From IMG/VR virus record IMGVR_UViG_3300020037_002148, positions 1-64,000 of that record: 64,000 nucleotides of DNA; one strand, 5' to 3'. Every line of letters starts with the position of its first letter. Positions within the stretch are counted from its first letter, which is position 1. The position numbers and the translations under genes were made by a program. Below the pieces are notes generated by a model, which saw only the letters and a list, made by a program, of their open reading frames with translations, did not search any database and was not told the DNA's origin. Below, one piece after another: positions 1 to 64,000 of this stretch. Source of the DNA: a virus. Lineage: Duplodnaviria; Caudoviricetes.

Positions 1-449
1 TAAAGATTTAAAAAGAATGATTACTAAATCTTTTGTCAAAGCTAATATACATCAACAACAAATAGAGGATAGTATGGCTAGTATTGGGCATGATATGTAA
101 TAAATAAACTAACTTTTAGAGAGTCTGCCTGAGATATATGGATTTCAAAAAGCAAAAACATTAGGGGAAATAGTAGAAATACAGACTAACCTTGAGAGTT
201 ACTTCAGAAACATATCAAAGTTTTAGGTGTAAAACACAATTATTATTAAGAATTATCTTTTTATTTGACGGGAGAAGAGAGCTGTAATTTGGTTCTCTTC
301 TTTTTATTCTATTAGTCTACTAAGTTGGTAGAGTATATAGAGTTTATAGTTTGTTGTATAGACTGGCATATCCATTCCCCTTTCTCCTCAAACATCTAAA
401 AATCATCAAAAATCACTAATTTTGTTAACATATATCAAATAAACTTAAA

Positions 450-662
450 ATGAAAAACTTAACACTCATATTATTAATACCTATTATATTTACAATAGGT
501 TTAATTATTCCTTTTCTATTTATATCTTTAATTGGATGTTTATGGAATTCTTATTTAGAAATAATATCAAATCAACATTGGTTTGCTTTATACACCATGT
601 TCTTTGGAATATGGTTTGCAGGAGCTCTCACTTTTACTTATGTTGAAGACTATATTGATTAA
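450..662 (+). CDS. Small membrane protein (2 predicted TM helices)
   Basis: ORF with two long hydrophobic stretches and an A-rich leader. Confidence 0.6.
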   Translation: MKNLTLILLIPIIFTIGLIIPFLFISLIGCLWNSYLEIISNQHWFALYTMFFGIWFAGALTFTYVEDYID

Positions 663-675
663 AAATCATTAAACT

Positions 676-1023
676 GGGGATAACAGGAATTGACAGCATT
701 AATAAGAAAAATAATCAGCAGAGCATTGTATAATTTGGCTCTTTAATCTTAAAATACACAACTTTTTTAAATGACAATATGTCAAAATCTGCAAGAATTG
801 CAGAAGGTGGTCGTGTTATAAACATGATCTTTAACCAAGAGTTAGTAGCAGCTTAGTAACAGAATAGCTACAATCCTATTTGCAAGTAATAGGTGGTGGA
901 ATTTGGACAAGTGAAATTCTTGTTCAACCCTTTAGATATTTAGTTGTGAAATTCATCTAAGAAGCTGTATAAATTATTTTTTGGAAGATTGTCTGGACAG
1001 GGGTTCAAATCCCCTTATCTCCA
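676..1023 (+). ncRNA. ssrA: tmRNA (no encoded CCA)
   Basis: Acceptor stem GGGGATA(676-682)/TATCTCC(1016-1022) with G3-U70 and discriminator A1023. 5' GAATTGAC motif, T-arm AGGGG-TTCAAAT-CCCCT, and an internal tag frame ending ...QELVAA-TAG-TAA (854-859). Confidence 0.93.
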
Positions 1024-1056
1024 CTACATATCTAACTTCATTAAAAACAACTAATT

Positions 1057-1326
1057 ATGATAACAAGAGAAGAATTAAATAAACACTTAGAGCCTAACTA
1101 TAAAGCTGTTGAAGAACTAGTTAAACAAGAAGAAAGTAAGAAAATTGATGAAATATTAGATTTAGCAGAGAAGTTACAAGAAGAATGTAAACAAACAGCA
1201 GATTTTGTATTTGAAAAAGCAAAAGATAATTCAAAAATGATTTATCAAGATGTTGTTAATGTTTTCATTTTTAAAAAGTTAGCAGAAATAATTCTAAAAC
1301 AAAACCATGAAAAAAATCTATTTTAA
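1057..1326 (+). CDS. Hypothetical early protein (helical)
   Basis: ORF track, A-rich start context. Confidence 0.6.
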   Translation: MITREELNKHLEPNYKAVEELVKQEESKKIDEILDLAEKLQEECKQTADFVFEKAKDNSKMIYQDVVNVFIFKKLAEIILKQNHEKNLF

Positions 1327-1483
1327 ATCAACACAAAATGCAAGAGATTTCATGTCTCTTTGCAAAAATAATAATATACAATATAATCTACCAACAGGTA
1401 AAGGATTATTAATGTGTATTGAAATACCAGATACATTTGAAAACATTAGTTTTTTATCAACTAATGGTTATAATATTGGTTAA
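1307..1483 (+). CDS. Small hypothetical protein (58 aa, not in ORF track)
   Basis: Manually translated MKKIYFKSTQNARDF...NGYNIG*; overlaps the end of the upstream gene. Confidence 0.5.
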   Translation: MKKIYFKSTQNARDFMSLCKNNNIQYNLPTGKGLLMCIEIPDTFENISFLSTNGYNIG

Positions 1484-1618
1484 TGGAGTTCCCAATTGCT
1501 AGGATTCCAAATTTCCAAAGCTTGAGTTATTTCAGTTAAGACTAATTTAAAGGGTCATAGATTTGGCTTAAAAGAAGCTTATAACTCTTGCTGAGGAAAT
1601 AAATAAAGTTATTACACT

Positions 1619-1690
1619 GGGTGGTTCTTCTAATTGGTTAAGAAATTAGATTTTATCTTTTGAATAGTAGTTCGACTCTGCTACCATCCT
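1619..1690 (+). pseudogene. Degenerate tRNA (probably ex tRNA-Lys UUU)
   Basis: Acceptor GGGTGGT/ACCATCC, D-stem TTCT/AGAA around AATTGGTTA, T-arm AGTAG-TTCGACT-CTGCT. The anticodon loop is only 5 nt (TTTTA) with a weakened stem. Confidence 0.7.
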
Positions 1691-1809
1691 TTGTAATAAT
1701 GATTAAATTATACTAAAAAATTATTATCCTAAAACACTTAAACAAGGTCTCAATAACATGGGAATAGTGAAAAATGGGAAATAACATTTCTACTATACTT
1801 AAATGTATA

Positions 1810-1879
1810 AATTGTTGTGAGTAAATTGAGGAATAAAAATACTCCTGCTCTAAAGTACAGCGTTTGTCTTACAACAATT
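1810..1879 (+). ncRNA. Intergenic structured element (12-bp closing stem)
   Basis: AATTGTTGTGAG(1810-1821)/CTTACAACAATT(1868-1879), with inner helices. Confidence 0.45.
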
Positions 1880-1921
1880 GTAGAAATGTTTATTTTATTA
1901 GAAAATTAAAACTTAAACTTT

Positions 1922-2659
1922 ATGAAAGAAAACAAGTTAACTGTAATAGGCAGTAAATCCTATCAAAAATGTGAAATAATTATGTTAGCTACTGAAAAAG
2001 CACAATTAAATGCATTGTGCTTAACAGCAAGTTCTAAATTAATTTTACTTGATGGTAAAGATTGGGAAACTGTCAACAACGTTGCTGGTTTTAGACCTCA
2101 ACATCTTTACATCCTATCTTCAGAAGAGATAAAAGAAGGTGAGTGGTGTTATCACTCAGAAGTAGGTCAAGAGTGTACTATTGTAGATACAAGAAAAGAA
2201 GGAAATGATAGATATTCTAAAGGACAACATCCAGCACAAGGAATATTCAAATATAAAGAAACTACTAATACTTGGTACAAAAAATGTAAAAAAATCATAG
2301 CTACAACAGATAGTTCTTTATTAATAGATATTGTTAAAGGTGAAATTTTTGCAGTAGGTACTAAATTACCAAGACCATCAGATGATTTTCTAAAAGCTTT
2401 TGTTAAAGCACAAGGAAAAATTGATAAAGTGTTGGTTGAGTATGTAGATTGGTGTGATTATGATAATGAAATTGGATTAGATAAACCAGATTTAAGACTT
2501 AAAGTAGCACCTGATAATACAATAACTATTAAACCTATTCAAGAAGAAAAAGTTTCTTGGAATAAAGAAGAAATTATTCAATTAATTGTTAATGCAATAT
2601 ATTATGGTATTGATACAAATGGTAACTTATCTGATAAATGGATTGAACAAAATTTATAA
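1922..2659 (+). CDS. Hypothetical protein
   Basis: 245-aa ORF with phage-like codon usage. Confidence 0.75.
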   Translation: MKENKLTVIGSKSYQKCEIIMLATEKAQLNALCLTASSKLILLDGKDWETVNNVAGFRPQHLYILSSEEIKEGEWCYHSEVGQECTIVDTRKEGNDRYSKGQHPAQGIFKYKETTNTWYKKCKKIIATTDSSLLIDIVKGEIFAVGTKLPRPSDDFLKAFVKAQGKIDKVLVEYVDWCDYDNEIGLDKPDLRLKVAPDNTITIKPIQEEKVSWNKEEIIQLIVNAIYYGIDTNGNLSDKWIEQNL

Positions 2660-2676
2660 CAAATAAACAACTAATT

Positions 2677-2985
2677 ATGATCTGGATAACAACAACAAAA
2701 AATTACATTACAATGCCTCAAATGTCAATAGTACATCTTGAAAATTGTATTAAACATATTACAGCTACACATAAACCAAATGATAAAATCTATGGTTATA
2801 AAGCTGAAACATGGTGTAAAGAAATGTATAAAGAGCTAAATAATAGAAAAATAGCTCAATTAGAAAATTTAAAAACTGATTTAAGTGCTATGAATAAACA
2901 ATTATTAGCACAATTCAATGCTTGTAATGATGAAATTAAATTGCTTAAAGAAAATAACAACAAATGGAATAAATATCCTTTTTAA
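2677..2985 (+). CDS. Hypothetical protein (C-terminal coiled coil)
   Basis: ORF track. Confidence 0.65.
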   Translation: MIWITTTKNYITMPQMSIVHLENCIKHITATHKPNDKIYGYKAETWCKEMYKELNNRKIAQLENLKTDLSAMNKQLLAQFNACNDEIKLLKENNNKWNKYPF

Positions 2986-2992
2986 TTCTAAG

Positions 2993-3079
2993 GTATTCTT
3001 TGTGATAATAGGTTTAATAAGCACAAATTATTGTCTCCGCATATTGCTAAATTATAAATTTAGCTATCACAGAGAATAC
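2993..3079 (+). ncRNA. Intergenic structured element (15-bp closing stem)
   Basis: GTATTCTTTGTGATA/TATCACAGAGAATAC (one G-U) enclosing the hairpin GCTAAAT-TATAA-ATTTAGC. Confidence 0.55.
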
Positions 3080-3128
3080 TGAAGAAAATATAACCACTTG
3101 TCGTTTAAACAAGTATGGTTAATCCAAG

Positions 3129-3313
3129 ACAATTCTGTTGTAAAATAATATGTTGTTCCTGATTTAGTAACACCTTTAGGTAAAACTAAAATGAGATGAA
3201 GGAAATATAGAAGGTTAGACTGAATTAAAAGAAGGGAATGTTGGAGTCAGTTCACAAAGAGTTCCTTACTTCTACAACATAAATAAATTCTCATTATTTT
3301 TACAATAGATTGT
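3129..3313 (+). ncRNA. Intergenic multi-branched structured RNA (about 185 nt)
   Basis: About 20-bp bulged closing stem 3129-3149/3293-3313; inner ATGTTGT/ACAACAT, AAGGAA/TTCCTT and GACTGA/TCAGTT. Confidence 0.55.
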
Positions 3314-3347
3314 TGAGGATATTTTTAAAATTTTAAAAAATTAAAAG

Positions 3348-3698
3348 ATGAAACTATTAAATTACATTTTAACACTATTATTAGTGTTTTTATTAGCATT
3401 AAGTTCTAAATCAAAAGATTTTAATGTATCCTACTATTATGAAGAAAAACCTAATAATGAATTAGTTAGAAAAGATACTTCTCTTTTAATTTCATTACAA
3501 GGAGCTATTATAAAAATAGGTGATGAAGTTTTTATTTCTGAAAAAAGAAAATGTTATTTTTCAATAGAAGATTACATGATTTTTGATGAATATAAAATAG
3601 ACAAAACTAAAATAACTTTTAATTTAGATCCTGATGACGGAAACATATTACAAGTTGAATTTAAAGTAAATGAGAAAATTTATTATTATAGAAAATAA
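3348..3698 (+). CDS. Putative exported protein with Sec signal peptide
   Basis: N-terminus MKLLNYILTLLLVFLLALSSKS followed by a beta-rich polar domain. Confidence 0.65.
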   Translation: MKLLNYILTLLLVFLLALSSKSKDFNVSYYYEEKPNNELVRKDTSLLISLQGAIIKIGDEVFISEKRKCYFSIEDYMIFDEYKIDKTKITFNLDPDDGNILQVEFKVNEKIYYYRK

Positions 3699-3868
3699 AA
3701 GTTGATTGAGATGTGTGTAGAGTATAGGTAATTTATTTTTATCTATACTCATTATTTATAAAATAAGTCTACATTAAATTCTCGTATATAACCTCTTTTT
3801 AAAAGACAATGTCTAAGTTTTGTGGGAGCAATCAAAACTTCTATTTTTTAACAATAAAACAAACAATC

Positions 3869-4018
3869 ATGAAAAAAATTAAATTGACAATGCAGGAATT
3901 CTATAATGAATTCATTTCATTAGCTAAATCTGAAAATGTTCAGTATTTTTATGAAAGAAGTAAAAGTAACATGAAAGTTACAGTTAGTAAAGAATTTTGT
4001 GAAAAATTTAACTATTAA
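3869..4018 (+). CDS. Small hypothetical protein (start re-called to ATG 3869)
   Basis: AAACAATC-ATG start context, in frame with the track ORF 3809. Confidence 0.55.
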   Translation: MKKIKLTMQEFYNEFISLAKSENVQYFYERSKSNMKVTVSKEFCEKFNY

Positions 4019-4021
4019 ACT

Positions 4022-4210
4022 ATGATCTATTGTATAATAGCATTTATAAGTGTATTTGCATTCTTAATGATTTTATTAGTAATAAATACAAAAAGTACAA
4101 GAAGAAGAATAGTTAAATCTTATCACATGGAAATGGAACCTATAAAGTTTAAACCACAAGAAATTAACTATGAACTGAATGAAAGTGATGTTCAACAATT
4201 AATTAATTAA
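4022..4210 (+). CDS. Small single-pass membrane protein
   Basis: N-terminal hydrophobic helix followed by basic residues. Confidence 0.6.
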   Translation: MIYCIIAFISVFAFLMILLVINTKSTRRRIVKSYHMEMEPIKFKPQEINYELNESDVQQLIN

Positions 4211-4225
4211 ACAAAAATTTTAAAA

Positions 4226-4714
4226 ATGTCAACAAAAACAAAAGCAGTAGCTAAAACAAACACAACAACAGCAATTTCAGCTCCTAAAACAGCAAAAGAT
4301 GTACCAGCAACAATTGAATTTTTAAAAGCTCAATTAACACAATTAAAAGGTAATGCAGAAGAAAAAATATCCTTAGATATTTCTTACAATGGTCAAAAGA
4401 TCAAAGATGTTGATACTGTTAAAGAACTATTAGAAATTTCAGCATCTTTACATGCAAGAGAAGCAGCATATAATGCTGAAGTTGTAAGATATGGCTTAGA
4501 AAGTGCAAATATTCAACCATTTTCTCAAGAAGGTAAATCTCTTGAAGAATGGAAGAAAATTATTGCTAAAGCTATTCATGAATTAATCAATAGCAAACAA
4601 ATTCAGAAAATTGAAAATGCTATTAAAGAATTATCTAAACATCTTGATGCAGAAACACAATTAGCTAATACATTAGCAAGTGTTATGGAAGGTGCTATGG
4701 AATTTGTGAAATAA
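4226..4714 (+). CDS. Hypothetical helical protein
   Basis: ORF with a downstream terminator. Confidence 0.75.
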   Translation: MSTKTKAVAKTNTTTAISAPKTAKDVPATIEFLKAQLTQLKGNAEEKISLDISYNGQKIKDVDTVKELLEISASLHAREAAYNAEVVRYGLESANIQPFSQEGKSLEEWKKIIAKAIHELINSKQIQKIENAIKELSKHLDAETQLANTLASVMEGAMEFVK

Positions 4715-4727
4715 ATTATTTTAAATA

Positions 4728-4754
4728 GGGAATGGTAGAAATACCATTCCTTTT
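4728..4754 (+). terminator. Intrinsic terminator
   Basis: GGAATGGTA-GAAA-TACCATTCC-TTTT. Confidence 0.85.
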
Positions 4755-4766
4755 AATTTTATCATT

Positions 4767-4979
4767 ATGTATAAAGAAACAGATAATTTAATTGGTATTA
4801 AATTTCATCCTAGTAATAGCAAGAAAGATGTATATGAAGTAATTAATTATACTACTATAAAATCATTAAATAATAAAAACGAATATAATGGTTATACTAT
4901 AAGTAAAATGCTAAGATATTTTAATAATAAAGACTGGAGAATTATTTCATCACCAAATATAATTCACGAAGTATGGTAA
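4767..4979 (+). CDS. Hypothetical protein ending ...IIHEVW
   Basis: ORF track; C-terminal motif shared with the next gene. Confidence 0.6.
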   Translation: MYKETDNLIGIKFHPSNSKKDVYEVINYTTIKSLNNKNEYNGYTISKMLRYFNNKDWRIISSPNIIHEVW

Positions 4980-5233
4980 GAAGTGATTGTAAACCAGGAA
5001 TTATATATTATGCTTCTTGGAATAATGATAAATATAGATGTATTTTTAATGATAAACATGGTATAGACTCAGATAATATATATCATAAACAAAATACTAG
5101 TGAATGGTGTAATATTAGTGATAATTTATTTATAAGAGAAGCCACATCTGATGAAATTAATCAATTAAATAATTGTATTAAATTAGGAAAATATGTTGAA
5201 TTATCTAAAAACACTGTTCACGAACTTTGGTAA
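4973..5233 (+). CDS. Hypothetical protein ending ...TVHELW
   Basis: ORF track; C-terminal motif shared with the previous gene. Confidence 0.6.
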   Translation: MVRSDCKPGIIYYASWNNDKYRCIFNDKHGIDSDNIYHKQNTSEWCNISDNLFIREATSDEINQLNNCIKLGKYVELSKNTVHELW

Positions 5234-5234
5234 A

Positions 5235-5369
5235 ATGACACAAGAACAATTAAAACTATTTTATTTATTACTTGAAAAGAAGAATTCTTGGGGTAAAAAT
5301 GAAATTAAAAAACTATTATTAGAAATTACTTCTAATATTATTACAAAAGAAGAAGATTATTCAAATTAA
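5235..5369 (+). CDS. Small hypothetical protein (44 aa)
   Basis: Manual translation MTQEQLKLF...EEDYSN*; fills the gap between packed genes. Confidence 0.5.
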   Translation: MTQEQLKLFYLLLEKKNSWGKNEIKKLLLEITSNIITKEEDYSN

Positions 5370-5381
5370 AACTAAACAATC

Positions 5382-5720
5382 ATGAACAAACCTTATGTAA
5401 AACAATTTTACAAAGATGGAAATATTACAAATCCTATAATAGGAAAGTATGAATCCAAAGTATTTCTAGGTACTAGAAAAGTGGTTGATGAACTTCAACA
5501 AACTAAATATGTAGAAATGTTCTTTCCTAATAGACAGGAAAGAAAGAATTTGAATGCTAAACAGCATTCAGAGTTATATGCTTTAAGAGATCAATATTTA
5601 AAGCATTTGAAAAAAGAAAAACAAGGAATTAAAGATTATATATTGTCTTTAAAACAAAATACCAAATCAGTATTTGGTAATTTCTTAGCAAAATTTAATA
5701 AAGCTAAATTAGCTATTTAA
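5382..5720 (+). CDS. Hypothetical protein
   Basis: ORF track. Confidence 0.65.
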   Translation: MNKPYVKQFYKDGNITNPIIGKYESKVFLGTRKVVDELQQTKYVEMFFPNRQERKNLNAKQHSELYALRDQYLKHLKKEKQGIKDYILSLKQNTKSVFGNFLAKFNKAKLAI

Positions 5721-5724
5721 AAAC

Positions 5725-6081
5725 ATGTTACAAAAAGGAAGAATCCTTCTGACTGTTTACACAGAGGAAGGCTTTCACTCAAGAGTGGAAGGAGTAGGGT
5801 TTAATAAAAAAAGACCTTACAAAAATTATGAAACAAAAGATGGAATTTGTAAAGGTAGAATACCAGATCAAAGAGAATATGTTTCTTATTCTCAATCAAA
5901 AGTGAGAACAACAATTCTACCTGAAAAAACATTAGAGTATTTTCAATCAAATGAAAGTAAACCTCATAAATATTGTAAAGAGAAAAATGAATGGGCTAGA
6001 ATGAAACCTGGTCAGAAATTATTCTATAATTTACAACAATTAGCTGAAGGTAAAAGATTTGAATATTCTATCTTTGAATAA
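5725..6081 (+). CDS. Hypothetical protein
   Basis: ORF track; followed by a terminator. Confidence 0.65.
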   Translation: MLQKGRILLTVYTEEGFHSRVEGVGFNKKRPYKNYETKDGICKGRIPDQREYVSYSQSKVRTTILPEKTLEYFQSNESKPHKYCKEKNEWARMKPGQKLFYNLQQLAEGKRFEYSIFE

Positions 6082-6086
6082 TATAG

Positions 6087-6114
6087 GAGGGAGAGAAATC
6101 TTCCTCATTTTTAA
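6087..6114 (+). terminator. Intrinsic terminator
   Basis: GAGGGAGA-GAAA-TCTTCCTC followed by a T-rich tract. Confidence 0.7.
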
Positions 6115-6129
6115 TTTTAAATAAGTATT

Positions 6130-6300
6130 ATGAAAGAATATCATATAACATTTGTAAAGAAAAATACTAATGTAGCTACAGGTAAAAAATATGAAGCTGT
6201 AGATGCTATTGGAGCTTTAATAAAATTTAATGATGAATTTGGAGATGATGTTGTATTTTTATACATAGCATCAGAAGAAATGTTTAATTATAAGTATTGA
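6130..6300 (+). CDS. Small hypothetical protein (56 aa)
   Basis: Manual translation MKEYHITFV...MFNYKY*. Confidence 0.5.
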   Translation: MKEYHITFVKKNTNVATGKKYEAVDAIGALIKFNDEFGDDVVFLYIASEEMFNYKY

Positions 6301-6464
6301 AAATAAAGTGATTATTACGGAGCAGAGATTTATTCTTTGAAGGTGTTTCAAAATAATTTAAATGGTAAATTGGTTCACATTCAGCTTTAAATTTATAAAT
6401 CTATAATAAAGGACACATTATAGAAATTGAGGGTTTGTTTTAGTTTAGTTTTATAGGTTAGTGT

Positions 6465-6596
6465 AGTCCAGCTAACTTTAATTTTTTAGGAATACATAAA
6501 ATACATCAATAATCAACAAAATGTATTTATACATTTAAATGTTGGACTTAGGTATATAGTTAACAAAAAGAATATACTGGAAAGAGTATTCCTAAA
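6465..6596 (+). ncRNA. Candidate pseudoknotted ncRNA
   Basis: Crossing helices AGTCCAGC(6465-72)/GTTGGACT(6541-48) and TTTAGGAATAC(6485-95)/GTATTCCTAAA(6586-96), plus two inner hairpins. Confidence 0.5.
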
Positions 6597-6601
6597 TTTG
6601 T

Positions 6602-6636
6602 GCCTATTATGAAGTAATTTGTAATAGGCTTTTTTT
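6602..6636 (+). terminator. Intrinsic terminator
   Basis: GCCTATTAT...GTAATAGGC-TTTTTTT. Confidence 0.8.
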
Positions 6637-6847
6637 AAAATAATTATATGAAGAAGAAATTAAATTTCTAACTCCATTATATAAGTTCTTTAACATATTT
6701 AATTAAATTCAGGAAGGCAACCTTAAAATGCTGTTTAATTAAAGTTTGTGTCAGTAAAGACATTAAAATCAGGTTTCAAATGAGTTGAATTATCACCTTA
6801 AGGATGAAGTAGACAATTAGTATTTTTTAGAATTAAATAGAAATAAA

Positions 6848-7396
6848 ATGGCAAAGAACATTAAAGAAACGTTTGCAGCACAATTAGCTGGTGGGAAAGT
6901 AATAATCACAGACATCTTGGATACAAATAATCCAGATCAAAAAAGAATTGAAGTAGCACAATTAGTAAAAGGTGATGCACCTAACTTAATTGGTATTTTA
7001 CAGAAACAATCTAATGGTACTACATTAGTAGCATGGATGCCTGTATTAACTTCAATGGTTAAAGAAAAAGGTTTTAAAGTTGGTGGTGAATTGGATGGAT
7101 TTTTAGCTACAGAATTAGCTGGAGCTACTACTAATATCCAAGTAGAAGAAAGTGTTAAACCTTTCACTTGGGTAGATGAAGATGATAAAGTGAGAGTAAA
7201 CAGAAATGCTAAGATGAATAAATCTGGTGAAGAAGGTAAATACTTAACCAATGGTGGTAATTATATCTTCAGACAAACATCTTTAGTTACTGGAACACCT
7301 AATAATGTGAAAGTACAACATGATGATATGATTGAAGAAGCTCCTAATTATGATGTTTTAGAAGCATCATTGCAAGCAACTGCAATAGCACAATAA
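6848..7396 (+). CDS. Hypothetical beta-rich protein, stand-alone transcription unit
   Basis: 182-aa ORF flanked by a long non-coding region and a strong terminator. Confidence 0.75.
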   Translation: MAKNIKETFAAQLAGGKVIITDILDTNNPDQKRIEVAQLVKGDAPNLIGILQKQSNGTTLVAWMPVLTSMVKEKGFKVGGELDGFLATELAGATTNIQVEESVKPFTWVDEDDKVRVNRNAKMNKSGEEGKYLTNGGNYIFRQTSLVTGTPNNVKVQHDDMIEEAPNYDVLEASLQATAIAQ

Positions 7397-7412
7397 TTAA
7401 TGTTAAATTAGC

Positions 7413-7448
7413 GAGGATAGAGGTAAAACTCTATCCTCTTTTTATTTT
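7413..7448 (+). terminator. Intrinsic terminator
   Basis: GAGGATAGAG-GTAAAA-CTCTATCCTC followed by a T tract. Confidence 0.9.
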
Positions 7449-7469
7449 TAGAAAATGTAAATAACGTAA

Positions 7470-7928
7470 ATGAGAATTAAACTATCCGAGTGTGAGGCTA
7501 AGCCTGAGAAAATAACCGCAATAGAAAACTATTGTAAAAAGAATGATAAATTACTAGCATTGAGAGATATGAAACAGAGATTATTAGCTGTAGGATTATC
7601 AATTAAAAGTCTACAAACATCTAAATCCAAAGAAGGATTTAATCATTATAATGTAATTTATAAAGAGATACCTGTAGCAAAGACTTTAGGTGATAAATAT
7701 ATCACTGAAGCAAAATATATAGAATTAAAAAATAATAACTTTCTTGAGCGTAATCCAATATATGATGTATATATTTGTGTATATGAAGGTATGATTACAC
7801 ATGAGAAAGTGCAAGATAATACAAGAGAACAATATTGGTATAAATGTTATGAATATTTTAGAAAATATACAGATAGATTTTCAATTTTTGATCTTATAAA
7901 TAAAACAAATGAAAAAGGTAGAATATAA
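7470..7928 (+). CDS. Hypothetical protein
   Basis: ORF track. Confidence 0.65.
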   Translation: MRIKLSECEAKPEKITAIENYCKKNDKLLALRDMKQRLLAVGLSIKSLQTSKSKEGFNHYNVIYKEIPVAKTLGDKYITEAKYIELKNNNFLERNPIYDVYICVYEGMITHEKVQDNTREQYWYKCYEYFRKYTDRFSIFDLINKTNEKGRI

Positions 7929-8511
7929 AGAGTTATTTAAAGCTAATGCTATTTATAAGAAAATACCTAAAGAAAAGATAATTTCTTTATATTTAGATTG
8001 GAAAGATGAATCTACTTATATTGGTAAAGGTAAAATATTATCAATAGTGGATAGTAAACCTATAATATTTATAGATAATCCTCTAATTAAAAATGGAAGT
8101 TTATATTTTGAACCGAAGAAATGTTTGTGTGAAATAATTGAAAGTGAAGAGTTTGAAAAAGGCTTTAAGAAGCACTTTATTGTACCATTTAAGCTAACAA
8201 GAAAGACAGCTAATGAAATACTATTAAAAGAAGAAAGAACCTTTAATAAAGTGTCTAACTCAAGCGAATTTAAAAGTAGTATAATTTCAAGAGCATTGAG
8301 TTATAATAACTCTTTAGTAGACTCTATTGAAGAAATAGAATTAGCAAGTGAAGTGAATATTTTATTTAAAACACAACGTATTACAGGTGAAAAATATATA
8401 GAAATAAAAAAAAGATTAAACAGTAATTTAGAAAAAAGACAATTAAATATTGATAAAACTTTTGATAGATTATATCCTGAAAAAGCTAAAAGATTAAAAC
8501 ATGCAGTATGA
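7909..8511 (+). CDS. Hypothetical protein
   Basis: ORF track; overlaps the PolB start (ATGA). Confidence 0.65.
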   Translation: MKKVEYKELFKANAIYKKIPKEKIISLYLDWKDESTYIGKGKILSIVDSKPIIFIDNPLIKNGSLYFEPKKCLCEIIESEEFEKGFKKHFIVPFKLTRKTANEILLKEERTFNKVSNSSEFKSSIISRALSYNNSLVDSIEEIELASEVNILFKTQRITGEKYIEIKKRLNSNLEKRQLNIDKTFDRLYPEKAKRLKHAV

Positions 8512-11500
8512 AACTATTGATGGATATTGAGTGTTTTTGGAACTATTTTGAAGTAGGCTTTAAAAACTTTGAAACTAAAGATACATTTACTTTTGAAATA
8601 GCAGAAGATATAGATCAATCTAAAGAATTATATGAATTTCTAAGAGATATTGATGCTAAAAATACATTCTTTATTTCATTTAATGGGATTGATTATGATA
8701 ATATTGTAATTAATTACTTTTATAAGAATTATAAATATTTTGTAGAGAAAGAATTTACACCACTTGATATATGTCATGCATTGAAAGAGTTTAGTAATTA
8801 TGTAATCAATAATAAAGATAGTTATAATGATGAACAAATAAAGAAGTATAAATATCATAATAAATGGATTGATATTGATTTACTAAGGTATTGGAGTAAA
8901 AAAACAAGGCAAGAAGGTAATTTATCTTTAAAATCTTTAGGAATACAATTAGAACATGATAGAGTTCAGGAATTACCATATGATTTTAATAAAATTCTTA
9001 CTAAAGAAGAAAGAAATGATATTAAAGATTATAATGTTAATAATGATTTAGTAATTACTGATAAACTTTGTGATAAAATGAAACCGCAAATTATTCAAAG
9101 GCAAGATGCTAATGAGAAATATGGTTTTAATAGTTTTTCTTGGGATGGTGTAAAACTCGGATTAAATATTTTATTAGAAGAGTATTGTAAGAAATATAAT
9201 TATGATAGAAAAAATGTAAATAGTTTAAGAGGTAAATTAGAGCCAATGAAACTTGAAAGAATTATTCTTGATAAAATTAAATTTACTGAAACAGAAGAAA
9301 TTATAAGACCAATTGTTGAAAAAGGTAAAATTACTTATTATTGTAATAGTTTCTATACTCTTTTAAAACATCTAAAAACAAGAATAACAGATAATACAAA
9401 GGAACTTTCTTATAGTGTTATTTTAGATGCTGTTAAATATGATTTAAAAAGTGGTGGTTTACATACATATCATAATCCAGAAATTGTTTCTCCAGATTTA
9501 GATAAATTTATATACCGTGATAAAGACGTGAATTCAATGTATCCGACTTTAGGAGCTACTTATAGATATGTTCCAAGACATTTACCAGGAATGGATACTT
9601 TAATTGAAGAATTAAAGAATAAAAGGTTACAGTTTAAAAAGGAAGGAAATAAGAAAGATGCAGAGTTATATAAACTTGCATTAAATGGTGGATAAACAAA
9701 AAATTGAAGTTGAAAAAAATGGAATGTAATTATTCAAAAGAAGAATTAGAAAGGAGTGGAATATATATTATAAGAAATAAAATAAATAATAAGATTTATT
9801 TAGGTTCTTCAGTCAATATGAATATAAGATTTATTCATCATAAAGGCAGATTACTTAATAATATGCATAAAAATAGTTATTTACAAAATAGTGTAAATAA
9901 ATATGGAATAGAAAATTTTAGATTTGAAATAGTATGTTATTGTACTACAACTGAAATTTTAGAAAAAGAAGACTATTATTTAAAATTTTATAATGTTTGT
10001 AATCCTACAATAGGTTACAATATAAATCCTTCTGCGACAGGAGGAACTCAATTTACTAAAGAAACTATTGAAAAAAGAACTCAATCATTAAAAGAAACTT
10101 ATAAGAAGAAATCTTTAGATCCTAATTTTAAAGGATATAATACTAAAGCTAATAAGACATCATTTCAAAAAGGAATAGAAGTTTGGAATAAAGGTAGAAA
10201 ATATAATTCTACAGATCATTTAAAAGTTCCTAAGAAAAAGAAAGCAGATAAGACAAAACTGAAAGAAATTATTAAAGAAAAACAATTACCAATTATGGTA
10301 TTTGACATTAATAAAAAATATCTAAAAACTTTTAGATATATAGAAGATTTAGTTTTAGCTTCACAAAATGATGAATTAATTTATAATAATATGATTTTAA
10401 GAAATAAAGAAGGTAGAAATGGATATAATCCAAATTTTCTATCAAATTTTAATATTAGAAAATCTTGTAATTATAATATACCTTATAAAGGTTTATATTT
10501 TCAATATCAAACCATAAATGTCCACAATAAACAGGATGAATTGCTGGAAACTCCTGAAGAGGACAATCAGCAGCCAAGCTTAGATAGTAATATCTTTGAA
10601 GGTTCAACGACTAATAGCCAAGTCCAAACAGATAATGCTGAGGATAGTAATGCTAACACGAGCTTCCTGCAATAACTTGAAAGAGAGTTATTGATGATAT
10701 AGTCTGAACTGCATATATAATTTAAAAGAAGATGCAGAATATAAGGATAAAGAGCCTTATAGATAACAAAATGATTATGGTAATTTAAATTCAGAATATA
10801 CTCCAATGTATGATCCTACTATGCTTTTATCTATTACTATTAATGGTCAATTATTTCTTTTAATGCTTTGTCAAATGTTATTAGAAGCTGGTGTAATTAT
10901 TGAAAGTGTAAATACCGATGGAATCTTAGCTATTATACCTAAAGAATTAGAAAGTAAATATGAAGAAATTTGTAAAGAGTGGGAAAAAATAACTCTATTA
11001 GAATTAGAAGCAGAAGATTTTGTAAAAAGTATTAGAGGTAATGTAAATAATTATTTAGCTATTAAAGTTAAAAAAGATGAAAATGGTAAAAATGAAGTTA
11101 AACAAAAAGGAATTTGGTTTTTAACAGAACCCGAGCTAGGTAAATCTTGTGATTCTTTAATTATAGCTAAAGCTTTAAAATTATATTATACTGAAAATAT
11201 ACCAATAGAAGAAAGTATTACTAATCCAGAAAAATATGGTTTTAGTATTTTAGATTATTGTTTTTCAAATAAAATTTCAAAAAATTATACTGTCTGGTGG
11301 AATAATAAAATTCAACAAAACCTTAATAGATATTACATAGGAAAAAGTAATTCTCCATATCTTTATAAAAAGAAAAAAGATAAAACTACTATGGAAAATG
11401 TACTTAAAGGATTTGGTGTAGAATTATATAATAATCATATAGAAAAACCTTTTGAAGAATATAAAGTTAATACTGCTTATTATATAAGTAAAGTTAGAGA

Positions 11501-11543
11501 AATCCTTTTTGAACTTGAACCTAACCAAATAAATTTATTTTAA
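8508..11543 (+). CDS. polB: Family B DNA polymerase, spliced: exon 1 8508-9693, exon 2 10774-11543 (651 aa)
   Basis: Exo motifs DIEC and FNGIDYD; Pol motifs DVNSMYP, KLALNGG|YYGNLN (restored in frame by splicing) and NTDG. Confidence 0.92.
9694..10773 (+). mobile_element. Group I intron (IA2-like) in polB
   Basis: 5' exon ends in U and intron ends in G. P1 GTGGAT/GTCCAC(10520-25) and P10 ACCATAA/TTATGGT. Core motifs AATTGCTGGAAA, AATCAGCAGCCAAG, GTTCAACGACTA and GATATAGTC. Confidence 0.92.
9704..10675 (+). CDS. Intron-encoded GIY-YIG homing endonuclease (ATG alternative at 9719)
   Basis: SGIYIIRNKINNKIYLGSS motif; NUMOD-like middle region. Confidence 0.9.
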   Translation: MKLKKMECNYSKEELERSGIYIIRNKINNKIYLGSSVNMNIRFIHHKGRLLNNMHKNSYLQNSVNKYGIENFRFEIVCYCTTTEILEKEDYYLKFYNVCNPTIGYNINPSATGGTQFTKETIEKRTQSLKETYKKKSLDPNFKGYNTKANKTSFQKGIEVWNKGRKYNSTDHLKVPKKKKADKTKLKEIIKEKQLPIMVFDINKKYLKTFRYIEDLVLASQNDELIYNNMILRNKEGRNGYNPNFLSNFNIRKSCNYNIPYKGLYFQYQTINVHNKQDELLETPEEDNQQPSLDSNIFEGSTTNSQVQTDNAEDSNANTSFLQ

Positions 11544-11544
11544 T

Positions 11545-11739
11545 ATGACACAAAGAGAATTTATAGAATTATATAGGGAAAAAGGTGAAGAAACACTTTT
11601 TAAAGAATATGGTTTTGAGAAGTATTATGATTTTTATATAAAACCAGAATGGATTACTGATAATTTACCTTATGATAGAATGGCTATGAGTAAAAATGAT
11701 GTTATAAAATATATTTTACTTTCTGAAAGACTTAATTAA
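11545..11739 (+). CDS. Hypothetical protein
   Basis: ORF track. Confidence 0.6.
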   Translation: MTQREFIELYREKGEETLFKEYGFEKYYDFYIKPEWITDNLPYDRMAMSKNDVIKYILLSERLN

Positions 11740-11741
11740 AT

Positions 11742-11900
11742 ATGGCAGATATAACTAAATGTAAAGGTAAGGAATGTCCTTTAAAAGAAACTTGTAAAAG
11801 ATATTTAGCAATAGCTAATAAGTTTTATCAATCTTATTTTACAGAAATCCCTTATAATGTTAAAGAAAAAAAATGTGATATGTATTGGAAAACAAATTAA
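11742..11900 (+). CDS. Small Cys-rich protein (52 aa)
   Basis: Manual translation MADITKCKGKECPLKETCKRY...KCDMYW. Confidence 0.6.
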   Translation: MADITKCKGKECPLKETCKRYLAIANKFYQSYFTEIPYNVKEKKCDMYWKTN

Positions 11901-11911
11901 AACAATAAAAT

Positions 11912-12091
11912 ATGGAAGTATTAATAGGAACTTGGGTTTTACTATTATTAATAATAGTAATTTTAAGTTTAAAATTTAAAATTAAATTTGATGTAATAAG
12001 TAATAAAACAGAAAAACATTATATAATTTGGTATACAGAAAGTAAGTATCACGAAAGAGATTATATGTTACTATTCACAACTTATAAATAA
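11912..12091 (+). CDS. Small membrane protein (59 aa)
   Basis: Manual translation; N-terminal hydrophobic helix. Confidence 0.5.
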   Translation: MEVLIGTWVLLLLIIVILSLKFKIKFDVISNKTEKHYIIWYTESKYHERDYMLLFTTYK

Positions 12092-12098
12092 ATAAATT

Positions 12099-12143
12099 AT
12101 GAAAGAACAATTAATAACATTTGAAACAGCTAAATTAGGATAA
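12099..12143 (+). pseudogene. Truncated 5' remnant (MKEQLITFETAKLG*) of the gene family at 12778-14261
   Basis: 32/40 nt identical to the first 40 nt of the gene at 12778. Confidence 0.75.
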
Positions 12144-12158
12144 ATGAAATATTTTTCA

Positions 12159-12166
12159 TATATTTG
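12159..12166 (+). promoter_or_regulatory. Bacteroidota-type -7 promoter element (TAnnTTTG)
   Basis: TATATTTG ends 16 nt upstream of ATG 12183; no clear -33 element seen. Confidence 0.5.
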
Positions 12167-12182
12167 TAAAAAATTAAATATT

Positions 12183-12773
12183 ATGAATATACATTACATA
12201 TATCAACATACTAGATTAGATACTAATGAAGTATTCTATATTGGTAAAGGAGTCCAAAAGAAATTTAATTATAAATATTATAGAGCTTTTGATATAAAAA
12301 GAAGAAATAATATTTGGAAAAATATTGTAAATAAAACTGATTACAAAGTAGAAATACTTTTTACTAATTTAACAGAGATAGAGTGTTTTAAAATTGAAAT
12401 AGAATTAATTTCTAAATATGGAAAAATATTCGATAAATCAGGAACTCTTGCAAATTATACAAATGGAGGAGAAGGTCAATTAAGATTTCATAAAAATTCT
12501 CAAAAACAAATAGACTCTGCAAACAAAGCAAGAGCTATCGCTTGGAAATTACCTAAAACTAAAAAACAAATTGAAGTTGTCACTAAAAATATATTAAAAG
12601 CAAATCCAGAAAAGGAAGTATTACAATATGATTTAAATATGAATTTATTAAATGAATTTAAGTCATTAGCTGAAGCTGCTAGAAGTATAAACGGTAGTCA
12701 TGGTAACATATCAATGTGTTGTCAAGGTAAAAGAAAAACAGCATATAAATTTATTTGGAAATATAAAAATTAA
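12183..12773 (+). CDS. Free-standing GIY-YIG-like homing endonuclease with C-terminal NUMOD1-like HTH (start re-called)
   Basis: HYIYQH...FYIGKG motif; C-terminal QYDLNMNLLNEFKSLAEAARS...WKY. Confidence 0.8.
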   Translation: MNIHYIYQHTRLDTNEVFYIGKGVQKKFNYKYYRAFDIKRRNNIWKNIVNKTDYKVEILFTNLTEIECFKIEIELISKYGKIFDKSGTLANYTNGGEGQLRFHKNSQKQIDSANKARAIAWKLPKTKKQIEVVTKNILKANPEKEVLQYDLNMNLLNEFKSLAEAARSINGSHGNISMCCQGKRKTAYKFIWKYKN

Positions 12774-12777
12774 AAAT

Positions 12778-13230
12778 ATGAAAGAAAATATAGTAACCTT
12801 TCAAGTAGCTAAATTAGCTAAAGAGAAAGGGTTTAATGTAGAATGTGGATATGGGTATACTAGACTTAAAGAATTAATGACTATTGACAGAAGCCAAGAA
12901 TCTTTTTTTGGAGGAGCATCGAGAAATTATAGAAATTCTGAATTAGAATCTTATAATAAATCATATTTAGAATGTAATGATGATGAATATGTATGTATTT
13001 ATACAGCACCAACTCAATCATTACTTCAAAAATGGCTAAGACAGATTCATAATATTAATGTGTATCCAATTTTAAGTTATACTAATAATCAAAAATATAC
13101 AATAGAATTAAGATATGATTTTAGTAAAATTAGAACTTCTCAAACAGGTTTAACTGAAAAAATATATTATGATACTTATGAAGAAGCTCTTGAACAAGGA
13201 TTATTTGAAGGATTAAAACTAATAAAATGA
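12778..13230 (+). CDS. Paralog family member 1 (start re-called to 12778)
   Basis: MKENIVTFQVAKLAKEKGF...LQKWLRQIHNI...TYEEALEQG. Confidence 0.75.
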   Translation: MKENIVTFQVAKLAKEKGFNVECGYGYTRLKELMTIDRSQESFFGGASRNYRNSELESYNKSYLECNDDEYVCIYTAPTQSLLQKWLRQIHNINVYPILSYTNNQKYTIELRYDFSKIRTSQTGLTEKIYYDTYEEALEQGLFEGLKLIK

Positions 13231-13475
13231 AAAAGAAATCAGTGTATTTAAAAATAGATAAAGACTTGGAAATTGTAGTACAAGGTGATTATTGTCCTCC
13301 TGAAGATGAAACAAATTTTGGAGGACAGTTTGACCTTAGTAAAATAGATGTAATACAAGGTTCTTTAATTGATTATAGTAATTGGATAGAAGCATTATTA
13401 TATTTGAATAAAGAATTAATTATTACAGATCATATTGAAGAATTAGCATTATTAAAATTAAATGAAATAATATGA
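13227..13475 (+). CDS. Hypothetical protein
   Basis: ORF track; overlapping stop/start. Confidence 0.6.
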   Translation: MKKKSVYLKIDKDLEIVVQGDYCPPEDETNFGGQFDLSKIDVIQGSLIDYSNWIEALLYLNKELIITDHIEELALLKLNEII

Positions 13476-13873
13476 AAGATAATTTTGTTTCTTATGAAAT
13501 AGCTTTAAAACTTAAAGAATTAGGTTTTAAAGAAGAATGTTTAGGTTGGTATCTATTTGAAATAGCAAATAAAGAAAATATTTCTTCAGTAATATTGGCT
13601 TCTTTTATAAGAAATTGGAATCATTATGGAGATAGAATAAATGCTCCTCTATATCAACAAGTATTTAAATGGTTTAGAGAAAAACATAATTTGCCAAGTG
13701 AAGTTAGATTTGTTACCAATTTAAAAGTATATGATTATAGAATAACGAAAATAGATATACCATATAATAATTCTTTTTATGATGGTATAAAACCATGTAA
13801 TGCATATATAACATATGAAAAAGCTGAATTAGCTTGTTTAAAGAAATTAATTGAAATTATTAAACGTAAATAA
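13472..13873 (+). CDS. Paralog family member 2
   Basis: MKDNFVSYEIALKLKELGF...YQQVFKWFREKHNL...TYEKAE. Confidence 0.75.
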   Translation: MKDNFVSYEIALKLKELGFKEECLGWYLFEIANKENISSVILASFIRNWNHYGDRINAPLYQQVFKWFREKHNLPSEVRFVTNLKVYDYRITKIDIPYNNSFYDGIKPCNAYITYEKAELACLKKLIEIIKRK

Positions 13874-13874
13874 A

Positions 13875-14261
13875 ATGTTAGAAAACGAATTTATACCATA
13901 TGAACTCAGAACTATTCTAATAGAATTAGGTTATAGTTATGGTGCTGTGGGTTATCATAGACCAGATATGAAAAATAAACCTATTATATCTGAAGAAACA
14001 GCTGTAAGAATACATAGTGGAACAGATTGCTTAGATCATCCAGCAATTTTATATCAACAAGCATTTAGATGGTTTAGAGAAAAACATAATCTATTTGGTT
14101 GTATAGATTTACAAGTTTGTAATCCACCACATTGGTATATTAGAATTGATGATATTATTAAAAATGATTATTTATATCATTCAGAAGACGAAAATTTAAA
14201 ATTTAAGACTTATGAAGAAGCAGAAGAAGAATGTTTAATAAAACTAATAGGAAATGTTTGA
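13875..14261 (+). CDS. Paralog family member 3 (start re-called to 13875)
   Basis: MLENEFIPYELRTILIELGY...YQQAFRWFREKHNL...TYEEAE. Confidence 0.75.
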   Translation: MLENEFIPYELRTILIELGYSYGAVGYHRPDMKNKPIISEETAVRIHSGTDCLDHPAILYQQAFRWFREKHNLFGCIDLQVCNPPHWYIRIDDIIKNDYLYHSEDENLKFKTYEEAEEECLIKLIGNV

Positions 14262-14454
14262 TAATGCACTTCAAATTTTACCAATAGTATATTCTAAAGA
14301 AAAACAAAATATGAAATTTATTAATGAATTAATAGATCAAAATGCAATTCCTATAGGATGTGTTATTAAAGGTTTAAAATCTTATTACAAAGATGAAGAA
14401 ATACATGAAGATTTATTACCTTGTATTGTTTACAAAGAAAATTATAAAGCATGA
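14254..14454 (+). CDS. Hypothetical protein
   Basis: ORF track. Confidence 0.55.
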   Translation: MFDNALQILPIVYSKEKQNMKFINELIDQNAIPIGCVIKGLKSYYKDEEIHEDLLPCIVYKENYKA

Positions 14455-14678
14455 AAATATATATTGAAGAAGAATTAGCAAAAGTTGAAGAAGAAATGAT
14501 TCAACATTTTAAAGATTATAATATTGAAGAGTCTTATGAATCTATTTATTTATCAGAAAAAGATTATTTTCCAAAAAATGATATTATAGAATATGATGAA
14601 GAATTTTCTAAATGGTTTTATTATTTTCAAGGTCAATATCATAAATTACAAGATATTTTAAAATTTTTAAATGGATAA
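14451..14678 (+). CDS. Hypothetical acidic protein
   Basis: ORF track. Confidence 0.55.
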   Translation: MKIYIEEELAKVEEEMIQHFKDYNIEESYESIYLSEKDYFPKNDIIEYDEEFSKWFYYFQGQYHKLQDILKFLNG

Positions 14679-15798
14679 AAGAGATATACTTCATAATGAA
14701 GGATTAGAATTTTTTGAAAAAAGTAACTTTAAAACACTTTTTCAATTACCTACAGGTACAGGTAAATCAGTGCTTACAATTAGAATTTTAAATAAATATC
14801 AAGGTAAATATCTTTTAGTTACTCCTACAATAGTACTCCATAAAGTAGATTGGAAAAATGAATTTATTAAATTTGATAGTTTAGATTTATATGAACAATT
14901 AGATAGATGTTGTTATGTAAGTTTACATAAATACAATATGGCTGATTATGATGGAATTATCTTAGATGAAGCACATCATTTTTCACCTAAGCAATGGTAT
15001 GAATTTATTAAATATTTACCAATACTCGAAAATAAAAAGATTATATGTCTTACAGCAACTCCAGGTAAATTTGGATTTACTAAAAGAACATTAAATACTC
15101 TTATTAAAGGTAATGTATTTGAATATAACGTAGAAGAAGCTGTAGATAATGAAATGGTTAATGATTTTCGTATTCATATAATTTATAATACACTTGATAA
15201 TGTAAATAAAAATTCTAAAGCAGGGTCTAAAGAAAAACCTTTTTTAACTACAGAAAAATCTAATTATGAATATTTAACAAAAACTATCAATGAATTAAAA
15301 GTATTAATGCTTACTACAAGTGGTAGAACTAAAAATGCTTTAAAGAAATCAATTTTAGAAAGAAAAAGAGCAAGACTACTTTATGATTTAGAATCAAAAG
15401 TTAATTTAATTTTAAAATTCTTAAAAGAATTGGATAGTAGTAAAAAAAGACTTATTTTTGCAAGAACTATTGAAGTAGCTGAAAGATTAGAACCTCATTC
15501 TATTCATAGTAAATCTAAAATGGATTGGTTAACTAAATTCAGAAATGGAGAAATTAATAGTATTTCTTCTGTAGATATGCTTCTTGAAGGTGTTAATTTA
15601 CCAGGTACAGAAGTAGGTATAATTACAAGTCCTTATGCTGAAAGAAGATTTATTCAAAGTCTTGGAAGATGTCTTAGAAATAATTTAGATGTAATTTCAC
15701 ATTATTACATATTTTGTACTAAAGATACAGTTGAAGAAGATTGGCTTTCTCAAAGTTTAGTAGATATTAACAAAGAAAAAATAATTTATGAAATATAA
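14671..15798 (+). CDS. Superfamily 2 (DEAD/DEAH-like) helicase
   Basis: PTGTGKS, DEAHH, TAT, LLEGVNLP and QSLGRCLR motifs. Confidence 0.9.
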   Translation: MDKRDILHNEGLEFFEKSNFKTLFQLPTGTGKSVLTIRILNKYQGKYLLVTPTIVLHKVDWKNEFIKFDSLDLYEQLDRCCYVSLHKYNMADYDGIILDEAHHFSPKQWYEFIKYLPILENKKIICLTATPGKFGFTKRTLNTLIKGNVFEYNVEEAVDNEMVNDFRIHIIYNTLDNVNKNSKAGSKEKPFLTTEKSNYEYLTKTINELKVLMLTTSGRTKNALKKSILERKRARLLYDLESKVNLILKFLKELDSSKKRLIFARTIEVAERLEPHSIHSKSKMDWLTKFRNGEINSISSVDMLLEGVNLPGTEVGIITSPYAERRFIQSLGRCLRNNLDVISHYYIFCTKDTVEEDWLSQSLVDINKEKIIYEI

Positions 15799-15801
15799 AA
15801 A

Positions 15802-16125
15802 ATGATCTATAACTCAATACCAAATAATGTAATAATAGAACTACTTTATAATCAATTAAGTTTAGAAGCTGAATTTCATCTTATTAATTTACATAATTAT
15901 ATTAAAGGATTTCCTTTAATAAAAGAATTAAATCAGTTAATAAAATTCAAAATTTATATTTCTTTATTTGAAAGAATAGAAAATATACCAGAAAAATATC
16001 CTAGACCTGATTATAATGTAAAAGAAATAAAAGATGTAATTAAAGCACATTTTAATATGTATGAAGTGTTGAAAAATAATAGAATTATTGCAATAATAAT
16101 TAATAAACAAGTAATAAATGTATAA
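15802..16125 (+). CDS. Hypothetical protein
   Basis: ORF track. Confidence 0.6.
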   Translation: MIYNSIPNNVIIELLYNQLSLEAEFHLINLHNYIKGFPLIKELNQLIKFKIYISLFERIENIPEKYPRPDYNVKEIKDVIKAHFNMYEVLKNNRIIAIIINKQVINV

Positions 16126-16331
16126 TGAAACAATTAGAATTATTAGAACAAGAACTATTAATGATTCAAGAAAATATTCAAAGAATTAAAAAGTTTAAAA
16201 AAGAAAATCAGAATGAAAAATATAAACCTTATAAATCAAGAGTAATTGGTGAATTTAAACATAGAATTATTATATTAAAACAAAGATTAACTTTAGTTTC
16301 AAGTATTACTACAAGTTCACTTTTTGAATAA
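16125..16331 (+). CDS. Small coiled-coil protein
   Basis: ORF track. Confidence 0.55.
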   Translation: MKQLELLEQELLMIQENIQRIKKFKKENQNEKYKPYKSRVIGEFKHRIIILKQRLTLVSSITTSSLFE

Positions 16332-16454
16332 AATAATGAAAAAAATATACAATAGTAAATATTTTTCCAAGAATATTTTATAAAAACCTGATGGTTGGCT
16401 GCCATTTTCAAGATAAAACTTCTGGGCGGAGTTATAAAACCCACAACAAATAAA

Positions 16455-16808
16455 ATGAGACACGTAGAAAATGCTTACAACAAGTTAGAAAAAAAGATGG
16501 ATGCAGATGGTAGTATTATGGGAATACTAAACTTCATCAAAATTGAAAACAAAGAAGATGTAAAAGGAGTAGCACCTATTGTATCTTTTACTATTCAAAG
16601 TGACCCAATTGGAGAGGTTGGAATAAACGGATGTCAAGCATTAGATATGCTTAAATATGTTGCCTGTTTATTTGAATCATTAAATGATGCTTTTCCAAGT
16701 AGCTACAACGAAACAAGTTTAGGTCACATTGAAAATGCAATTCAAGCACAGAATTTAAGAACTGCTGATAGAATTGCTAGAAATGTAGAAGGGCAAAACA
16801 AGGTTTAA
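16455..16808 (+). CDS. tad1: Tad1-like signalling-molecule sponge (anti-Thoeris/anti-CBASS candidate); start re-called to ATG 16455
   Basis: C-terminal half Q.DPI.EVG.NG...D.L...S...F.S..N...L.HIE.A...N.R..DRI.RNV.G.N.K matches the recalled Tad1 consensus. Confidence 0.7.
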   Translation: MRHVENAYNKLEKKMDADGSIMGILNFIKIENKEDVKGVAPIVSFTIQSDPIGEVGINGCQALDMLKYVACLFESLNDAFPSSYNETSLGHIENAIQAQNLRTADRIARNVEGQNKV

Positions 16809-16809
16809 A

Positions 16810-16835
16810 ATGTTAGTGGTACTTTCTACTGACAT
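16810..16835 (+). terminator. Probable terminator hairpin
   Basis: ATGTTAGT-N10-ACTGACAT; weak T tract. Confidence 0.4.
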
Positions 16836-16856
16836 TAAAATATTTTAATAAATTAG

Positions 16857-17489
16857 ATGTTAATAAATGAAGAATTAATTAAAACATTAGAAAATAATGA
16901 CTTAGATGTTGGAATTAATCTCACTCTTTTATTTGCAATAGAACAGAAACTTCCTATGAGTTTTTTTCTTACTTATAAAGATGAGGTAAAACAATTACAA
17001 CAACTAAATATCATTGAATTTGATCCTATTAATCAAGGATTATTTAAATTAAAAGCTCCTTATAATTTTTGGACTAACACTTTAAATACAATGAGAGTTA
17101 TATTACAAGGTAAATCTAAAAGTAATGTATCTAAAGTAGAAACAAGTGAATGGATAGATGATTGGTTATTATTATTCCCCAAAGGAATGAATAAAACTAT
17201 TGGTTATGATATACATGGTAATAAAACTGAATGTTTAAATAGAATGTCTAAATTTAGAAAAGAACATTTTAATAAATATAATAGTGAAATTATTATTAAA
17301 GCTACTAAATTATATTTGAAGGAACAAGAAAAGAATAAGTGGGCTTTTACTAAAAAGAATGTAAAATTTATCTATGATGAAAATGGTAGTATGTTAGAAA
17401 ACTATTGCGAAAGAATTATAGATGAAGATTATGAAGAAGGAGATTTAGAATTAAATGGATCTTCAGGAAGTACAATTAAACATTGGTAA
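16857..17489 (+). CDS. Hypothetical replication-associated protein (possible helicase loader)
   Basis: Stop overlaps the helicase start; function inferred from position only. Confidence 0.45.
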   Translation: MLINEELIKTLENNDLDVGINLTLLFAIEQKLPMSFFLTYKDEVKQLQQLNIIEFDPINQGLFKLKAPYNFWTNTLNTMRVILQGKSKSNVSKVETSEWIDDWLLLFPKGMNKTIGYDIHGNKTECLNRMSKFRKEHFNKYNSEIIIKATKLYLKEQEKNKWAFTKKNVKFIYDENGSMLENYCERIIDEDYEEGDLELNGSSGSTIKHW

Positions 17490-19960
17490 TGAATCAACAT
17501 TTTAATGATTTTTTAATAGACTTTGATGTTGGTCAAAGTGGTAATGCAATTAATATACCATTTATAAGACATCCATGTACAGATGAACTATCTAAAATAG
17601 GTAAAGCTGTTAATATCTCTAAAGGTATTTATACACTTTGCGGTGGTTTACCAGGAAGTGGTAAGACAGGATTTATAGACAGTTTATATGTACTTAGTTT
17701 ATTTATGTGGTTTTGGAGAAATAAAGATAAAACTGATATTAAACCATATTGGATTTATAGAAGTATGGAAAGATCTATTAAACATAAAGTAGCTAAATGG
17801 ACTTGCTGGATGTTATATGTAGAATATGGAATTATAATGGATGTTCCTACAATTCTTCAGTGGTCTAATAAAAAAAGAGATTTAACAAGTGAAGAACAAG
17901 TAATTATAAAAAATTATGATAAATTCTTTGATAAATTATTTCAATATTTAGATATTAAACAAGGTGCTGAAAATCCAACTGGAGTATATAAATATAATAG
18001 GAGAATTGCTTATGATAAAGGAAGTTGGATAACATCTGGAGATAAAGGATTATTTATTAATGGTGTTAAAAAAGCAGATTTTAATAAAGATATATTTGAA
18101 GAAGTTTCAGGAGGACTTAAAAGATTATATATTGATATAGATTTATATGGTAAAACTTATAGAATATTTGAATATGATACTAAATATGTAGCTAGAGATC
18201 CTAATGAAATAGTATTTCCTATTACAGATCATGTTGGTAAATTATTAGCTGAAGGTAGAGATGGAGTTATGTTTAATGATAAACAAATTCTTGATAAACA
18301 TTATGAATATAATGGTAGTTTAAGAGATATTTGTGCTTGGAATCCTATAGATATAGTACAATTAAATAGAGCTATTGAAAATCAAAGTAGAGGTAGAAGT
18401 CTCGTTAAAGGAGCTAAAGAAAATGATTTAAGAATTACAAATCAAGATTTTAAAGGATCTGGAAATGGCTACGAGAATAAAATAAAAAATTATATAACAA
18501 ATTGACAAAAGTAAAAAGAGAAACAAGAATAATAAGAGATAAATTTTTAGAATATTATAATCAAGGATTAAATGATTCAGAAATAGGGAGAATTTTAAAT
18601 TGTAATAATGCTACAGTATGTTTTTGGAGAAAAGATAATAATCTTCCTTCAAATTTCACTCAAGGTAACATACAAAAAGAAATTTTAAATTTATATTATT
18701 CTGGTTTTACCAGAAAAGAAATAGAATTAAAAGGTTATAATAAAAAATATTTAGATAGTTTATTAGTAAATAAAAAATCTAATAAAAAATATCCTATAAT
18801 TACAAAAGATATTATTTCAAGAATACTTGGAACAATGTTAGGGGATGCAAGTATTTCTAAAAAAGGTTCATTTACATTTACACATAAAATAAAAAATGAA
18901 CAATATGCTTTAACTAAAGCTAATAGAATAGGGTTAGAAAATAAAGTTTATTATAGAAATATGGAATTATTAGGTAAAGATTTTCCAGTATTGAGTGTAG
19001 TATTTATAGTTCATCCTTATTTCCATAGTTTAAGAAAAATACTTTATCCGAATAATAAAAAACAATTTCCAATAAATTATTGTAAGAAATATTTTAATTG
19101 GGAATCAATGGCTTATTGGTTTATGGATGATGGTAGTAATATTAGAGGTGCTGGGCAATTAGCAATACATTCTATGAAAAATAATGCTGAAGATATTAAA
19201 ATATTATTTAAAGAAAAATTAAATCTTAATTGTAATATTCAAAGTAACGGTAAGGTTATTTATTTCCCTAAAAAAGATTTTATTTATTTTGTTGAAAATA
19301 TAAAACCTTTTGTCACAAAAGATATGTTATATAAAATAGTGTGTTCTCAATAAATTGGATGAATTGACGGGAAGTTCCTTAGAGCTTATTCTACTAAACT
19401 AAAATGGTAACATATTTAGTGGATTTTGAGAAAGACAAAATGTATAGTAAAAAAGAATAAGATTGGATAATCCGCAGCCAAGTATCTTTTTAAATGAAAG
19501 ATAAAGGTTCAACGACTAAAAGAATGAAACTTAGAAATAAGAATATAATTTCTTTCAAGAGTGTCCAACAATTAACAGAGGTTAATTGATGATATAGTCT
19601 AAACTGAGTTAGAATTAACTAACTAATGAAAATGAAGGAAACTTCCAGAGAGTAGGATAAAGAACCTACTGATAATAATTAATGGCAGATTTAGTACTTG
19701 GTTTATTAAATCCTTATAAATTAGATGAACATAGTTATGGTGGTTATAAAATACCTAATTTTATATCTGAAGGAGGAGAAAATAGATTTAGAAGTATTAC
19801 AATAGTTAAAAATTCTTATGGTGTAGATGATATATCATTAGGATATTTATTTTTAGGTGAAAATTCATTTGTAACAGAATTACCCACATCAACAGAAATG
19901 AATAGAGATAATTCTTATGAAGTTTATAGAAATGCTTCAAGAGAATTGTTATTGAATTAA
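17489..19960 (+). CDS. dnaB: DnaB-like replicative helicase, spliced: exon 1 17489-18478, exon 2 19685-19960 (421 aa)
   Basis: GGLPGSGKT, ITDHVG and QLNR motifs; DFKGSGNGYEN|ADLVLGL restored in frame by splicing. Confidence 0.88.
18479..19684 (+). mobile_element. Group I intron (IA2-like) in the helicase gene
   Basis: U at the 5' splice site and terminal G. P1 GAGAAT/GTTCTC(19343-48). Core motifs AATTGACGGGAA, AATCCGCAGCCAAG, GTTCAACGACTA and GATATAGTC. Confidence 0.92.
18502..19353 (+). CDS. Intron-encoded two-motif LAGLIDADG endonuclease with N-terminal HTH
   Basis: LGTMLGDAS and AYWFMDDGS motifs; TTG start overlaps the TGA of the unspliced exon-1 frame. Confidence 0.88.
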   Translation: MTKVKRETRIIRDKFLEYYNQGLNDSEIGRILNCNNATVCFWRKDNNLPSNFTQGNIQKEILNLYYSGFTRKEIELKGYNKKYLDSLLVNKKSNKKYPIITKDIISRILGTMLGDASISKKGSFTFTHKIKNEQYALTKANRIGLENKVYYRNMELLGKDFPVLSVVFIVHPYFHSLRKILYPNNKKQFPINYCKKYFNWESMAYWFMDDGSNIRGAGQLAIHSMKNNAEDIKILFKEKLNLNCNIQSNGKVIYFPKKDFIYFVENIKPFVTKDMLYKIVCSQ

Positions 19961-19972
19961 ACAAATTAATTA

Positions 19973-20650
19973 ATGTCAGAGACAAAAATTAGAACAATTT
20001 GTGTAGATACCTTAACTGGTATTCAACAAGAGGAATATATGACTTCAAAAAAAAAACCTGGTCATGATGATTGGGCAGATTTTGGAAAAGATATATATAC
20101 TTTTATGACAGACTTACAAAATTTAGGTTTTGAAGTTGTGTTAATTTTAGGTGAACCTGGAACTGGAAAATCATCAGGTATGAGAACATTAAAACCAAAA
20201 ACAAATATTTGGTATAATGCTGATAATAAGAATCCAGTTTGGGAAGGTGGTAAAGAAGAATATGGTAAAAAAACAAACCCTATATTACCTTATCATGTAA
20301 TACCTAAATCTTATAAAGAAGTTATAGAACATATTAAAGTTGGAATTTCCAAAGGAATGTTTGAAAGTGAAAGATATGCTTTTATAACTGGACATACAGA
20401 AACTTATAAAGTAGGTGCTGAAACTAAAGAGAGATTAAAAACTCTTGGTAGATTAGCTACAAAAATGCAATTAGAAGGTAAAATGGAAACTGTATTGTAT
20501 TCAAGAGTAGAAATGGAAGCTGGGAAACCAACTTTCCTATTAGAAACTCAGAATAATGGTAATAATACAGCTAGAAGTCATCAAAATATGTTTGAGGGTA
20601 AAATTCCAAATGATTATAATATGATCTTGGAAAAACTACTTGAATATTAA
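19973..20650 (+). CDS. AAA_24/Sak4-like P-loop ATPase with rearranged motif order
   Basis: ICVDTL (Walker B-like) precedes GEPGTGKS; TGH.E, KT.G, EG...VL and TARS motifs follow. Confidence 0.8.
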   Translation: MSETKIRTICVDTLTGIQQEEYMTSKKKPGHDDWADFGKDIYTFMTDLQNLGFEVVLILGEPGTGKSSGMRTLKPKTNIWYNADNKNPVWEGGKEEYGKKTNPILPYHVIPKSYKEVIEHIKVGISKGMFESERYAFITGHTETYKVGAETKERLKTLGRLATKMQLEGKMETVLYSRVEMEAGKPTFLLETQNNGNNTARSHQNMFEGKIPNDYNMILEKLLEY

Positions 20651-20669
20651 AATAAAAAAAAATTAATAA

Positions 20670-21122
20670 ATGAATTTTAATTTCGGAGTGCCTTTAGTTA
20701 GGCAAAAAAAAACAGAGAAATATGATTTTCCTGTTTTAGTGATGCAAAAAGAAAATAATCAAAAACACAGTGCTAAAAGATTTACATTAAATAAATCTGC
20801 AATTGAGTTATTAGGAATAACACATGAAGCAGATGAAGCTGTTTCTATTGGTTTTCCTCAGCAAAATGAAGGGAAATTCATTATTGCTAGAACAACAAAT
20901 AATGAAAATGTACCTGATAAACATAAATATTTAGTAGGTAAAACAGAACATAGCTTTTCTAATAGTCAAGTATATAATGCTATTAAAAAAGAATTGGATT
21001 TAAATTTAACAGAGGATGTAGAATTCAGAATTAATGAAGATAATACATTACATCTTTTAACAGAAATAAGTCAAATAGAATTAGAAGAAAATCAAAATCA
21101 ATTAAAATTAGAAATATGTTAA
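20670..21122 (+). CDS. Hypothetical protein
   Basis: ORF track. Confidence 0.65.
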   Translation: MNFNFGVPLVRQKKTEKYDFPVLVMQKENNQKHSAKRFTLNKSAIELLGITHEADEAVSIGFPQQNEGKFIIARTTNNENVPDKHKYLVGKTEHSFSNSQVYNAIKKELDLNLTEDVEFRINEDNTLHLLTEISQIELEENQNQLKLEIC

Positions 21123-22009
21123 CAGGAGCAGGTCAAAAGACGAGTAAATTTAAAACACCAATTACAGGATTAGCTGTAGTAAAACCATTATTTGTAAATC
21201 CTACAAATGATGATTATAAAAGAATAACAGGTAAAGATTTACCATACACATTAGAATATACTATTAGAGAGAACTCTAATATAAATAATAGAGAGGAGTT
21301 TCCAATTAGAATATTAGTACATCAAGTTGAAAAAGATGTTTATGAATTTGTAAATTTCAATGTATCAAATATTGATGATGTAGCACAAACAGGTTCTGTA
21401 AGATGGTTAGATTCTAAAGGTAACATGACTTGGTCTAAATCTTTAGAGACAATTCAAGAGAATCCTAATATGGCTTGGTTTGATAGTTCAAATGCAAGAT
21501 CAATGAAAGTTGGTGAATATGAATTATATTCTTGGATTCAAAAATTAGTATCTTATGACACAAGAGCAGATGGAGCTAATTTTAAAGATGAAATGATTAA
21601 AAATGGAGTTACATCAGCTAATTTATTTAATGGAACTACAAATGGTTTACAAGGGTTAATTGACTGGTCTAATAAACAAGGATATGCTGTAGGTATGTTA
21701 TTCTATGTAGTTGAAACTACAAAAGATGGAAACACTAATTATAATCAAAAATTAGCTTCTTATCCAGTAGAGATGTTCTTTTATACAGATGAAAAAGATG
21801 GTGTTAGAACTATTAGTAACTATGCTTACAAAACTATGGAGAAATTGATTAAAGGTGATGAATCTAAAAATCAAAAACCAGTAAATATTAAAGGTTTATA
21901 CACCTATAAATTACAGGATTTCGATAAAGAAACATCACTTGGTGGTGAACCAAATGTTGCTATAAGTGGTGTTTCAACAGGTGTTGTAGCAAGTTCTAAA
22001 TGGGTTTAA
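21116..22009 (+). CDS. Hypothetical replication/recombination protein (possible SSB)
   Basis: Located between the Sak4-like ATPase and the primase; function is inference. Confidence 0.5.
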   Translation: MLTGAGQKTSKFKTPITGLAVVKPLFVNPTNDDYKRITGKDLPYTLEYTIRENSNINNREEFPIRILVHQVEKDVYEFVNFNVSNIDDVAQTGSVRWLDSKGNMTWSKSLETIQENPNMAWFDSSNARSMKVGEYELYSWIQKLVSYDTRADGANFKDEMIKNGVTSANLFNGTTNGLQGLIDWSNKQGYAVGMLFYVVETTKDGNTNYNQKLASYPVEMFFYTDEKDGVRTISNYAYKTMEKLIKGDESKNQKPVNIKGLYTYKLQDFDKETSLGGEPNVAISGVSTGVVASSKWV

Positions 22010-22020
22010 AATAAAATATT

Positions 22021-22305
22021 ATGACAAAAGAAGAAATATTTAGTGAAAATTTAGAAATTTTTAAGTTTTACAGAGATATAAAAATTATTGATTCTTTTGA
22101 TATTTATAATATTAAACTTGAATATCATAATAGTTGGGATTGGTTAATGCCAGTAGTTCAAAAATGTTTAAAAATTAATGAAGAAAATTTAGATGAATGG
22201 GAAAAATATTATGAAAATATAGATGATAGTTTTTATCATATTAATATTACTCAAACATATAAAGAAGTATTGAACTTTATTAAATGGTATAATAAACAAA
22301 AATAA
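22021..22305 (+). CDS. Hypothetical protein (YHNSWDWLMPVV motif)
   Basis: ORF track. Confidence 0.65.
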   Translation: MTKEEIFSENLEIFKFYRDIKIIDSFDIYNIKLEYHNSWDWLMPVVQKCLKINEENLDEWEKYYENIDDSFYHINITQTYKEVLNFIKWYNKQK

Positions 22306-22314
22306 AAAAGGTAA

Positions 22315-23400
22315 ATGGAATTTAATTTACCAAAAAAGAGAAATCCACTTACTGTAGAAAATGTATTTAGTTTAGTTACAGAATTAGAAATATTCAGACA
22401 TTTTATAGGACATGAATTTATAGTTGGAAAAGTATTTATTTCTCCATTAAGACAAGAAAAAAGAGCTTCATTTGGTATTTATCCTACACAGGATGCAAAA
22501 TATAAATATCATTGTAAAGACTTTAAAGGTTTTAATGGAAATGTAATGAGCTTTGTTTGTGAGATGTATAAGAGACCATTTGATTTATTATTTGCTTTAT
22601 ATACAATTAATAAAGAAATGAATCTTGGACTTGATGATATTACTGTAAGCAAGTCTTTAAAAATGAAAGGTGTTTCTAAATCTGGAACTATAGTTAAATA
22701 TGAAAATTATCAAAAAGAAATAACAAAATCTGAAGTAGAGTTTAGAATAGTGAAAAGAGATTTTCAGAAATATGATAAAGATTTCTGGTCTAAAGGATGT
22801 ATTCAAAAATCTACTTTAGATTTATTTCATGTATATGCAACAGAAGAAGTATGGATGAATAAAGGTTTGGGTTGGGTTAAGATTTGGATTAATTCTAAAT
22901 CTAATCCAATTTACTCTTATTACTTTAAACATACCAATCATTTTAAACATTATAGACCTTATGAAGTTGCAAATTCTAAAGGTGATATATGGAAGTGGTT
23001 GAGTAATTGCAATATAGATGATATTCAGGGTTATCACCAACTGCCATTGAAAGGAAATACCTTAATCCTCACCAAATCATTAAAAGATGTAATGACACTT
23101 TATGAACTTGGATTTAATGCTATTTCCTTTCACGCAGAAGGTGTAACTGTACCTAAAGAAAGAATGGAAGAATTACTTAGTAGATTTACTAATGTAATTT
23201 GTTATTATGATAATGATGAAGCAGGTAAGTTGAATTCTCATAAGATAACCAAAGGTTATAATATAAGACATTTTAATAATCCAGATGGATTAAAAGAGAA
23301 AGATGCTTTTGATTATGTTAGTAGTTTTGGACAAAAAGCTATGTTAGATTTATTTAAAAGTAAAAATATATTTCCTGATTTTAAAAAGATAATAATATGA
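22315..23400 (+). CDS. dnaG: DnaG-like primase (TOPRIM)
   Basis: SPLR.EK..SF, TKSLKD and YYDNDEAG, KDA.D motifs. Confidence 0.85.
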   Translation: MEFNLPKKRNPLTVENVFSLVTELEIFRHFIGHEFIVGKVFISPLRQEKRASFGIYPTQDAKYKYHCKDFKGFNGNVMSFVCEMYKRPFDLLFALYTINKEMNLGLDDITVSKSLKMKGVSKSGTIVKYENYQKEITKSEVEFRIVKRDFQKYDKDFWSKGCIQKSTLDLFHVYATEEVWMNKGLGWVKIWINSKSNPIYSYYFKHTNHFKHYRPYEVANSKGDIWKWLSNCNIDDIQGYHQLPLKGNTLILTKSLKDVMTLYELGFNAISFHAEGVTVPKERMEELLSRFTNVICYYDNDEAGKLNSHKITKGYNIRHFNNPDGLKEKDAFDYVSSFGQKAMLDLFKSKNIFPDFKKIII

Positions 23401-23537
23401 AAAAATACAAATATAAAATAGTACCTAAAATAATTGATACTAATGGTGAAGCATTTTTAAATTTAATGGGTCAAGATGGTTGGGAATTAGTTTCTGTTAC
23501 TGAATTTTATTTTTATCTTAAAAGAGAAATAATATGA
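23397..23537 (+). CDS. Small DUF4177-like protein (46 aa)
   Basis: LN.MGQDGWELVSV...Y.KR pattern, manual translation. Confidence 0.6.
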   Translation: MKKYKYKIVPKIIDTNGEAFLNLMGQDGWELVSVTEFYFYLKREII

Positions 23538-23761
23538 AAGGTATAATAAATAAAGATGGTTCTGTAACAGGAGAAGATAGTAAAATCTACTGGCTTCCTT
23601 TTAGAGGGCAAGATAATGAAAATTATCCTGAAGTGTTAATGGATGCTAAATCTGTTGGTGGTAGTGGGGATTTTCATAGACAATCAATTAAACCTTTTAT
23701 AGGAATGACTGTAGAATTTGTTAATCAGGGCAAAGGATATAACTATAAGATTTTGAGCTAA
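23534..23761 (+). CDS. Hypothetical protein
   Basis: ORF track. Confidence 0.6.
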   Translation: MKGIINKDGSVTGEDSKIYWLPFRGQDNENYPEVLMDAKSVGGSGDFHRQSIKPFIGMTVEFVNQGKGYNYKILS

Positions 23762-23822
23762 ACACGGGTGTTAATTAACAATTAACTGTAAGATCTAACA
23801 GCTCAATAAAATTATTTAAATA

Positions 23823-24194
23823 ATGTCTAAAAAAATAGAAAAAACTAGAAATAATGGTTCTATGACAGAATCAGCATTTTGGAGTTTTATTAGAAGTGCT
23901 TTAAGACAGAAAAGTAGATGGTGGAAACCAATACAAGAATGTAAGAAAAAAGTTAAAAGAGTTTATAAAGGAAATAATAAAAGACAGAAATTTGAATATA
24001 AATGTAATGTTTGTAAAGAATATTTTCCTGAAAAAGAAATACAAGTGGATCATATAAAACCTGTAGGAACTTTAAAATCTGGTAAAGATTTAGAATTATT
24101 TGTAGAGAATTTATTTTGTGAAATAAACAATTTACAATGTATTTGTACTATTTGTCACAATAAAAAAACTCAAAGTGAAAAAATAAAAGAATAA
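23823..24194 (+). CDS. HNH endonuclease-family protein
   Basis: CNVC...QVDHIKP...NLQCICTICHNKKT. Confidence 0.85.
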   Translation: MSKKIEKTRNNGSMTESAFWSFIRSALRQKSRWWKPIQECKKKVKRVYKGNNKRQKFEYKCNVCKEYFPEKEIQVDHIKPVGTLKSGKDLELFVENLFCEINNLQCICTICHNKKTQSEKIKE

Positions 24195-24196
24195 TC

Positions 24197-24358
24197 ATGG
24201 AAGAAATAATAGAAGAGTTTTTAAAACAAGAAGATGTTTCTGATAGTCATAATATAAATGTATGGTCAGAAAGTAAAAAGAAATGGTTATCTATAAATGT
24301 GAAAGAATTTATTGATAAATATAACATATTTCTTAGAAAGAAGAGTTATTTGAAATAA
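24197..24358 (+). CDS. Small hypothetical protein (53 aa)
   Basis: Manual translation; stop overlaps the next ATG. Confidence 0.5.
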   Translation: MEEIIEEFLKQEDVSDSHNINVWSESKKKWLSINVKEFIDKYNIFLRKKSYLK

Positions 24359-25035
24359 TGAATAAAACAACAAAATATTTATTTGTTCCTTTTACTGATG
24401 AGAATTCTTATTTTATAAATAATTATAACTTATGTCACACTACAGGAGGATTACAAATATATTTGAATGATGATGGATTTAAACATACTTATGAAGATTG
24501 TTTATTTGTCCACTTTGATAAAACTAAAATACATAAATTTGATGAAAGATTAGCTTTTTTTAAATTTGGTGATAATTATTTAGAGGATTATGAAATATCA
24601 CCTAGTGAACACATGATTATATTTAAAATAGATAAATCATATAGAACAAGTATTGAAAGTTTTAAAAAGGGTAAATATTCAGAAATGTATAGTACTAAAG
24701 TAATAGATTTATTTTTTAGTAAAGAAAGTATGGATTTTTATTTAAAATACAAAGGAACACCAATAACAACATCTATTAAAAAAACAGTGATAGGTTCTGG
24801 AGATAAACAAGAAGAAATTAAACAATTAGTTATTAATAATCCTAAAGTATTAGATTATATTCCATCATTAGAAGCTGAGTTTAAAAATATTGTATTATCT
24901 AAATATCATGTATTGAAGAAATCAGAAGAATTACAATTGATTCTTTCTTATTTATATATGGTAAATAAAAAGTATATTGATGAATTAGAATCTAAACCTT
25001 TGATGAAAGATGAAATTTTTAATTATAAAGAATAA
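24358..25035 (+). CDS. Hypothetical protein
   Basis: ORF track. Confidence 0.7.
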   Translation: MNKTTKYLFVPFTDENSYFINNYNLCHTTGGLQIYLNDDGFKHTYEDCLFVHFDKTKIHKFDERLAFFKFGDNYLEDYEISPSEHMIIFKIDKSYRTSIESFKKGKYSEMYSTKVIDLFFSKESMDFYLKYKGTPITTSIKKTVIGSGDKQEEIKQLVINNPKVLDYIPSLEAEFKNIVLSKYHVLKKSEELQLILSYLYMVNKKYIDELESKPLMKDEIFNYKE

Positions 25036-25038
25036 AAT

Positions 25039-25494
25039 ATGGAAATAAATTATAAAAATTGGAAAGTTCAATACAAACCGATATTTAATCCTCTAAAAGA
25101 GAAGACTGATAAACCTACAGATGAAGATTATCAAATACATTGGCATACTATTGAAGAAAATGATTTAATTAAAGATCATATAGGAAGTGGTCAAGTATGG
25201 ACTGTAGTAGGAAGTAAAAGAGATTCTATAATTTTAAAATCAGGTTTTCACAGAGAAAATAGAATGTATCATTATATTTCTCAAATTCCTTATACAGAAA
25301 ATATAGAAATAGTTTTATTTGAAGGTTATCCTGAGATTACTAAAGAAGATTTACAGAACTTAAAATATCAAAGAGGAAAATGTTTAGATGAAGCTTTATT
25401 AGAAAAACATCCAGAAGCTTCTGAATATATAATGAAACAGAAATTATCCTTAGATAAAATAATAGAATACATAGAAAGAACAGGTCTTAATTGA
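25039..25494 (+). CDS. Hypothetical protein
   Basis: ORF track. Confidence 0.65.
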   Translation: MEINYKNWKVQYKPIFNPLKEKTDKPTDEDYQIHWHTIEENDLIKDHIGSGQVWTVVGSKRDSIILKSGFHRENRMYHYISQIPYTENIEIVLFEGYPEITKEDLQNLKYQRGKCLDEALLEKHPEASEYIMKQKLSLDKIIEYIERTGLN

Positions 25495-25522
25495 TTTGTT
25501 TATTAATTTTATAAAAATATAA

Positions 25523-28500
25523 ATGATAGAAGAATCTTTAGAAAAAGAAATGTTTAATGGAGATCAATTAGCAATTTCTGTATGGAAGTCAAAATATGCA
25601 GCAGAAGGAGAAACTCATTATAATCAAATGCATAAAAGACTTGCTAAAGAATTTGCAAGAATAGAAGATAGATATGTAAAAGAAGAAAGATTTAATCATG
25701 AATTAAATTTATCTAAATATGGTCAAGATAGAGAAAGATTAACTTATGAATCTATCTATGAATTATTTAAAGATTTTAAATACATAATTCCACAAGGAAG
25801 TATAATGTCTAATTTAGGTAATAAAGCAATTACTTCATTAAGTAATTGTTTTGTTATAGGACAACCTAGTGACAGTTATGGTGGTATATGTAAGAAAGAT
25901 GAAGAAATGGTTCAACTTATGAAAAGAAGAGGTGGTGTAGGATTAGATTTATCTACTCTTAGACCTGCTAAAACTTTAGTAAGTAATGCAGCTAAGACTT
26001 CAACAGGTGTTGTGTCTTTTATGCATAGATATTCAAATTCTACAAGAGAAGTTGCTCAGGATGGAAGACGAGGAGCTTTAATGCTTTCAATACACATTAA
26101 TCATCCAGATTCATTAGATTTTATCAAAATCAAAAGAGATTTATCTCAAGTAACTGGTGCTAATATATCTATTAAGATTTCAGAAGAATTCATGAAAGCT
26201 GTGGAAGATGATGATGATTATTGGTTAAGATTTCCATGTGATAATAAAAAAGTTATTATGTGGGATACTTCTTGGGAATATAATAAAAATTATGAATGTT
26301 TAGATGAAGAAAGCCAGGTTGTAATTGCTAAAAGAATAAAAGCTAAAGAATATTGGAATGAAATCATTAAATCAGCTCATGGTTCAGCAGAACCAGGAAT
26401 TATATTTGAAGATAATCATCACAATTACAGTCCTGATGGAGTATATCCACAATTCAAAGGAATTACAACAAATCCTTGTTTTCATCCAGATACATTAATA
26501 GAAACTGTAAACGGAAGAATTAAAATAAAAGATTTAGATTATCATAGTTTTGTTTATTCTAAAGATGAAGATGGTAGTTTATGTATTAAAAGAGCAAGTC
26601 CTTCTTTTATTTCTAAAACAAATGCTGAAACAATTAAAATTACTTTAAAATCAGGAAATTTTATTCAAATTACTCCAGAACATAAATTATATGTTCAAAA
26701 TAAAAATTGGATGGGTTGGAAAGAAGCAAAAGATTTGAAAATTGGTGATTCTATCGCACATTTATGTAGAAGTAGACGAGGAGCTAAATATTCAGGAGTA
26801 CATTTAACAACTTCTCCAAGTAGACAATTAGATCAAGTCATGGAACATAGGTTAGTATATGAAAGTTGTAACAAATTTACTACTAATGATATTCATCATA
26901 TTGATGGAAATACATTTAATAATAAAATATCTAATCTTGAAGAATTAACTCATGAAGAACATGCAAAACATACAGCAATAAATCAAAATCCTCAAACACA
27001 TCAGGTAAAAGATAAATTAGGAAGATTTATATCTGGTGAAAATTCTAAAAAAGGAGCTAAAACAATTATTAATATTCCTGATGAACTCAAAACTAATATG
27101 TTGAGTCAACATCATAATAGAATTATTTCTATTGAAAAAGGAGAAACTACAGATGTATATGATATTCAAGTAGAAGATACTCATTGTTTAATTGCAAATA
27201 ATATGGTAGCTCATAATTGTGGAGAAATCTTTATGCAAGAATATGATGCTTGTAGATTAATTGCTGTAAATTACTTTAGTTTTGTAGATAAACCATTTAC
27301 AAAAGAAGCTAAATTTGATTTTGAGAAATTCTACAAAATTAATTATGAAGCAATGAGATTATCTGATGATTTAATTGATTTAGAACTTGAACATATTGAT
27401 AGAATTCTTAGAAAAATATTAGAAGACCCTGAACCTTTTGAAGATAGAAGAACAGAGTTTGAACTTTGGACTAAAATTAAAGAAACTGCTACTGCAAGTA
27501 GAAGAACAGGTTTAGGATTTACTGCATTAGGAGATACTTTAGCTGCTTTAGGATTAAAATATGATAGTGATGAATCTTTAAAAATTATTGATAAAATAAT
27601 GCATACTAAGATGGGATCTGAATTAGATTGTACTATTGATTTAGCAATTTTAAGAGGTACATTTCAAGGTTGGGATTCAAACCAAGAATATAATATTAAT
27701 AGTCAATATGATGAATACGATATTGAACATTTAAATATTAAAGGTAAAAATGATTTTTATACTTTTATAGCTAATAAATATCCCAATCAAGCTGAAAAAA
27801 TGATTAAATATGGTAGAAGAAATATAAGTTTTTCAACTGTAGCTCCAACAGGTACAGTCTCAATAATGTCAGCTTCAACATCAGGGATTGAACCACTTTT
27901 CTCACCTTATTACTTTAGAAGAAAGAAAATTAATCCAAATGATGAAGGAGTAAGAGTAGATTTTACAGACCAAAATGGAGATAAATGGCAAGAATTTCCT
28001 GTATTACATCCTAAATTTAAAGATTGGTATATAATAAAAGCTCAATGTGAACATTGTACTCATGTAGCTTTAGAAGCTTTAGAAAGAGCAAGTAAAGAAC
28101 AATTAAAGGAAATATTTGAAATGTCTCCATATTATCAATCTACAGCTAATGATATAGATTGGGTAAAAAGAGTTGAAATTCAAAGTGTAATACAAAAATA
28201 TATTACTCATAGTATTTCATCTACTATTAATTTACCAAATACCGTAACTGAAGCTGAGGTAAGTGAAATTTACATGGAGTCTTGGAAGAAAGGTTTAAAA
28301 GGTATTACTGTTTATAGAGATGGGAGTAGAAGTGGTGTGTTAATTACTGAATCTACTAAAGATAAACAAACATTTGAATATAAAGATGCAGTTAAAAGAC
28401 CAAGAGAATTAGATGCTGATGTTCATAATATTACATTAAAAGGAGTTCATTATAAAGTGATAATTGGTTTATTAGATGATAAACCTTATGAAGTATTTTT

Positions 28501-28870
28501 TGATGAAACAGAAAATAAAATAAGTGGTAAAGGTATAATATTTAAAAAAGCTAGAGGAAATTATTTTTTTAAAAAAGATGATATTACTACTGATATTACT
28601 TCTAATATGACTGATGAACAAGTAGCCATATCAAGATTAGTTAGTACTAGTCTTAGACATGGAGCTTCTATACATTTTATTACAGAACAACTTTCTAAAT
28701 GTGATGGAGATATATTTTCATTTACTAAATCATTAGCAAGAGTGTTGAAGAAATATATTCCTGAAGGAACTAAGTCTACAATAACTTGTAATGATTGTGG
28801 TTCTGATGATGTAATATTTGAAGAAGGATGCTCCAAATGCAGATCATGTGGCAGCTCTAAATGCGGCTAA
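25523..28870 (+). CDS. nrdJ: Class II (B12-dependent) ribonucleotide reductase with intein and C-terminal Zn ribbon
   Basis: SNCFV, GGVGLDLS.LRP, GANIS, AEPG, TNP|CGE, APTGT and SGIEP motifs; terminal CxxC...CxxCxxC. Confidence 0.9.
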   Translation: MIEESLEKEMFNGDQLAISVWKSKYAAEGETHYNQMHKRLAKEFARIEDRYVKEERFNHELNLSKYGQDRERLTYESIYELFKDFKYIIPQGSIMSNLGNKAITSLSNCFVIGQPSDSYGGICKKDEEMVQLMKRRGGVGLDLSTLRPAKTLVSNAAKTSTGVVSFMHRYSNSTREVAQDGRRGALMLSIHINHPDSLDFIKIKRDLSQVTGANISIKISEEFMKAVEDDDDYWLRFPCDNKKVIMWDTSWEYNKNYECLDEESQVVIAKRIKAKEYWNEIIKSAHGSAEPGIIFEDNHHNYSPDGVYPQFKGITTNPCFHPDTLIETVNGRIKIKDLDYHSFVYSKDEDGSLCIKRASPSFISKTNAETIKITLKSGNFIQITPEHKLYVQNKNWMGWKEAKDLKIGDSIAHLCRSRRGAKYSGVHLTTSPSRQLDQVMEHRLVYESCNKFTTNDIHHIDGNTFNNKISNLEELTHEEHAKHTAINQNPQTHQVKDKLGRFISGENSKKGAKTIINIPDELKTNMLSQHHNRIISIEKGETTDVYDIQVEDTHCLIANNMVAHNCGEIFMQEYDACRLIAVNYFSFVDKPFTKEAKFDFEKFYKINYEAMRLSDDLIDLELEHIDRILRKILEDPEPFEDRRTEFELWTKIKETATASRRTGLGFTALGDTLAALGLKYDSDESLKIIDKIMHTKMGSELDCTIDLAILRGTFQGWDSNQEYNINSQYDEYDIEHLNIKGKNDFYTFIANKYPNQAEKMIKYGRRNISFSTVAPTGTVSIMSASTSGIEPLFSPYYFRRKKINPNDEGVRVDFTDQNGDKWQEFPVLHPKFKDWYIIKAQCEHCTHVALEALERASKEQLKEIFEMSPYYQSTANDIDWVKRVEIQSVIQKYITHSISSTINLPNTVTEAEVSEIYMESWKKGLKGITVYRDGSRSGVLITESTKDKQTFEYKDAVKRPRELDADVHNITLKGVHYKVIIGLLDDKPYEVFFDETENKISGKGIIFKKARGNYFFKKDDITTDITSNMTDEQVAISRLVSTSLRHGASIHFITEQLSKCDGDIFSFTKSLARVLKKYIPEGTKSTITCNDCGSDDVIFEEGCSKCRSCGSSKCG
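26477..27217 (+). mobile_element. Intein (247 aa) with HNH endonuclease, inserted before the catalytic Cys
   Basis: Begins CFHPDTL, block B TPEH, ends VAHN followed by C. HNH region EHRLV...IHHIDGNTFNNKISNL. Confidence 0.92.
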
Positions 28871-29063
28871 AAATATAGTACCAATTTAATCCTCTTGTTC
28901 ACCTAATAAAATTTGAAATAAAATATGAAGGTTTAAGTAATAATGAAAGTTGAGTGCCTTAGACAGGAAGTACTACTGATTCTAAGTAACTATACAAGAT
29001 TATTTCATCAGTTAGATTTTATCTAATAATAGTGCTTGTATTAACCCACATAGTTAAAGTCGT

Positions 29064-29315
29064 GTGGTATTAATTTTTTTAAATAAAATTATGATAATAT
29101 ATTTAAATAAACAGTATGGATTAAATGGTGAAACAATAAAATTCTTTCCATATTGTAAAGATAAAGTTGAAGAAGGTCATTATATAGTATATGGTGATTA
29201 TACTTTAGCTTGTATAAAAGAAAATGAATTTACTTTGGTAACTGATAATCCAAATGATTCTATACTTGGTTCTGATTTATTAAACAATGAATGGAAATTA
29301 TGGAAAAAGCTGTAA
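29064..29315 (+). CDS. Hypothetical protein (likely start at ATG 29091)
   Basis: ORF track. Confidence 0.55.
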   Translation: MVLIFLNKIMIIYLNKQYGLNGETIKFFPYCKDKVEEGHYIVYGDYTLACIKENEFTLVTDNPNDSILGSDLLNNEWKLWKKL

Positions 29316-30544
29316 ACATAGTAACAATAAAAGCAAAAATACCTTTATTTAAAGGTGATGATAAAGCTGAAAGAATAGAACTTATTCAATTAGAAGAAAA
29401 TGGTTTTGAATTAGTTTCTCAAAAAGATTTATACCAAGTAGGAGATAAAGCAATTTACTGTCAACCTGACTATTGTCTTAGTGATATACCTTTATTTGAA
29501 AGTTTTATAAGACCTAATAATAAGGATGGTAATCCTGATGAAAGTAAATCAATGCTCGGAAAAGTACGTGGATTACCAAGAAGAATCAGAGCTAAGAAAT
29601 TTAACTTTCACAAAGGAGATGGAATTTCTGTTTATAGTAATGGTATTCTACTTCCTATAAAAGAAGTAATGAATTATTTAAATATTCCTTTTAATAAAGA
29701 AGATAAAATATTTGATGTTGATTCTAATTTAACACAATTATTAAATATTACTAAATATGAAGAACCTGAAAGTAATTCAGGTCCTGGAGTAAAAGGTGGT
29801 AGTTCAATGGCTTTTCCACAAGGTATTATCAGAACAGATGAAGAGAATTTTAATAATTTAATTCATCATGTAGAGAAATTATTACCTTGTAGATTAATTG
29901 GAAGACAAAAGATTGATGGAAGTTCTATTACTCTTTGGTATAAAGATGGTAAATATGGAATTGCTTCAAGAAATTTAGGTAAACCATTAACTATTACAAA
30001 AGTTACAGGAAGAAGAAAACCTACTTTATGGGAACAATTTTTATCTATAAAAATAAATTCTATTATATTTTCTATGATTGGTTTTAATACTAAAATAGAT
30101 TTAAATATTTATAGTGAAGTAGAATCTGATAGTGATTTTGTTAAATATGGTAAACCTTATTTAAATAAATTAATTGAACATTGCGATGAATATAAAGTTA
30201 ATTTAGTACTACAGGGTGAACTTTGTGGTCAAGGTATGAAAGGAAGTGGGAATAAAAATAATCCTACTGCTAAAGAACCAACTGATATAATTTTCTTTAA
30301 TGTTTGTAAATATGAAAATCAATCTGTTAAATTATCTGAAGAAGATTTTGATTTATATTCTAATTCTTTAGAATTTAAAACACCAAAACTATATTTTGAT
30401 AGAGTATTTAATACTATAGAAGAAGTAAAACAAGAATGTGAATCTATCTTTAAATCTGAATTAATTGAAGGTATAGTTATTAGAGATGAAAATCACTCTT
30501 TCTCATGTAAAATGATGTCAAATGAATATGATTCAAAAAAATAA
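29291..30544 (+). CDS. RNA ligase, DRB0094/Rnl5-like
   Basis: N-terminal OB-like module; KIDGSS, QGELCG, EGIV and terminal K motifs. Confidence 0.85.
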   Translation: MEIMEKAVNIVTIKAKIPLFKGDDKAERIELIQLEENGFELVSQKDLYQVGDKAIYCQPDYCLSDIPLFESFIRPNNKDGNPDESKSMLGKVRGLPRRIRAKKFNFHKGDGISVYSNGILLPIKEVMNYLNIPFNKEDKIFDVDSNLTQLLNITKYEEPESNSGPGVKGGSSMAFPQGIIRTDEENFNNLIHHVEKLLPCRLIGRQKIDGSSITLWYKDGKYGIASRNLGKPLTITKVTGRRKPTLWEQFLSIKINSIIFSMIGFNTKIDLNIYSEVESDSDFVKYGKPYLNKLIEHCDEYKVNLVLQGELCGQGMKGSGNKNNPTAKEPTDIIFFNVCKYENQSVKLSEEDFDLYSNSLEFKTPKLYFDRVFNTIEEVKQECESIFKSELIEGIVIRDENHSFSCKMMSNEYDSKK

Positions 30545-31562
30545 AATAATTATATTAATCTTATTGCTATTTTCAATAAATAGTTTTAGTTGTCCTAAAA
30601 TAAAAGGAATATTAATTGATGCTTGTGGTACAAAAGAAGAATTAAATGAATGGATGGTATTAACAACAGATACAGCTATTATAGTTAATAATCTTAGAAT
30701 AGATTATGATGCTAATAACAATAGTGGTGGAACTGTAAATGCTGATATTACAAGTGGAGGATGTTCTTGGAGAGTTCCAAGAACTTCTTCTATTGATTCT
30801 CTTAAAATAAATAGTTTATATAATTCTAATATAATATCTATAAGTCCTGGAGGAACTATTCCTGCAAATTCTACTATTTTAGTATTAACTTCTGATAGTA
30901 TGAATTTTGCATATAATATTACTAATCTTACTCAATATGGAAATGTTTATGTTATTCAAAGTTCATGTAAAAGAAATACAGGAGCATTTACTAATTTAGG
31001 AAATGGAGCTAATTATAGATTAACTAAAATTATTTATAATACTTGTAGAGATAGTGTATGGCATTACATAGGAAACAGTGCTGTAAATGGACACTATGGT
31101 GTTAGAAATAGAGATACTATGAGAATTAGTTATGGTAATATTTTTACTTCTTCTTGTAATGAGTATATGATTCTTCCAATAGAATTAGTTTCTTTTATTG
31201 TAAATTGTGATCTAATAGAATTTATAACAGCTAGTGAGAATAATGTCAGAATGTTTTATATTGAAACATCTTTTAATACTATAGACTGGATAGTGATAGA
31301 TTCTTTACCACCAAGAAATTATAATAATACTCTAACTAATTATAGTGTTACAAATCCACATTTAGGACAATATTTTAGAATTAGAGAAGAAAATTTTGAT
31401 AATATTTTTTATTCTACAATGTATTATACTAAATGTGAACAGGATATAAAAGAGTATAAATTATATAATTTCTTAGGACAACAAGTAAATGAAAAAGACA
31501 ATCTTCCAAAAGGTGTATATATAAAGAGATTTAAAAATGAAAGTATAAAAGTAATTAAATGA
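30522..31562 (+). CDS. Secreted protein with signal peptide and a type IX secretion (type A) C-terminal domain
   Basis: Signal peptide ...ILLLFSINSFS; LPIELVSF module; C-terminus YKLYNFLGQQV...LPKGVYIKR...KVIK. Confidence 0.75.
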   Translation: MNMIQKNKIIILILLLFSINSFSCPKIKGILIDACGTKEELNEWMVLTTDTAIIVNNLRIDYDANNNSGGTVNADITSGGCSWRVPRTSSIDSLKINSLYNSNIISISPGGTIPANSTILVLTSDSMNFAYNITNLTQYGNVYVIQSSCKRNTGAFTNLGNGANYRLTKIIYNTCRDSVWHYIGNSAVNGHYGVRNRDTMRISYGNIFTSSCNEYMILPIELVSFIVNCDLIEFITASENNVRMFYIETSFNTIDWIVIDSLPPRNYNNTLTNYSVTNPHLGQYFRIREENFDNIFYSTMYYTKCEQDIKEYKLYNFLGQQVNEKDNLPKGVYIKRFKNESIKVIK

Positions 31563-31885
31563 CATCAGAAGAACAAATAAAACATGTAGTAAAATTAGAT
31601 AGTGATTTATTAGATATTATAGAATCTAAGTCAAATGATTATGCAGACGCAGATGTATTATCAAACTTTAAAATAGTTTCTGAAATAGTTAAATTAGCTA
31701 AAATAGATGCTACATTACCTGAAGGTTATGCTATGTTAATGGTTATACTTAAAATAGTTAGAATTTGGAATTTAAAATCAAGTGGTAAAACACCAGAGAA
31801 TGAATCATTATTAGATAGTTATAAAGATTTAATAAATTATTGTAAATTATCTTACTTATGTGAGATGGAAAGTAAATGTAATTAA
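31559..31885 (+). CDS. DUF1599/Nmad1-like protein
   Basis: K.NDYA..DVLSNF...K..R...DS..D..NY pattern. Confidence 0.6.
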   Translation: MTSEEQIKHVVKLDSDLLDIIESKSNDYADADVLSNFKIVSEIVKLAKIDATLPEGYAMLMVILKIVRIWNLKSSGKTPENESLLDSYKDLINYCKLSYLCEMESKCN

Positions 31886-31887
31886 TT

Positions 31888-32943
31888 ATGATATTGTATA
31901 AAAAAGATAGTAAAGAAAAAATTAGATTTCTTGAAATTAAAACAGAAGGTTCTGATTTAATTCAAATTTCTGGTATAATTGGGACTGATAATCCTGTAGA
32001 ACATAGAAAAACTTGTAAATCTAAAAATATCGGTAAATCTAATGAAACTAAATCAAGAGAACAAGCTATATTTGAAATGGAATCTAAAATAAAAGAAAAA
32101 CTTACAAAAAATTATTTTTATACTATTAAAGAATGTGAAACTGAAGAAGTAATACTCCCTATGTTAACTAAATCTTATGATGATGAAAAACATAAAATAG
32201 ATTGGAATAATTGTTTTATACAACCTAAATTAGATGGAATGCGTTGTTTAGCTCATATTAAATCTAATGGTGATGTTACATTAATTAGTAGAGATGGTAA
32301 AATTATTAGTAATATGGAACATATTATGGATGATTTATCAACTATTAAACAAGATGTTATTTTAGATGGGGAATTATATGCTCACGGATTAACTTTTCAA
32401 GAAAATATGAAGTTAATTAAAAAATGGAGGAAAGAAACTCCTGATTTAATTAAATTCCATGTTTATGATTTAATTAATGATAAACCTTTTAAAGATAGAA
32501 AAGTTAGAGAATTTATTAAAAATTTATCTACATGTAAAGAAGTTTCTACTTATGAAATTATTAATAAAGAAAAATTAGATTATTTTCATGCTATTAATAT
32601 ATCAGAAGGATTTGAAGGTAGTATAATAAGATGGGGGAATGAAGGATATAAAATGAATGGTAGAAGTTCTAATCTTTTAAAATTTAAAGATTTTAAAGAT
32701 ATGGATTTAGAAATATTTCAAATAACTTCAAATGATGCAAATCCTTTACATGGTACTCCTCATTTTAATTTAAAAGGTAAAGCATTTAAAGCTGGTGTTA
32801 AAATGTCTCATGAAGATAGAGAAGATTTATTAACTAATAAAGATAAATATATTGGTAAAATAGCTAACATAAGATATTTTGAATTAACAGATGAAGGTAT
32901 TCCGAGATTCCCAGTAATGATTGGAATTCATTCAGATAGATAA
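31888..32943 (+). CDS. lig: ATP-dependent DNA ligase
   Basis: QPKLDGMR, DGELY, EGSIIR, KFK and RFPV motifs. Confidence 0.92.
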   Translation: MILYKKDSKEKIRFLEIKTEGSDLIQISGIIGTDNPVEHRKTCKSKNIGKSNETKSREQAIFEMESKIKEKLTKNYFYTIKECETEEVILPMLTKSYDDEKHKIDWNNCFIQPKLDGMRCLAHIKSNGDVTLISRDGKIISNMEHIMDDLSTIKQDVILDGELYAHGLTFQENMKLIKKWRKETPDLIKFHVYDLINDKPFKDRKVREFIKNLSTCKEVSTYEIINKEKLDYFHAINISEGFEGSIIRWGNEGYKMNGRSSNLLKFKDFKDMDLEIFQITSNDANPLHGTPHFNLKGKAFKAGVKMSHEDREDLLTNKDKYIGKIANIRYFELTDEGIPRFPVMIGIHSDR

Positions 32944-32959
32944 AAAATAAATAAATAAA

Positions 32960-33736
32960 ATGAATAAAGAAAGGATATATAAAGTGGTATCAATAACTAT
33001 TATAGTAATATTAGTATTATTGAATTTAAAATCTTGTAAAAATACACAGGACACTAAAAAAGATTATGTAAATACGATTAATGCTTTACAAGATACAATG
33101 ACTACTTATTATAATAAAGATGGAATGCAAGTAGCTAAAATATCTGCAATTGAAACAGAAAAAGCAAGTATGTTTTTAGATATAAAATCTAAAGATGCTG
33201 TTATAATCAAACTTCAGGAAGAAGTAAAGAAGAATAAAAATAGGATAGGTAAGTCTGGTTCAGTTACAGTTATAACAAATACTACAGAATTAAATACTGT
33301 AGATACTACTTATGTTACATCAAAAGATACTATAGTTAGAAATGATACTGTCTTTGTATATCCTGAATATTCATCTTTTATTAGAAAAGGTTTAAGAATA
33401 GATTCTTCTTATTGGATAGAAGCTAATGTAAAAGCAAATAGAGATAGTACAAGTTTTGAGCTTGGAATTCAAAATAGTTATACTATTGTATTAGGCAGAG
33501 AAAAAGCTAAGAGTTTTAAGGGTTTATTTAAACCTAAGATAGCTTTTGCAGAAGTTACAAATGAAAACCCTTATACTACCACTAAAACTATAAGAGCTTA
33601 TCAAGTAAAAGTTCCTAGACCTAAAAGATTAGGAATAGGAGTGAATGTAGGATATGGAATCATCCTTGATAAAAAGCCTGTATTTAGACCTTACATTGGA
33701 ATTGGATTACAATATAATATAATAGAGATATTTTAA
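32960..33736 (+). CDS. Probable spanin-like lysis protein
   Basis: N-terminal TM helix, coiled coil, and C-terminal amphipathic beta hairpin GIGVNVGYG...YIGIGLQYN. Confidence 0.55.
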   Translation: MNKERIYKVVSITIIVILVLLNLKSCKNTQDTKKDYVNTINALQDTMTTYYNKDGMQVAKISAIETEKASMFLDIKSKDAVIIKLQEEVKKNKNRIGKSGSVTVITNTTELNTVDTTYVTSKDTIVRNDTVFVYPEYSSFIRKGLRIDSSYWIEANVKANRDSTSFELGIQNSYTIVLGREKAKSFKGLFKPKIAFAEVTNENPYTTTKTIRAYQVKVPRPKRLGIGVNVGYGIILDKKPVFRPYIGIGLQYNIIEIF

Positions 33737-34836
33737 TGGAAAATTTATTATCTAAAGAAGAATTTATTGTAGATTGTATTAATAAGTCAAATGGAGAAAG
33801 ACAAGAAGTATATAAATGGTTAGTTGAAGAAAGAAATTACAGTAGTGCATATTATCTAAGAAATACTTATCCTGTTATAGTTTGTAATTTATCAAGTGGT
33901 GATAGTAATTTTACTAGTTTATTAGATGCTCTTAATAATTATCCAAACTATCCAGTATATACATTTGAACAATTTAAAAATAAAATAAATCAAAAACAAG
34001 AATTTAAAGGAATGAAAAAAACAATGTTAGATGTCTTAGAAAAGACATATGAAAATCCAATACTTAGAAAAAGTACAGTGCCCTTATTCATGTCAAATCC
34101 TGGAATTGGTAAAACAACTATCATTAGAGAATTTGCAGAAAGTAAGGGTGTAAAAATGCTTAAAATGACTCTTAGTCAAAGAATGCCTAATGAAGTAGTA
34201 GGTATGATGATGCCTAATATGAAATCAGGTAAACTTGAAGTATTTGATAGTTATGAACTATCATCTTTAAAAGATGGAGATATTTTATTTATTGATGAAG
34301 TATTTAATGGTACTTTAAAACAAACTTTAGATGCTTTTTTAAATCTTTTAGAAGATAGAACTTTACCAAGTGGTAAAAAAATGGCTGATATAATGATTGT
34401 AGGAGCTTCTAATCCACAAGGATTAATTAATCTCACACCTCAAATTAAAGAAAGATTTATTAGATATGATCCAAAATTCTCAAGAGAAGAGTATCAAGAA
34501 TATCTTGGTTTAAAATATGGAATGCCTGAAAGTATATCACTTAATTTGTGTACATTAATTCGAAAAGAAAAATTTGAAGATGGTTGGAATTTTCATACAC
34601 CAAGATCTATTGAAAAAGCAATTAATCAAATTGGTTGTGAATTAGAAAGTGCTCTTGATGAAGTTTTACTTCCATATTTAAAACAAGAAATACAACTTGA
34701 AAAAGACTATAAAGATTTAAATTATAAAAAAGGAGAAAATATAGAATATTTAACTATATTAAAACATTTTTGTAAAATATTTAATAAAAAATCTATAAGT
34801 ACTTTAATTAAAACAGAGTTAGAAAATGCTCAATAA
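33736..34836 (+). CDS. MoxR-like AAA+ ATPase with an extra 92-aa N-terminal domain (internal ATG 34012)
   Basis: SNPGIGKT, FIDE, ASNP and R-finger ERF motifs. Confidence 0.85.
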   Translation: MENLLSKEEFIVDCINKSNGERQEVYKWLVEERNYSSAYYLRNTYPVIVCNLSSGDSNFTSLLDALNNYPNYPVYTFEQFKNKINQKQEFKGMKKTMLDVLEKTYENPILRKSTVPLFMSNPGIGKTTIIREFAESKGVKMLKMTLSQRMPNEVVGMMMPNMKSGKLEVFDSYELSSLKDGDILFIDEVFNGTLKQTLDAFLNLLEDRTLPSGKKMADIMIVGASNPQGLINLTPQIKERFIRYDPKFSREEYQEYLGLKYGMPESISLNLCTLIRKEKFEDGWNFHTPRSIEKAINQIGCELESALDEVLLPYLKQEIQLEKDYKDLNYKKGENIEYLTILKHFCKIFNKKSISTLIKTELENAQ

Positions 34837-34846
34837 AAAATAAAAA

Positions 34847-35788
34847 ATGTTACAAAAAATAATATCAAAAAAAGTAGAATTACCTCCTATCTGGTTAGTT
34901 GAAAATGAAGCTGACTTTAATGAGTTACCTAAAGGATTACCTTATATAATAGGTAGTAAAAAAGAATTATCATTTATTACAATCTTTTTAGAGTTTCAAC
35001 TTTTAATGAGATCTTGTAAAAAAACAAAATTATCAATTGATTGGTTATCTTGTTTAGAAAAATTAGGGTATAAAAGAATTAGAACTTATAGTTTAAATTC
35101 AGGTGGTACTTTTGAAGGAGGTAATCCTGTAGATAATAGTCCTATACCATTAGATTCTTTTATAGAAGATCAATATTTAGTAGATTTTGATAAATTAACT
35201 GAATTGAAAATTTTACCTTCTTGGTTAGAAGATTTAAGAACTTCTATTGAAACTAATATAATTGATGAAGTGACTTTTAATCCAAGTAGTTTTAACAAAC
35301 AATTAGGAATGAATATTGGAGGTGCTGATTTAAAGCACAACAAGAAAAATTTATTAATACTAGATGTATCAGGTAGTATTCCTGATGGAATTGTAAAAAC
35401 AATTACAAATTTAGCAAAATTAATGTCTAAAAAGTTTTTTGCAGATGTAATTATTACAGGTGGTCAATCATATATTGTAAATTATGAAGATGTACAAAAT
35501 TCAGATTTCGTTGCACTAGCTGCAAAAGCAGGTAGAAATAATGAAGGTGAAATGTTTAAAAAAATCTTAAATGAAATTAAAGATTATAATAGTGTAATTT
35601 GTTTTGGTGATGATGATAATCCTGGTAGATTTGACAAATCAAGTCAAAATATTAAATGTAATTTCACTTGTGAAACTCTTTATTCATTACATACAAGTAG
35701 CTCATCATCATTAGCAGGTTATTGTAGAGAATTAAAACCTACAAAATCAACAATCCATGTAAAAGATTGGGTTACTACTATTAAATAG
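34847..35788 (+). CDS. vWA-domain protein (partner of the AAA+ ATPase)
   Basis: MIDAS LILDVSGS, later FGD; adjacent to the AAA gene. Confidence 0.8.
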   Translation: MLQKIISKKVELPPIWLVENEADFNELPKGLPYIIGSKKELSFITIFLEFQLLMRSCKKTKLSIDWLSCLEKLGYKRIRTYSLNSGGTFEGGNPVDNSPIPLDSFIEDQYLVDFDKLTELKILPSWLEDLRTSIETNIIDEVTFNPSSFNKQLGMNIGGADLKHNKKNLLILDVSGSIPDGIVKTITNLAKLMSKKFFADVIITGGQSYIVNYEDVQNSDFVALAAKAGRNNEGEMFKKILNEIKDYNSVICFGDDDNPGRFDKSSQNIKCNFTCETLYSLHTSSSSSLAGYCRELKPTKSTIHVKDWVTTIK

Positions 35789-35830
35789 AAACACAAAAAC
35801 CCTATTAATTAATTAAAATAAATAAATAAA

Positions 35831-36322
35831 ATGAACGAATTTTTGAAATCAAGTGAGCTGTCACTTAATCCAGCAAATTACTTAGTAAGTACAAAAACAG
35901 ACAAACCAGTAACACATGTAGCTTTTGTAGAACAACAAAAACGTGCTCATTATGTTGTAAAATTATCAGCAGCATTAGAAGGTAAAAACTTTAAAGCATG
36001 TAAAGTAGATGATTTAGATGCTATTGTAAAAGCAGTACAAGCAGAAATTGATGCTACAGATGTGAAAAATTATGTTACAGCACCAAGTAAACCTACAAGT
36101 GCTGTACAAGAAGAATTAGTAAAATTTGCTCTTGACTTTGCTTCTTATGGAGAAGATAAAGCAAAAGCTGATAGAATTAATACTTTTATGCAATCATTTA
36201 ATGCAATTAGTGGTGTCGAAGAAGTAGGTGATTATTTTTCTGAAGGTTTAGTTAAATTGAATAAAATTTATACTATTTCTGAAGTATTGGAAGCAGTGAA
36301 AATTAACATCGACAAATTGTAA
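35831..36322 (+). CDS. Hypothetical helical protein
   Basis: ORF track. Confidence 0.75.
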   Translation: MNEFLKSSELSLNPANYLVSTKTDKPVTHVAFVEQQKRAHYVVKLSAALEGKNFKACKVDDLDAIVKAVQAEIDATDVKNYVTAPSKPTSAVQEELVKFALDFASYGEDKAKADRINTFMQSFNAISGVEEVGDYFSEGLVKLNKIYTISEVLEAVKINIDKL

Positions 36323-36326
36323 GAAT

Positions 36327-36646
36327 AAATTAGACTCTAACTAAGAATAACCGAGATAACTTAGTGAATGGATAGACAAGCTCTGTTGCTGGTAAAACCG
36401 TTAAACAATCTTCTCAGATTTTGCAACACTCTCCAAGAGTCTAATTTTTAATAACAGGTGTCTAATTTCGGCAGTAGATTAAATGTTGTGTCAACAACAG
36501 CCTGTTTAATTTTTAAATTAAATAAAAATACCTGCCAACAGGTTTATAAAAAAGGATCTTCGCAACCGAGAATATCTATAATTGATGAAAAGCATGTATA
36601 TAAGCGAGGTTAGAAACTCTCATGCATAAAATAGAGTGATATAGAT
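36327..36646 (+). ncRNA. Cluster of structured RNA elements
   Basis: 12-bp perfect stem 36327-38/36436-47 enclosing a multibranch; three-way junction 36453-36506; hairpin 36530-43; nested stems 36574-36646. Confidence 0.55.
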
Positions 36647-36672
36647 TAAATTTTTTATTTTAAAATTAAACA

Positions 36673-37410
36673 ATGAAAGAACAAATAGATAATGCAATAG
36701 AACTATTAAAAAAACAAGATGTAAATGGATGTATAACAGGTTCAGTGTTATTAGATTACTTTGAAGGAGCAGATATAGATTTATTTATGTATGATAAAAG
36801 TAGTTTTAATAAATTACTATTTTTCATGCATTATAATCCAATGTTTACAATACTTGATCCATTAGAATTACATAAATTCAATGAATATATAAATGATGAT
36901 AAATCTTCATTAGAATCTATAGGACTTATAACTATAAAATTTAAATACAATCTCTGCATTGATGTAAATGTTGTATTTAAGAAATTTCATAAAAATATAT
37001 TTGATGTACTTTCTAACTTCGATTTAGATATTATTGCAAATGGTTATGATATTAAAAGTAAACAATATTTAATATTAAGAGAATCAAAAGGTTTAATTGG
37101 TACATGGAATAAATGGAACACATCTTACTATAAATCAGATTTATGGTCTTGTAAAAGACTTTTAAGACAATTTTCAAGAGTAGTTAAATATACAGAGAGA
37201 GGATATAATCTTGATGAAGTTACAGATAAATATATTTCTTTAATTGAAGATATTCTAGCTAAAGATAATGTTTATAAATCAGAGAAAGGAACTTTATTTT
37301 ATGATAAAACTCAGAAAGAATTTGAGATAGTATTAAAAATACTTCAACTTTGGAAGAAAGATAAAGTGATGAGTAAAGAAAATTTATTGGTAATGCAAAC
37401 ACTTATATAA
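36673..37410 (+). CDS. Pol-beta-superfamily nucleotidyltransferase (CCA/poly(A) polymerase head-like)
   Basis: ITGS...DIDLF, FDLDI, and R..KY..RGY motifs. Confidence 0.75.
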   Translation: MKEQIDNAIELLKKQDVNGCITGSVLLDYFEGADIDLFMYDKSSFNKLLFFMHYNPMFTILDPLELHKFNEYINDDKSSLESIGLITIKFKYNLCIDVNVVFKKFHKNIFDVLSNFDLDIIANGYDIKSKQYLILRESKGLIGTWNKWNTSYYKSDLWSCKRLLRQFSRVVKYTERGYNLDEVTDKYISLIEDILAKDNVYKSEKGTLFYDKTQKEFEIVLKILQLWKKDKVMSKENLLVMQTLI

Positions 37411-37411
37411 T

Positions 37412-37753
37412 ATGTTTAAACAAGGAGACTATATAGTTGTTTTAAAAGACTCTTCTCCTGAAAATAATTGGAAGAATTTTGTTATAAAACAAATAAAAAA
37501 TTATAATGAAATTATGCCTGTAGTAACTCCATTAGGTAGAGATAATTCAGATTGTGATCAAAGTTATTCTTATTTTACTGAAAAAAATAATGTTTGGAGA
37601 TATGCAAATGAAGAAGAGATAGAATATTATAATCAGATAAATAAACCATTTGACACTTCTAAATTTGAAAAATTTAAAGAACATGTTTTAAAACAAAGTC
37701 CTGTTAAACATAAATATCTAACAGAATTATTAGAAAAGTTAAAAGTTGAATAA
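37412..37753 (+). CDS. Small protein with the shared C-terminal helix (KYLTELLEKLKVE)
   Basis: ORF track and motif. Confidence 0.7.
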   Translation: MFKQGDYIVVLKDSSPENNWKNFVIKQIKNYNEIMPVVTPLGRDNSDCDQSYSYFTEKNNVWRYANEEEIEYYNQINKPFDTSKFEKFKEHVLKQSPVKHKYLTELLEKLKVE

Positions 37754-38037
37754 TGAAATTTATAATAGGTAGGTGGTATAAAATAAGTAGTAGTATTACA
37801 TATATTAAATTTGAAAAAATTGAAAATGGGATATTTGTAGCTTCTGATGATATATTATTGGGTAAATATGATGGTACAGGTGGTAATTATGGAATTATAA
37901 CTCGGAATACTTATGAATTATTAGAAGATTTGTCAGAAATTCAAAAATATTTACCTAAAGATCATCCTGATATTCTCCCTATAAAAGAAGATATAGATTA
38001 TCTTACACAAACTTTAAAAAGATATGGAATTAGATGA
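37753..38037 (+). CDS. Small protein with the shared C-terminal helix (DYLTQTLKRYGIR)
   Basis: ORF track and motif. Confidence 0.7.
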   Translation: MKFIIGRWYKISSSITYIKFEKIENGIFVASDDILLGKYDGTGGNYGIITRNTYELLEDLSEIQKYLPKDHPDILPIKEDIDYLTQTLKRYGIR

Positions 38038-38323
38038 GTTATTGAGAAAAGCTAGAATACGTTATCCTGTAGGTACTAAGTTTAAAATAGTACATATGCC
38101 TAAACATATAGTGGAAGTTAAAAATCATGATCCATATCCTGTCCATGATGAAAATTATATTAATTTCTATATTAATAAACCTCTACTTGATTGTGAAGGT
38201 GCTTGTGTGTATCAATATGGTAAATGGGCTGAAATAATTTCATTACCTGAGACAAAGACTGTAAAAGTAAATAAAAAAGATAATTATATAATTAATCTTT
38301 TTAAAAAATTAAAAATAAAATAA
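38024..38323 (+). CDS. Small protein with the shared C-terminal helix (NYIINLFKKLKIK); paralog of 39813
   Basis: RYP.GT.F and Y.GKWAEII.LP shared with 39813. Confidence 0.7.
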   Translation: MELDELLRKARIRYPVGTKFKIVHMPKHIVEVKNHDPYPVHDENYINFYINKPLLDCEGACVYQYGKWAEIISLPETKTVKVNKKDNYIINLFKKLKIK

Positions 38324-38327
38324 ATAA

Positions 38328-38513
38328 ATGGGAACAGAAATGGAGGCATTATTAGCCGAACTTCGTGGATTAAAAAATAATGCTAGTACAATACAAAATA
38401 CTAGAGATATTTGGGAAAAAATAGGTAATAAAGATTGGGCTGGTGCAGGTTTCAAGGATGAAGCAGAAGCATTAGAATGGTTAGAAAAAAATGCTTACGA
38501 AAATCTTGCTTAA
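38328..38513 (+). CDS. Hypothetical protein
   Basis: ORF track. Confidence 0.6.
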   Translation: MGTEMEALLAELRGLKNNASTIQNTRDIWEKIGNKDWAGAGFKDEAEALEWLEKNAYENLA

Positions 38514-38531
38514 TAAATTAAAATAAATAAA

Positions 38532-38795
38532 ATGGAAAATAAAATAAGACAATTTATTCAAGATAATGATTTATCTTTTGAACCTGGAAACAGAAATTTT
38601 ACAATGATCACACTCATTGGTTATTCACAATTCTTAGAACTTTCTAAAGAAGATTTAGAAAAAGAACTTCAAGAAGAAATTGATGAAGATAGTGTAATTC
38701 AAGAGGAAATTGACAGACTTTGGAGTTATGCAAGTTCTAATAATTATGCTAAATATTGGAAAACAACACAAGCTAAAAAAGATTGGGAATTTTAA
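38532..38795 (+). CDS. Hypothetical protein, possibly a PriCT-like helical domain
   Basis: EPGNRN..M..L.G pattern; weak. Confidence 0.4.
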   Translation: MENKIRQFIQDNDLSFEPGNRNFTMITLIGYSQFLELSKEDLEKELQEEIDEDSVIQEEIDRLWSYASSNNYAKYWKTTQAKKDWEF

Positions 38796-38805
38796 TTTAA
38801 AACAA

Positions 38806-39093
38806 ATGAATAGTACAATTTATATCATCAGTAAATATTCTGAAAATCAATGGTTAGAAAAAGATGGTAAATGGTATAAATATTTTGTAATAGATATTGA
38901 TGATATAAATCTAGCTGTAAAGGAATATTGTAAAGATTTAGAATATATTTTAAAAGAAAATTCTATTAATTGGGATAAAAATAAAATGGAAATTACTTGG
39001 AATTATTTTCAAACTTGGGATGTTAAAAAAGAATATGAAGAAAATGATTATTTTAATATACAAGAAATTAAACACATTAAAAAATTAATATGA
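38806..39093 (+). CDS. Hypothetical protein (start re-called to ATG 38806)
   Basis: The track TTG start lies inside the upstream gene. Confidence 0.6.
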   Translation: MNSTIYIISKYSENQWLEKDGKWYKYFVIDIDDINLAVKEYCKDLEYILKENSINWDKNKMEITWNYFQTWDVKKEYEENDYFNIQEIKHIKKLI

Positions 39094-39560
39094 AATCATT
39101 TTTATTATATAAAAATTCTCCAACTGTTAAATGGGGATTAATACCAGATGGATTATTCTATGAAGGTGTTGTACCAGAAGGATATGACTTAGCAGTATGT
39201 CCTTCAGAAAATATTGTCATATTAGATGTAGATGAAAAAAATGGTAAATCAGGTCATAGTCATATTCCAATACATATTTTAAATCAATTAAAAACCACTT
39301 ATAATTATAAAACTAAATCAGGAGGATCTCATTATTGGTTACATTACACAGGTAATAAAGTATTACTTAATAGAGCAACAAAATTTGGCTTAGATTTAAG
39401 AGTAGGTAAAAATAAATTAACTGGTAATAATGGTGGATATGTTAAATATCCACCAACTAATAAAGATATACGAGAATGTGTCCATCTTATAAAAGAAAGC
39501 GATACATTATTAAATCATTTTTTAGAAAATCTTTTTAGTAATGATAGAGAAATTACCTAA
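39090..39560 (+). CDS. Stand-alone Prim-Pol (AEP) catalytic domain
   Basis: ILDVD, KT.SGG.H.W, D.R and GGYV motifs. Confidence 0.75.
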   Translation: MKSFLLYKNSPTVKWGLIPDGLFYEGVVPEGYDLAVCPSENIVILDVDEKNGKSGHSHIPIHILNQLKTTYNYKTKSGGSHYWLHYTGNKVLLNRATKFGLDLRVGKNKLTGNNGGYVKYPPTNKDIRECVHLIKESDTLLNHFLENLFSNDREIT

Positions 39561-39816
39561 ACAATGGTGTATTAAAGTAGAGGAAGATAATACACCAATT
39601 GAAGTATTAAAATGGAGAATATATGATAAAGATAGACGTGGTTCTGGAATATGGAATTGTAATGGATGGATAGATAATACTGGGTATTGTAGTAGTTATT
39701 TACCTTTAGATTGTGATGAAATCTCATTAAATGATTTCAAAAGATTAGTATTAAATCAACCACCTGATAACTATAATTATTTAATAACCCTATTAAAAAA
39801 TTTAAATATAAAATGA
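39541..39816 (+). CDS. Small protein with the shared C-terminal helix (NYLITLLKNLNIK); related to 40100
   Basis: LP..W N-terminus and EI...FK. Confidence 0.7.
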   Translation: MIEKLPKQWCIKVEEDNTPIEVLKWRIYDKDRRGSGIWNCNGWIDNTGYCSSYLPLDCDEISLNDFKRLVLNQPPDNYNYLITLLKNLNIK

Positions 39817-40103
39817 ATTTAGAATTATTAGAAGAAGCTAAAAAACGTTATCCTATAGGTACTATATTTATTTCTCCTCAAAATAGACGACAATATACTG
39901 TTACTTTATATAAAAATGTAGATGAAAGTTATTATTTAACTGATCATGATACAGAAGCATTAGCTACAATTAATTCATCAGGTACAGGTGATTTTTTATA
40001 TTATAATGGTAAATGGGCTGAAATTATTTTATTACCTATTATAAATACGAATGAAAACTACAACTATTTAATTAAACTTCTTAAAAGATTGAATATAAAA
40101 TGA
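39813..40103 (+). CDS. Small protein with the shared C-terminal helix (NYLIKLLKRLNIK)
   Basis: ORF track and motif. Confidence 0.7.
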   Translation: MNLELLEEAKKRYPIGTIFISPQNRRQYTVTLYKNVDESYYLTDHDTEALATINSSGTGDFLYYNGKWAEIILLPIINTNENYNYLIKLLKRLNIK

Positions 40104-40372
40104 AAGAACTTCCAGAAGTATGGTATTTAGAATTTAAAACAATAGAACAATTTAATGAATTATGTTTACTATATAAACCTAATTATAGTTTTTATGAAAG
40201 TATTGGTATAACTAATAAGAACACGGGTACAAAATTAGGAAATTATTATTATAAAGAACTTAATGTAAAATATGGAGAAGAAATAACATATGAACAATTT
40301 AAACAATTTACAACTAAGAAAATTGATATTAGTTATTTAAAGAATTTGTTTAAGAAATTAAATATAAGATAA
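40100..40372 (+). CDS. Small protein with the shared C-terminal helix (SYLKNLFKKLNIR)
   Basis: ORF track and motif. Confidence 0.7.
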   Translation: MKELPEVWYLEFKTIEQFNELCLLYKPNYSFYESIGITNKNTGTKLGNYYYKELNVKYGEEITYEQFKQFTTKKIDISYLKNLFKKLNIR

Positions 40373-40415
40373 AAGCGGGAATAGTTAATAAAAACTACCC
40401 CGCTTTCTCTTTTAA
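40371..40415. terminator. Bidirectional terminator between the convergent blocks
   Basis: AAAGCGGG...CCCGCTTT with inner TAGTT/AACTA; T tracts on both strands. Confidence 0.85.
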
Positions 40416-40451
40416 TTTTATAACACTCTTATAATGTCTGTTAAGACTTTA

Positions 40452-43400
40452 TTATTTATTCTGTTGCATTTGAAGAGATTTAATACTTTCTCCTAAATCC
40501 ATTTTAGAAGGTGAAGCACCAAATAACTTTAAGAATTTAGCCATTATTTTACTATCACCTTTTTCATAGTAACCTGTAGCTTTCTCATATCTTTCTACAT
40601 CTCCAGTAAGTGCTAAATTGAAAAAATCTTGTGGAACTTGTTCAAGAAAAGATACAGTTTTAGTTACATAACCATACATTACTGAAGGAGTTGATAAATT
40701 TCTTTTAATATCTCCTATATCCGGTAATCCTTTTCTATTAATATCTCCTAATTGACCAAAAGCAGATAACTCTGCATTTAATCTCATCATAGGTGCTAAT
40801 AACATAGCTATTCTAGCTTTTTCATCATCATCTCCAGCAGCTTTCATCATACCTGTTAATCCTGCAATTAAAATACTTGTCATTAATATAAAAGCCATAT
40901 CCATAGCATTTCTTCTAAGATTTGCTAATTCTTTAGGTGTAAGAGTAGAAGTATCTGTTTTTAAAACACTATTTAATATCCCGTCTTTTGAAGTATGGAA
41001 GCCAAATCCTACTTTAACCATCTCTTTAAATTCTTCTCTCATTAATCTGTAGAAAGTTCTATTATAACCTTCAGTAATATCCATTACTCTGAAATTCTTT
41101 CTTTCTCCTCTCCATCTTTTAGCAATTGAATTAGCCATAAAATTTCTCATAAATTTAATTACTCTGCTATACCAAAATTTATTAGCCATTGGTGCAGTCA
41201 TTTTAGAATAGTTACCGTGAGTACTTTGCAGTACATAATTTAATTTATTTTTAAATGTATTTGAAAGTAACCCATTTGAAGTTGTAGAACCTAATTGAGA
41301 TAAAATATTATTTTTAATTTCTATTTTTTTAGTTTCAGGATTCCAAGCATTTTTATATACTTCATATAAATTAGTATCACTACCATGCTCATCTTTTAAT
41401 TTAGTTGTCTTCATTAATGCTAACATCATAGTTAATTGTACATTATGTTCTCCTAAACTTTGTAAAAACATTAAAGGTGAAGAATTCATTAAAATTCTAG
41501 CTTTAGATTTAGAAATCTTTCTACCAAATTTATCTTTAAATTCACCCATAAAAGGATCTACAATTTCTATTAATTGACCTATAAAAGTTTCAGGTATAGG
41601 ATCTACAACATCTTTAATAAAATCATTAGAGAAAGAAGCATATTCTTTATTAGCCCATGCAAGTGTAGCTTTATCAACAAATTGTTGAGCATGAGATTCA
41701 ATCATATTTTGAGCACCTCCTTGTAAATAATTGGCTACATTTGAAAATAATCCAAAAGGTAATCCCATACTTGTATTTGCAATTACTCCTGAAAGAGTAT
41801 CTACAAGAGAATGTAAATCAGTTTCTCCTAAAACAGGTATGTTAACCATTGATTTTTCTCTACTAATTCCATAAATAGCATGATCTATATAATATTTAAA
41901 AAATGCTTCAACATTACTTTCAGATGAATCTACATAAGCATCTAATCCTGGAAGATTTAATTCTTCTGCAAATTTCTTTAATACTAATTTACCTTTAGAA
42001 TCTGTTTTCTTAGGTTTGTTTGTAGCAATAGCAATTTGAAGAGCTGACATTAAAGGTTCTAATTTAACTCTTGATTCATATTGTAGAGCTTCTTTAGCAA
42101 ATAATAATGTAGATTGAGCTAAATCTAAAGAAACATCTTCCAATGCTATTTTAGATGTGTACATAGTAGGTATAACTTTTAAACCACTTTCAGTAGTTTC
42201 ACCATACTGCATTTTTGTATCACTTCCTACTTCATTAAATGCTCTATCCCATTTATCTTTAACAAATTTACCAATTCCATCCTGTGATTTTTCTAATCCT
42301 ACTTTATTATTATAAGGTAAAATATACTTTTCTTCTTGAGATAATTGTTGAGGAAGCAATTGTCTGGATTTATGTGCTTGAGATATAAGCATATTATAGA
42401 AATTTAATTTTGGTATATCACCTCCATTTTGAATAGCAGTCCATTTATCATTAATGAATTTATCATTAGGTTCTCTTAATTCTTTACCTTCTTTAGTATC
42501 ATTTCTAACTTCAATTATATTACCATATTTATCCATTTTAAAAGAAGCAATTTTCCAATCATTAAATTGTTTTTCAGAAATCAATTTATTTTCAACATCT
42601 TTCATTTTATCTTTTATAACAGATAAATAACCTTGTTTGATTACAACACCATTAATTACTTCATCTTTAGCTGCAATAGGTTTTGTATTTTGAGAATACC
42701 AATCATTTAATTTCTTCCAATATTCATTTCTATCTTCAATGTTTTTAATTGATTCTTGAAATTCTTTTTTCTCTTTATTGAATTTAGTAATATCTGTTTT
42801 TTGAACATAAGCTACTTCTTGTCTTTCAATAAATTCTTTTGAAACTGGATCAAAATAACCAAGTGTAATAATTTCAAATAATCCATCATTAAATTCTTTA
42901 GGATTATTTCTAATACCTTCTCTTGTTCTTGCATATTCTTTATATACAGGTAAAAATTCTTCCTGCAACTCCATTAAATGCTGACGTAACTCATTGTCAT
43001 TATTATCAATAATTTGACTTGCTCCTGCTACAAATACATTAGGAGCATCTTGAGGAGCCATTAACCACATTTGAGCAAAAGAAATATCTTCATCCATACC
43101 ATCTTTTAATTGACGAGTAATATCTTCTTCAGTAGTAGTTAATGTTCTTGTTTTAATCTTGATTTTATCTTTTAGATTTCCAATTTTCTTTTCTAGTTTT
43201 TTACTCTTATTATTACCAACCCCACCTGTCTTTTTATTTATCTCCAATAACTCTATTTGAGCTTCATTTATTTCATTCTGAATTTTATCTATTTTCTTTT
43301 GGAAGTCTTTAGTAAATTCTTCATTATCTGTAAATTGTTTAAAATTCTCAACCATAAAAGGAGTAATAGTTCTTTTATATTGATTATCAATATGATCTAA

Positions 43401-45395
43401 CACTTTCTTTATATCACCTAATTTAGAAACTAAACTTTCAGGATCATTATTATCTTTACCTACTTCATCATAAAATTCTATTAACTCGTTCATTAAAGGT
43501 CTAAAGTGATTTACTTTCTTCTTATAACTCAATAAATTCTGAATAATTTCTCTATTATCAGTTATTTTTTTATTTTTAATTTCATTTACTAAACCATTAA
43601 TTTTAGATTGTAAATTAAAATCTCCAGTAATAAATGTTTTATGTAATTCAGTTACATATAAAGCTAATCTACTTGCAGCTACAAAATCTTTATTTTCAAT
43701 AACTCTTAACATTCTCTTTAAATCCTTAATACTATAAGTAGTATTTTCAGTTGAAATATGTTCTAATAAAGCAATTTCATTTTTAATTGCTAATACAACA
43801 TTACTTACATTTTGTTCAAATTGAGTTTCATAAGTGTTAGCAATTCTAAAATTATGTTTTGAATCTATATTAGTTTTATTTAAATAAGTAGTATTTAATT
43901 GTAGAGGAAAATGTTTTTCAACATTAATTTTACTAACTTCATTTCCAGTGGTTTCTACAATATGAATAGGTAATATTTGTATAGGTTTAGAATCTTTAAG
44001 TGGAATACCTCTGGATTCTAATATACCTGCATACATAGATAATTGAGCTTCATGTTTTTCTTTTTTAGAACCTCTATCATTTTGAAATGCTTTATCATAT
44101 CTATTAGTATATTCTTCTCCACTTTCACCTACTTTAGTATAATCTTCAAAATATCTACCATTAAATTTAGTTGGATTAACACTTGATTTTAAATCTATAA
44201 TTTCACTATTACCAAATTCATCTACTAATATTAAATCAGCAGTACCTCCAATTTTCTCTCCTTCATTATAAAGAAATACTTGTGGAATTGCTACTTTAGT
44301 AGGATTTTGTTTTAAAAAGTTATTAAATTCATAAATAAGTTTATTAGTGATTTCTTCATTTATCTGACTTTCTTCACCTCTTTTATTTCTAAGTTTTTCT
44401 ATAGTGGATAAAACATTTTCTAATTGATTTTCATCAAATCTAAATTGAATTACACTTCTAAGAATGTCATCAATTTGATTCCCCCAAATTCTATTATTTT
44501 CATATTTAGATTCATCAAATTTATCATCAAATTTAAATCTTTCATCTTTACCTATAATAGTAGAAGCTCTATCTAATACAGTATTATTTTTAAGTATATA
44601 ATTCTTTTCTGTAGTACCACTTAAATCACTTGACATAGACATTAACTTCTCTGCATTTCTCTTTTGTTCAAATGTAGTATTAATATGTTCAAATTGTTGA
44701 GTGACAAGTGTATTTACTTCTTCACTCCAATCATTTTCTTTAAAAGTATCATCTTTAATTCCATTTTGTTTTCCAAGATTATTGAAGAAATTAAGACTAT
44801 CTGTAATATCATTTGATTGAATTTTTTGAAAAAGTAAATCATCTGGAAATAAATCTTGATCTTGTACATATCCCCCAAATGAATTAGTTTGTCTTTTAAC
44901 CTCACTTCTAATTAAACTTCTTGGATATTTTTTAGCTACTTCTTTTAAAGCTGCTATTTTAGTGTTAATTAAAGCTTGTTCTGTGTATTCTTTTTGAGGA
45001 GTGTTAGGAGTTAAACTTGGGTAAGTTCCATTTTTAATATTTAATTCTGCTTGAATATTCTTAATACTTTCTTTTAAATTATCTTTAGTTTGAGTTGGTT
45101 GAATACCATTAGTTTCTATTTTAAATAAATTGATAGCTTCTTCTAAAGTAATTTCTTTTATTTTATCAGTTAAATTCTTTAAATAAAACTTACCGTTTTC
45201 TTTAAAAACTTCTCCTTGTACAAATCTTTTTTCTCTACCAGAATACGCTGTAAATTTATCAGGTAAATTTTTATTTAAATTAATTTCAGGTTTAACTAAC
45301 TTACCATATTTATCTATTCCCTTTTCTTTGTATAGAATAGACTGTAACTCTTCTTTAGAGTACCAATTATTATTATATTTATATTTACAAGCCAT
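40452..45395 (-). CDS. Large virion ejection/cargo protein with a PD-(D/E)xK nuclease-like domain and a C-terminal TM region
   Basis: GTADLILVD...IIDLKS...QLSMY motif near 44040-44250; hydrophobic helix near the C-terminus. Confidence 0.75.
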   Translation of the reverse strand: MACKYKYNNNWYSKEELQSILYKEKGIDKYGKLVKPEINLNKNLPDKFTAYSGREKRFVQGEVFKENGKFYLKNLTDKIKEITLEEAINLFKIETNGIQPTQTKDNLKESIKNIQAELNIKNGTYPSLTPNTPQKEYTEQALINTKIAALKEVAKKYPRSLIRSEVKRQTNSFGGYVQDQDLFPDDLLFQKIQSNDITDSLNFFNNLGKQNGIKDDTFKENDWSEEVNTLVTQQFEHINTTFEQKRNAEKLMSMSSDLSGTTEKNYILKNNTVLDRASTIIGKDERFKFDDKFDESKYENNRIWGNQIDDILRSVIQFRFDENQLENVLSTIEKLRNKRGEESQINEEITNKLIYEFNNFLKQNPTKVAIPQVFLYNEGEKIGGTADLILVDEFGNSEIIDLKSSVNPTKFNGRYFEDYTKVGESGEEYTNRYDKAFQNDRGSKKEKHEAQLSMYAGILESRGIPLKDSKPIQILPIHIVETTGNEVSKINVEKHFPLQLNTTYLNKTNIDSKHNFRIANTYETQFEQNVSNVVLAIKNEIALLEHISTENTTYSIKDLKRMLRVIENKDFVAASRLALYVTELHKTFITGDFNLQSKINGLVNEIKNKKITDNREIIQNLLSYKKKVNHFRPLMNELIEFYDEVGKDNNDPESLVSKLGDIKKVLDHIDNQYKRTITPFMVENFKQFTDNEEFTKDFQKKIDKIQNEINEAQIELLEINKKTGGVGNNKSKKLEKKIGNLKDKIKIKTRTLTTTEEDITRQLKDGMDEDISFAQMWLMAPQDAPNVFVAGASQIIDNNDNELRQHLMELQEEFLPVYKEYARTREGIRNNPKEFNDGLFEIITLGYFDPVSKEFIERQEVAYVQKTDITKFNKEKKEFQESIKNIEDRNEYWKKLNDWYSQNTKPIAAKDEVINGVVIKQGYLSVIKDKMKDVENKLISEKQFNDWKIASFKMDKYGNIIEVRNDTKEGKELREPNDKFINDKWTAIQNGGDIPKLNFYNMLISQAHKSRQLLPQQLSQEEKYILPYNNKVGLEKSQDGIGKFVKDKWDRAFNEVGSDTKMQYGETTESGLKVIPTMYTSKIALEDVSLDLAQSTLLFAKEALQYESRVKLEPLMSALQIAIATNKPKKTDSKGKLVLKKFAEELNLPGLDAYVDSSESNVEAFFKYYIDHAIYGISREKSMVNIPVLGETDLHSLVDTLSGVIANTSMGLPFGLFSNVANYLQGGAQNMIESHAQQFVDKATLAWANKEYASFSNDFIKDVVDPIPETFIGQLIEIVDPFMGEFKDKFGRKISKSKARILMNSSPLMFLQSLGEHNVQLTMMLALMKTTKLKDEHGSDTNLYEVYKNAWNPETKKIEIKNNILSQLGSTTSNGLLSNTFKNKLNYVLQSTHGNYSKMTAPMANKFWYSRVIKFMRNFMANSIAKRWRGERKNFRVMDITEGYNRTFYRLMREEFKEMVKVGFGFHTSKDGILNSVLKTDTSTLTPKELANLRRNAMDMAFILMTSILIAGLTGMMKAAGDDDEKARIAMLLAPMMRLNAELSAFGQLGDINRKGLPDIGDIKRNLSTPSVMYGYVTKTVSFLEQVPQDFFNLALTGDVERYEKATGYYEKGDSKIMAKFLKLFGASPSKMDLGESIKSLQMQQNK

Positions 45396-45396
45396 A

Positions 45397-46137
45397 TTAA
45401 TTATTATTTATTTTGTCCCAAAGATAAACTCTTGATTTTTTATACAATATATTTTCTATTTGCTTACCTAACTTATATTTTTCTCTTATCTCTTTAACAG
45501 ATAAACCATTAATTCTATCTTTTATAGCTTCTATTAATAATTCATCAGAATATTTAGTTAAATGTCTTGACTGTATTTTTGTATTATTAATTAAATGCTT
45601 CTCTTCATCAGGAATAATATAATCAGAAACATCCACCCAAGTTCTATGAGATTTTATACTTTGTATTGTGTTTTGCGCTACATTAAACATTTTAGATATT
45701 TCTAAAGCAGTTTTATTGTAAGCAATTAATTTTTTAATTTCAGTTACCTGGTCTTTATTTAGTATATATCTTCCATTTTCAACTCTATTTTCCTTATCTT
45801 CTTTATGTTTTTTAGAAATAGATTTACTTAAATTTTCAAATCCTTTTGTTTTTATATATTTACCTGCTTTTTTACATATATTAAAAGGAGGGTTTAAATT
45901 GTCTAAAAACCATTGTTCTAATTTTACTAAATATATATCTGGGCAAATTGCTATTATTTCAAATTTAAAATTATTAATTCCATGCTTATTATAACTATTT
46001 TGTAATTTAATTGAAGAATGTTTGTTTCTTTTTAATTGATTAAAATGTTGCCATTCTCTGTTTTTTAAATTACAAGAACTACCAATATAAAATTTATTAT
46101 TTACAAGATTAGTTATTTTATATATACCGCTTAACAT
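45397..46137 (-). CDS. Free-standing GIY-YIG homing endonuclease
   Basis: SGIYKITNLVNNKFYIGSS; C-terminal HTH-like repeats. Confidence 0.9.
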   Translation of the reverse strand: MLSGIYKITNLVNNKFYIGSSCNLKNREWQHFNQLKRNKHSSIKLQNSYNKHGINNFKFEIIAICPDIYLVKLEQWFLDNLNPPFNICKKAGKYIKTKGFENLSKSISKKHKEDKENRVENGRYILNKDQVTEIKKLIAYNKTALEISKMFNVAQNTIQSIKSHRTWVDVSDYIIPDEEKHLINNTKIQSRHLTKYSDELLIEAIKDRINGLSVKEIREKYKLGKQIENILYKKSRVYLWDKINNN

Positions 46138-48164
46138 TCTTTTTCTAATTTATTTATAAAATTGTTAACTTCTTCTAATCTTTTTTGTTGTAAAATTTTA
46201 TTTACATTTTCAATAATTTTCTTAGTTTGGTATGGAACATCATCATCTGCTTCAAGTTCAAAGTTACTAAAATTTAATGATATAGCTAACTCGTTGTGGT
46301 GGTGTGATAAATCATCTACAATAGAAGCAAGATTTGGTTGAACAGTAGTTACATTACTTAAAGAAGGATATTTAGTATAACTAACTCCAAGTAATTCAGA
46401 CTTTTTATCCTTATTTACTTTTTCGGAAGCATCCCAAACACTGCCACTATATACATCTGTGTTAGCAGCCCATAATATATCATTAGATTGTGGATATAGT
46501 TTAAACTTAATCTTACCACCACCACCTTCTAAATGTCCTATTTGTTTATCAATAGGTTTAGTATATGCAGATATTGCAAATTTACCACCAGCTTTTTCAT
46601 TATCTTCTATATGAGATAATAAATTTTGCATCATAAGATTTACATCAAAATTAGAATAAGCTCCTACAACAGAACTAAACTCTTGACCTCTTGAATATAT
46701 TTCTTCAGGATTATATTGAATGTTATTTACTCTTTTCCATTCTTCTATAATTTCTTTAGATTGTTCATATTCTTTGTTTTTTTCTATGAAGCCTTCTACA
46801 CCTGCTTTATTTATATAATTATCAGATAAATTAGAATTCCATAAAGTAAGAATATCATCATCCAACATTATTCTATTAGTATCTTCAATATACCATTTTC
46901 CAGCTTTTTTATTATAAGTAGTATTGTCAAACTCATCAACAAATTTATTTACAGGTATTTCACTTGCTTTTTCTACTTTTTTTCTTATATTTAAACTAAC
47001 ATTATCTAAATCAACATCTTCAACACTTTTAGTTAATTGACCAATGTGTTTACTTGCTTCTTGATAAGTTTTAAATGTTTGATTATCAGGAGTGGTATAT
47101 TCTACTTCATATCCAGGTAATATAAGTTTACTATTAGAATAGGCTAATAAATCAGCTAAATCATTAATAGTCATATTATCAGGTAATTTATCTATTTCTA
47201 CTTCTTTTTGAAATAAAATATCTTTCATAAAAGATTTTATTTCTTTTAATAATCTTTTAAGTAAAGATATTAGTTTACCATCTTTAACAGCATCAAGTTT
47301 TTCAGCAGTCATCATTCCTAGGAGTTCTACAATGGCTTCTTCTTGTTGTTCTTCTAAAGTATATTCTGTTTTATTAGGATTTTCTTTTTGATATTTTTTA
47401 GCCTTTTGTTCATCATTAAATGTTTTACCATCTATTTTATACACATATTCTTGTACCCCAAAAACATCATCTTCTAAAGTAATTTCTTTTAGATTTTCTT
47501 TATATTGATAATCCCTCTTAACCCTATCTAATACTTCTTTACCTTTACCATATTCAAGTTCTTTGAGTAGGTTTTGGTATAATTCAGCTTTAGGGTTAGT
47601 TTGAATAGTTTTATCATATCTGTATATAATAGTTCCATCAGGAGCATCATAAGCTGCTAAATATCTTATTCCATTTTTTTCTATAACTTGATTTTTCTCA
47701 ATAATTTTATCAGCATCTTTTTCAGTAAGATTTTCTTCTATTTGAAACTTACTACCATTTTTAATAGCTCTAATAATAGGATGTCCTAATATTTCATGTA
47801 TTGGAGTGTCTAATGTTGCATAAGCTAAATTAATATAAGCTACATTATTTTCAATTTTACCTTTATAATCTTTACTTCTATCAGATTCTATTTTATAAGG
47901 AATACCTATTCTATCAGACATTCTAGCTGCTAAATCTCTAATAGTTTTTTCTGAAGCTATTTGTCCTTCATTGGATTGAGTTTGTTTTTGAAAAGAAGTA
48001 TTTCTACCTATTTGATTTTCCATCCATAATTTAGAAGGAAATTCATCCAATCTATTATTACTTTCTTGCCATAGAGATACTATACCACCTATATATTCAG
48101 GTGTTTTACTAAACTCTTTAGCCCAATCTTGTATTTGTTGATTACTTATATTTGTACAATGCAT
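46131..48164 (-). CDS. Virion/cargo protein with a zincin-like metallopeptidase motif
   Basis: HEILGH (47781-47798) and downstream EEAIVE. Confidence 0.7.
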   Translation of the reverse strand: MHCTNISNQQIQDWAKEFSKTPEYIGGIVSLWQESNNRLDEFPSKLWMENQIGRNTSFQKQTQSNEGQIASEKTIRDLAARMSDRIGIPYKIESDRSKDYKGKIENNVAYINLAYATLDTPIHEILGHPIIRAIKNGSKFQIEENLTEKDADKIIEKNQVIEKNGIRYLAAYDAPDGTIIYRYDKTIQTNPKAELYQNLLKELEYGKGKEVLDRVKRDYQYKENLKEITLEDDVFGVQEYVYKIDGKTFNDEQKAKKYQKENPNKTEYTLEEQQEEAIVELLGMMTAEKLDAVKDGKLISLLKRLLKEIKSFMKDILFQKEVEIDKLPDNMTINDLADLLAYSNSKLILPGYEVEYTTPDNQTFKTYQEASKHIGQLTKSVEDVDLDNVSLNIRKKVEKASEIPVNKFVDEFDNTTYNKKAGKWYIEDTNRIMLDDDILTLWNSNLSDNYINKAGVEGFIEKNKEYEQSKEIIEEWKRVNNIQYNPEEIYSRGQEFSSVVGAYSNFDVNLMMQNLLSHIEDNEKAGGKFAISAYTKPIDKQIGHLEGGGGKIKFKLYPQSNDILWAANTDVYSGSVWDASEKVNKDKKSELLGVSYTKYPSLSNVTTVQPNLASIVDDLSHHHNELAISLNFSNFELEADDDVPYQTKKIIENVNKILQQKRLEEVNNFINKLEKEC

Positions 48165-48165
48165 A

Positions 48166-51100
48166 TTATGATTTTAATGAATAACATTTTTTGGTTTTAT
48201 CTTCTATTTCTTGTTTACTTTTCCCTGCTTTAACCATAAAGTTATTAGCAACTCTTTCTAATTCCTCAATAGTTCTATTTTTAGTGCCTTCTAAAGTTAC
48301 TTTAGTTATTGCTGAATATTGATTAATTAAATTAATAAAATTTAATCTTACTTCAGTTTCATCTTTAGCTTTTTCCTTAGTTTTATTAAACATATTCATT
48401 TTCACTTTCTCTGTTTGTTCAGGTGAAAGTACCATGTCTAATTGATCTTTAATACTATTAGTTAAAGAAGATATTTCACCACTACCTAATATAATATGTT
48501 GATTATATAATGCTTTAGTTCCTTCAATATAACCATTTTCAAATTGATTAGCAATAGCTTTAGCTATATTTACTAATCTTTCTCTACCATTTTTATATGT
48601 TTTTAATTTAGCATCATTATTAATAATCTCATAAATAGTATTATTAAATAAATCACCATAATAAATATCACCTTTTAAAGATTCTTTACTTGAGTTACTA
48701 AGTTCTAGCACTTTACCTTCAGGTGATATTTGAAAATTAATCCAACTACCATCAACTTGAATACTATCTTGTACAGCAGTTAATTTTAAAGGTATTCTAG
48801 CACTATTTTTACCAGATAAATAAGTTATTATAGGAAATCCTATTTTACTATAAGGAATAATTTTATCACCTGATTTATATGTTTTAGCTATTTTTTTAAA
48901 TATAACTATTTCATCTCTTAAAATAAATTTTTTATTTTCTTTTTTAATTTGAGATTTTTGTTCAGGTTTCATTCCTTTAGTAATTCTTGCAAATTGATTT
49001 ACTACTAAAGTGTTATTTTTACTATCAAAGAATATAGGGTAATTATCTTCCAATACTAACTCCTCTTTTTCATTAGTATCACTTTCATTATCATTTACAA
49101 AATCCTCACTTTCAATTTTATTATCTTTAATCCATTTTTCATCAATTACTTTTCTTAGAACATCAATCTTTTGAGATTTTAAATCAAAGTAATTATTTTG
49201 ATTTAATCCAAATTTAATTATAAAGTCTAAATTCAATTCTTCTTTAGACATTCCAAAAGTTTCTATATATTCTTTACTGGAACTCATTTTACTGAATAAT
49301 TCTTGAACTTTATCTAAAGCATTTGAAGTTTCAGTAAATAATATAGGATCAATAGCTTTTATAAAAGATTGATTTTGAAACATTAAACCATCTTTAACTA
49401 CAAGATATTTAAACATATCCTTAGCAAATTTAGTTTTAAGAGTATTAATTCTTCTAATTTCAGGATCTCTTTCTAAGATATTATTATTTTCTGCAAAATA
49501 TAAATCATTAAAACTCGAAATTATACTTGAAATAATATCTGGATTTTTTAAAGCTCTTGAATTAGCTCCAAAACCATGAAATCTATAACCAAATAAAGTA
49601 TTTTTATTTGCTTGTTTTTTAAGATAATCAATATTTTTTATTTCAAGAAATTCTAAGAAATCATTTTTAATTCCATTTTTATAATTATATTCAATTATTT
49701 GTAAGAAATTAGTTTGTAATTCATTATTCTCTTTAGTGTTATCTTTAGCAATTTCTTCTAAAGGAGTTAATAAAAATTCTTCAATTTTAGGAAGTTTATC
49801 ATCAGTATTTTTAACACTTTCAGCATAAGCCATCACTGTTAAATATGATAAATAATGTTTTCTTAAATTACTTTGAAAATCAACATTACCTGCTTTATAA
49901 TCTTTAAATAAAGTAAGTATATCTTCTCTTGTTTTTTTAGCTGTTGGAGTTTGAGATATAAAATACTTTTCACTTAACTTAGTTAAAGCTAAAGCTGTTT
50001 TAATAGATTGTTTTAAGAATTTATCTTTTTCAAAAATATCACCAACACCATTTCCAATTATCTTAGTAGTATCTTTATAATTTTTATAAAATTTATCAGT
50101 AGGTTTATCATTTTTTACAATATCTAAACCATTTTCACTAACACTCCATCCTAAATTATTTAAAGCTGTAATAAACTTTTCAGATTCTGCAAATGTGCTT
50201 TTAAAACCTTTAATTAATTGTAATAAATTTTGCAGATTACTAAATACAGTAGATGCTTTTTTATAATGGAAATATTCATTAGAGATTCTTTTTAAAATAG
50301 CTTTTTGATTACTTACAGGTTTTTCTTCTTGAGAAAATAAATCTTTTTGTTCTTGATAGTCACCAAATCTTTCTTTAAATTGTTGTTCATTAGAAATATC
50401 TTGACCACTTTCATTTCTAAAAGTCCATCCTTTAGGAGCTAATATTAGTGTAGGTAAATTTAATTTAAATCCTGCTTTAGCTCCTGCTTCATCTAAACCT
50501 GTTTGTCCTCCAGTTCTAATTCTTTCTATTGGATTTTCTAAATCAGGTGAACTTAAAACAGCTTGTAATAATTCATATACATAATCATCTAATTGCTCTT
50601 GAGTATATTTACCTTTCATAGTATATATACCATTACCAGCAATGTTTAAAGTCTTAGCTTTAGTTTCATTTAATTGTTCTACAATATTATCAACTATTTC
50701 TGGAGTTACTTCTAAAGAGTCTTTAATATCAATAGGAATATATTTTTTACTTTGTCCTTCAACAGAAGATTTAGTTAATCTTTCACCAGCACTTGTAAAA
50801 TCTACTGCAATAGCTATTGTAGCATCAGCAGAAGCGTTTTTAATAGTTCTTTGTTTATAACCTGTAGATTGTTCTTCTAAAAAAGTAATTCCTTTAGAAA
50901 ATTCTTCTTTAATTACTTCTTTATTTTTCAAAGAATCCAATAAAGTTTGATAATTTAAATCTCCTTCAAATTCAGATTCACCTTCTAATTGAAATATACT
51001 TTCTACTTTCTTCTGTAATTCTCTATTTCCTTTACTATCATCATAATCTTGTTTAGATTGAATAGTTTTATTATATGATTGAGATAATTCAGAAATCTTT

Positions 51101-54100
51101 TTAACAATTGGAGATTTCATTAATAACATTACATTATTAAAATTATGACCTACACCAATCATAGCTAAAGCTACAGGAAGTGTTTCAGTAGTTAAATTAA
51201 ACAGATTAGCCATTTGCTCTTTAGCATTATCAGTCATTGCTGCTAATAATGTAGCTATACTATCTTGAACTCTTTGAGCATCTTTTTCATCTACTAATTT
51301 ATTATTTTCATCTCTTGAATAATTAACAAAAGGTTCTAAATTAATCTTTTCACCTACTTTTCTTTCAATAGTTACTTTATTTTTAAATAATATTCCAAAG
51401 AGATTATTAAACAAAGCTACTGGTCCAATATTAGCAGCTCCTGTTGAAATAGATATGTCAGCAAGAGTTTTAGAAAGCATATCATGTACTCCATATCCTA
51501 AATCTTTATTAATTAATCCTTCTCCTTCAAGAGTTTCAATTAAATCTTTAAATAATTTAAGACTTGTAGGTGTATTAGTTATTTTATTATTACCATCATT
51601 ATTAATTAGCTTTCTTTCTAATTCTAATAACATATTATTAGTTTCTCCTTTTGTTAAAGGTTCTATACTATCTATATTACCAGATTGATAAGCAATATAA
51701 TTACTTTCAATTACATCTTTATTTTTATAAGTCCATTCTCCTTTATTGAATATAATTTTATTAATAATGAAAGATTGTTCTAATAAAGTTAATTCTAAAG
51801 ATTTAATTTCATCAATGATACCTAATAATTCAGAAGTAGCTGGTTTTACTAATTGTTCTCTAGTAAATACATTTGGTATTTCTTTAACTTTTCTTAAACT
51901 ATTTTCAGCAATAGTTTTTTCTCTGGTTAATTCAATTAATTCTTTACTATTAGTTTTTAAATCATTAAATGTAGAAGATATTTTTTTATTATCATAAGCA
52001 TCAGATAAATATTCATTATATGCTTGTTCTTTAGCTTCTTCCAAAGTTGATTGAAATAAATAACTACCATATATTCCTGTTTTTTTATTTAAAACATTTG
52101 TATAAGTTTGATTTACTCTTACATATAAAGCATCAATATCAAAGTCAGCTCCAGATAATTCAACAATTTCATTTGGTAACATAATTGCATTACCATAACT
52201 ATCAGGTAGTATATCTACTATTTTACAATTAATCATAGAGTGTTTATCTTCTGTTGGAATTCTGACTCCAGATATATATAAAAATTCTTGAGGTATTTCA
52301 CCTTTGTGAAATTGATCTGCTGTAAATCCAAATTTCTTTAAGAATCTTTCACTTACTACAATTTCAGAATAATATTCATGTTTTTCTTTATCATAAACAT
52401 CATGTCTTAATCTTTGAGAAACAATATTAGCTCCTCTTGGTCTATTATCTCCTTTAGATTGTCTAGTAGTGAATGTTTTAATTACATTACCTTCATTATC
52501 AATTTCTCTCTCTAATTCACTACCAACACTTGACATTAAAGATAATTTAGAACCAGCAACTTTTTGTTTAAGTGTACCACCACTAACAAAAGAAAGGAAC
52601 ATTGATTGAAATTTAGTTTCAATTGCAGGATTATTTAAATTGTATTTAGGTTTGCTACTATTTCCTTGTTGAAATAATTCTAGTTGTTGAGGATCAGCAG
52701 ATGATTTTTCAATTGAATCTATAAAACTTTTTAAAAGTAAATCCCATTCAGCATCTCCATTTTCATCTAACATCTCTTTTTTAAGAGCTTTAAATCCTTT
52801 ATCAGTTCTTTCAGCTAATTGTTTTTCATAAACATTTAATGCAGTACCAATATTTATTTCTTTATTTTTAAAATAAATTAAAGTTTCATTTATTTGTTCA
52901 GTAGAAATTAATCTTAAAAATTGAGTAGGATGTGTTATTTGTTTTTTAACTCCATCAGTTTTTTGTTGATCAATTAAACTTGCATTTGGTACAGAAATTG
53001 ATGAAATAACTTTTTTACCATTTTCATTTTTATATAAAAAAGGTTGCCCATTACTAATTTCATGTATATTGTATTTACTTCTTTTCCAAGCACTATCATA
53101 TACTGCAATAGCATTATTTAATTCCAGTTCATTTAATAAATTATGTTTATATTCTTTACCAGGGATAGCTTCAAATAAATTCTGATATTTTTTAGTTAAA
53201 TAAGTAATATAAGCATTATCAGAAGGTGATGCTTGTAATTTCAAATCAAATAGTTCTTTATGTATTAGAAGAGCTTCTTTAAGATTTTCTTTTGAATAAT
53301 TTTTTAATCTTGAAGTTGTTTCTCTTAAAATTGGAGAAATTGAAGTTTTTAAATACCAATCTAAACCAAAACCTTGTGTTTTATTAGGTTGGTGTTGTGC
53401 ATTATTATCATAGAGGTAATCATAATCTTCTTTAGTTATTTTTTGTAATTCACCTTCACTATTTATATAATAATTTAAGCCACTATCAATTCCTTGATAT
53501 ATTTCTTTAATTCTATTATCAATTGATTTAGAATTTAGAATAACTGATAAATGATGAAAAGGAGTATTGAATGTTTGAGCATCTGTAGTATCAATTTTAT
53601 TTACTACTTCAGATCTAATAGGGATTATATTTGTAACTCCACTACCATAATTAGAACCACTACCAATCATACCTTTAGCTCTTTTTACAAAGTCATTAGC
53701 GTTTTTACTAGATGTAGCATTGTCTCCATACATTAAAGAATTAATACCATAAGACATTAAATAGTCATTTAAAAAAGCATTTTTTAAAGCATTTTTATCT
53801 AATTGATTTCCAGAAATAAAAGATTTTGGTAATAAGTTAACTTCACCCTCTTTAAGAAGACCTTTATCTTCTAATAATTTAATATATTCGTCAACTTGAA
53901 AATCAATAAAATTAGATAATCTTTGTTTAATTTCTTCTTCAGAAAGATCTTTTTCATTTAATTTAGTATTTTTATTAGCAAAGTTAAATAACTTTAATCC
54001 TTTTGGTATTAAACTATTTAAATTAATTTCTTTTTTTATTGTAGAACCATCCTCTTGTTTTTCATTATAATATAATTCTTCTTTAGATAGGTTTACAACA

Positions 54101-57100
54101 TTATTATTATTATCAATGTCTAAATAGAAATAAGTTCCATCACTATGTGTAAATATTTTAACTGATTTATTACCATTAGTGCCTTCTACACCAATATTTT
54201 GTAACATATAATGAAATCCTTCATTATATCCATCTTTCTTAAAACCTAAATAATATTCATCTATTTCACTTTGAACAATTTTAATTCTCTCTACTTCTTG
54301 ATTATATATAGAATATAAGGAATTCAATCCTTTTTCATTAATTTTACCTTTTTCAATAAAATTATTAAAAGGTAATAATACCATTGGTATAGTAGATGCA
54401 CTTTCATATTGAGAAGCTATATAATAAGCATATTTTTGTTTACCTACAACTTTTAAATTATATTTATTATAAGCACTATCAGCTAAAAGACTTAATCTAT
54501 ATAATATTTTAGCAGTAGTATCAGCATTATTATAACTTTTACCATCACTATCAGAAAATAATCCATAATTTTTAGAAGATACATCTACATCTTCACTATC
54601 TTCATACTCAGTTACATTAGTTTCTTCTTGTCTAATACCTCCAGCATAAGCCATAGTTAAAGTGGTAAATAAAGTATCAATATCTACATTATTAAATAGA
54701 GGATTATGATCTAACACTTGTAAAAAATTATCTACTTGATATTCTTCTGTAAAGAAACTATATAAATAATATGTACCATTTTCTTCATTATTTAATACTT
54801 TATCTTTAAATGTTTTAACATCTTTTGTTTCAAGATATTCTTTAATTAATTGAACATTATCTTTATCTTTTAATATATTTAATCTTCTTGAAATATCAGA
54901 AGGTGGTGTAATATCAAATATTCTTTTACCTTCTTGATTATTAAATGAAGATGGAATTATACTTGTATCAAATAAAGCTGTACTTTCAGCTACATCCATT
55001 AATTTACCAACAGCTCCTAATAAAGGTTCTGCTTTTTGAGTGGCAGGGTCTATATCATTATATATAGTGTTAGTTCCAAAACTAATACCTGTAGTTAATG
55101 TTTTTTCAATACCATCTAAAAATTCTAAATTAATAGGTTTTATATCACTTGCTGAAAAATTATTATACCAATTTATTTCTTCATTTGTAAGTAAATTAGT
55201 ATTTCCTGTTTCAAATACAAAGTTTATTAGATTGTATTTAATAAATTGTTCAGGTAATTCAATACCTAAATCAGAAAATGAACTTTTGAAAGTATTCACT
55301 AAAGCAATTACAGCTTCACTTTTTTCTTGTGATTTAAGTGATTTTGTATTTTCTAATAAATCTACATATTTTTGTAAAATATTATCTATATTACTTTTAT
55401 ATAAATTTGCTTTAAAATCAATTTTAGCTTGTTCTAAATTGTCAATTCTTTTAGAATTCCAATTTCTTTCCCATCTACTAAATACTTGTTTACCAACATT
55501 TCTATTATTAGCATTTAACATTCTGGTTACACCTTCTTTAGAAAATAATACATCTTGTAAATAAGTTCTATTTTTTTCAAAATCAGAAGATATAAAACTA
55601 AATGTAGGTGATTTAGTTAATATTTTATAATATAAAGGACTTAATATTTCATATAATTTAGCAAAATCTTCAACATTAATTTCAGGTAATTCAAAACTAT
55701 TATTTTTCTTTAATTCACTATAAATATCTTTATACCATTGATGTGTAAATGCTTTAATTTCAGGAGAAGTATTAGAAACAGAATATAATAATCCTAAATG
55801 TTTATAAGCTGGAGCACCAACTAACATTTTTGTTAAATTAGAATATAAATGATTTCCGTTAATAGCAAAACTATAATTTTTACTTTTATCATTAACTATA
55901 TAATCATCAAATGGTTTTCCAATGCCAAATAAATCAATATTTGTACTCACTGAGGAAATATATTGCTTTACTTTTTTAGATGCTTTATCCCAAGCATGAT
56001 TAATTTCATTTTTACTTTTTTGAACAATTCCTGTATCATTTAATTCATCATCTTCTAAATCATCACTATCATCTAATTGTTCTTGTAAAATAGAAGATTC
56101 ATTTACAAGATTATATAAAGGAAGTCTTTCAAAAACTTCTTGAACTACTATTTCTTGATTTTTTAAATTTCCTAAACTTTTATATACATTTAAATATTTT
56201 GAAGCTGTCTTATTTGCTAAATCATCATCTTTAATAGAATCAATTAAATCAGCAATAACTTCATTATTAGGGTTAAATCTCTCTCTAAATAAATCATAAA
56301 TATCACTAATTTCATCATCAGTAATAATTTTTGATCCTTTATTTTTTAATATTTTAGCAGCTTCATTTGTAATTGTGTTAATGATAGCTTCAGATATTGA
56401 ATAACTTAAATATCCTTTTTTATCTATATATTTACCATTAGTTAATTTAAGTTTATATTCTTGTACTAAAAGTTTATTTACATCAATAGAATTATTGACA
56501 TTTCTAATTACAGGAAATTTCTCTTTAGCATTTTTAAATTTACCTTGATAAATATCTGAGAATAATTGTGTTACAGCTCTTTCATTAGATGTATTATTTT
56601 TATCAAATATCCCTTTTAATAAATTCTTTATTCTTTCAAAGATTCTTCTTAACCATGATTGTGTTACAGATTTTTCAGCTTTCATATACTCCATAAAAGC
56701 ATCTGCCATTTTTTCTTCTAGCCAAAGATTTTTTAATTCTTGTTGAGATAAATTAATTAAATCAGAAGATGATTCTTTTAAGGTTTGTAATTGTTCTTTA
56801 GTTGGTGTGCCATATAAAGATTCAGCACCATTAAGAGTTTTAATAATTCTACCTCTATCAAGCATTAATCTAAATACAGCATGAAAAGCTTCATGATATT
56901 CAAAACCTTTTACAGATTTACCATTTTTAGTAGCAAGATATATAGTTTTTAATTTACCTATAAATCTACCACCTACTTCACCTTTAGTTTTAAGGTTTCC
57001 GAGTATATCAATTAAATCAGTAACTTCAATAGTTCCATTAGGATTATCTTGAGTTTTAATAGGGAGTATTTGAGATAGATTTTTGATTGCAGTATTATAC

Positions 57101-60100
57101 TCAATTAAATCTTGGGTAGATAATTCTAATAATTTATTAGCACCTTCTGTTTCAGCTTCATTTTGAGCATTTGTAACAATTTGTACAAATTCTTCTAAAC
57201 TCAATCCTTTTTCACTAATTTTAGATCTACGATAAACTCTTGAAAGTAAATCTTCTTCTTTTGGTAATTGTTCAAAATTAACACCTAATTCTTCTAATTT
57301 ATCTATATTTGGAGTTTGTTTAACTTCTATTTTAGGTTCTAAAGCAGCTAATTCTGCATCATATTTAGCGTTGATTTTATCTATTTCAGGTTTTAAAAGT
57401 TTTGATAACTCTTCTTTAGAATAACCACCTCTTTCTATAATCCTATTAAGTGTTTGACCTCCTCCCCCAATTTCAGGATTGTTTCCACTGTCATTAGAGT
57501 AAGCTAATTCCATTAACTCTCTTGAAACATATTCATCTACCCCTAAAACTTTTACACTATTTTTAGATGTCTGTTTTTCACTTGTTCCAAACTTTTTTAA
57601 AGCTTCTTGTCTTCTTCTTTTTATATCAGCTTCAATAAGTTGCTTATGAGTTTTGTTTTCAGGATTATCTAATTTTTTACCTTCAAAATAAACATTATCA
57701 CCCTTAACTTCATAATTTGTATTACCTACTTTTCCTTGTGGTAAATCTGCATTTAAGTTTAATTCTATTTCAGATTGAGTAGTAGATGTAGGTTGTTCTT
57801 CTAATGCTTTTAGTTCTGCAGAAGGAGTAGGAGAACTTTCAACTACTTGTATTATTGTTTTAGCTTCTTCTTGAGCTTCTAATTTAACAGTATTTTCATT
57901 AAATAAATCTTCCTGTTCTTTATTTTGTATTTGTTCTTTAGCTTTTTGCTGTTGATTTATTTCTTCTTGTTGTTTTTCATTTCTAAGTCTTATATTTTCT
58001 CTAGTAGAAGTAATTTCTTTTACTTGTGTTCTATCAGGTCTTAAATATAAATTATATCCTAACTTCTTTTTAGTTACAAGATTTTCTAAAGATTGTTGAT
58101 TATTTTTATTTAATAATACATTAGTATAGAATCCGTTTATTGTAGCATTTACGTTAGTTGCTTTTCTAAGTTTACCTAATACTGAATATTGGCTATCTTT
58201 TAAAATTAAAGAAGCAATTTCTTCATTTAATTTATTTTCATTTAAGACTTCATGTCTAAATTTTTTAATTTCTTCAATTTTTTGACCTAAAGTAATTTCT
58301 CCTTTTTCAAATCTTTTATTAATTGGGTCTAATTCTTCTTTACCTTTAGCAAAAGATTTAAAGAAGTTTTGACCATCAAAATAAATTGAAGAAGCTATAG
58401 TAGTTTTCTTCCCATTAATCTCTAATTCAAATGATAATTGCCCTATTTTATCAGAATAAGTAGATATGAAAGGAGTTACTTTAACTTTTTCTGTTTTATT
58501 TAATCCTGTTACAGATAAGAATAAATCAAAATTTTTAATATCTTCTTTAGGGTCTAATTCTTTTTTAGTTTTATCTTTATATTCTTCATAATAAGAACTC
58601 AAACCTTCACTCATAATTTGAAGTGCTGGTAATAATGCTTTTTCATTATTTAAAAAGTTAACTATAAATTCTTCATTATTATCTAATCCTTTTAATTTAG
58701 AAATAGTTTCATTTGAAGTGAAAATAGGTTGAATATATCCATTAGAATTAAATACTAATAAAGAAAATAAACTCCCTTTAGTGCTTATAGCGTTTTCTTT
58801 TTTATATGATACTAAATTTTGGATAGCTTTTCTTTCTTCACTATTTTCTTTATCATCTCTATCTCTCCATAATACAGTACCATCTTCATTTCTTTCTAAT
58901 TTACCATTAATAATATTTACAAAATATAATTTTGAAAATCCCTGACCATCTCCAGTAGATTTACCAAAAATAACTATATTTTTATCTTCACCATTTACTT
59001 TAATAGTTTTAGTAGCAGCTTTAGTTAATACATTATCTGGATCATCAAGAGTGTCTTCTATTCTAGTTTCTATTATATTTCCATCTTTATCTTTATTATC
59101 AGTAAAATTCATCTCTATTTGAGATGAAAAAGAATTAAGATTAATCTGACCATTTGTTAAATTATTAAAATCTTCAAATGATATATCACCTCTTTGAGTG
59201 ATAGTATTCAATTTATTAGAAAAACTATTTAATTCTGTTAAATATTGACCTAACACTTTTCTATCTTCAATAGTAGAAATTAAATCTGAAGGAAATAACA
59301 TTCCTAATACAATCTCTAAATAACCATCTTCTTTTAATTTACTAAAATCAATTGGACTCCATTTATCATTTATTTTAAGATAAATTTGATTTGGCATTTG
59401 GAATCCACCAATAAGTTCTCCATCTACTTTCATTTGAAAGTTAAATGGTTTATTATTACCTCTTACACCACTTAATGAAATTACATTTTGATTATCTTTT
59501 TCTTTTAAATCTGCTACAGCTTGTTCAATAGATTTAGGATTTTCTAAATCTGTTAAAGTAAAAGTAATTCTTTTTCTAAGATCTTTTTCATTTGGATTAT
59601 TAGCAATTGAAGCTAGTTTATTTTCTTGTTGTTCATTATTAAATAAACTAAATAATTCATTTATATTAGAGAAATATGGTTTTTTACCATCTTCTTTCTT
59701 TTGTTTTTCAGCTTCTTTTTTAGTTTGTTGTAATTCTATAATTCTTTCTTTTGCTTTAGCAATTAAAGTATTCACATTAACTTTCAATGTATCATTAACA
59801 GTTTCTTTATATTGTTTTAAATGAGCTACTAAAGCATCAAGTGTATCTAAATCATCTTCTTGATTGATTATTGTACTTACTTTTGAAATATATTCTTTCT
59901 GAGCTTTTACTTGCTCACTATCATCTTCTTTAACTTGTAAATCAACATTATTTTCAATTTCTTTTTCTGTATCTTTATCTATTTCAAGTCCTTGATTATG
60001 TAAAAATGTTTTAGCTTTTTCTTTTAAAAATTTTATTGTAGCAGCTCTTTCATTTCTTTTAACTTCTTTATCGAATTTCTCTCTACCATTTTTAGTATTG

Positions 60101-62541
60101 AGATGATTATAAACAGCAATTAAATCTTTTCTTTTTCTTTGAATATTAGCTAAATCATCAATAGATTGTTTAATTGTATCTTTATCAAAGATATTTTCAC
60201 TCAAATGATTTTCAATATCTTTCTGTAATTGATTTAATTCTTTATGAGCTTGTAAAAAATTATCTACATTTTCAAAATTATTGTCTATTTTAAATCCTAA
60301 TTTTGATAATTTATTTTTTGAGTTATTTATTTCATCTAATTTAGATTGAATTGAAGATTTTAATTCTTTAAGTTTATTTTTAGATTTATCTCTTAAATCT
60401 ATTAGGCTTTCTTGATCTGATATAGAAATACCATCTATATCTTCAAGCATTTTTAATTCTTTATTATAATTTTTAATTTCTTTAGCTAATTCTTTAGTAA
60501 TTAAACTATTTTGAGTACTATTAAAATTAAGTAATTCTTTTAACTTATCACTATTTACAGAATCATTTTTACTTTTAGATAATTTATCATTAATTAAACC
60601 AACTAAACTATCTTCTCTACTATCTAAATCATTAGTAGTGTACATTAAATGATGAATAGCTTCGTTAAATAACCTAGCATCTTTATCATTAAAATTTCTA
60701 ACAGGAGCTACTTTAGATGCTAATTCTTTAGTAGATTGAAAGTTATCTACTTTTTTATTAAATTGTTCAATAACTTTATTTTTTCTTTCAGTGAGTTCAT
60801 CATTACTTAATGCTTTTTCATTTGCATCTAATTTATCATAACCAAATTGTTTAGCAAAATCAGCATTATCCATGTCTTTAATCATTGCTGCATATTGCTC
60901 TTTAGATTCATTTAATAACCCTACATTATCTCTACTTTTAACAAATGAAAACATAGCATCACTTTCATGATTCTTAGCTTCAAAAAAATCTCCATTTTCA
61001 AGAGCTTCATCTCTTAATCTATTAGATGTAAGTATTGTAGAATTACTTTGTATTTGATTTTGTACATTATTAATATTAACTTTACTTGCTTGTTTAATAG
61101 CTGATTTAATAGCTTGTTTTTCAGCACTTTGTTCTTCAAAAGCTTCAAATACACCACCTTCAAATGAAGCTATAACTTTATTACCAAAACCTTTTACATT
61201 TTTAGTTTTACCAGTAGCAATACCCATTCCAGGTATTCCTAAAGCACCTATAATAAATCCAATTCCTGCGTCTTCACTACCATAAGTATCTTTGAAGTTT
61301 TTACCAAAGGATTCTATTAAATTAAAACTATCATTATAAGCTGTAGCATCAAATTTCTTTTTAATGTAATCTTGACCAATAGCTTGAAACTCTCCTTGAA
61401 GAGCTTCTTCATTCATTTCTGTTAAAGGATTCTTTAATATTTTTGCTGTTGTATAAAGAGCTTTTCTTGTTTTAGAAGCAGTTTCATAAGCAGCTTCTAA
61501 ACCTCCTCTTAAAGCATAATCTTTAGCTAAATCTTTAGCTTCTGTATCTACAGCACCTTTACCAAATAATTTTAAATCAGTAGAAAGACCTTTACCGAAT
61601 ATATTTTTAAATTGAATAAAGTTGCCAACTGATAATAATGCCATATTAGCACCAAATATTAAATTAGCAGTTTTTTTAATTTCTCCATCAGCCATTGCTA
61701 AAGCATTAGCATCAGGTTCTACACCATATTGTTGTTTATATTGTTCTGCATAATTTTTTCTAGCAGTATCAAGAAAGTTTCTTGCTTCTACACCAGCTTC
61801 ATAACCAGCACCTACAGCAGCAGATTTTACTATATCTTTACCAAGTGCTTTTAATTCAGCAGAACTTGCTTCTTTGCCAAAAAGAGAAAATATTTTTTTA
61901 GCTCTACTCATTAAAGAAGCAGTTTCAGCAGCTTGTACAACTCCTCCAGCTCCAAAAGTAGCACCAGTTAAAGCAGATAAAGCCATTTCAGATAATACAG
62001 CACCTACAGAGAAAGACATTCCTCCAAGTACACCATCTCCCCAGAATTGAGCATTATTTAATTTAGAGAAAAATCCTTCTTGTTCTTGAGCTTTTGTAGC
62101 ATAAATAGGTAGTGCACTATCTAAATCTTTAGATTGTTTATCCATCCATCTATGAAAATCATTATCATATAATTTAGTCATATCACCATTTATGATAGCA
62201 TTTGGAATAGAAACTAATCCTCCTATAATAGTATCACCAACAGTAATTGCTGTTTTACCTGCAAATTTAATTAATGCATTTGCAGTAGCATCTAAATTAG
62301 TTTGTTGTAAAGCTCTTTGATCTTGAGAATATTGAAAATTTGTAGTACTTGGCATTAATTCTCTATTACTAAAGCTTTCAAAATCATCTTTAGTCATAGG
62401 AATACTTGTCTGATTTGGTACTTGTACTTTATCAGAAGCATATTCTTCATTTTTAGAAGGTTTAATGATTAAACCTGTATTTGGATCAACACCTTGTACT
62501 GTTGATATTTCTTTTAGTATGTTGTCTAAAAAACCTGGCAT
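48166..62541 (-). CDS. Giant virion RNA polymerase polyprotein (N-terminal TM/cargo region, zincin, crAss-type RNAP, SLOG insert)
   Basis: GADFDID (52132-52152) with upstream RIPTEDKHS; HEAFH (56881-95); hydrophobic N-terminal helices. Confidence 0.9.
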   Translation of the reverse strand: MPGFLDNILKEISTVQGVDPNTGLIIKPSKNEEYASDKVQVPNQTSIPMTKDDFESFSNRELMPSTTNFQYSQDQRALQQTNLDATANALIKFAGKTAITVGDTIIGGLVSIPNAIINGDMTKLYDNDFHRWMDKQSKDLDSALPIYATKAQEQEGFFSKLNNAQFWGDGVLGGMSFSVGAVLSEMALSALTGATFGAGGVVQAAETASLMSRAKKIFSLFGKEASSAELKALGKDIVKSAAVGAGYEAGVEARNFLDTARKNYAEQYKQQYGVEPDANALAMADGEIKKTANLIFGANMALLSVGNFIQFKNIFGKGLSTDLKLFGKGAVDTEAKDLAKDYALRGGLEAAYETASKTRKALYTTAKILKNPLTEMNEEALQGEFQAIGQDYIKKKFDATAYNDSFNLIESFGKNFKDTYGSEDAGIGFIIGALGIPGMGIATGKTKNVKGFGNKVIASFEGGVFEAFEEQSAEKQAIKSAIKQASKVNINNVQNQIQSNSTILTSNRLRDEALENGDFFEAKNHESDAMFSFVKSRDNVGLLNESKEQYAAMIKDMDNADFAKQFGYDKLDANEKALSNDELTERKNKVIEQFNKKVDNFQSTKELASKVAPVRNFNDKDARLFNEAIHHLMYTTNDLDSREDSLVGLINDKLSKSKNDSVNSDKLKELLNFNSTQNSLITKELAKEIKNYNKELKMLEDIDGISISDQESLIDLRDKSKNKLKELKSSIQSKLDEINNSKNKLSKLGFKIDNNFENVDNFLQAHKELNQLQKDIENHLSENIFDKDTIKQSIDDLANIQRKRKDLIAVYNHLNTKNGREKFDKEVKRNERAATIKFLKEKAKTFLHNQGLEIDKDTEKEIENNVDLQVKEDDSEQVKAQKEYISKVSTIINQEDDLDTLDALVAHLKQYKETVNDTLKVNVNTLIAKAKERIIELQQTKKEAEKQKKEDGKKPYFSNINELFSLFNNEQQENKLASIANNPNEKDLRKRITFTLTDLENPKSIEQAVADLKEKDNQNVISLSGVRGNNKPFNFQMKVDGELIGGFQMPNQIYLKINDKWSPIDFSKLKEDGYLEIVLGMLFPSDLISTIEDRKVLGQYLTELNSFSNKLNTITQRGDISFEDFNNLTNGQINLNSFSSQIEMNFTDNKDKDGNIIETRIEDTLDDPDNVLTKAATKTIKVNGEDKNIVIFGKSTGDGQGFSKLYFVNIINGKLERNEDGTVLWRDRDDKENSEERKAIQNLVSYKKENAISTKGSLFSLLVFNSNGYIQPIFTSNETISKLKGLDNNEEFIVNFLNNEKALLPALQIMSEGLSSYYEEYKDKTKKELDPKEDIKNFDLFLSVTGLNKTEKVKVTPFISTYSDKIGQLSFELEINGKKTTIASSIYFDGQNFFKSFAKGKEELDPINKRFEKGEITLGQKIEEIKKFRHEVLNENKLNEEIASLILKDSQYSVLGKLRKATNVNATINGFYTNVLLNKNNQQSLENLVTKKKLGYNLYLRPDRTQVKEITSTRENIRLRNEKQQEEINQQQKAKEQIQNKEQEDLFNENTVKLEAQEEAKTIIQVVESSPTPSAELKALEEQPTSTTQSEIELNLNADLPQGKVGNTNYEVKGDNVYFEGKKLDNPENKTHKQLIEADIKRRRQEALKKFGTSEKQTSKNSVKVLGVDEYVSRELMELAYSNDSGNNPEIGGGGQTLNRIIERGGYSKEELSKLLKPEIDKINAKYDAELAALEPKIEVKQTPNIDKLEELGVNFEQLPKEEDLLSRVYRRSKISEKGLSLEEFVQIVTNAQNEAETEGANKLLELSTQDLIEYNTAIKNLSQILPIKTQDNPNGTIEVTDLIDILGNLKTKGEVGGRFIGKLKTIYLATKNGKSVKGFEYHEAFHAVFRLMLDRGRIIKTLNGAESLYGTPTKEQLQTLKESSSDLINLSQQELKNLWLEEKMADAFMEYMKAEKSVTQSWLRRIFERIKNLLKGIFDKNNTSNERAVTQLFSDIYQGKFKNAKEKFPVIRNVNNSIDVNKLLVQEYKLKLTNGKYIDKKGYLSYSISEAIINTITNEAAKILKNKGSKIITDDEISDIYDLFRERFNPNNEVIADLIDSIKDDDLANKTASKYLNVYKSLGNLKNQEIVVQEVFERLPLYNLVNESSILQEQLDDSDDLEDDELNDTGIVQKSKNEINHAWDKASKKVKQYISSVSTNIDLFGIGKPFDDYIVNDKSKNYSFAINGNHLYSNLTKMLVGAPAYKHLGLLYSVSNTSPEIKAFTHQWYKDIYSELKKNNSFELPEINVEDFAKLYEILSPLYYKILTKSPTFSFISSDFEKNRTYLQDVLFSKEGVTRMLNANNRNVGKQVFSRWERNWNSKRIDNLEQAKIDFKANLYKSNIDNILQKYVDLLENTKSLKSQEKSEAVIALVNTFKSSFSDLGIELPEQFIKYNLINFVFETGNTNLLTNEEINWYNNFSASDIKPINLEFLDGIEKTLTTGISFGTNTIYNDIDPATQKAEPLLGAVGKLMDVAESTALFDTSIIPSSFNNQEGKRIFDITPPSDISRRLNILKDKDNVQLIKEYLETKDVKTFKDKVLNNEENGTYYLYSFFTEEYQVDNFLQVLDHNPLFNNVDIDTLFTTLTMAYAGGIRQEETNVTEYEDSEDVDVSSKNYGLFSDSDGKSYNNADTTAKILYRLSLLADSAYNKYNLKVVGKQKYAYYIASQYESASTIPMVLLPFNNFIEKGKINEKGLNSLYSIYNQEVERIKIVQSEIDEYYLGFKKDGYNEGFHYMLQNIGVEGTNGNKSVKIFTHSDGTYFYLDIDNNNNVVNLSKEELYYNEKQEDGSTIKKEINLNSLIPKGLKLFNFANKNTKLNEKDLSEEEIKQRLSNFIDFQVDEYIKLLEDKGLLKEGEVNLLPKSFISGNQLDKNALKNAFLNDYLMSYGINSLMYGDNATSSKNANDFVKRAKGMIGSGSNYGSGVTNIIPIRSEVVNKIDTTDAQTFNTPFHHLSVILNSKSIDNRIKEIYQGIDSGLNYYINSEGELQKITKEDYDYLYDNNAQHQPNKTQGFGLDWYLKTSISPILRETTSRLKNYSKENLKEALLIHKELFDLKLQASPSDNAYITYLTKKYQNLFEAIPGKEYKHNLLNELELNNAIAVYDSAWKRSKYNIHEISNGQPFLYKNENGKKVISSISVPNASLIDQQKTDGVKKQITHPTQFLRLISTEQINETLIYFKNKEINIGTALNVYEKQLAERTDKGFKALKKEMLDENGDAEWDLLLKSFIDSIEKSSADPQQLELFQQGNSSKPKYNLNNPAIETKFQSMFLSFVSGGTLKQKVAGSKLSLMSSVGSELEREIDNEGNVIKTFTTRQSKGDNRPRGANIVSQRLRHDVYDKEKHEYYSEIVVSERFLKKFGFTADQFHKGEIPQEFLYISGVRIPTEDKHSMINCKIVDILPDSYGNAIMLPNEIVELSGADFDIDALYVRVNQTYTNVLNKKTGIYGSYLFQSTLEEAKEQAYNEYLSDAYDNKKISSTFNDLKTNSKELIELTREKTIAENSLRKVKEIPNVFTREQLVKPATSELLGIIDEIKSLELTLLEQSFIINKIIFNKGEWTYKNKDVIESNYIAYQSGNIDSIEPLTKGETNNMLLELERKLINNDGNNKITNTPTSLKLFKDLIETLEGEGLINKDLGYGVHDMLSKTLADISISTGAANIGPVALFNNLFGILFKNKVTIERKVGEKINLEPFVNYSRDENNKLVDEKDAQRVQDSIATLLAAMTDNAKEQMANLFNLTTETLPVALAMIGVGHNFNNVMLLMKSPIVKKISELSQSYNKTIQSKQDYDDSKGNRELQKKVESIFQLEGESEFEGDLNYQTLLDSLKNKEVIKEEFSKGITFLEEQSTGYKQRTIKNASADATIAIAVDFTSAGERLTKSSVEGQSKKYIPIDIKDSLEVTPEIVDNIVEQLNETKAKTLNIAGNGIYTMKGKYTQEQLDDYVYELLQAVLSSPDLENPIERIRTGGQTGLDEAGAKAGFKLNLPTLILAPKGWTFRNESGQDISNEQQFKERFGDYQEQKDLFSQEEKPVSNQKAILKRISNEYFHYKKASTVFSNLQNLLQLIKGFKSTFAESEKFITALNNLGWSVSENGLDIVKNDKPTDKFYKNYKDTTKIIGNGVGDIFEKDKFLKQSIKTALALTKLSEKYFISQTPTAKKTREDILTLFKDYKAGNVDFQSNLRKHYLSYLTVMAYAESVKNTDDKLPKIEEFLLTPLEEIAKDNTKENNELQTNFLQIIEYNYKNGIKNDFLEFLEIKNIDYLKKQANKNTLFGYRFHGFGANSRALKNPDIISSIISSFNDLYFAENNNILERDPEIRRINTLKTKFAKDMFKYLVVKDGLMFQNQSFIKAIDPILFTETSNALDKVQELFSKMSSSKEYIETFGMSKEELNLDFIIKFGLNQNNYFDLKSQKIDVLRKVIDEKWIKDNKIESEDFVNDNESDTNEKEELVLEDNYPIFFDSKNNTLVVNQFARITKGMKPEQKSQIKKENKKFILRDEIVIFKKIAKTYKSGDKIIPYSKIGFPIITYLSGKNSARIPLKLTAVQDSIQVDGSWINFQISPEGKVLELSNSSKESLKGDIYYGDLFNNTIYEIINNDAKLKTYKNGRERLVNIAKAIANQFENGYIEGTKALYNQHIILGSGEISSLTNSIKDQLDMVLSPEQTEKVKMNMFNKTKEKAKDETEVRLNFINLINQYSAITKVTLEGTKNRTIEELERVANNFMVKAGKSKQEIEDKTKKCYSLKS

Positions 62542-62573
62542 ATTTTTATTTTAAATTAAGGTATAAATATAAT

Positions 62574-62600
62574 AAAGGTATCATTTTCAGATACCTTTTT
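62574..62600 (-). terminator. Terminator-like hairpin between the muramidase ORF and the RNAP gene
   Basis: AAAGGTATC-N7-GATACCTTT. Confidence 0.6.
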
Positions 62601-62645
62601 AATTGTTTTAAATAATGATTTTGATTACATCAAATTAATTTTTAA

Positions 62646-63137
62646 TTATTTAATATAATATTCTACAGTTGCATTTTTATTTGAAGGGTATTTTAAATCT
62701 AATTGTTGTTGAGCATAAGAAGCATTCCCATTACTTTCTTTTAATTTTTGTAAATAAAATTCTGTTTGAGGACCTCCTCTAAAATGTACAAGTTTTTCAA
62801 TCATTGATTTTTGTGAAGGATCTACTTTATATTTAGTTATAATATTTTTAGCTTCACTTTCTAATACATTTGGAGCATACCATTCATTATAAAAACTATC
62901 TTGTAAAACATGATTTTTTAAAAATTGTTGAGGTGTTAAATTGGGATTTCCTGAAAAACTTTTTATTTTATTCCCCCATTCACTCCAGATAAATTGATAT
63001 TTTCCATAAGCATTACCATTCACAGCACCATAACCATTATCAGGTTGCCCTTTACTTTCTAAATTAACAATGTCTTTATCTCTTTGTTTACCCTCAGAAG
63101 TTATTGAAATCTGATTATTGACTGCTGAGGGTTGGTA
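62646..63137 (-). CDS. Lysozyme-like (muramidase) domain, probably expressed as a -1 frameshift extension of the upstream gene
   Basis: Open frame carries IVNLESKG...YGAVN...AYGKYQF; the putative catalytic Glu (63057-59) lies upstream of the track GTG start. Confidence 0.7.
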   Translation of the reverse strand, partial: YQPSAVNNQISITSEGKQRDKDIVNLESKGQPDNGYGAVNGNAYGKYQFIWSEWGNKIKSFSGNPNLTPQQFLKNHVLQDSFYNEWYAPNVLESEAKNIITKYKVDPSQKSMIEKLVHFRGGPQTEFYLQKLKESNGNASYAQQQLDLKYPSNKNATVEYYIK

Positions 63138-63143
63138 AAATTT
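63090..63143 (-). promoter_or_regulatory. Candidate programmed -1 frameshift signal
   Basis: In-frame A_AAT_TTT (63143-63137) followed 4 nt later by the stem ACCCTCAG/CTGAGGGT. Confidence 0.65.
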
Positions 63144-64000
63144 CCAGTAGAAGGTATTATAGGTCTAGTTTCTTTAACTACTCTGTCAAGATACTTATCA
63201 TATATTTGACTTGATACAACTTCACCAAGACTTTGAGACATATTCATAATTTGACTAATTAAAAACTCTTTAGTTCCTTGCTCACCTTTTTGTGCTTTTA
63301 AACTTGCAATAATTTGAGTATCTTTCATTAATCTCTCCATATTTAAAGTAATATTAGTTACTAAACCAATATTATTAGTATGGAAATTAATTCTATTATC
63401 TTTAGTTGATATTCCATTTATATCTGCACTATCATATAACTCTATTAAATAGTCTCCTTTAGAGATACCGTCTACACCTCTATTACCAAAATCTCTTTTA
63501 ATAACAATATCTCCTTGTTCTTTTAATCCTGGATAAGTGTATCTCATATATCCAGCATTATTAGAAAGACCATCATGTATTTTCTTATTCTCCTGAATCA
63601 TAGTTCTACTTTCAACACCTAATACATCATCTGCAATTCTTTCTAAAGAATTATCTCCTGCTATTTTTATACCTACAGTGGTTAACTCATCATTACTAAG
63701 ATCAATATTTTTAGATTTATTTTTTCTACCTAAATCTAAACCACTTACAGTAAGACACGCATAAAGCTCTCCATCAATATTTTGAAAAGTAACTGTTTCT
63801 ACAGATTCTACATTATCTTCTCCAAGTTTCTTTTGTTTTTTTAATCTTTGAGCTTTAAAGTTATCTAATTGTTCTGCTGTTAATTGTTCTCCTGTTCTTA
63901 CATAAAATATATTACCACTACTCCCTTGCTGACTTATTCTTTCATCTAAAGAAGATTTTAATTGAGCTTTATATTTAGCTGCGTCATCAGCAGATTTACC
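63101..64000 (-). CDS. C-terminal part of a large virion/ejection protein (5' end outside the window)
   Basis: Manually checked to stay open upstream of the track ATG 63601 to at least about 63720; continuation to the window edge is assumed. Confidence 0.75.
   Translation of the reverse strand, partial: GKSADDAAKYKAQLKSSLDERISQQGSSGNIFYVRTGEQLTAEQLDNFKAQRLKKQKKLGEDNVESVETVTFQNIDGELYACLTVSGLDLGRKNKSKNIDLSNDELTTVGIKIAGDNSLERIADDVLGVESRTMIQENKKIHDGLSNNAGYMRYTYPGLKEQGDIVIKRDFGNRGVDGISKGDYLIELYDSADINGISTKDNRINFHTNNIGLVTNITLNMERLMKDTQIIASLKAQKGEQGTKEFLISQIMNMSQSLGEVVSSQIYDKYLDRVVKETRPIIPSTGNFTNPQQSIIRFQ

Follow-up and report, generated by a model that had tools for sequence, protein, structure and literature searches.

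The idea that a phage may encode cargo for its host's type IX secretion system (T9SS) is not new: Cryophage, with a phage-encoded T9SS type A cargo, has already been published (Bellas et al. 2020, Nat Commun, PMC7468147). In the literature, a C-terminal domain (CTD) that is intact and folded is taken to be a requirement of this route (PMC11285876, PMC10994853). The characterised CTDs comprise 59-108 residues, and secretion is blocked when a point mutation disturbs the packing of the domain (PMC11285876). When bound to the translocon, the CTD is a folded sandwich and buries about 40% of its surface (PMC10994853). Flavobacterium mutants defective in the T9SS or in gliding show broad phage resistance, and the adhesins SprB and RemA are presumed phage receptors (PMC9804748; bioRxiv 10.1101/2020.10.02.323337).

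In this study, we analyzed a 346-aa protein encoded by a phage whose DNA is represented here by a window of 64,000 nucleotides (IMG/VR record IMGVR_UViG_3300020037_002148, positions 1 to 64,000). A preliminary description of the locus had proposed a phage-encoded substrate of the host T9SS. This proposal stands with respect to its homology to T9SS cargo and its Sec signal peptide, but not with respect to a complete sorting domain, as the curated CTD thresholds are missed and three strands are lacking. We hold with high confidence that T9SS cargo of Bacteroidota gave rise to the protein. Its actual handling by the T9SS appears possible, if somewhat short of probable, and the same holds for our best explanation taken as a whole.

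The Locus and Its Phage

The open reading frame (ORF) and its parts are distributed as follows.

30522..31562, + strand: ORF of 346 aa, its presence in the sequence confirmed
30522..30590, + strand: Sec-type signal peptide, residues 1-23 (sequence inspection and hydropathy, family alignment)
30591..31166, + strand: Cys-rich beta-sandwich head, residues 24-215 (AF2 model, homolog searches)
31167..31448, + strand: LPxEL FN3/Ig-like module, residues 216-309 (AF2 model and VIA-align, genome sampling)
31449..31559, + strand: reduced T9SS type A CTD-like tail, residues 310-346, 37 aa (HMM and profile scores, AF2 model)
31560..31562, + strand: stop codon, overlapping the ATG of the downstream DUF1599 gene (31559..31885)

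The start ATG of the ORF overlaps the 3' end of the upstream RNA ligase gene. Since the stop codon overlaps the ATG of the DUF1599 gene, no further CTD sequence is encoded downstream. The neighbourhood of ligase genes, pointed out before, is indeed found: besides the RNA ligase on the upstream side, an ATP-dependent DNA ligase is encoded two genes downstream. The ORF belongs to a + strand arm of replication and nucleotide-metabolism genes, while the structural genes of the phage lie on the - strand, from about 40.4 kb onward. We propose that it is an early- or middle-region gene of the phage, coding for a predicted exported envelope protein.

A structural protein of the phage matches phages of Flavobacterium psychrophilum (Fipvunavirus) and Cellulophaga at about 31% identity (36 of 39 hits). 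The nearest cultured relatives infect Flavobacterium psychrophilum and Cellulophaga, and both genera possess a T9SS; the nearest one is classified only as Caudoviricetes; Fipvunavirus. Judged from these cultured relatives, at about 31% identity of one structural protein, the host would be Flavobacteria-like.

Approximately 40 intact homologs of the 346-aa protein were collected, sharing 50-97% identity with it. Among 50,697 deposited phage genomes, no relative was found by megablast of the region or by tblastn of the protein. A search of the whole 79-kb phage genome with PF18962 gave no match, so no second cargo was detected in this phage. Elsewhere in the genome, an ORF of 4791 aa has no match among PDB sequences, and one of 676 aa has no phage match.

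Signal Peptide, Head and LPxEL Module

The signal peptide claimed in the preliminary description is borne out by inspection and hydropathy. A basic n-region is followed by a hydrophobic core at residues 9-17 (KD 4.0) and by a c-region, N-S-F-S, which precedes the invariant Cys24. The family alignment reveals the same layout of n-, h- and c-regions in all members. Export of the protein by the Sec pathway is very likely.

The head contains six invariant cysteines and, at residues 33-44, the DACG...NEW motif that had been noticed from the sequence alone. It represents the most conserved part of the protein, with a mean major-residue frequency of 0.85 versus 0.65-0.69 in the C-terminal parts. Its AF2 model (m92fa46771a87) reaches a pLDDT of 85.9 and a pTM of 0.87. 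Fold matches are weak and are shared between lamin-tail Ig-like domains and archaeal flagellin and FlaF sandwiches (VIA-align, Z 6.2-6.4); the Ig-like domain of lamin B1 (7DTG; Z 6.3, rmsd 3.1, 103 residues) is tied with the archaeal structures. Foldseek returns lamin tails at E 0.02-0.1, and a protein atlas places the head in the lamin tail domain (LTD) cluster at 0.86, which is a lead only; PF00932, the LTD model, has no match in residues 1-213 at E<=10. Searched with the whole chain, Foldseek yields generic multi-Ig matches only. PE-PGRS_C/PecA and GerPB, which appeared as weak Pfam/NCBIfam matches of the head, were rejected, as they lie far below their cutoffs.

An exhaustive search retrieved 367 homologs of the head at E<=0.001, mostly within large proteins. 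The nearest ones are CHU_C (type B) proteins: six of nine scanned carry CHU_C. This non-enzymatic beta-sandwich is common to the heads of large gliding-associated type B cargo and of small type A cargo.

The second module carries LPIELVSF at residues 218-225, where the motif had been reported, and is bracketed by the invariant Cys229 and Cys305. No Pfam model covers it. The AF2 model mff6a73f26186, compared by VIA-align, resembles FN3/Ig-like domains over residues 220-311 (Z 8-9). Matches to the module were found in 25 of 401 sampled Bacteroidota genomes. In all 30 sampled cellular LPxEL ORFs, its distance from the stop is 169-196 aa and a full CTD follows immediately, which makes the module a genuine companion of CTDs of type A; the description of LPxEL as a hallmark of type A cargo is in good agreement with this distribution. 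In the window protein, the distance from LPxEL to the stop is 130 aa. A search for related loci with the cellular relative P0143 alone yielded nothing but LPxEL+CTD units, from further Bacteroidota and from Ignavibacterium.

The C-Terminal Tail and Its Relatives

The elements YNFLGQQV...LPKGVYI...KVIK are located at residues 315-346. They correspond to beta3-loop-beta4 (YNFLGQQV), beta6 (LPKGVYIKRF) and beta7 (SIKVIK) of a type A CTD, i.e., to motifs B, D and E. Strands beta1, beta2 and beta5 are missing, which amounts to three of seven strands, one whole sheet of the sandwich and about 45-50 residues. The retained hairpin beta3-beta4 forms a single sheet with beta6 and beta7 and carries, together with them, two motifs reported as functionally relevant. 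Type A CTDs are seven-stranded sandwiches of roughly 60-100 residues, and the tail has about 37. What had been called a compact C-terminal domain therefore keeps its motifs and a likeness beyond chance, but covers about 35-40 of some 80 residues rather than a whole CTD.

Scoring against TIGR04183 and PF18962, which had been named in advance as the refuting test, went against the original claim. Neither model matches the full protein at E<=1. The isolated 52-aa tail stays below both cutoffs, with 16.6 bits for PF18962 (cutoff 27) and 16.6 bits for TIGR04183 (cutoff 23). Both curated models rank the CTD first and align 40 residues of the isolated tail to model positions 18-71.

An independent CTD profile of 84 nodes was built from 30 unrelated cellular CTDs. 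It scores the tail at 14.4 bits, a value reached by none of 2000 composition-matched shuffles (maximum 11.9), and among the C-termini of 57 other ORFs of the window, the highest score is 3.7 bits. The tail aligns to nodes 28-44 and 60-72, while nodes 1-27 and 45-59 are absent; its region B (beta3-beta4 loop), D (G-x-Y) and E (Lys-containing strand) motifs fall on the matching nodes, at the extreme C-terminus. The resemblance to T9SS CTDs is more than chance. Searches of the PDB are less telling: queried with the single tail, they give 8GLK_D at no better than E 0.71, and queried with a profile restricted to the short-tail family members, they give no solved CTD at E<=10. PDB matches of the tail to neuropilin/discoidin (E 0.17) and to an LRR 'LPKGVF' were dismissed as noise.

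In the AF2 model, the tail consists of four short strands (residues 313-345, pLDDT about 85). L318, G319, Q320, L328, G331, Y333, K335 and K343 vary little or not at all within the family, K343 being the nearly invariant lysine close to the C-terminus. Across about 25-30 relatives these motif residues hardly vary, while the remaining C-terminal unit diverges to 28-60% identity.

Over its full length, the protein is collinear with four Flavobacteriales proteins of about 400 aa (P0043, P0143, P0167 and P0178) at 22-29% identity. All four carry PF18962 above threshold, at 36-47 bits. P0143, located on a 1.47-Mb contig, is annotated as 'T9SS type A sorting domain-containing protein [Flavobacteriales bacterium]'. 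A profile that includes the four proteins recovers two solved CTDs of F. johnsoniae, 8GLK_D and 8GLJ_D, at E about 2e-5. The homology to cellular type A cargo thus spans the full length; the captured host gene suggested earlier is the parsimonious reading.

Within the phage family, a member with a longer tail (L002) is encoded on a separate viral contig of 53.9 kb, where it also adjoins an RNA ligase, and with 24.6 bits it exceeds the TIGR04183 cutoff. Members of the family have exchanged C-terminal units, but each of these units ends in a CTD-like tail. Behind different passenger domains, similar compact tails recur in the phage family, in the huge phages LR756502 and LR745206, and in a number of metagenomic proteins. 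Three proteins with short tails and other heads (P0163, P0168, P0044) are without relatives among the collected viral contigs, and a word-indexed search of the C-terminal unit reached only close relatives.

A tail as short as that of the window protein is absent from all 30 cellular LPxEL ORFs. Nevertheless, a strict restriction of the compact tail to phages was ruled out, because a cellular protein (L054) displays the same beta4-to-beta6 spacing. It has a signal peptide, it is encoded in a genome (G034) that also encodes SprA, and its isolated tail obtains 24.0 bits; its compact tail probably still has beta1-beta2.

Origin, Function and Comparison with Known Systems

The invariant Cys24 comes immediately after the hydrophobic core; it is preceded by S-F-S in the window protein, and several members show L-G-C or F-G-C, resembling a lipobox. 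The protein could accordingly be read as a lipoprotein that SPase II cuts before Cys24 and that is lipid-anchored in the envelope, independently of the T9SS. We regard this as very unlikely. Many family members and all cellular homologs show S-Q-C or A-Q-C at this point, which fits SPase I and not a lipobox: Gln at position -1 is at odds with a lipobox, and cleavage by SPase I before Gln is the usual pattern in Bacteroidota. All eight cysteines of the protein are invariant in the family, and their even number suggests four disulfides, Cys24 included. Moreover, the residues following Cys24 (P-K-I-K) are basic, whereas in lipoproteins of Bacteroidota the surface-export signal is acidic. Another reading denies that the protein is an exported accessory protein at all and takes it for a virion component, i.e., an Ig-like decoration or part of a fibre, or for a functionless, decaying passenger gene. 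Its Ig-like and FN3-like build is common in virion decoration proteins, and PHROGs contain no family that matches the 346-aa protein. Such a role is scarcely credible in view of the clear signal peptide, the position in the replication and nucleotide-metabolism arm on the strand opposite to the structural genes, and the tight coupling of the coding region to both neighbours; decay is hard to reconcile with about 40 intact homologs and a strongly conserved head.

The remaining alternative concerns the tail itself, which may be a relic that has lost its function as a secretion signal and whose conservation reflects folding, e.g., of a four-stranded sheet packed on the FN3 module. In one version of it, the tail docks to PorV/SprA but cannot be translocated, such that the protein acts as a plug or decoy of the T9SS. 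HMM scores below threshold, the loss of one whole sheet of the sandwich, a literature according to which the intact fold is required, the lack of so short a tail in all 30 cellular LPxEL proteins, and a confident model with four short strands only are all consistent with a relic. On the other side, the residues that are kept and conserved are the recognition-linked motifs and not a random subset, the exchanged C-terminal units invariably finish in a CTD-like tail, a compact tail occurs on a cellular exported protein in a T9SS-bearing genome, and the longer-tailed relative passes TIGR04183. Taking both sides together, we consider a relic a serious possibility, though on the whole a doubtful one.

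Our preferred reading is that of a captured cargo protein which is still exported. After Sec export, the compact tail would still engage the host T9SS (PorV/SprA), and the head would then be displayed on, or released from, the infected Flavobacteriia-like cell, where it could mask or compete with adhesin-type phage receptors. As phage susceptibility of Flavobacterium is linked to the gliding machinery and to adhesins secreted by the T9SS, a phage protein that combines an adhesin head with a sorting tail is a candidate for remodelling the surface of the infected cell, be it for superinfection exclusion or for shielding progeny from debris.

Compact tails follow different passengers in phages, whereas 30 of 30 cellular LPxEL proteins have a full CTD. 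This leads to a bolder and rather unlikely generalization, namely a minimal T9SS tag that would be used by Bacteroidota phages. One sheet of four strands (beta3-beta4-beta6-beta7, about 35-40 residues), resting against the FN3 module with LPxEL, would suffice to dock on PorV/SprA, either as an export signal or as a plug that cannot be translocated. If such a tag exists and is exported, it would be the smallest natural export signal yet seen. A working tail would narrow the type A signal to one sheet of the CTD, which bears on what the translocon reads, and would offer a secretion tag of very small size to those who engineer Bacteroidota; should the tail not work, the protein is simply another captured host gene.

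Among the known systems, Cryophage is similar in that both are host-style secreted proteins with a type A sorting tail, encoded by phages of Bacteroidota hosts. Both have been proposed to hijack the host T9SS, perhaps for superinfection or competition, and they also agree in that passenger and tail differ from one phage variant to the next. The Cryophage genes carry a standard type A sorting-domain annotation and enzyme or PA14 passengers (PMC7468147), in contrast to the window protein with its non-enzymatic beta-sandwich head and about half a CTD below curated thresholds. With cellular type A cargo such as P0143, the window protein shares the order of head, LPxEL and tail after a signal peptide, and also the invariant Cys that starts the head. 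A difference is given by the C-terminal part: in cellular cargo composed of head, LPxEL and PF18962, LPxEL lies 174-185 aa from the stop and the independent profile assigns 38-58 bits, compared to 130 aa and 14.4 bits in the window protein.

The solved type A CTDs, i.e., RgpB (5AG8/5HFS), HBP35 (5Y1A) and F. johnsoniae RemZ/NucA in the SprA-PorV translocon (8GLJ/8GLK), share three motifs with the tail (beta3-beta4 loop, G-x-Y strand, K-x-x C-terminus) and also its extreme C-terminal position. They are seven-stranded 3+4 sandwiches of 59-108 residues, whereas the tail holds segments of the four-stranded sheet only, about 35-40 residues, and direct sequence comparison gave no significant match. 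To the type B (CHU_C) gliding-associated cargo, the class of SprB-like adhesins, the relation is one of the head: the phage head is 35-46% identical to a domain usually found near residues 90-300 of these proteins. Proteins of this class are 700-3900 aa long, contain numerous repeats of the Ig-like or PKD-like type and end in a CHU_C tail; in the phage protein, by comparison, the head alone is present, joined to a C-terminal unit in the style of type A.

Genomic setting and predicted export

The IMG/VR virus record containing the window comprises 78,987 bp, is approximately 77% complete and has a GC content of about 25%. Up to ~40.4 kb the + strand encodes replication and nucleotide metabolism, and past that the - strand encodes structural genes. 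A 1466-aa structural protein matched 39 deposited phages (29 Flavobacterium and seven Cellulophaga phages, ~31% identity), with Fpv1 (Caudoviricetes; Fipvunavirus; host F. psychrophilum) as top match. Because of these matches, a Flavobacteriia-like host with a type IX secretion system (T9SS) is likely. The window protein is encoded in the following setting:

29291-30544: RNA-ligase gene (PF09414), its end overlapped by the start of the window-protein ORF
30522-31562 (+): window-protein ORF, 346 aa
directly downstream: DUF1599 gene, its start overlapped by the stop of the window-protein ORF
31888-32943: ATP-dependent DNA ligase, after the DUF1599 gene
32960-33736 (+): second probable envelope protein, 258 aa, two genes downstream
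33736-34836: MoxR-type AAA ATPase, next after the 258-aa protein
34847-35788: 313-aa partner

The 258-aa protein has a lipoprotein-like N-terminal hydrophobic segment ending in L-K-S-C and a C-terminal DUF6808 (PF20647, 31.4 bits). Elsewhere, a ribonucleotide reductase ORF (25523-28870, +; 1115 aa) appears to carry an intein-like insertion, approximately from ...NPCFHPDTLIE... to ...VAHNC..., with an HNH-like motif inside. A single ORF of 4791 aa (48166-62541, -) yielded zero sequence matches among solved structures; its block also holds a GIY-YIG/HNH homing-endonuclease-like gene at 45397-46137.

All motifs quoted in the preliminary description were found in the 346-aa protein. Its N-terminus opens with a basic n-region, followed by a hydrophobic core (residues 9-17, KD 4.0), and S-F-S precedes Cys24. 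All eight cysteines are invariant across the family. Sec export of the protein is very probable.

Relatives and domain architecture

A word-indexed search revealed 43 metagenomic homologs, mostly 50-97% identical, two of which are carried by IMG/VR contigs. On the separate 53.9-kb viral contig L002, the homolog is again located directly downstream of an RNA ligase. No relatives were found among deposited phages. P0029, a 62% identical homolog, bears the NCBI label 'Methanobacteriaceae archaeon' MAG; given the phage context of the family, it is probably a mis-binned phage contig. The exhaustive search returned 367 proteins at E<=0.001. Several proteins of ~395-402 aa align to the window protein over its full length at 22-29% identity and contain PF18962, the type A C-terminal sorting domain (CTD), at 36-47 bits. 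One of them, P0143 on a 1.47-Mb contig, is named 'T9SS type A sorting domain-containing protein [Flavobacteriales bacterium]'. A profile including the PF18962-bearing homologs matched solved CTDs, among them the translocon-trapped F. johnsoniae 8GLK_D and 8GLJ_D (E about 2e-5). We have little doubt that this phage-encoded protein descends from T9SS cargo.

The head (residues 24-215) is the most conserved part, with a mean major-residue frequency of 0.85 and 69-97% identity across the family. Its nearest cellular relatives (35-46% identity) lie near residues 90-300 of 700-3900-aa proteins; six of the nine large ones scanned terminate in CHU_C, the type B T9SS signal, and 'gliding motility-associated-like protein' occurs among the source names. 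Structural comparison of the confident AF2 model (pLDDT 85.9, pTM 0.87) gave weak matches, namely Z 6.2-6.4 for lamin-tail Ig-like domains and for archaeal flagellin/FlaF sandwiches, E 0.02-0.1 for lamin tails in Foldseek, and, as a lead only, LTD in the protein atlas (0.86). We infer a non-enzymatic, LTD-like binding or adhesin domain.

The LPxEL module (216-309) adopts an FN3/Ig-like sandwich fold, matching many such domains at Z 8-9, and no Pfam model covers it. A search with the C-terminal unit (module and tail) matched 25 of the 401 Bacteroidota genomes sampled (E<=1e-4). LPxEL..F does accompany type A cargo: each of the 30 cellular ORFs containing the motif has an LPxEL-to-stop distance of 169-196 aa, consistent with the module plus a full CTD. 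The module is a separate penultimate domain, outside the signal itself. In the cellular loci L010-L048 (e.g., L020, L021), it looks like a constant and so far undescribed penultimate domain, next to the type A CTD, of one T9SS cargo class.

The compact tail

PF18962 and TIGR04183 gave nothing at E<=1 against the full window protein. For the isolated C-terminal 52 aa, the T9SS sorting domain ranked first in both libraries, with 40 residues aligned across model positions 18-71; at 16.6 bits against cutoffs of 27 (PF18962) and 23 bits (TIGR04183), the protein does not pass the HMM scoring proposed earlier. An independent CTD profile, made from the last 82 aa of 30 cellular LPxEL ORFs, gave 14.4 bits, reached by none of 2000 shuffles (mean 0.0, sd 3.0, max 11.9); the next-best ORF C-terminus within the window scored 3.7 bits. 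The tail (310-346) aligned to profile nodes 28-44 (EYKLYNFLGQQVNEKDN) and 60-72 (LPKGVYIKRFKNE), while nodes 1-27 and 45-59 are missing. CTDs consist of the sheets beta4-beta3-beta6-beta7 and beta5-beta2-beta1, their functionally relevant motifs being the beta3-beta4 loop and the C-terminus (PMC11285876). In terms of this topology, the phage tail retains a single sheet, which carries both motifs; the second sheet has been lost.

The tail motif residues are invariant or near-invariant, the remainder of the C-terminal unit is divergent, and the AF2 model of the tail shows four short strands (pLDDT about 85). K343, nearly invariant across the family, may be the counterpart of the conserved, functionally important lysine of type A CTDs (PMC10994853). 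LPxEL-to-stop spans 130 aa in the window protein and 123-144 aa in other short-tail proteins; the P0044 and P0038 groups have 152-158 aa, and canonical cellular proteins 174-185 aa.

Sorting function and prior examples

Several observations count against a working signal. Known CTDs comprise 59-108 residues, a short-tail-only profile matched no CTD among solved structures, and the single tail as query reached 8GLK_D only at E 0.71. Moreover, an RgpB point mutation disrupting CTD packing blocks secretion (PMC11285876), and about 40% of the surface of the folded CTD sandwich is buried when it is bound to the translocon (PMC10994853). In favor of a working compact form, the long-tail family branch represented by L002 passes TIGR04183 (24.6 bits), and C-terminal units are swapped between family members, every unit still ending in a CTD-like tail. 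The family is mosaic (P0030, P0035 vs the window protein): P0030 shares 93% identity with the window protein in the head and about 35% in FN3 module plus tail, which indicates recombination near the LPxEL boundary. Unrelated passenger domains precede the compact tail in P0163, P0188, P0168, P0169, and P0170, and the tail is likewise present in the huge uncultured phages LR756502 and LR745206. Further support comes from the cellular protein L054, whose beta4-to-beta6 spacing equals that of the phage tail. L054 has a classic signal peptide at its N-terminus, its isolated tail scores 24.0 bits, and its genome encodes SprA (647 bits); its tail probably keeps beta1-beta2, and the match is therefore inexact. 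On balance, real T9SS handling of the window protein is conceivable, if slightly on the doubtful side.

A third huge uncultured phage, LR756500, combines the LPxEL module with a full CTD (32.7 bits). In the 635-kb LR745206 (LR745206.1 40173-45520, reverse complement), a passenger with a signal peptide occupies a frame of 428 aa, and module plus compact tail follow in another reading frame, with an overlap of ~36 nt at about 2423-2459; the change of frame reflects either a frameshift, a recoding site or an assembly error.

Of the proposed phage-encoded T9SS substrate, descent from T9SS cargo and the export signal peptide stand, while the sorting tail is a half-domain under the family thresholds. 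In Flavobacterium, resistance to phages has been mapped to genes for gliding and the T9SS, with the secreted adhesins SprB and RemA as presumed receptors (PMC9804748); surface remodelling of the infected cell would thus be a plausible role. Phage-borne T9SS cargo is already known: Bellas et al. (2020) described type A sorting domains in three phage genes and proposed that the host's T9SS is hijacked (PMC7468147). The half-domain tail is the variant found here.

Follow-up and report, generated by a model that had tools for sequence, protein, structure and literature searches.

Introduction

Among human gut phages, crassviruses are the most abundant. The described cargo blocks closest to the locus analyzed here are gp67-gp66-gp65 of phi14:2, with a structure of gp66 (PDB 6VR4; Drobysheva et al., bioRxiv 10.1101/2020.03.07.982082), and gp47/gp50/gp49 of crAss001 (Bayfield et al. 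2023, PMC10172136). As far as the available parts of the sources report, presence in the virion has been established only for crAss001 and phi14:2, through mass spectrometry (PMC10172136; annotation notes); crAss001 virions hold gp47, gp49 and gp50 as cargo and have structural disulfides in the tail (PMC10172136). The cargo of both phages is thought to be ejected unfolded via the tail, and fused polyproteins have been proposed to be cleaved into parts (10.1101/2020.03.07.982082). How crassviruses deliver the giant virion RNA polymerase (RNAP) and its partners is still given as open in the available part of a 2026 paper on N4.

The ejection proteins of N4-like phages (N4 gp50; DEV gp71/72/73) are free of cysteine, for which passage through the periplasm is the accepted reason, and the N4 polymerase has been described as beads on a string (PMC11445570, PMC13434306). 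In Aeromonas phage Aeh1, NrdA is split by the homing endonuclease gene mobE and reassembles via tails that came with the insertion (Crona et al. 2011, PMC3045599).

Here, we analyzed the first 64,000 nucleotides of IMG/VR virus record IMGVR_UViG_3300020037_002148 (the window), which encode three cargo-like proteins with cysteines at the ends that face one another. An earlier note on this DNA had proposed that each C-terminal cysteine pairs with the N-terminal cysteine of the next gene product, by disulfide or metal bridge, in one ordered chain that separates in the cytoplasm. The rule is conserved among relatives and suggests a tether between chain ends that has not been described before, probably a disulfide.

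Results

Cargo genes of the window

The features of the locus are collected in Table 1. The polyprotein matched crAss001 gp47 and gp50 and phi14:2 gp66 in BLAST searches, gp66 and gp50 around the DFDID region, and it contains the DFDxD motif of two-barrel RNA polymerases (GADFDIDA, residues 3464-3471). The 677-aa protein carries the HExxH motif of zincins; 361 homologues of it were found, while tblastn against the phage collection gave no match and it could be assigned to no Pfam or PHROG family. For the 1647-aa protein, tblastn matched phi14:2 g065 (9e-17) and, at 4e-13, the gene for crAss001 gp49, which bears the annotation "putative RNA-polymerase subunit", and the assignment was confirmed at the locus level; a single weak match to a PHROG exonuclease was its only hit in Pfam and PHROGs.

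The trio thus resembles the phi14:2 and crAss001 cargo in being homologous to it, giant and cysteine poor, with a DFDxD polymerase and a zincin partner. In those phages the cargo is packed in the virion; that of the window is probably packed and injected by a crAss-like phage, RNA polymerase included. Unlike in phi14:2 and crAss001, the gp47- and gp50-like parts are fused and the gp49-like protein is split by a homing endonuclease cassette.

Table 1. Features of the cargo locus in the window
Feature	Position	Strand	Description and basis
4791-aa polyprotein (first link)	48166..62541	minus	gp47-like (residues ~1-2100) fused to gp50-like virion RNA polymerase; ORF calls, BLAST
Cys3439 codon	52225-52227	minus	internal Cys of polymerase module; alignment
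Catalytic DFDID motif of RNA polymerase	52132..52146	minus	alignment
Tail A	48169..48243	minus	polyprotein C-terminus ending KQEIEDKTKKCYSLKS (KTKKCYSLKS); Cys4786 codon 48184-48186
677-aa protein (middle link)	46131..48164	minus	N-terminal zincin half of gp49/gp65-like protein
Head A	48015..48164	minus	N-terminal domain of ~50 aa, MHCTNIS...LWQESNNRLDEFPS; Cys3 codon (MHC) 48156-48158; alignment A2, HMM
HExxH zincin motif	47781-47798	minus	HEILGH; alignment
Inserted cassette, 870 bp	45312..46181	minus	16-codon tail and stop, GIY-YIG gene, 28-codon head
Tail B	46134..46181	minus	RLEEVNNFINKLEKEC; Cys677 codon 46134-46136; missing from uninterrupted homologues
GIY-YIG homing endonuclease, 246 aa	45397..46137	minus	free-standing; Pfam PF01541 6e-9; PHROG homing endonuclease 2e-20
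Head B	45312..45395	minus	MACKYKYNNNWYSKEELQSILYKEKGID; Cys3 codon (MAC) 45387-45389; missing from uninterrupted homologues
1647-aa protein (last link)	40452..45395	minus	C-terminal half of gp49/gp65-like protein

Cysteines of the window trio

On recounting, the three proteins contain 5 Cys in 7115 aa (0.07%), in line with the earlier figure of 5 in about 7100, compared with a background of 1.50% across the genome's remaining 62 ORFs. Four of the five lie no more than 6 residues from the four facing termini, and rereading of the ORFs placed all four at the codons claimed for them in the earlier note. The cysteines of the polyprotein are residues 3439 and 4786, those of the 677-aa protein are Cys3 and Cys677, its last residue, and Cys3 is the only one in the 1647-aa protein; as had been claimed, both outer ends (the polyprotein N-terminus and the 1647-aa C-terminus) have none. 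By our own arithmetic, the chance that 4 of 5 randomly placed cysteines fall within the 38 facing-end residues of 7115 is about 4e-9. In the trio genes, TGY codons occur 5 times in frame versus 54 and 322 times in the other two frames. A Cys within residues 1 to 8 was seen in only 5 of these other 62 ORFs, and one among the final 11 residues in 6.

The fifth cysteine, Cys3439, is the sole internal one of the polymerase module. It lies 27 residues upstream of DFDID and is retained in the only relative found for the surrounding region (L035, 83% identical). The fused gp47/gp50 boundary within the polyprotein carries no Cys. A thioredoxin gene was sought in the 77%-complete record and was not found.

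At the first junction, the tail-A and head-A TGT codons are separated by a gap of 25 nt. In an alignment of seven tails (A1), no column other than the Cys is invariant; in that of the heads (A2), C, N, W, Q, N and P are invariant. A head-A HMM matched only N-termini, those of the window's 677-aa protein, cr111 gp033, crAss001 gp50, cr4 gp27 and cr55 gp071, and gave no match anywhere inside fused proteins.

The second junction

Counterparts of the 677-aa and 1647-aa proteins form a single ORF in L021, L003 and L005-L007, among others, and fused homologues continue unbroken and without Cys across the split site (..ILDQK/YGKLVKPEI.., with the slash at the split). L021 provides the empty site: its ORF is uninterrupted and Cys free, the flanks align up to the insertion point, where both sequences have AAA, and identity to the window over the next 31 nt downstream is 94%. 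The 677-aa and 1647-aa proteins are the halves of one zincin protein split by the cassette, and the second junction is recent, a GIY-YIG cassette having entered the gene with its own Cys-tipped tail and head.

The endonuclease ORF between the two genes had been overlooked in the earlier note. Its ATG overlaps the Cys677 codon (gaATGTTAA); the endonuclease has 3 internal Cys and stands outside the chain. The zincin protein gene carries related tail-endonuclease-head cassettes at several sites. Tails resembling tail B (..LI.KG.I.KEC) were also seen at further split sites and in Lbo-JY46, a phage. Heads of type B were found at at least 5 different split positions; the motif fell at an N-terminus in 22 cases and inside a protein in 5, these last being weak matches. 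Cys-tipped junctions also exist without any endonuclease.

Junctions in related phages

We examined 41 junctions, from the window and 20 IMG/VR loci, from phi14:2 (gp67, gp66, gp65) and crAss001 (gp47, gp50, gp49), and from cr111, cr126, cr55, cr4, p-crAssphage, Rudgehvirus, cr8, cr110 and Leptolyngbya phage Lbo-JY46. The set spans three Crassvirales families, environmental contigs and one cyanophage. The earlier note had proposed testing whether a C-terminal Cys co-occurs with MxC at the start of its partner; in Crassvirales and beyond, both facing cysteines were present at 41/41 junctions (partner start M-x(0-5)-C), a tally that includes kin and does not factor in ancestry. Among them are the published phi14:2 and crAss001 cargo proteins, and the available parts of the papers describing these (10.1101/2020.03.07.982082, PMC10172136) make no mention of the terminal cysteines. 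In crAss001, gp47 ends ..ALRCNS and gp50 begins MSKRCITTNS..; in phi14:2, the facing ends read ..NTIC and MACK.. at one junction and ..QECK and MSCK.. at the other.

Across 221 homologues (405,847 aa; kin counted separately), 277 of the 337 Cys are terminal. The 1647-aa protein has 98 homologues in this set, with 125 of their 147 Cys among the first 8 or final 11 residues versus 1.75 expected; for another 123 representatives the terminal share is 152 of 190. The position of the Cys goes with the place of the piece in the proposed chain. First pieces have a C-terminal Cys only, as in P0149 (5149 aa) and P0170 (3001 aa), where the one Cys closes the protein; in middle pieces there are exactly two, and in last pieces the only Cys is N-terminal. 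Fully fused versions without any Cys were also found (P0189, 7385 aa; P0137, 6678 aa; P0113, 5502 aa). L022 was dropped as a candidate fusion of RNAP and 677-aa protein, its upstream part being a different RNase H-like region. Where an expected Cys is missing (P0088, P0077, P0093), the exceptions are mostly at contig ends.

The cysteines change ends with gene order. In Intestiviridae the zincin protein precedes the RNAP, and there the zincin protein has the C-terminal and the RNAP the N-terminal Cys (e.g., p-crAssphage). In crAss001, gp47 and gp50 lie on opposite strands yet carry a matching tail A and head A. Clasp classes, meaning tail and head types, also match, with tail A facing head A in 8 to 9 junctions and tail B facing head B in 6/6, at differing junction positions. 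Across the genes compared, the cysteines track the junction and not the protein family. The residues beside the Cys vary and both of its codons are used (TGT 47, TGC 6), which places the selection on the protein. In some relatives, what comes after the C-terminal Cys is not 0 to 10 residues but a conserved ~65-aa domain without a match in Pfam.

Co-occurrence, loss in fusions and the shift with gene order together suggest that facing ends work as pairs. The proposal in the earlier note is borne out to that extent. Its wording that the partner lies in the next gene is imprecise and does not hold for the 677-aa and 1647-aa proteins, with the GIY-YIG ORF between them, or for crAss001 gp47 and gp50.

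Discussion

The sequence comparisons establish the cysteine pattern itself, its covariation with splitting and fusion, the insertion of the cassette and the matching of clasp classes. From these we infer docking of the facing ends, the nature of the bond between them and a role in packaging or ejection. We moderately favor a scheme in which the RNAP cargo is selected as one thread, its split pieces joined by Cys-tipped clasps, probably through disulfides. A cargo encoded as a single giant ORF has no Cys; where it is split, each piece carries a short matched clasp, the upstream tail Cys-tipped and the downstream head with its Cys at residue 2 to 7. The tail and head of consecutive pieces would dock and their two cysteines would bond between chains, most likely as a disulfide formed after particle assembly or release. 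In the window, the thread would run from the 4791-aa RNAP polyprotein through the 677-aa zincin half to the 1647-aa C-terminal half. Linkage at the extreme termini would keep the polymer nearly linear for passage via the narrow tail channel, and purging of the remaining Cys would avoid both mispaired cross-links and capture by thiol oxidases of the periplasm. A Cys-tipped tail and head brought in by a cassette would neutralize the gene break.

Two observations sit less easily with this scheme. With a reducing cytoplasm and an anoxic gut lumen, it is hard to place the moment at which a disulfide would form, and the tail disulfides of crAss001 virions could be an artifact of aerobic purification. 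The ~65-aa domain that follows the Cys in some relatives is a poorer fit to a strictly linear thread. In addition, separation of the pieces, which the earlier note had placed in the cytoplasm, cannot be obligatory, because Cys-free full fusions of up to 7385 aa exist. The comparison suggests that continuity, rather than the cleavage put forward for fused polyproteins, is what appears to be selected.

The same pairing evidence would hold if the facing cysteines were joined via a bridging metal (Zn, Fe or Cu) or by other thiol chemistry, and such a link would work in an anoxic, reducing gut. Many hosts are strict anaerobes, and one head begins MHC, with a His beside the Cys. We nevertheless consider it unlikely: the tails are invariant at the Cys alone, the heads have no invariant His, Asp or Glu ligand near it, and two thiolates by themselves form a weak metal site. 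It is also rather improbable that the terminal Cys is selected for a bond elsewhere, be it to the portal, the capsid, a tail protein or another copy of its own terminus, or for packaging only. Bare outer ends, two Cys in middle pieces and none in fusions, tail and head classes matched across the junction, and Cys that swap ends when gene order is permuted would all follow from pairing across the junction, but not from bonds to outside partners. Lone terminal cysteines with no obvious partner in some neighboring cargo proteins speak for outside bonds, in p-crAssphage gp47 (ending ..KQSCR), in Rudgehvirus gene49 (Cys747 of 757) and in Lbo-JY46 protein 385 (beginning MKKKC).

Rejoining of the pieces by intron splicing, by ribosome hopping between TGT codons or by intein-like protein splicing, with the Cys codons as part of the signal, would account for the matched TGT codons around the 25-nt gap and for a GIY-YIG gene, often intron borne, inside the second junction. 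We judge it very improbable. Bypass and intron splicing need cis segments on one transcript and are contradicted by crAss001, where the pair is kept across opposite strands; the flanking residues and the codon vary, every downstream piece has its own ATG 1 to 6 codons ahead of the Cys, and phi14:2 gp66 (2180 aa) was expressed and crystallized alone (6VR4). A split intein is likewise out: Pfam searches of the 677-aa and 1647-aa proteins found neither an intein nor a Hint domain. An intein would begin with Cys or Ser and end in Asn before a Cys, Ser or Thr, whereas the 16-aa tail ends in its Cys and the 28-aa head has its Cys at position 3. That chance, or start/stop overlaps such as ATGTTAA forcing a final Cys codon, produced the pattern is scarcely credible. 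An ATGTTAA/ATGTTAG overlap does occur at the second junction of the window, in L002, L004, L015 and L023, as well as in an unrelated pair of window genes (20670-21122 and 21116), but it is absent from most junctions and could not produce an N-terminal Cys. The terminal counts in the 98 homologues (125 versus ~1.75 if placement were uniform), the low frequencies in the other 62 ORFs and the unbroken record of the 41 junctions contradict both. The swap of ends with permuted order, together with the pair kept across opposite strands, excludes RNA-level and gene-overlap explanations.

An end-to-end tether of split cargo has parallels in three known systems. As in the nrdA/mobE locus of Aeh1, a free-standing endonuclease splits an essential gene, with neither intron nor intein, and leaves at the break unique tails that are absent from uninterrupted homologues (a 16-aa tail and a 28-aa head in the window). 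The Aeh1 tails are non-covalent and no terminal Cys pair is described in the available part of that report (PMC3045599), whereas the window tail and head are each Cys-tipped; unlike in Aeh1, related cassettes occupy several sites of one gene and Cys-tipped junctions occur without an endonuclease as well. N4-like phages share a giant virion RNA polymerase that passes through a narrow tail and strong suppression of Cys. The N4 polymerase, however, is one chain with essentially no Cys, while crAss-like cargo often consists of several chains and tolerates Cys only at facing ends. Like a split intein, short complementary end peptides would restore covalent continuity, with a junction Cys and a link to a selfish endonuclease. 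In contrast to split inteins, there is no Hint fold or intein block, tail and head total ~44 aa, and the Cys positions are reversed, so that joining would yield two chains bridged by a disulfide instead of a peptide bond.

A literature search, within the parts of the sources available, found no description of the terminal-Cys rule and no report of a cross-linked peptide or a non-reducing gel. The matched Cys-tipped peptides could become small redox-reversible tags for protein ligation. It is possible, though we hold it only tentatively, that some 0.8 to 1 MDa of protein is injected as one disulfide-stitched thread and that portable clasps travel with homing endonuclease cassettes, which would be a third route, besides introns and inteins, by which a selfish element interrupts an essential gene and leaves it working. 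For phi14:2 and crAss001, the restriction of Cys to facing ends gives a concrete and cheap hypothesis, that of one end-linked thread. If true, it would account for the cargo proteins being Cys free, for their stoichiometric co-packaging and ordered ejection, and for genes that tolerate repeated splitting by homing endonucleases.

Results

Cysteine residues in the three cargo proteins

The three window proteins belong to the RNAP cargo block already known from Crassvirales. The 4791-aa RNAP polyprotein is a gp47-like part (about residues 1 to 2100) fused to a gp50-like polymerase, the 677-aa protein has a zincin motif (HEILGH), and the 1647-aa protein is a homologue of phi14:2 gp65 and crAss001 gp49. 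Together they have 5 Cys in 7115 residues, a share of 0.07%, compared with a mean of 1.50% in the 62 other ORFs of the 78,987-bp record, and TGY codons occur 5 times in frame in the three genes versus 54 and 322 times in the remaining two frames. Analysis of the ORFs placed these residues at Cys3439 and Cys4786 of the 4791-aa protein (C-terminal end KTKKCYSLKS), at Cys3 and the final residue, Cys677, of the 677-aa protein (MHC...LEKEC), and at Cys3 of the 1647-aa protein (MAC...). The codon coordinates of the earlier note were exact, and the outer ends, namely, the N terminus of the 4791-aa protein and the C terminus of the 1647-aa protein, were bare of Cys as it had described. Among the 62 other ORFs, Cys was found within the first 8 residues in 5 and within the last 11 in 6. 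Cys3439, which precedes the catalytic DFDID motif by 27 residues, appears to be an ordinary internal Cys, and the boundary between the gp47-like and gp50-like parts is without Cys.

The polyprotein also contains a circularly permuted YpsA/SLOG domain, a region for which tblastn additionally matched ICP1 and phiPMW genes. Upstream of the chain lie two more Cys-poor proteins, of 950 aa (1 Cys) and 1078 aa (none), neither with a terminal Cys, probably corresponding to cargo proteins 1 and 2.

Coordinates of the features (window positions unless a locus is named)
Feature	Position	Strand	Detail
RNAP polyprotein, 4791 aa	48166-62541	minus	ORF
Zincin half, 677 aa	46131-48164	minus	ORF
C-terminal half, 1647 aa	40452-45395	minus	ORF
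GIY-YIG homing endonuclease, 246 aa	45397-46137	minus	Pfam PF01541 at 6e-9; PHROG homing endonuclease at 2e-20
Inserted cassette, 870 bp	45312-46181		nucleotide comparison with L021
YpsA/SLOG domain	50632-50877	minus	PF12694, 2e-9; residues 3889-3970 of the 4791-aa protein
Two upstream Cys-poor proteins	63101-64000, on to 69189 of the genome	minus	
Unrelated gene pair	20670-21122 / 21116-22009	plus	ATGTTAA overlap
Other junction genes	L018:2823-3659; L002:1215-3104; L006:3060-3413; L015:1366-1719; L020:1853-2362		Amidase_2, YkuD L,D-transpeptidase-like, DUF5856 (twice), NinG-like nuclease
p-crAssphage gp47	L033:775-3348		lone terminal Cys, ..KQSCR
Rudgehvirus gene49	L034:1089-3362		lone terminal Cys, Cys747 of 757
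Lbo-JY46 protein 385	L036:2686-4710		lone terminal Cys, MKKKC
cr110_1 gp40	L038:10092-10211		internal MSC start

Conservation of facing cysteines in relatives

We examined junctions, the facing ends of consecutive cargo proteins, in 26 IMG/VR loci bearing relatives of the 677-aa protein and in the annotated genomes of phi14:2, crAss001, cr111_1, cr126_1, cr55_1, cr4_1, p-crAssphage, Rudgehvirus, cr8_1, cr110_1, and the unclassified Leptolyngbya phage Lbo-JY46. All 41 junctions tabulated had a Cys in the last 11 residues upstream and in the first 8 residues downstream, bearing out the proposed co-occurrence of a C-terminal Cys with an N-terminal Cys in the facing partner. Examples are phi14:2 (gp67 ..NTIC, gp66 MAC...QECK, gp65 MSC), crAss001 (gp47 ..RCNS, gp50 MSKRC...ICGANTLYEL, gp49 MAKKC), and Lbo-JY46, where a 1552-aa protein whose sole Cys is its last residue is followed by a 2748-aa protein whose sole Cys is residue 4. 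In cr110_1 gp40 the MSC start lies internally, 14 codons downstream of the annotated start; because it matches p-crAssphage gp44, the annotation probably begins the gene 14 codons too early.

Among 98 homologues of the 1647-aa protein, 125 of 147 Cys (in 156,013 residues) fell within the first 8 or last 11 residues, versus 1.75 expected if uniform, a comparison uncorrected for shared ancestry. The N-terminal Cys was at position 3 in 52 proteins, 4 in 22, and 5 in 9; the C-terminal Cys came last in 14 proteins and second to last in 12. Exhaustive searching with the 677-aa sequence added 123 representatives, in which 152 of 190 Cys in 249,834 residues were terminal, again uncorrected for shared ancestry. 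Residues next to the Cys vary freely, with 91 distinct 12-residue heads in the set of 98 homologues, and both TGT and TGC encode junction Cys. Most of the few homologues without the expected Cys are gene calls truncated at contig ends.

In a group of relatives, namely, P0019, P0037, P0078, P0084, P0090, and L002:2-1210, a conserved domain of ~65 aa (C-KGKLKAEKGL..GGVD..HGLVIPKN), for which Pfam gave no match, follows the junction Cys, which is thus not terminal. In three phages, other Cys-poor cargo proteins have a single terminal Cys for which no facing partner is obvious. Non-GIY-YIG genes located exactly at cargo junctions are Cys-normal and have no terminal Cys. Precomputed matches to PF18760 (ART-PolyVal) in several homologues of the 1647-aa protein, and to DUF1768/YbiA or zeta-toxin/AAA_33 kinase families in others (P0005, P0008, P0012, P0015, P0035, P0053, P0055, and P0077 in all), indicate that variable enzyme modules ride on the cargo chain.

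Covariation of cysteines with splitting, fusion, and gene order

The strongest evidence for the pattern is its covariation with splitting. First pieces carry Cys only at the C terminus and last pieces only at the N terminus; those in the middle carry exactly two. Full fusions of 7385, 6678, and 5502 aa have zero Cys, and fused homologues lack Cys at sites that are split in other genomes. In Intestiviridae, where the zincin protein gene precedes the polymerase gene, the zincin protein has the C-terminal Cys and the polymerase has an N-terminal but no C-terminal Cys. The Cys swap ends and therefore track the junction, not the protein family. The Cys pair is also present between crAss001 gp47 and gp50, which are encoded on opposite strands. 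Together with the permuted order, this excludes a general explanation by ribosome hopping, splicing, or start/stop overlap. An unrelated window gene pair has the same ATGTTAA stop/start overlap as the end of the 677-aa gene, and its protein end, ..LEIC, shows that the overlap by itself is able to make a C-terminal Cys. The junctions are not inteins.

A homing endonuclease cassette at the second junction

The 677-aa and 1647-aa genes, taken as neighbours in the earlier note, are separated by a free-standing GIY-YIG ORF within the cargo gene block, whose ATG overlaps the final Cys codon of the 677-aa gene (gaATGTTAA). In many relatives the two proteins are a single ORF, reading ..KKIIDGINKILDQK directly followed by YGKLVKPEI... 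The close relative L021, in which this ORF is uninterrupted and Cys-free, served as the empty-site reference. Within the 870-bp insertion, a 16-codon tail (RLEEVNNFINKLEKEC) closed by a stop codon is followed by the endonuclease gene and then by a 28-codon head (MACKYKYNNNWYSKEELQSILYKEKGID); both Cys of the junction came with the insertion. The second junction therefore arose when a homing endonuclease recently split the gp49-like gene. The 31 nt directly downstream (AAATATGGTAAGTTAGTTAAACCTGAAATTA), 94% identical to the L021 empty site, may be the endonuclease target.

Tails (C-terminal end peptides) and heads (N-terminal end peptides) sort into matched classes, A and B. Class A tails follow the pattern [WF]N..S..E[KR]....C; class A heads start with M-x(1-4)-C-[IV]-N and continue into a helical domain, about 45 aa long, that closes with WQ..N..FP. 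When seven pairs were aligned, Cys was the sole invariant column of the tails, and C, N, W, Q, N, and P were invariant in the heads. The head A HMM matched N termini only, with no match in the interior of fused proteins. In the window's clade, head A is located on the zincin protein; in crAss001 and cr111 it is on the polymerase. Wherever it sits, the partner bears a class A tail. The class B tail (..LI.KG.I.KEC) was paired with the class B head (MAC[KI]Y.Y.N..Y[ST]..E) in 6 of 6 junctions, Lbo-JY46 among them. Head B occurs at at least five split positions of the zincin protein (reference positions 5469, about 4985, about 5100, about 5120, and about 5640), usually adjoining GIY-YIG genes that are mutually 31 to 62% identical. 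The tail-endonuclease-head cassettes look like a family moving between sites, each carrying its own matched tail and head.

Discussion

The second junction is of the kind known from Aeh1 NrdA/mobE (PMC3045599), in which a free-standing homing endonuclease interrupts a gene and compensating tails are present; to that kind of system the junction adds Cys tips and cassettes that recur at several sites. We found no description of the terminal-Cys rule in the literature searched, and the crAss001, phi14:2, and N4 papers that were read do not mention it.

We infer that the tail of one piece docks with the head of the next and that the facing Cys would then bond, making a single, nearly linear heteropolymer. 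The main alternative is that a metal ion bridges the facing Cys. Bonding of the terminal Cys to other partners instead is less likely, since parity and permutation speak against it. A docked, bonded chain may be separated by reduction in the cytoplasm, but the existence of Cys-free fused versions means that this step cannot be essential.

Such a heteropolymer fits published findings: crAss001 gp47, gp49, and gp50 are capsid cargo whose passage through the tail requires at least partial unfolding, and structural disulfides occur in crAss001 virions (PMC10172136). It also fits the accepted rationale for Cys suppression in ejected proteins, periplasmic thiol oxidation (PMC11445570). The N4 polymerase, according to PMC13434306, is ejected as a single beads-on-a-string chain, and by analogy the separate crAss-like pieces would mimic that chain.

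What the first reader, a model, noticed from the sequence alone, without database searches (positions are those of the whole stretch)
45387..48186. Junction-only cysteines suggest a head-to-tail linked chain of ejection proteins
Seen (manual count of the provided translations): the three large - strand proteins total about 7100 aa and contain only 5 Cys. Four sit exactly at the junctions. The RNAP polyprotein ends ...KTKKCYSLKS (Cys codon 48184-86). The next protein starts MHC (48156-58) and ends ...LEKEC (46134-36), and these are its only Cys. The 1647-aa protein starts MAC (45387-89), its only Cys. The outer ends (RNAP N-terminus, 1647-aa C-terminus) have none. Inference: each C-terminal Cys pairs with the N-terminal Cys of the next gene product, by disulfide or metal bridge. 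The cargo would then be packed or ejected as one ordered, redox-cleavable chain that separates in the cytoplasm. I know of no description of such a mechanism, but I have not searched.
Basis: partly seen in the sequence, partly recalled or inferred. Interest (0 to 1): 0.85.

Follow-up and report, generated by a model that had tools for sequence, protein, structure and literature searches.

The report
Cysteine clasps chain crAss injected proteins
The three giant proteins that this crAss-like phage probably injects, its RNA polymerase among them, keep cysteines almost only at the ends that face the next protein, a rule that holds across crAss-like phages and points to disulfide bonds tying the proteins end to end, a bond so far seen only in an unrelated cyanophage.

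Summary
Observation confirmed: the 4791-, 677- and 1647-aa proteins hold 5 Cys in 7115 residues, four of them at the ends facing another cargo protein. The genes are homologues of the Crassvirales virion-RNAP cargo block (phi14:2 gp67-gp66-gp65). Among relatives, inner C-termini carry Cys in 72/72 clusters and outer C-termini in 0/50; inner N-termini in 68/73. Four polyproteins with polymerase and last subunit fused have no Cys in 4000-5600 aa. crAss001 keeps the pair although gp47 lies on the other strand. Cryo-EM of the unrelated cyanopodophage A4 shows this kind of bond (gp27 Cys1715-gp26 Cys5), and four A4 relatives keep the signature. Best reading (0.7): docking peptides plus a disulfide replace gene fusion, so the cargo is one head-to-tail chain that stays joined when unfolded for ejection. 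No crass virion has been shown to carry the bond; strict order and cytoplasmic release are untested. I found no description for crassviruses. This scan noted the pattern before in at least eight other genomes (unchecked AI notes, which also gave me the A4 lead).

The parts
48166..62541 (-). 4791-aa first chain member: fusion of a crAss001 gp47 / phi14:2 gp67-like part (about residues 1-2035) and the two-barrel virion RNA polymerase (gp50 / gp66-like); cpYpsA SLOG domain at 3889-3970; no Cys at the N-terminus or at the internal fusion joint
52132..52146 (-). DFDID catalytic motif of the RNA polymerase (residue 3466)
52225..52227 (-). Cys3439, the single internal Cys; not conserved (mostly hydrophobic residues in 12 relatives)
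48184..48186 (-). Cys4786, sixth residue from the C-terminus; donor side of junction 1
   Evidence: only invariant column of 48 aligned C-termini
46131..48164 (-). 677-aa plug-in module with Cys at both ends; zincin-like HEILGH motif at residue 123 and a later EEA; C-terminal half with only weak similarity to ADP-ribosyltransferase folds
48030..48164 (-). N-terminal clasp domain of about 45 aa (class B: Cys-x-Asn, two helices, Trp, Phe-Pro), shared by about 50 junction N-termini on different protein bodies; acceptor side of junction 1
48156..48158 (-). Cys3 of the 677-aa protein
46134..46136 (-). Cys677, last residue of the 677-aa protein, at the end of a predicted helix (645-676); donor side of junction 2 (class A)
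45397..46137 (-). free-standing GIY-YIG homing endonuclease gene inside junction 2; its ATG overlaps the Cys codon and stop of the 677-aa gene; no terminal Cys, so not a chain member
40452..45395 (-). 1647-aa last chain member, homologue of phi14:2 gp65 / crAss001 gp49; no Cys at the C-terminus
45387..45389 (-). Cys3 of the 1647-aa protein, in a class A N-terminal motif (M-A-C-K-Y-x-Y); acceptor side of junction 2
63101..64000 (-). 3' part of the upstream 950-aa gene (runs to G000:65953), C2-like by position only; it and the 1078-aa C1-like gene above it have no terminal Cys and lie outside the chain (control)

Best explanation
The genes encode the RNA-polymerase cargo that crAss-like phages pack in the head and inject. 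Each break in the ancestral block is closed by a clasp: a short C-terminal peptide ending at a Cys docks on a small N-terminal motif of the next protein that starts with a Cys, and the two Cys form a disulfide. The result is a head-to-tail chain (4791 to 677 to 1647) with the polarity of one polypeptide. Shown here: the Cys rule, its loss on fusion, its persistence when genes are parted, and recurring motif classes on both sides. Known from papers: the cultured homologues are in the virion, must partly unfold to pass the tail, and crAss001 virions contain disulfides (tail). Inferred: docking holds the partners during assembly in the reducing cytoplasm; the bond forms after lysis or in the periplasm; being covalent it survives unfolding, so the cargo is packed in fixed ratio and leaves as a connected thread; all other Cys are purged to avoid mispairing; cytoplasmic thiols would then probably reduce it.
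For:: Cys in the last 10 residues of inner C-termini in 72/72 clusters, of outer C-termini in 0/50; in the first 10 residues of inner N-termini in 68/73, of outer N-termini in 2/14; internal rate 0.04%; phi14:2 gp67 Cys1797/1797 only, gp66 Cys3 and 2179/2180 only, gp65 Cys3 only; crAss001 gp47 Cys2339/2341 only although its gene is on the other strand, gp50 Cys5 and 2404/2412 (one internal), gp49 Cys5 only; same rule in p-crAssphage, crAss002, jaberico, cr55_1 and IAS; four polyproteins with polymerase and gp65-like part fused have zero Cys in 3998-5622 aa; the 677-type module fused to the last protein leaves no Cys at its C-terminal joint (13 proteins; one has an internal Cys far downstream); 78 of 119 homologues of the module have Cys at both ends (many others look like fragments), 17 internal Cys in 88,339 aa; peptide types on the two sides co-vary (Mantel rho 0.17; 0.11 among pairs with unrelated bodies, p 0.001). 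TGT/TGC use as in the background, so the constraint is on the residue; cryo-EM disulfide A4 gp27 Cys1715 (of 1717) to gp26 Cys5, each the only Cys of its protein; same signature in four relatives; disulfides exist in crAss001 virions and cargo must partly unfold.
Against: No crass structure or mass spectrum that I found shows the bond; in crAss001 these three proteins were not resolved. The A4 proteins share no detectable sequence with crass cargo, so the precedent is by analogy. Co-variation is weak and partly explained by shared descent or by the junction DNA moving as one piece. In 16 of 78 two-ended modules both ends are class A (hand-written patterns), so clasps are not always orthogonal and cannot alone fix order or copy number. 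Gut crassviruses meet little oxygen and tolerate more internal Cys. Virion location of this phage's proteins is inferred from homologues.
Confidence: 0.7

Rival explanations
1. The terminal Cys form disulfides, but not neighbour to neighbour: middle proteins close on themselves, end proteins form homodimers, or all ends are pinned to a portal, tail or channel protein.
For: Middle proteins carry both Cys, and 16 of 78 two-ended modules have both ends of the same class, which would allow self-closure or repeats. crAss001 tail proteins use inter-subunit disulfides.
Against: Two-gene systems have one Cys on each protein and no protein with both. Donor and acceptor appear and vanish together on fusion. 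The two upstream cargo-type genes here have 0 and 1 Cys, neither terminal. The A4 bond is between different proteins.
Confidence: 0.12
2. The two Cys ligate a shared metal ion (zinc-clasp type) with ligands from several copies of the chain; this could form in the reducing cytoplasm and in the anoxic gut.
For: It needs no oxidant; gut crassviruses of anaerobes keep the terminal Cys.
Against: No second Cys near any of 99 junction Cys, and His within six residues in only 20 of 99; a four-ligand site would need two junctions to meet. The solved analogue is a disulfide.
Confidence: 0.09
3. The Cys serve other thiol chemistry, such as ligation of the proteins into one polypeptide or a modification that marks ends for packaging or transport.
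For: Head-to-tail polarity and equivalence to gene fusion are what a ligation would also give.
Against: No intein or Hint domain. The acceptor Cys sits at position 3-9 and the donor 1-10 residues from the end, too variable for ligation or lipidation rules known to me. An end tag would not spare the two outer ends.
Confidence: 0.06
4. The pattern is a DNA- or RNA-level by-product (stop/start overlap, endonuclease target, intron remnant) or chance in Cys-poor ejected proteins.
For: Most Cys codons are TGT and one overlaps the endonuclease ATG; GIY-YIG genes recur at junctions; Cys depletion of ejected proteins is known (PMC11445570).
Against: TGT/TGC ratio equals background, spacing to stop and start varies, the rule survives separation of the genes (crAss001, IAS), no Rfam intron match, and 72/72 against 0/50.
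Confidence: 0.02

Closest known systems
Cyanopodophage A4 (A-4L, Saffermanviridae) pre-ejectosome, gp27 Cys1715-gp26 Cys5 disulfide (PMC12002296)
   Same: Consecutive ejection-protein genes; the upstream protein's only Cys is third from its C-terminus, the downstream protein's only Cys is residue 5; a C-terminal helix docks on the partner and is locked by a disulfide. Signature kept in Pf-WMP3, Pf-WMP4, TR020 and CHP58.
   Different: No sequence similarity to crass cargo; one link between two proteins, described as stabilising a pentameric core; no mention of crass phages or of a terminal rule. Here the chains have one to three links, include the RNA polymerase, take plug-in modules and interchange with gene fusion.
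RNAP-associated cargo block of Crassvirales: phi14:2 gp67-gp66-gp65, crAss001 gp47-gp50-gp49 (10.1101/2020.03.07.982082; PMC10172136)
   Same: Homologous proteins in the same order; known to be virion-packed and known to be fused into one polyprotein in some phages.
   Different: Word searches of the two papers found no terminal Cys or link among these proteins. This phage fuses the first two and adds a 677-aa module and an endonuclease gene before the last.
Cys-free ejection proteins of Schitoviridae (N4 gp50, DEV gp71-73; PMC11445570)
   Same: Strong Cys depletion in ejected giant proteins, explained as avoiding periplasmic disulfide catalysts.
   Different: No conserved Cys at all, an unrelated polymerase, no clasp. 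This explains the purge of internal Cys, not the retained terminal ones.
Docking domains of modular polyketide synthases (from my own knowledge, not tested)
   Same: Short C- and N-terminal peptides in several classes join consecutive giant proteins head to tail and stand in for gene fusion.
   Different: Non-covalent, no Cys, unrelated function; an analogy only.

Membership tests
Crassvirales RNAP-associated cargo block | Homologue of phi14:2 gp65 / crAss001 gp49 as last gene | tested here: met
   E 5e-19 to gp65, 8e-16 to gp49
Crassvirales RNAP-associated cargo block | Two-barrel RNA polymerase with DFDxD motif (gp66 / gp50) | tested here: met
   DFDID at 3466; E 4e-11 to gp66; profile A1 matches PDB 6VR4 at 2e-28
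Crassvirales RNAP-associated cargo block | Homologue of gp67 / gp47 as first member | tested here: met
   residues 61-783 match crAss001 gp47 at 2e-21; no direct hit to phi14:2 gp67
Crassvirales RNAP-associated cargo block | Upstream C1 cargo, muzzle and ring genes of crass type | tested here: met
   weak hits to crAss001 gp45 (3e-4) and gp44 (2e-4), clear hit to gp40 (9e-11); no hit for the 950-aa gene
Crassvirales RNAP-associated cargo block | Proteins present in the virion | not testable with these tools
   shown by MS for homologues only
Order Crassvirales (formal membership) | Placement by terminase, capsid and primase trees | not tested
   called crAss-like here from cargo and tail homologues only
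A4-type disulfide-locked ejection pair (Saffermanviridae) | Lone Cys near the C-terminus upstream and near the N-terminus downstream | tested here: met
A4-type disulfide-locked ejection pair (Saffermanviridae) | Homology to gp27 and gp26 | tested here: not met
   no blastp or phmmer hit; works like it, is not a member
A4-type disulfide-locked ejection pair (Saffermanviridae) | Disulfide seen in the virion | not testable with these tools
   needs cryo-EM or MS
Schitoviridae Cys-free ejection operon | Near-total absence of Cys, none conserved | tested here: not met
   internal depletion shared, terminal Cys conserved
Group I intron splicing the 677 and 1647 genes together | Intron RNA core around the endonuclease ORF | tested here: not met
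   no Rfam intron hit; the ORF fills the whole gap
Split intein / protein trans-splicing | Hint domain with Cys1 and terminal His-Asn | tested here: not met
   no Pfam hit; Cys at positions 3-9 and -1 to -10

The most novel reading that the evidence does not exclude
Crassviruses use a general, modular clasp code: any domain flanked by a donor and an acceptor peptide is plugged into the injected RNA-polymerase chain, the disulfides let several thousand residues pass the tail and cell envelope as one unfolded thread in N-to-C order, and the reducing cytoplasm releases polymerase and effectors. It would be a redox-made polyprotein and a ready way to load foreign proteins for phage delivery.
Probability: 0.35. 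Interest if true: 0.88.

Novelty: new variant of a known kind. Interest (0 to 1): 0.74.

Why it matters
How crassviruses, the most abundant gut phages, pack and eject about 5.5 MDa of cargo in order is open; the crAss001 structure paper leaves it to packing and unspecified interactions among the cargo proteins (PMC10172136). The Cys rule names the residues and makes the question testable with one non-reducing gel and a few point mutants in two cultured phages. It also explains why the block is freely split or fused, gives a simple marker for chain members and for mis-called starts (crAss002 gp33), and suggests that unrelated podophage lineages reached the same solution.

Tried and rejected
Complex prediction on the junction-1 peptides with 48-row alignments gave no verdict (0.31 and 0.29 against a mark of 0.32); it is not used either way. 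AlphaFold2 of the 677-aa protein (pLDDT 73.6, pTM 0.45, N-terminal region poorly modelled) could not say whether its ends meet. Foldseek against PDB found nothing at E 0.001 (best: ADP-ribosyltransferase CteC, E 0.02). Pfam and PHROGs give no family for the 677-aa protein and none of substance for the 1647-aa protein. No solved structure matches the class B N-terminal motif, or the single 1647- or 4791-aa sequences. Charge complementarity across junctions: none (rho -0.06). Alternative genetic codes: not needed for these genes. Intron or readthrough fusion: rejected (no Rfam hit; 1-nt gap at junction 1). The conserved-internal-Cys idea for Cys3439: rejected. Seven literature searches found no description for crassviruses; subscription papers are mostly outside the library. 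Caveats on the counts: inner and outer ends were assigned by home-made profiles and a length rule; of the two outer N-termini with Cys, L077 has a Cys-ended gene directly upstream and is really inner, L072 is unresolved; the five inner exceptions are polymerase fragments that start inside the gene (L039, L085, L100, L126; cause not examined) or an early start call (crAss002); class A and B patterns were written after seeing the data; two mis-called junctions were dropped.

Full report
Observation. Translation confirms every coordinate. The 4791-aa protein has Cys3439 and Cys4786, the 677-aa protein Cys3 and Cys677, the 1647-aa protein Cys3. That is 5 Cys in 7115 residues, against 1.45% in the plus-strand genes of the window. 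It has no terminal Cys, its ATG overlaps the Cys codon and stop of the 677-aa gene, and Rfam finds no intron, so it is a free-standing insert and not a link.

Identity. The 1647-aa protein matches phi14:2 gp65 and crAss001 gp49. The 4791-aa protein matches crAss001 gp47 in its first 2000 residues and gp50 / gp66 around a DFDID motif at 3466; a profile of that region finds the gp66 crystal structure 6VR4 at 2e-28. It is therefore a fusion of the first two cargo proteins, and it has no Cys at the fusion joint. Genes further upstream in the genome resemble crAss001 gp45, gp44 and gp40. The cultured homologues are virion proteins that must partly unfold to pass the tail (PMC10172136), and fusion into one polyprotein in some phages is known (10.1101/2020.03.07.982082). 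The 677-aa protein has no Pfam or PHROG family; it has a zincin-like motif and occurs free or fused to either neighbour.

Conservation. I fetched about 140 loci from IMG/VR and metagenomes and eight annotated genomes. Ends were called inner or outer from domain content, not from Cys, and clustered at 50% identity over the adjoining 300 residues. Inner C-termini have a Cys in the last 10 residues in 72 of 72 clusters, outer C-termini in 0 of 50. Inner N-termini have one in the first 10 residues in 68 of 73, outer N-termini in 2 of 14. The five inner exceptions are polymerase fragments that start inside the gene or an early start call; one of the two outer exceptions has a Cys-ended gene directly upstream. 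The internal rate is 0.04%. Cultured phages obey the rule: phi14:2 gp67 has one Cys, its last residue; gp66 has Cys3 and Cys2179 of 2180; gp65 has Cys3. p-crAssphage, crAss002, jaberico, cr55_1, IAS and the cyanophage Lbo-JY46 agree.

Natural experiments. (1) Fusion removes both Cys: four polyproteins that join the polymerase to the gp65-like part have none in 3998-5622 residues (one, L102, is complete and holds all three parts), and the 677-type module fused to the last protein leaves none at that joint. (2) Splitting adds both: free modules of 199 to over 1000 aa carry a Cys at each end; 78 of 119 homologues do, many of the rest look like fragments, and only 17 Cys are internal in 88,339 residues. 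Chains of two, three and four members occur. (3) Parting the genes does not remove them: crAss001 gp47 lies on the other strand from gp50, yet ends in Cys2339 of 2341 while gp50 starts with Cys5; IAS is the same. (4) Codon use matches the background and spacing to start and stop varies, so selection acts on the residue, not on the DNA.

Clasp classes. The peptides fall into recurring types. About 50 N-termini share a 45-residue motif in which Cys is the only invariant residue (class B); their partners mostly end in an amphipathic stretch followed by Cys. A second type starts M-x-C-x-Y-x-Y and pairs mostly with ends such as K-K-E-C (class A; 5 of 6 by hand-written patterns). In the window junction 1 is class B and junction 2 class A. 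Similarity of donors tracks similarity of acceptors (Mantel rho 0.17, null maximum 0.11; 0.11 with p 0.001 among pairs whose bodies are unrelated). This is weak, and joint movement of junction DNA could produce it. Sixteen of 78 modules have class A at both ends, so orthogonality is not universal.

Chemistry. None of 99 junctions has a second Cys nearby and only 20 have a His, which disfavours a metal site. The closest direct evidence is a precedent, to which earlier notes of this scan pointed me and which I checked: cryo-EM of cyanopodophage A4 shows a disulfide between gp27 Cys1715 and gp26 Cys5, with the C-terminal helix of gp27 in a cleft of gp26, and the authors suggest a chain reaction on ejection (PMC12002296). 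In the genome gp27 is 1717 aa and lies directly upstream of gp26; each has that one Cys. Four relatives keep the signature. These proteins show no similarity to crass cargo. crAss001 virions contain disulfides in the tail. Depletion of Cys in ejected proteins is known from N4 and DEV and is ascribed to periplasmic passage (PMC11445570); that explains the purge but not the survivors.

Mechanism. Most likely (0.7) each junction is a docking pair locked by a disulfide, a covalent stand-in for gene fusion. Shown: the rule, its link to splitting, the motif classes. Inferred: docking during assembly, oxidation after lysis or in the periplasm, survival of the link while the cargo unfolds through the tail, and reduction in the cytoplasm. 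Rivals: self-, homo- or scaffold disulfides (0.12), a metal clasp (0.09), other thiol chemistry (0.06), by-product (0.02).

Novelty. It works like the A4 link but is not a member of that family. Seven searches found no description for crassviruses. What is new is an order-wide rule, chains of several links that include the RNA polymerase, plug-in modules and interchange with fusion. I rate it a new variant of a known kind, interest 0.74. The scan has noted the same pattern in at least eight other genomes; those notes are not independent evidence.

Noticed in passing
window 45397-46137 (-); also L001, L002, L004, L015, L017, L018, L038, L067, L145: GIY-YIG-like endonuclease genes sit repeatedly inside clasp junctions, mostly class A, often with the ATG overlapping the terminal Cys codon and stop. 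The conserved junction may be their homing target; not tested.
   Followed up: partly
L015, L117, L119, L136 (117-aa ORFs) and L125 (164-aa ORF), in junction gaps of 355-506 nt: Small ORFs that look by eye like ferritin-type four-helix proteins lie inside class B junctions. A role in oxidising the clasp is conceivable but untested.
   Followed up: no
window 46131-48164 (-): The 677-aa module has a zincin-like HEILGH...EEA motif and a C-terminal half with weak hints of an ADP-ribosyltransferase fold (ESM Atlas ART-PolyVal clusters, score 0.90; Foldseek CteC E 0.02). It occurs free, fused to the gp65-like protein or fused to the polymerase: a mobile polyvalent-type effector.
   Followed up: partly
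window 676-1026 (+): tmRNA gene (Rfam RF00023, 49.8 bits).
   Followed up: no
   Followed up: no
window about 50630-50877 (-), residues 3889-3970 of the 4791-aa protein: cpYpsA SLOG domain inserted after the polymerase active site (Pfam PF12694, E 2e-9).
   Followed up: no
L032 13243-25980 (crAss002 gp33); L033 24992-27505 and 18523-25002 (IAS gp055, gp056): The Cys rule suggests annotation fixes: crAss002 gp33 probably starts at Met33 (M-S-C), and IAS gp055/gp056 is one gene split at a run of N.
   Followed up: partly
L031 28141-30714, L032 2548-4221, L034 852-3125: C1-type cargo proteins of Intestiviridae have a lone Cys within 11 residues of the C-terminus (R-C-G-G motif in two of them), but the next protein has no N-terminal Cys; a different use of Cys, unexplained.
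   Followed up: no
L147-L150 (Saffermanviridae peptidase genes, gp28-like): A C-terminal CxxC is kept in A-4L, Pf-WMP3, Pf-WMP4 and CHP58 but absent in TR020.
   Followed up: no
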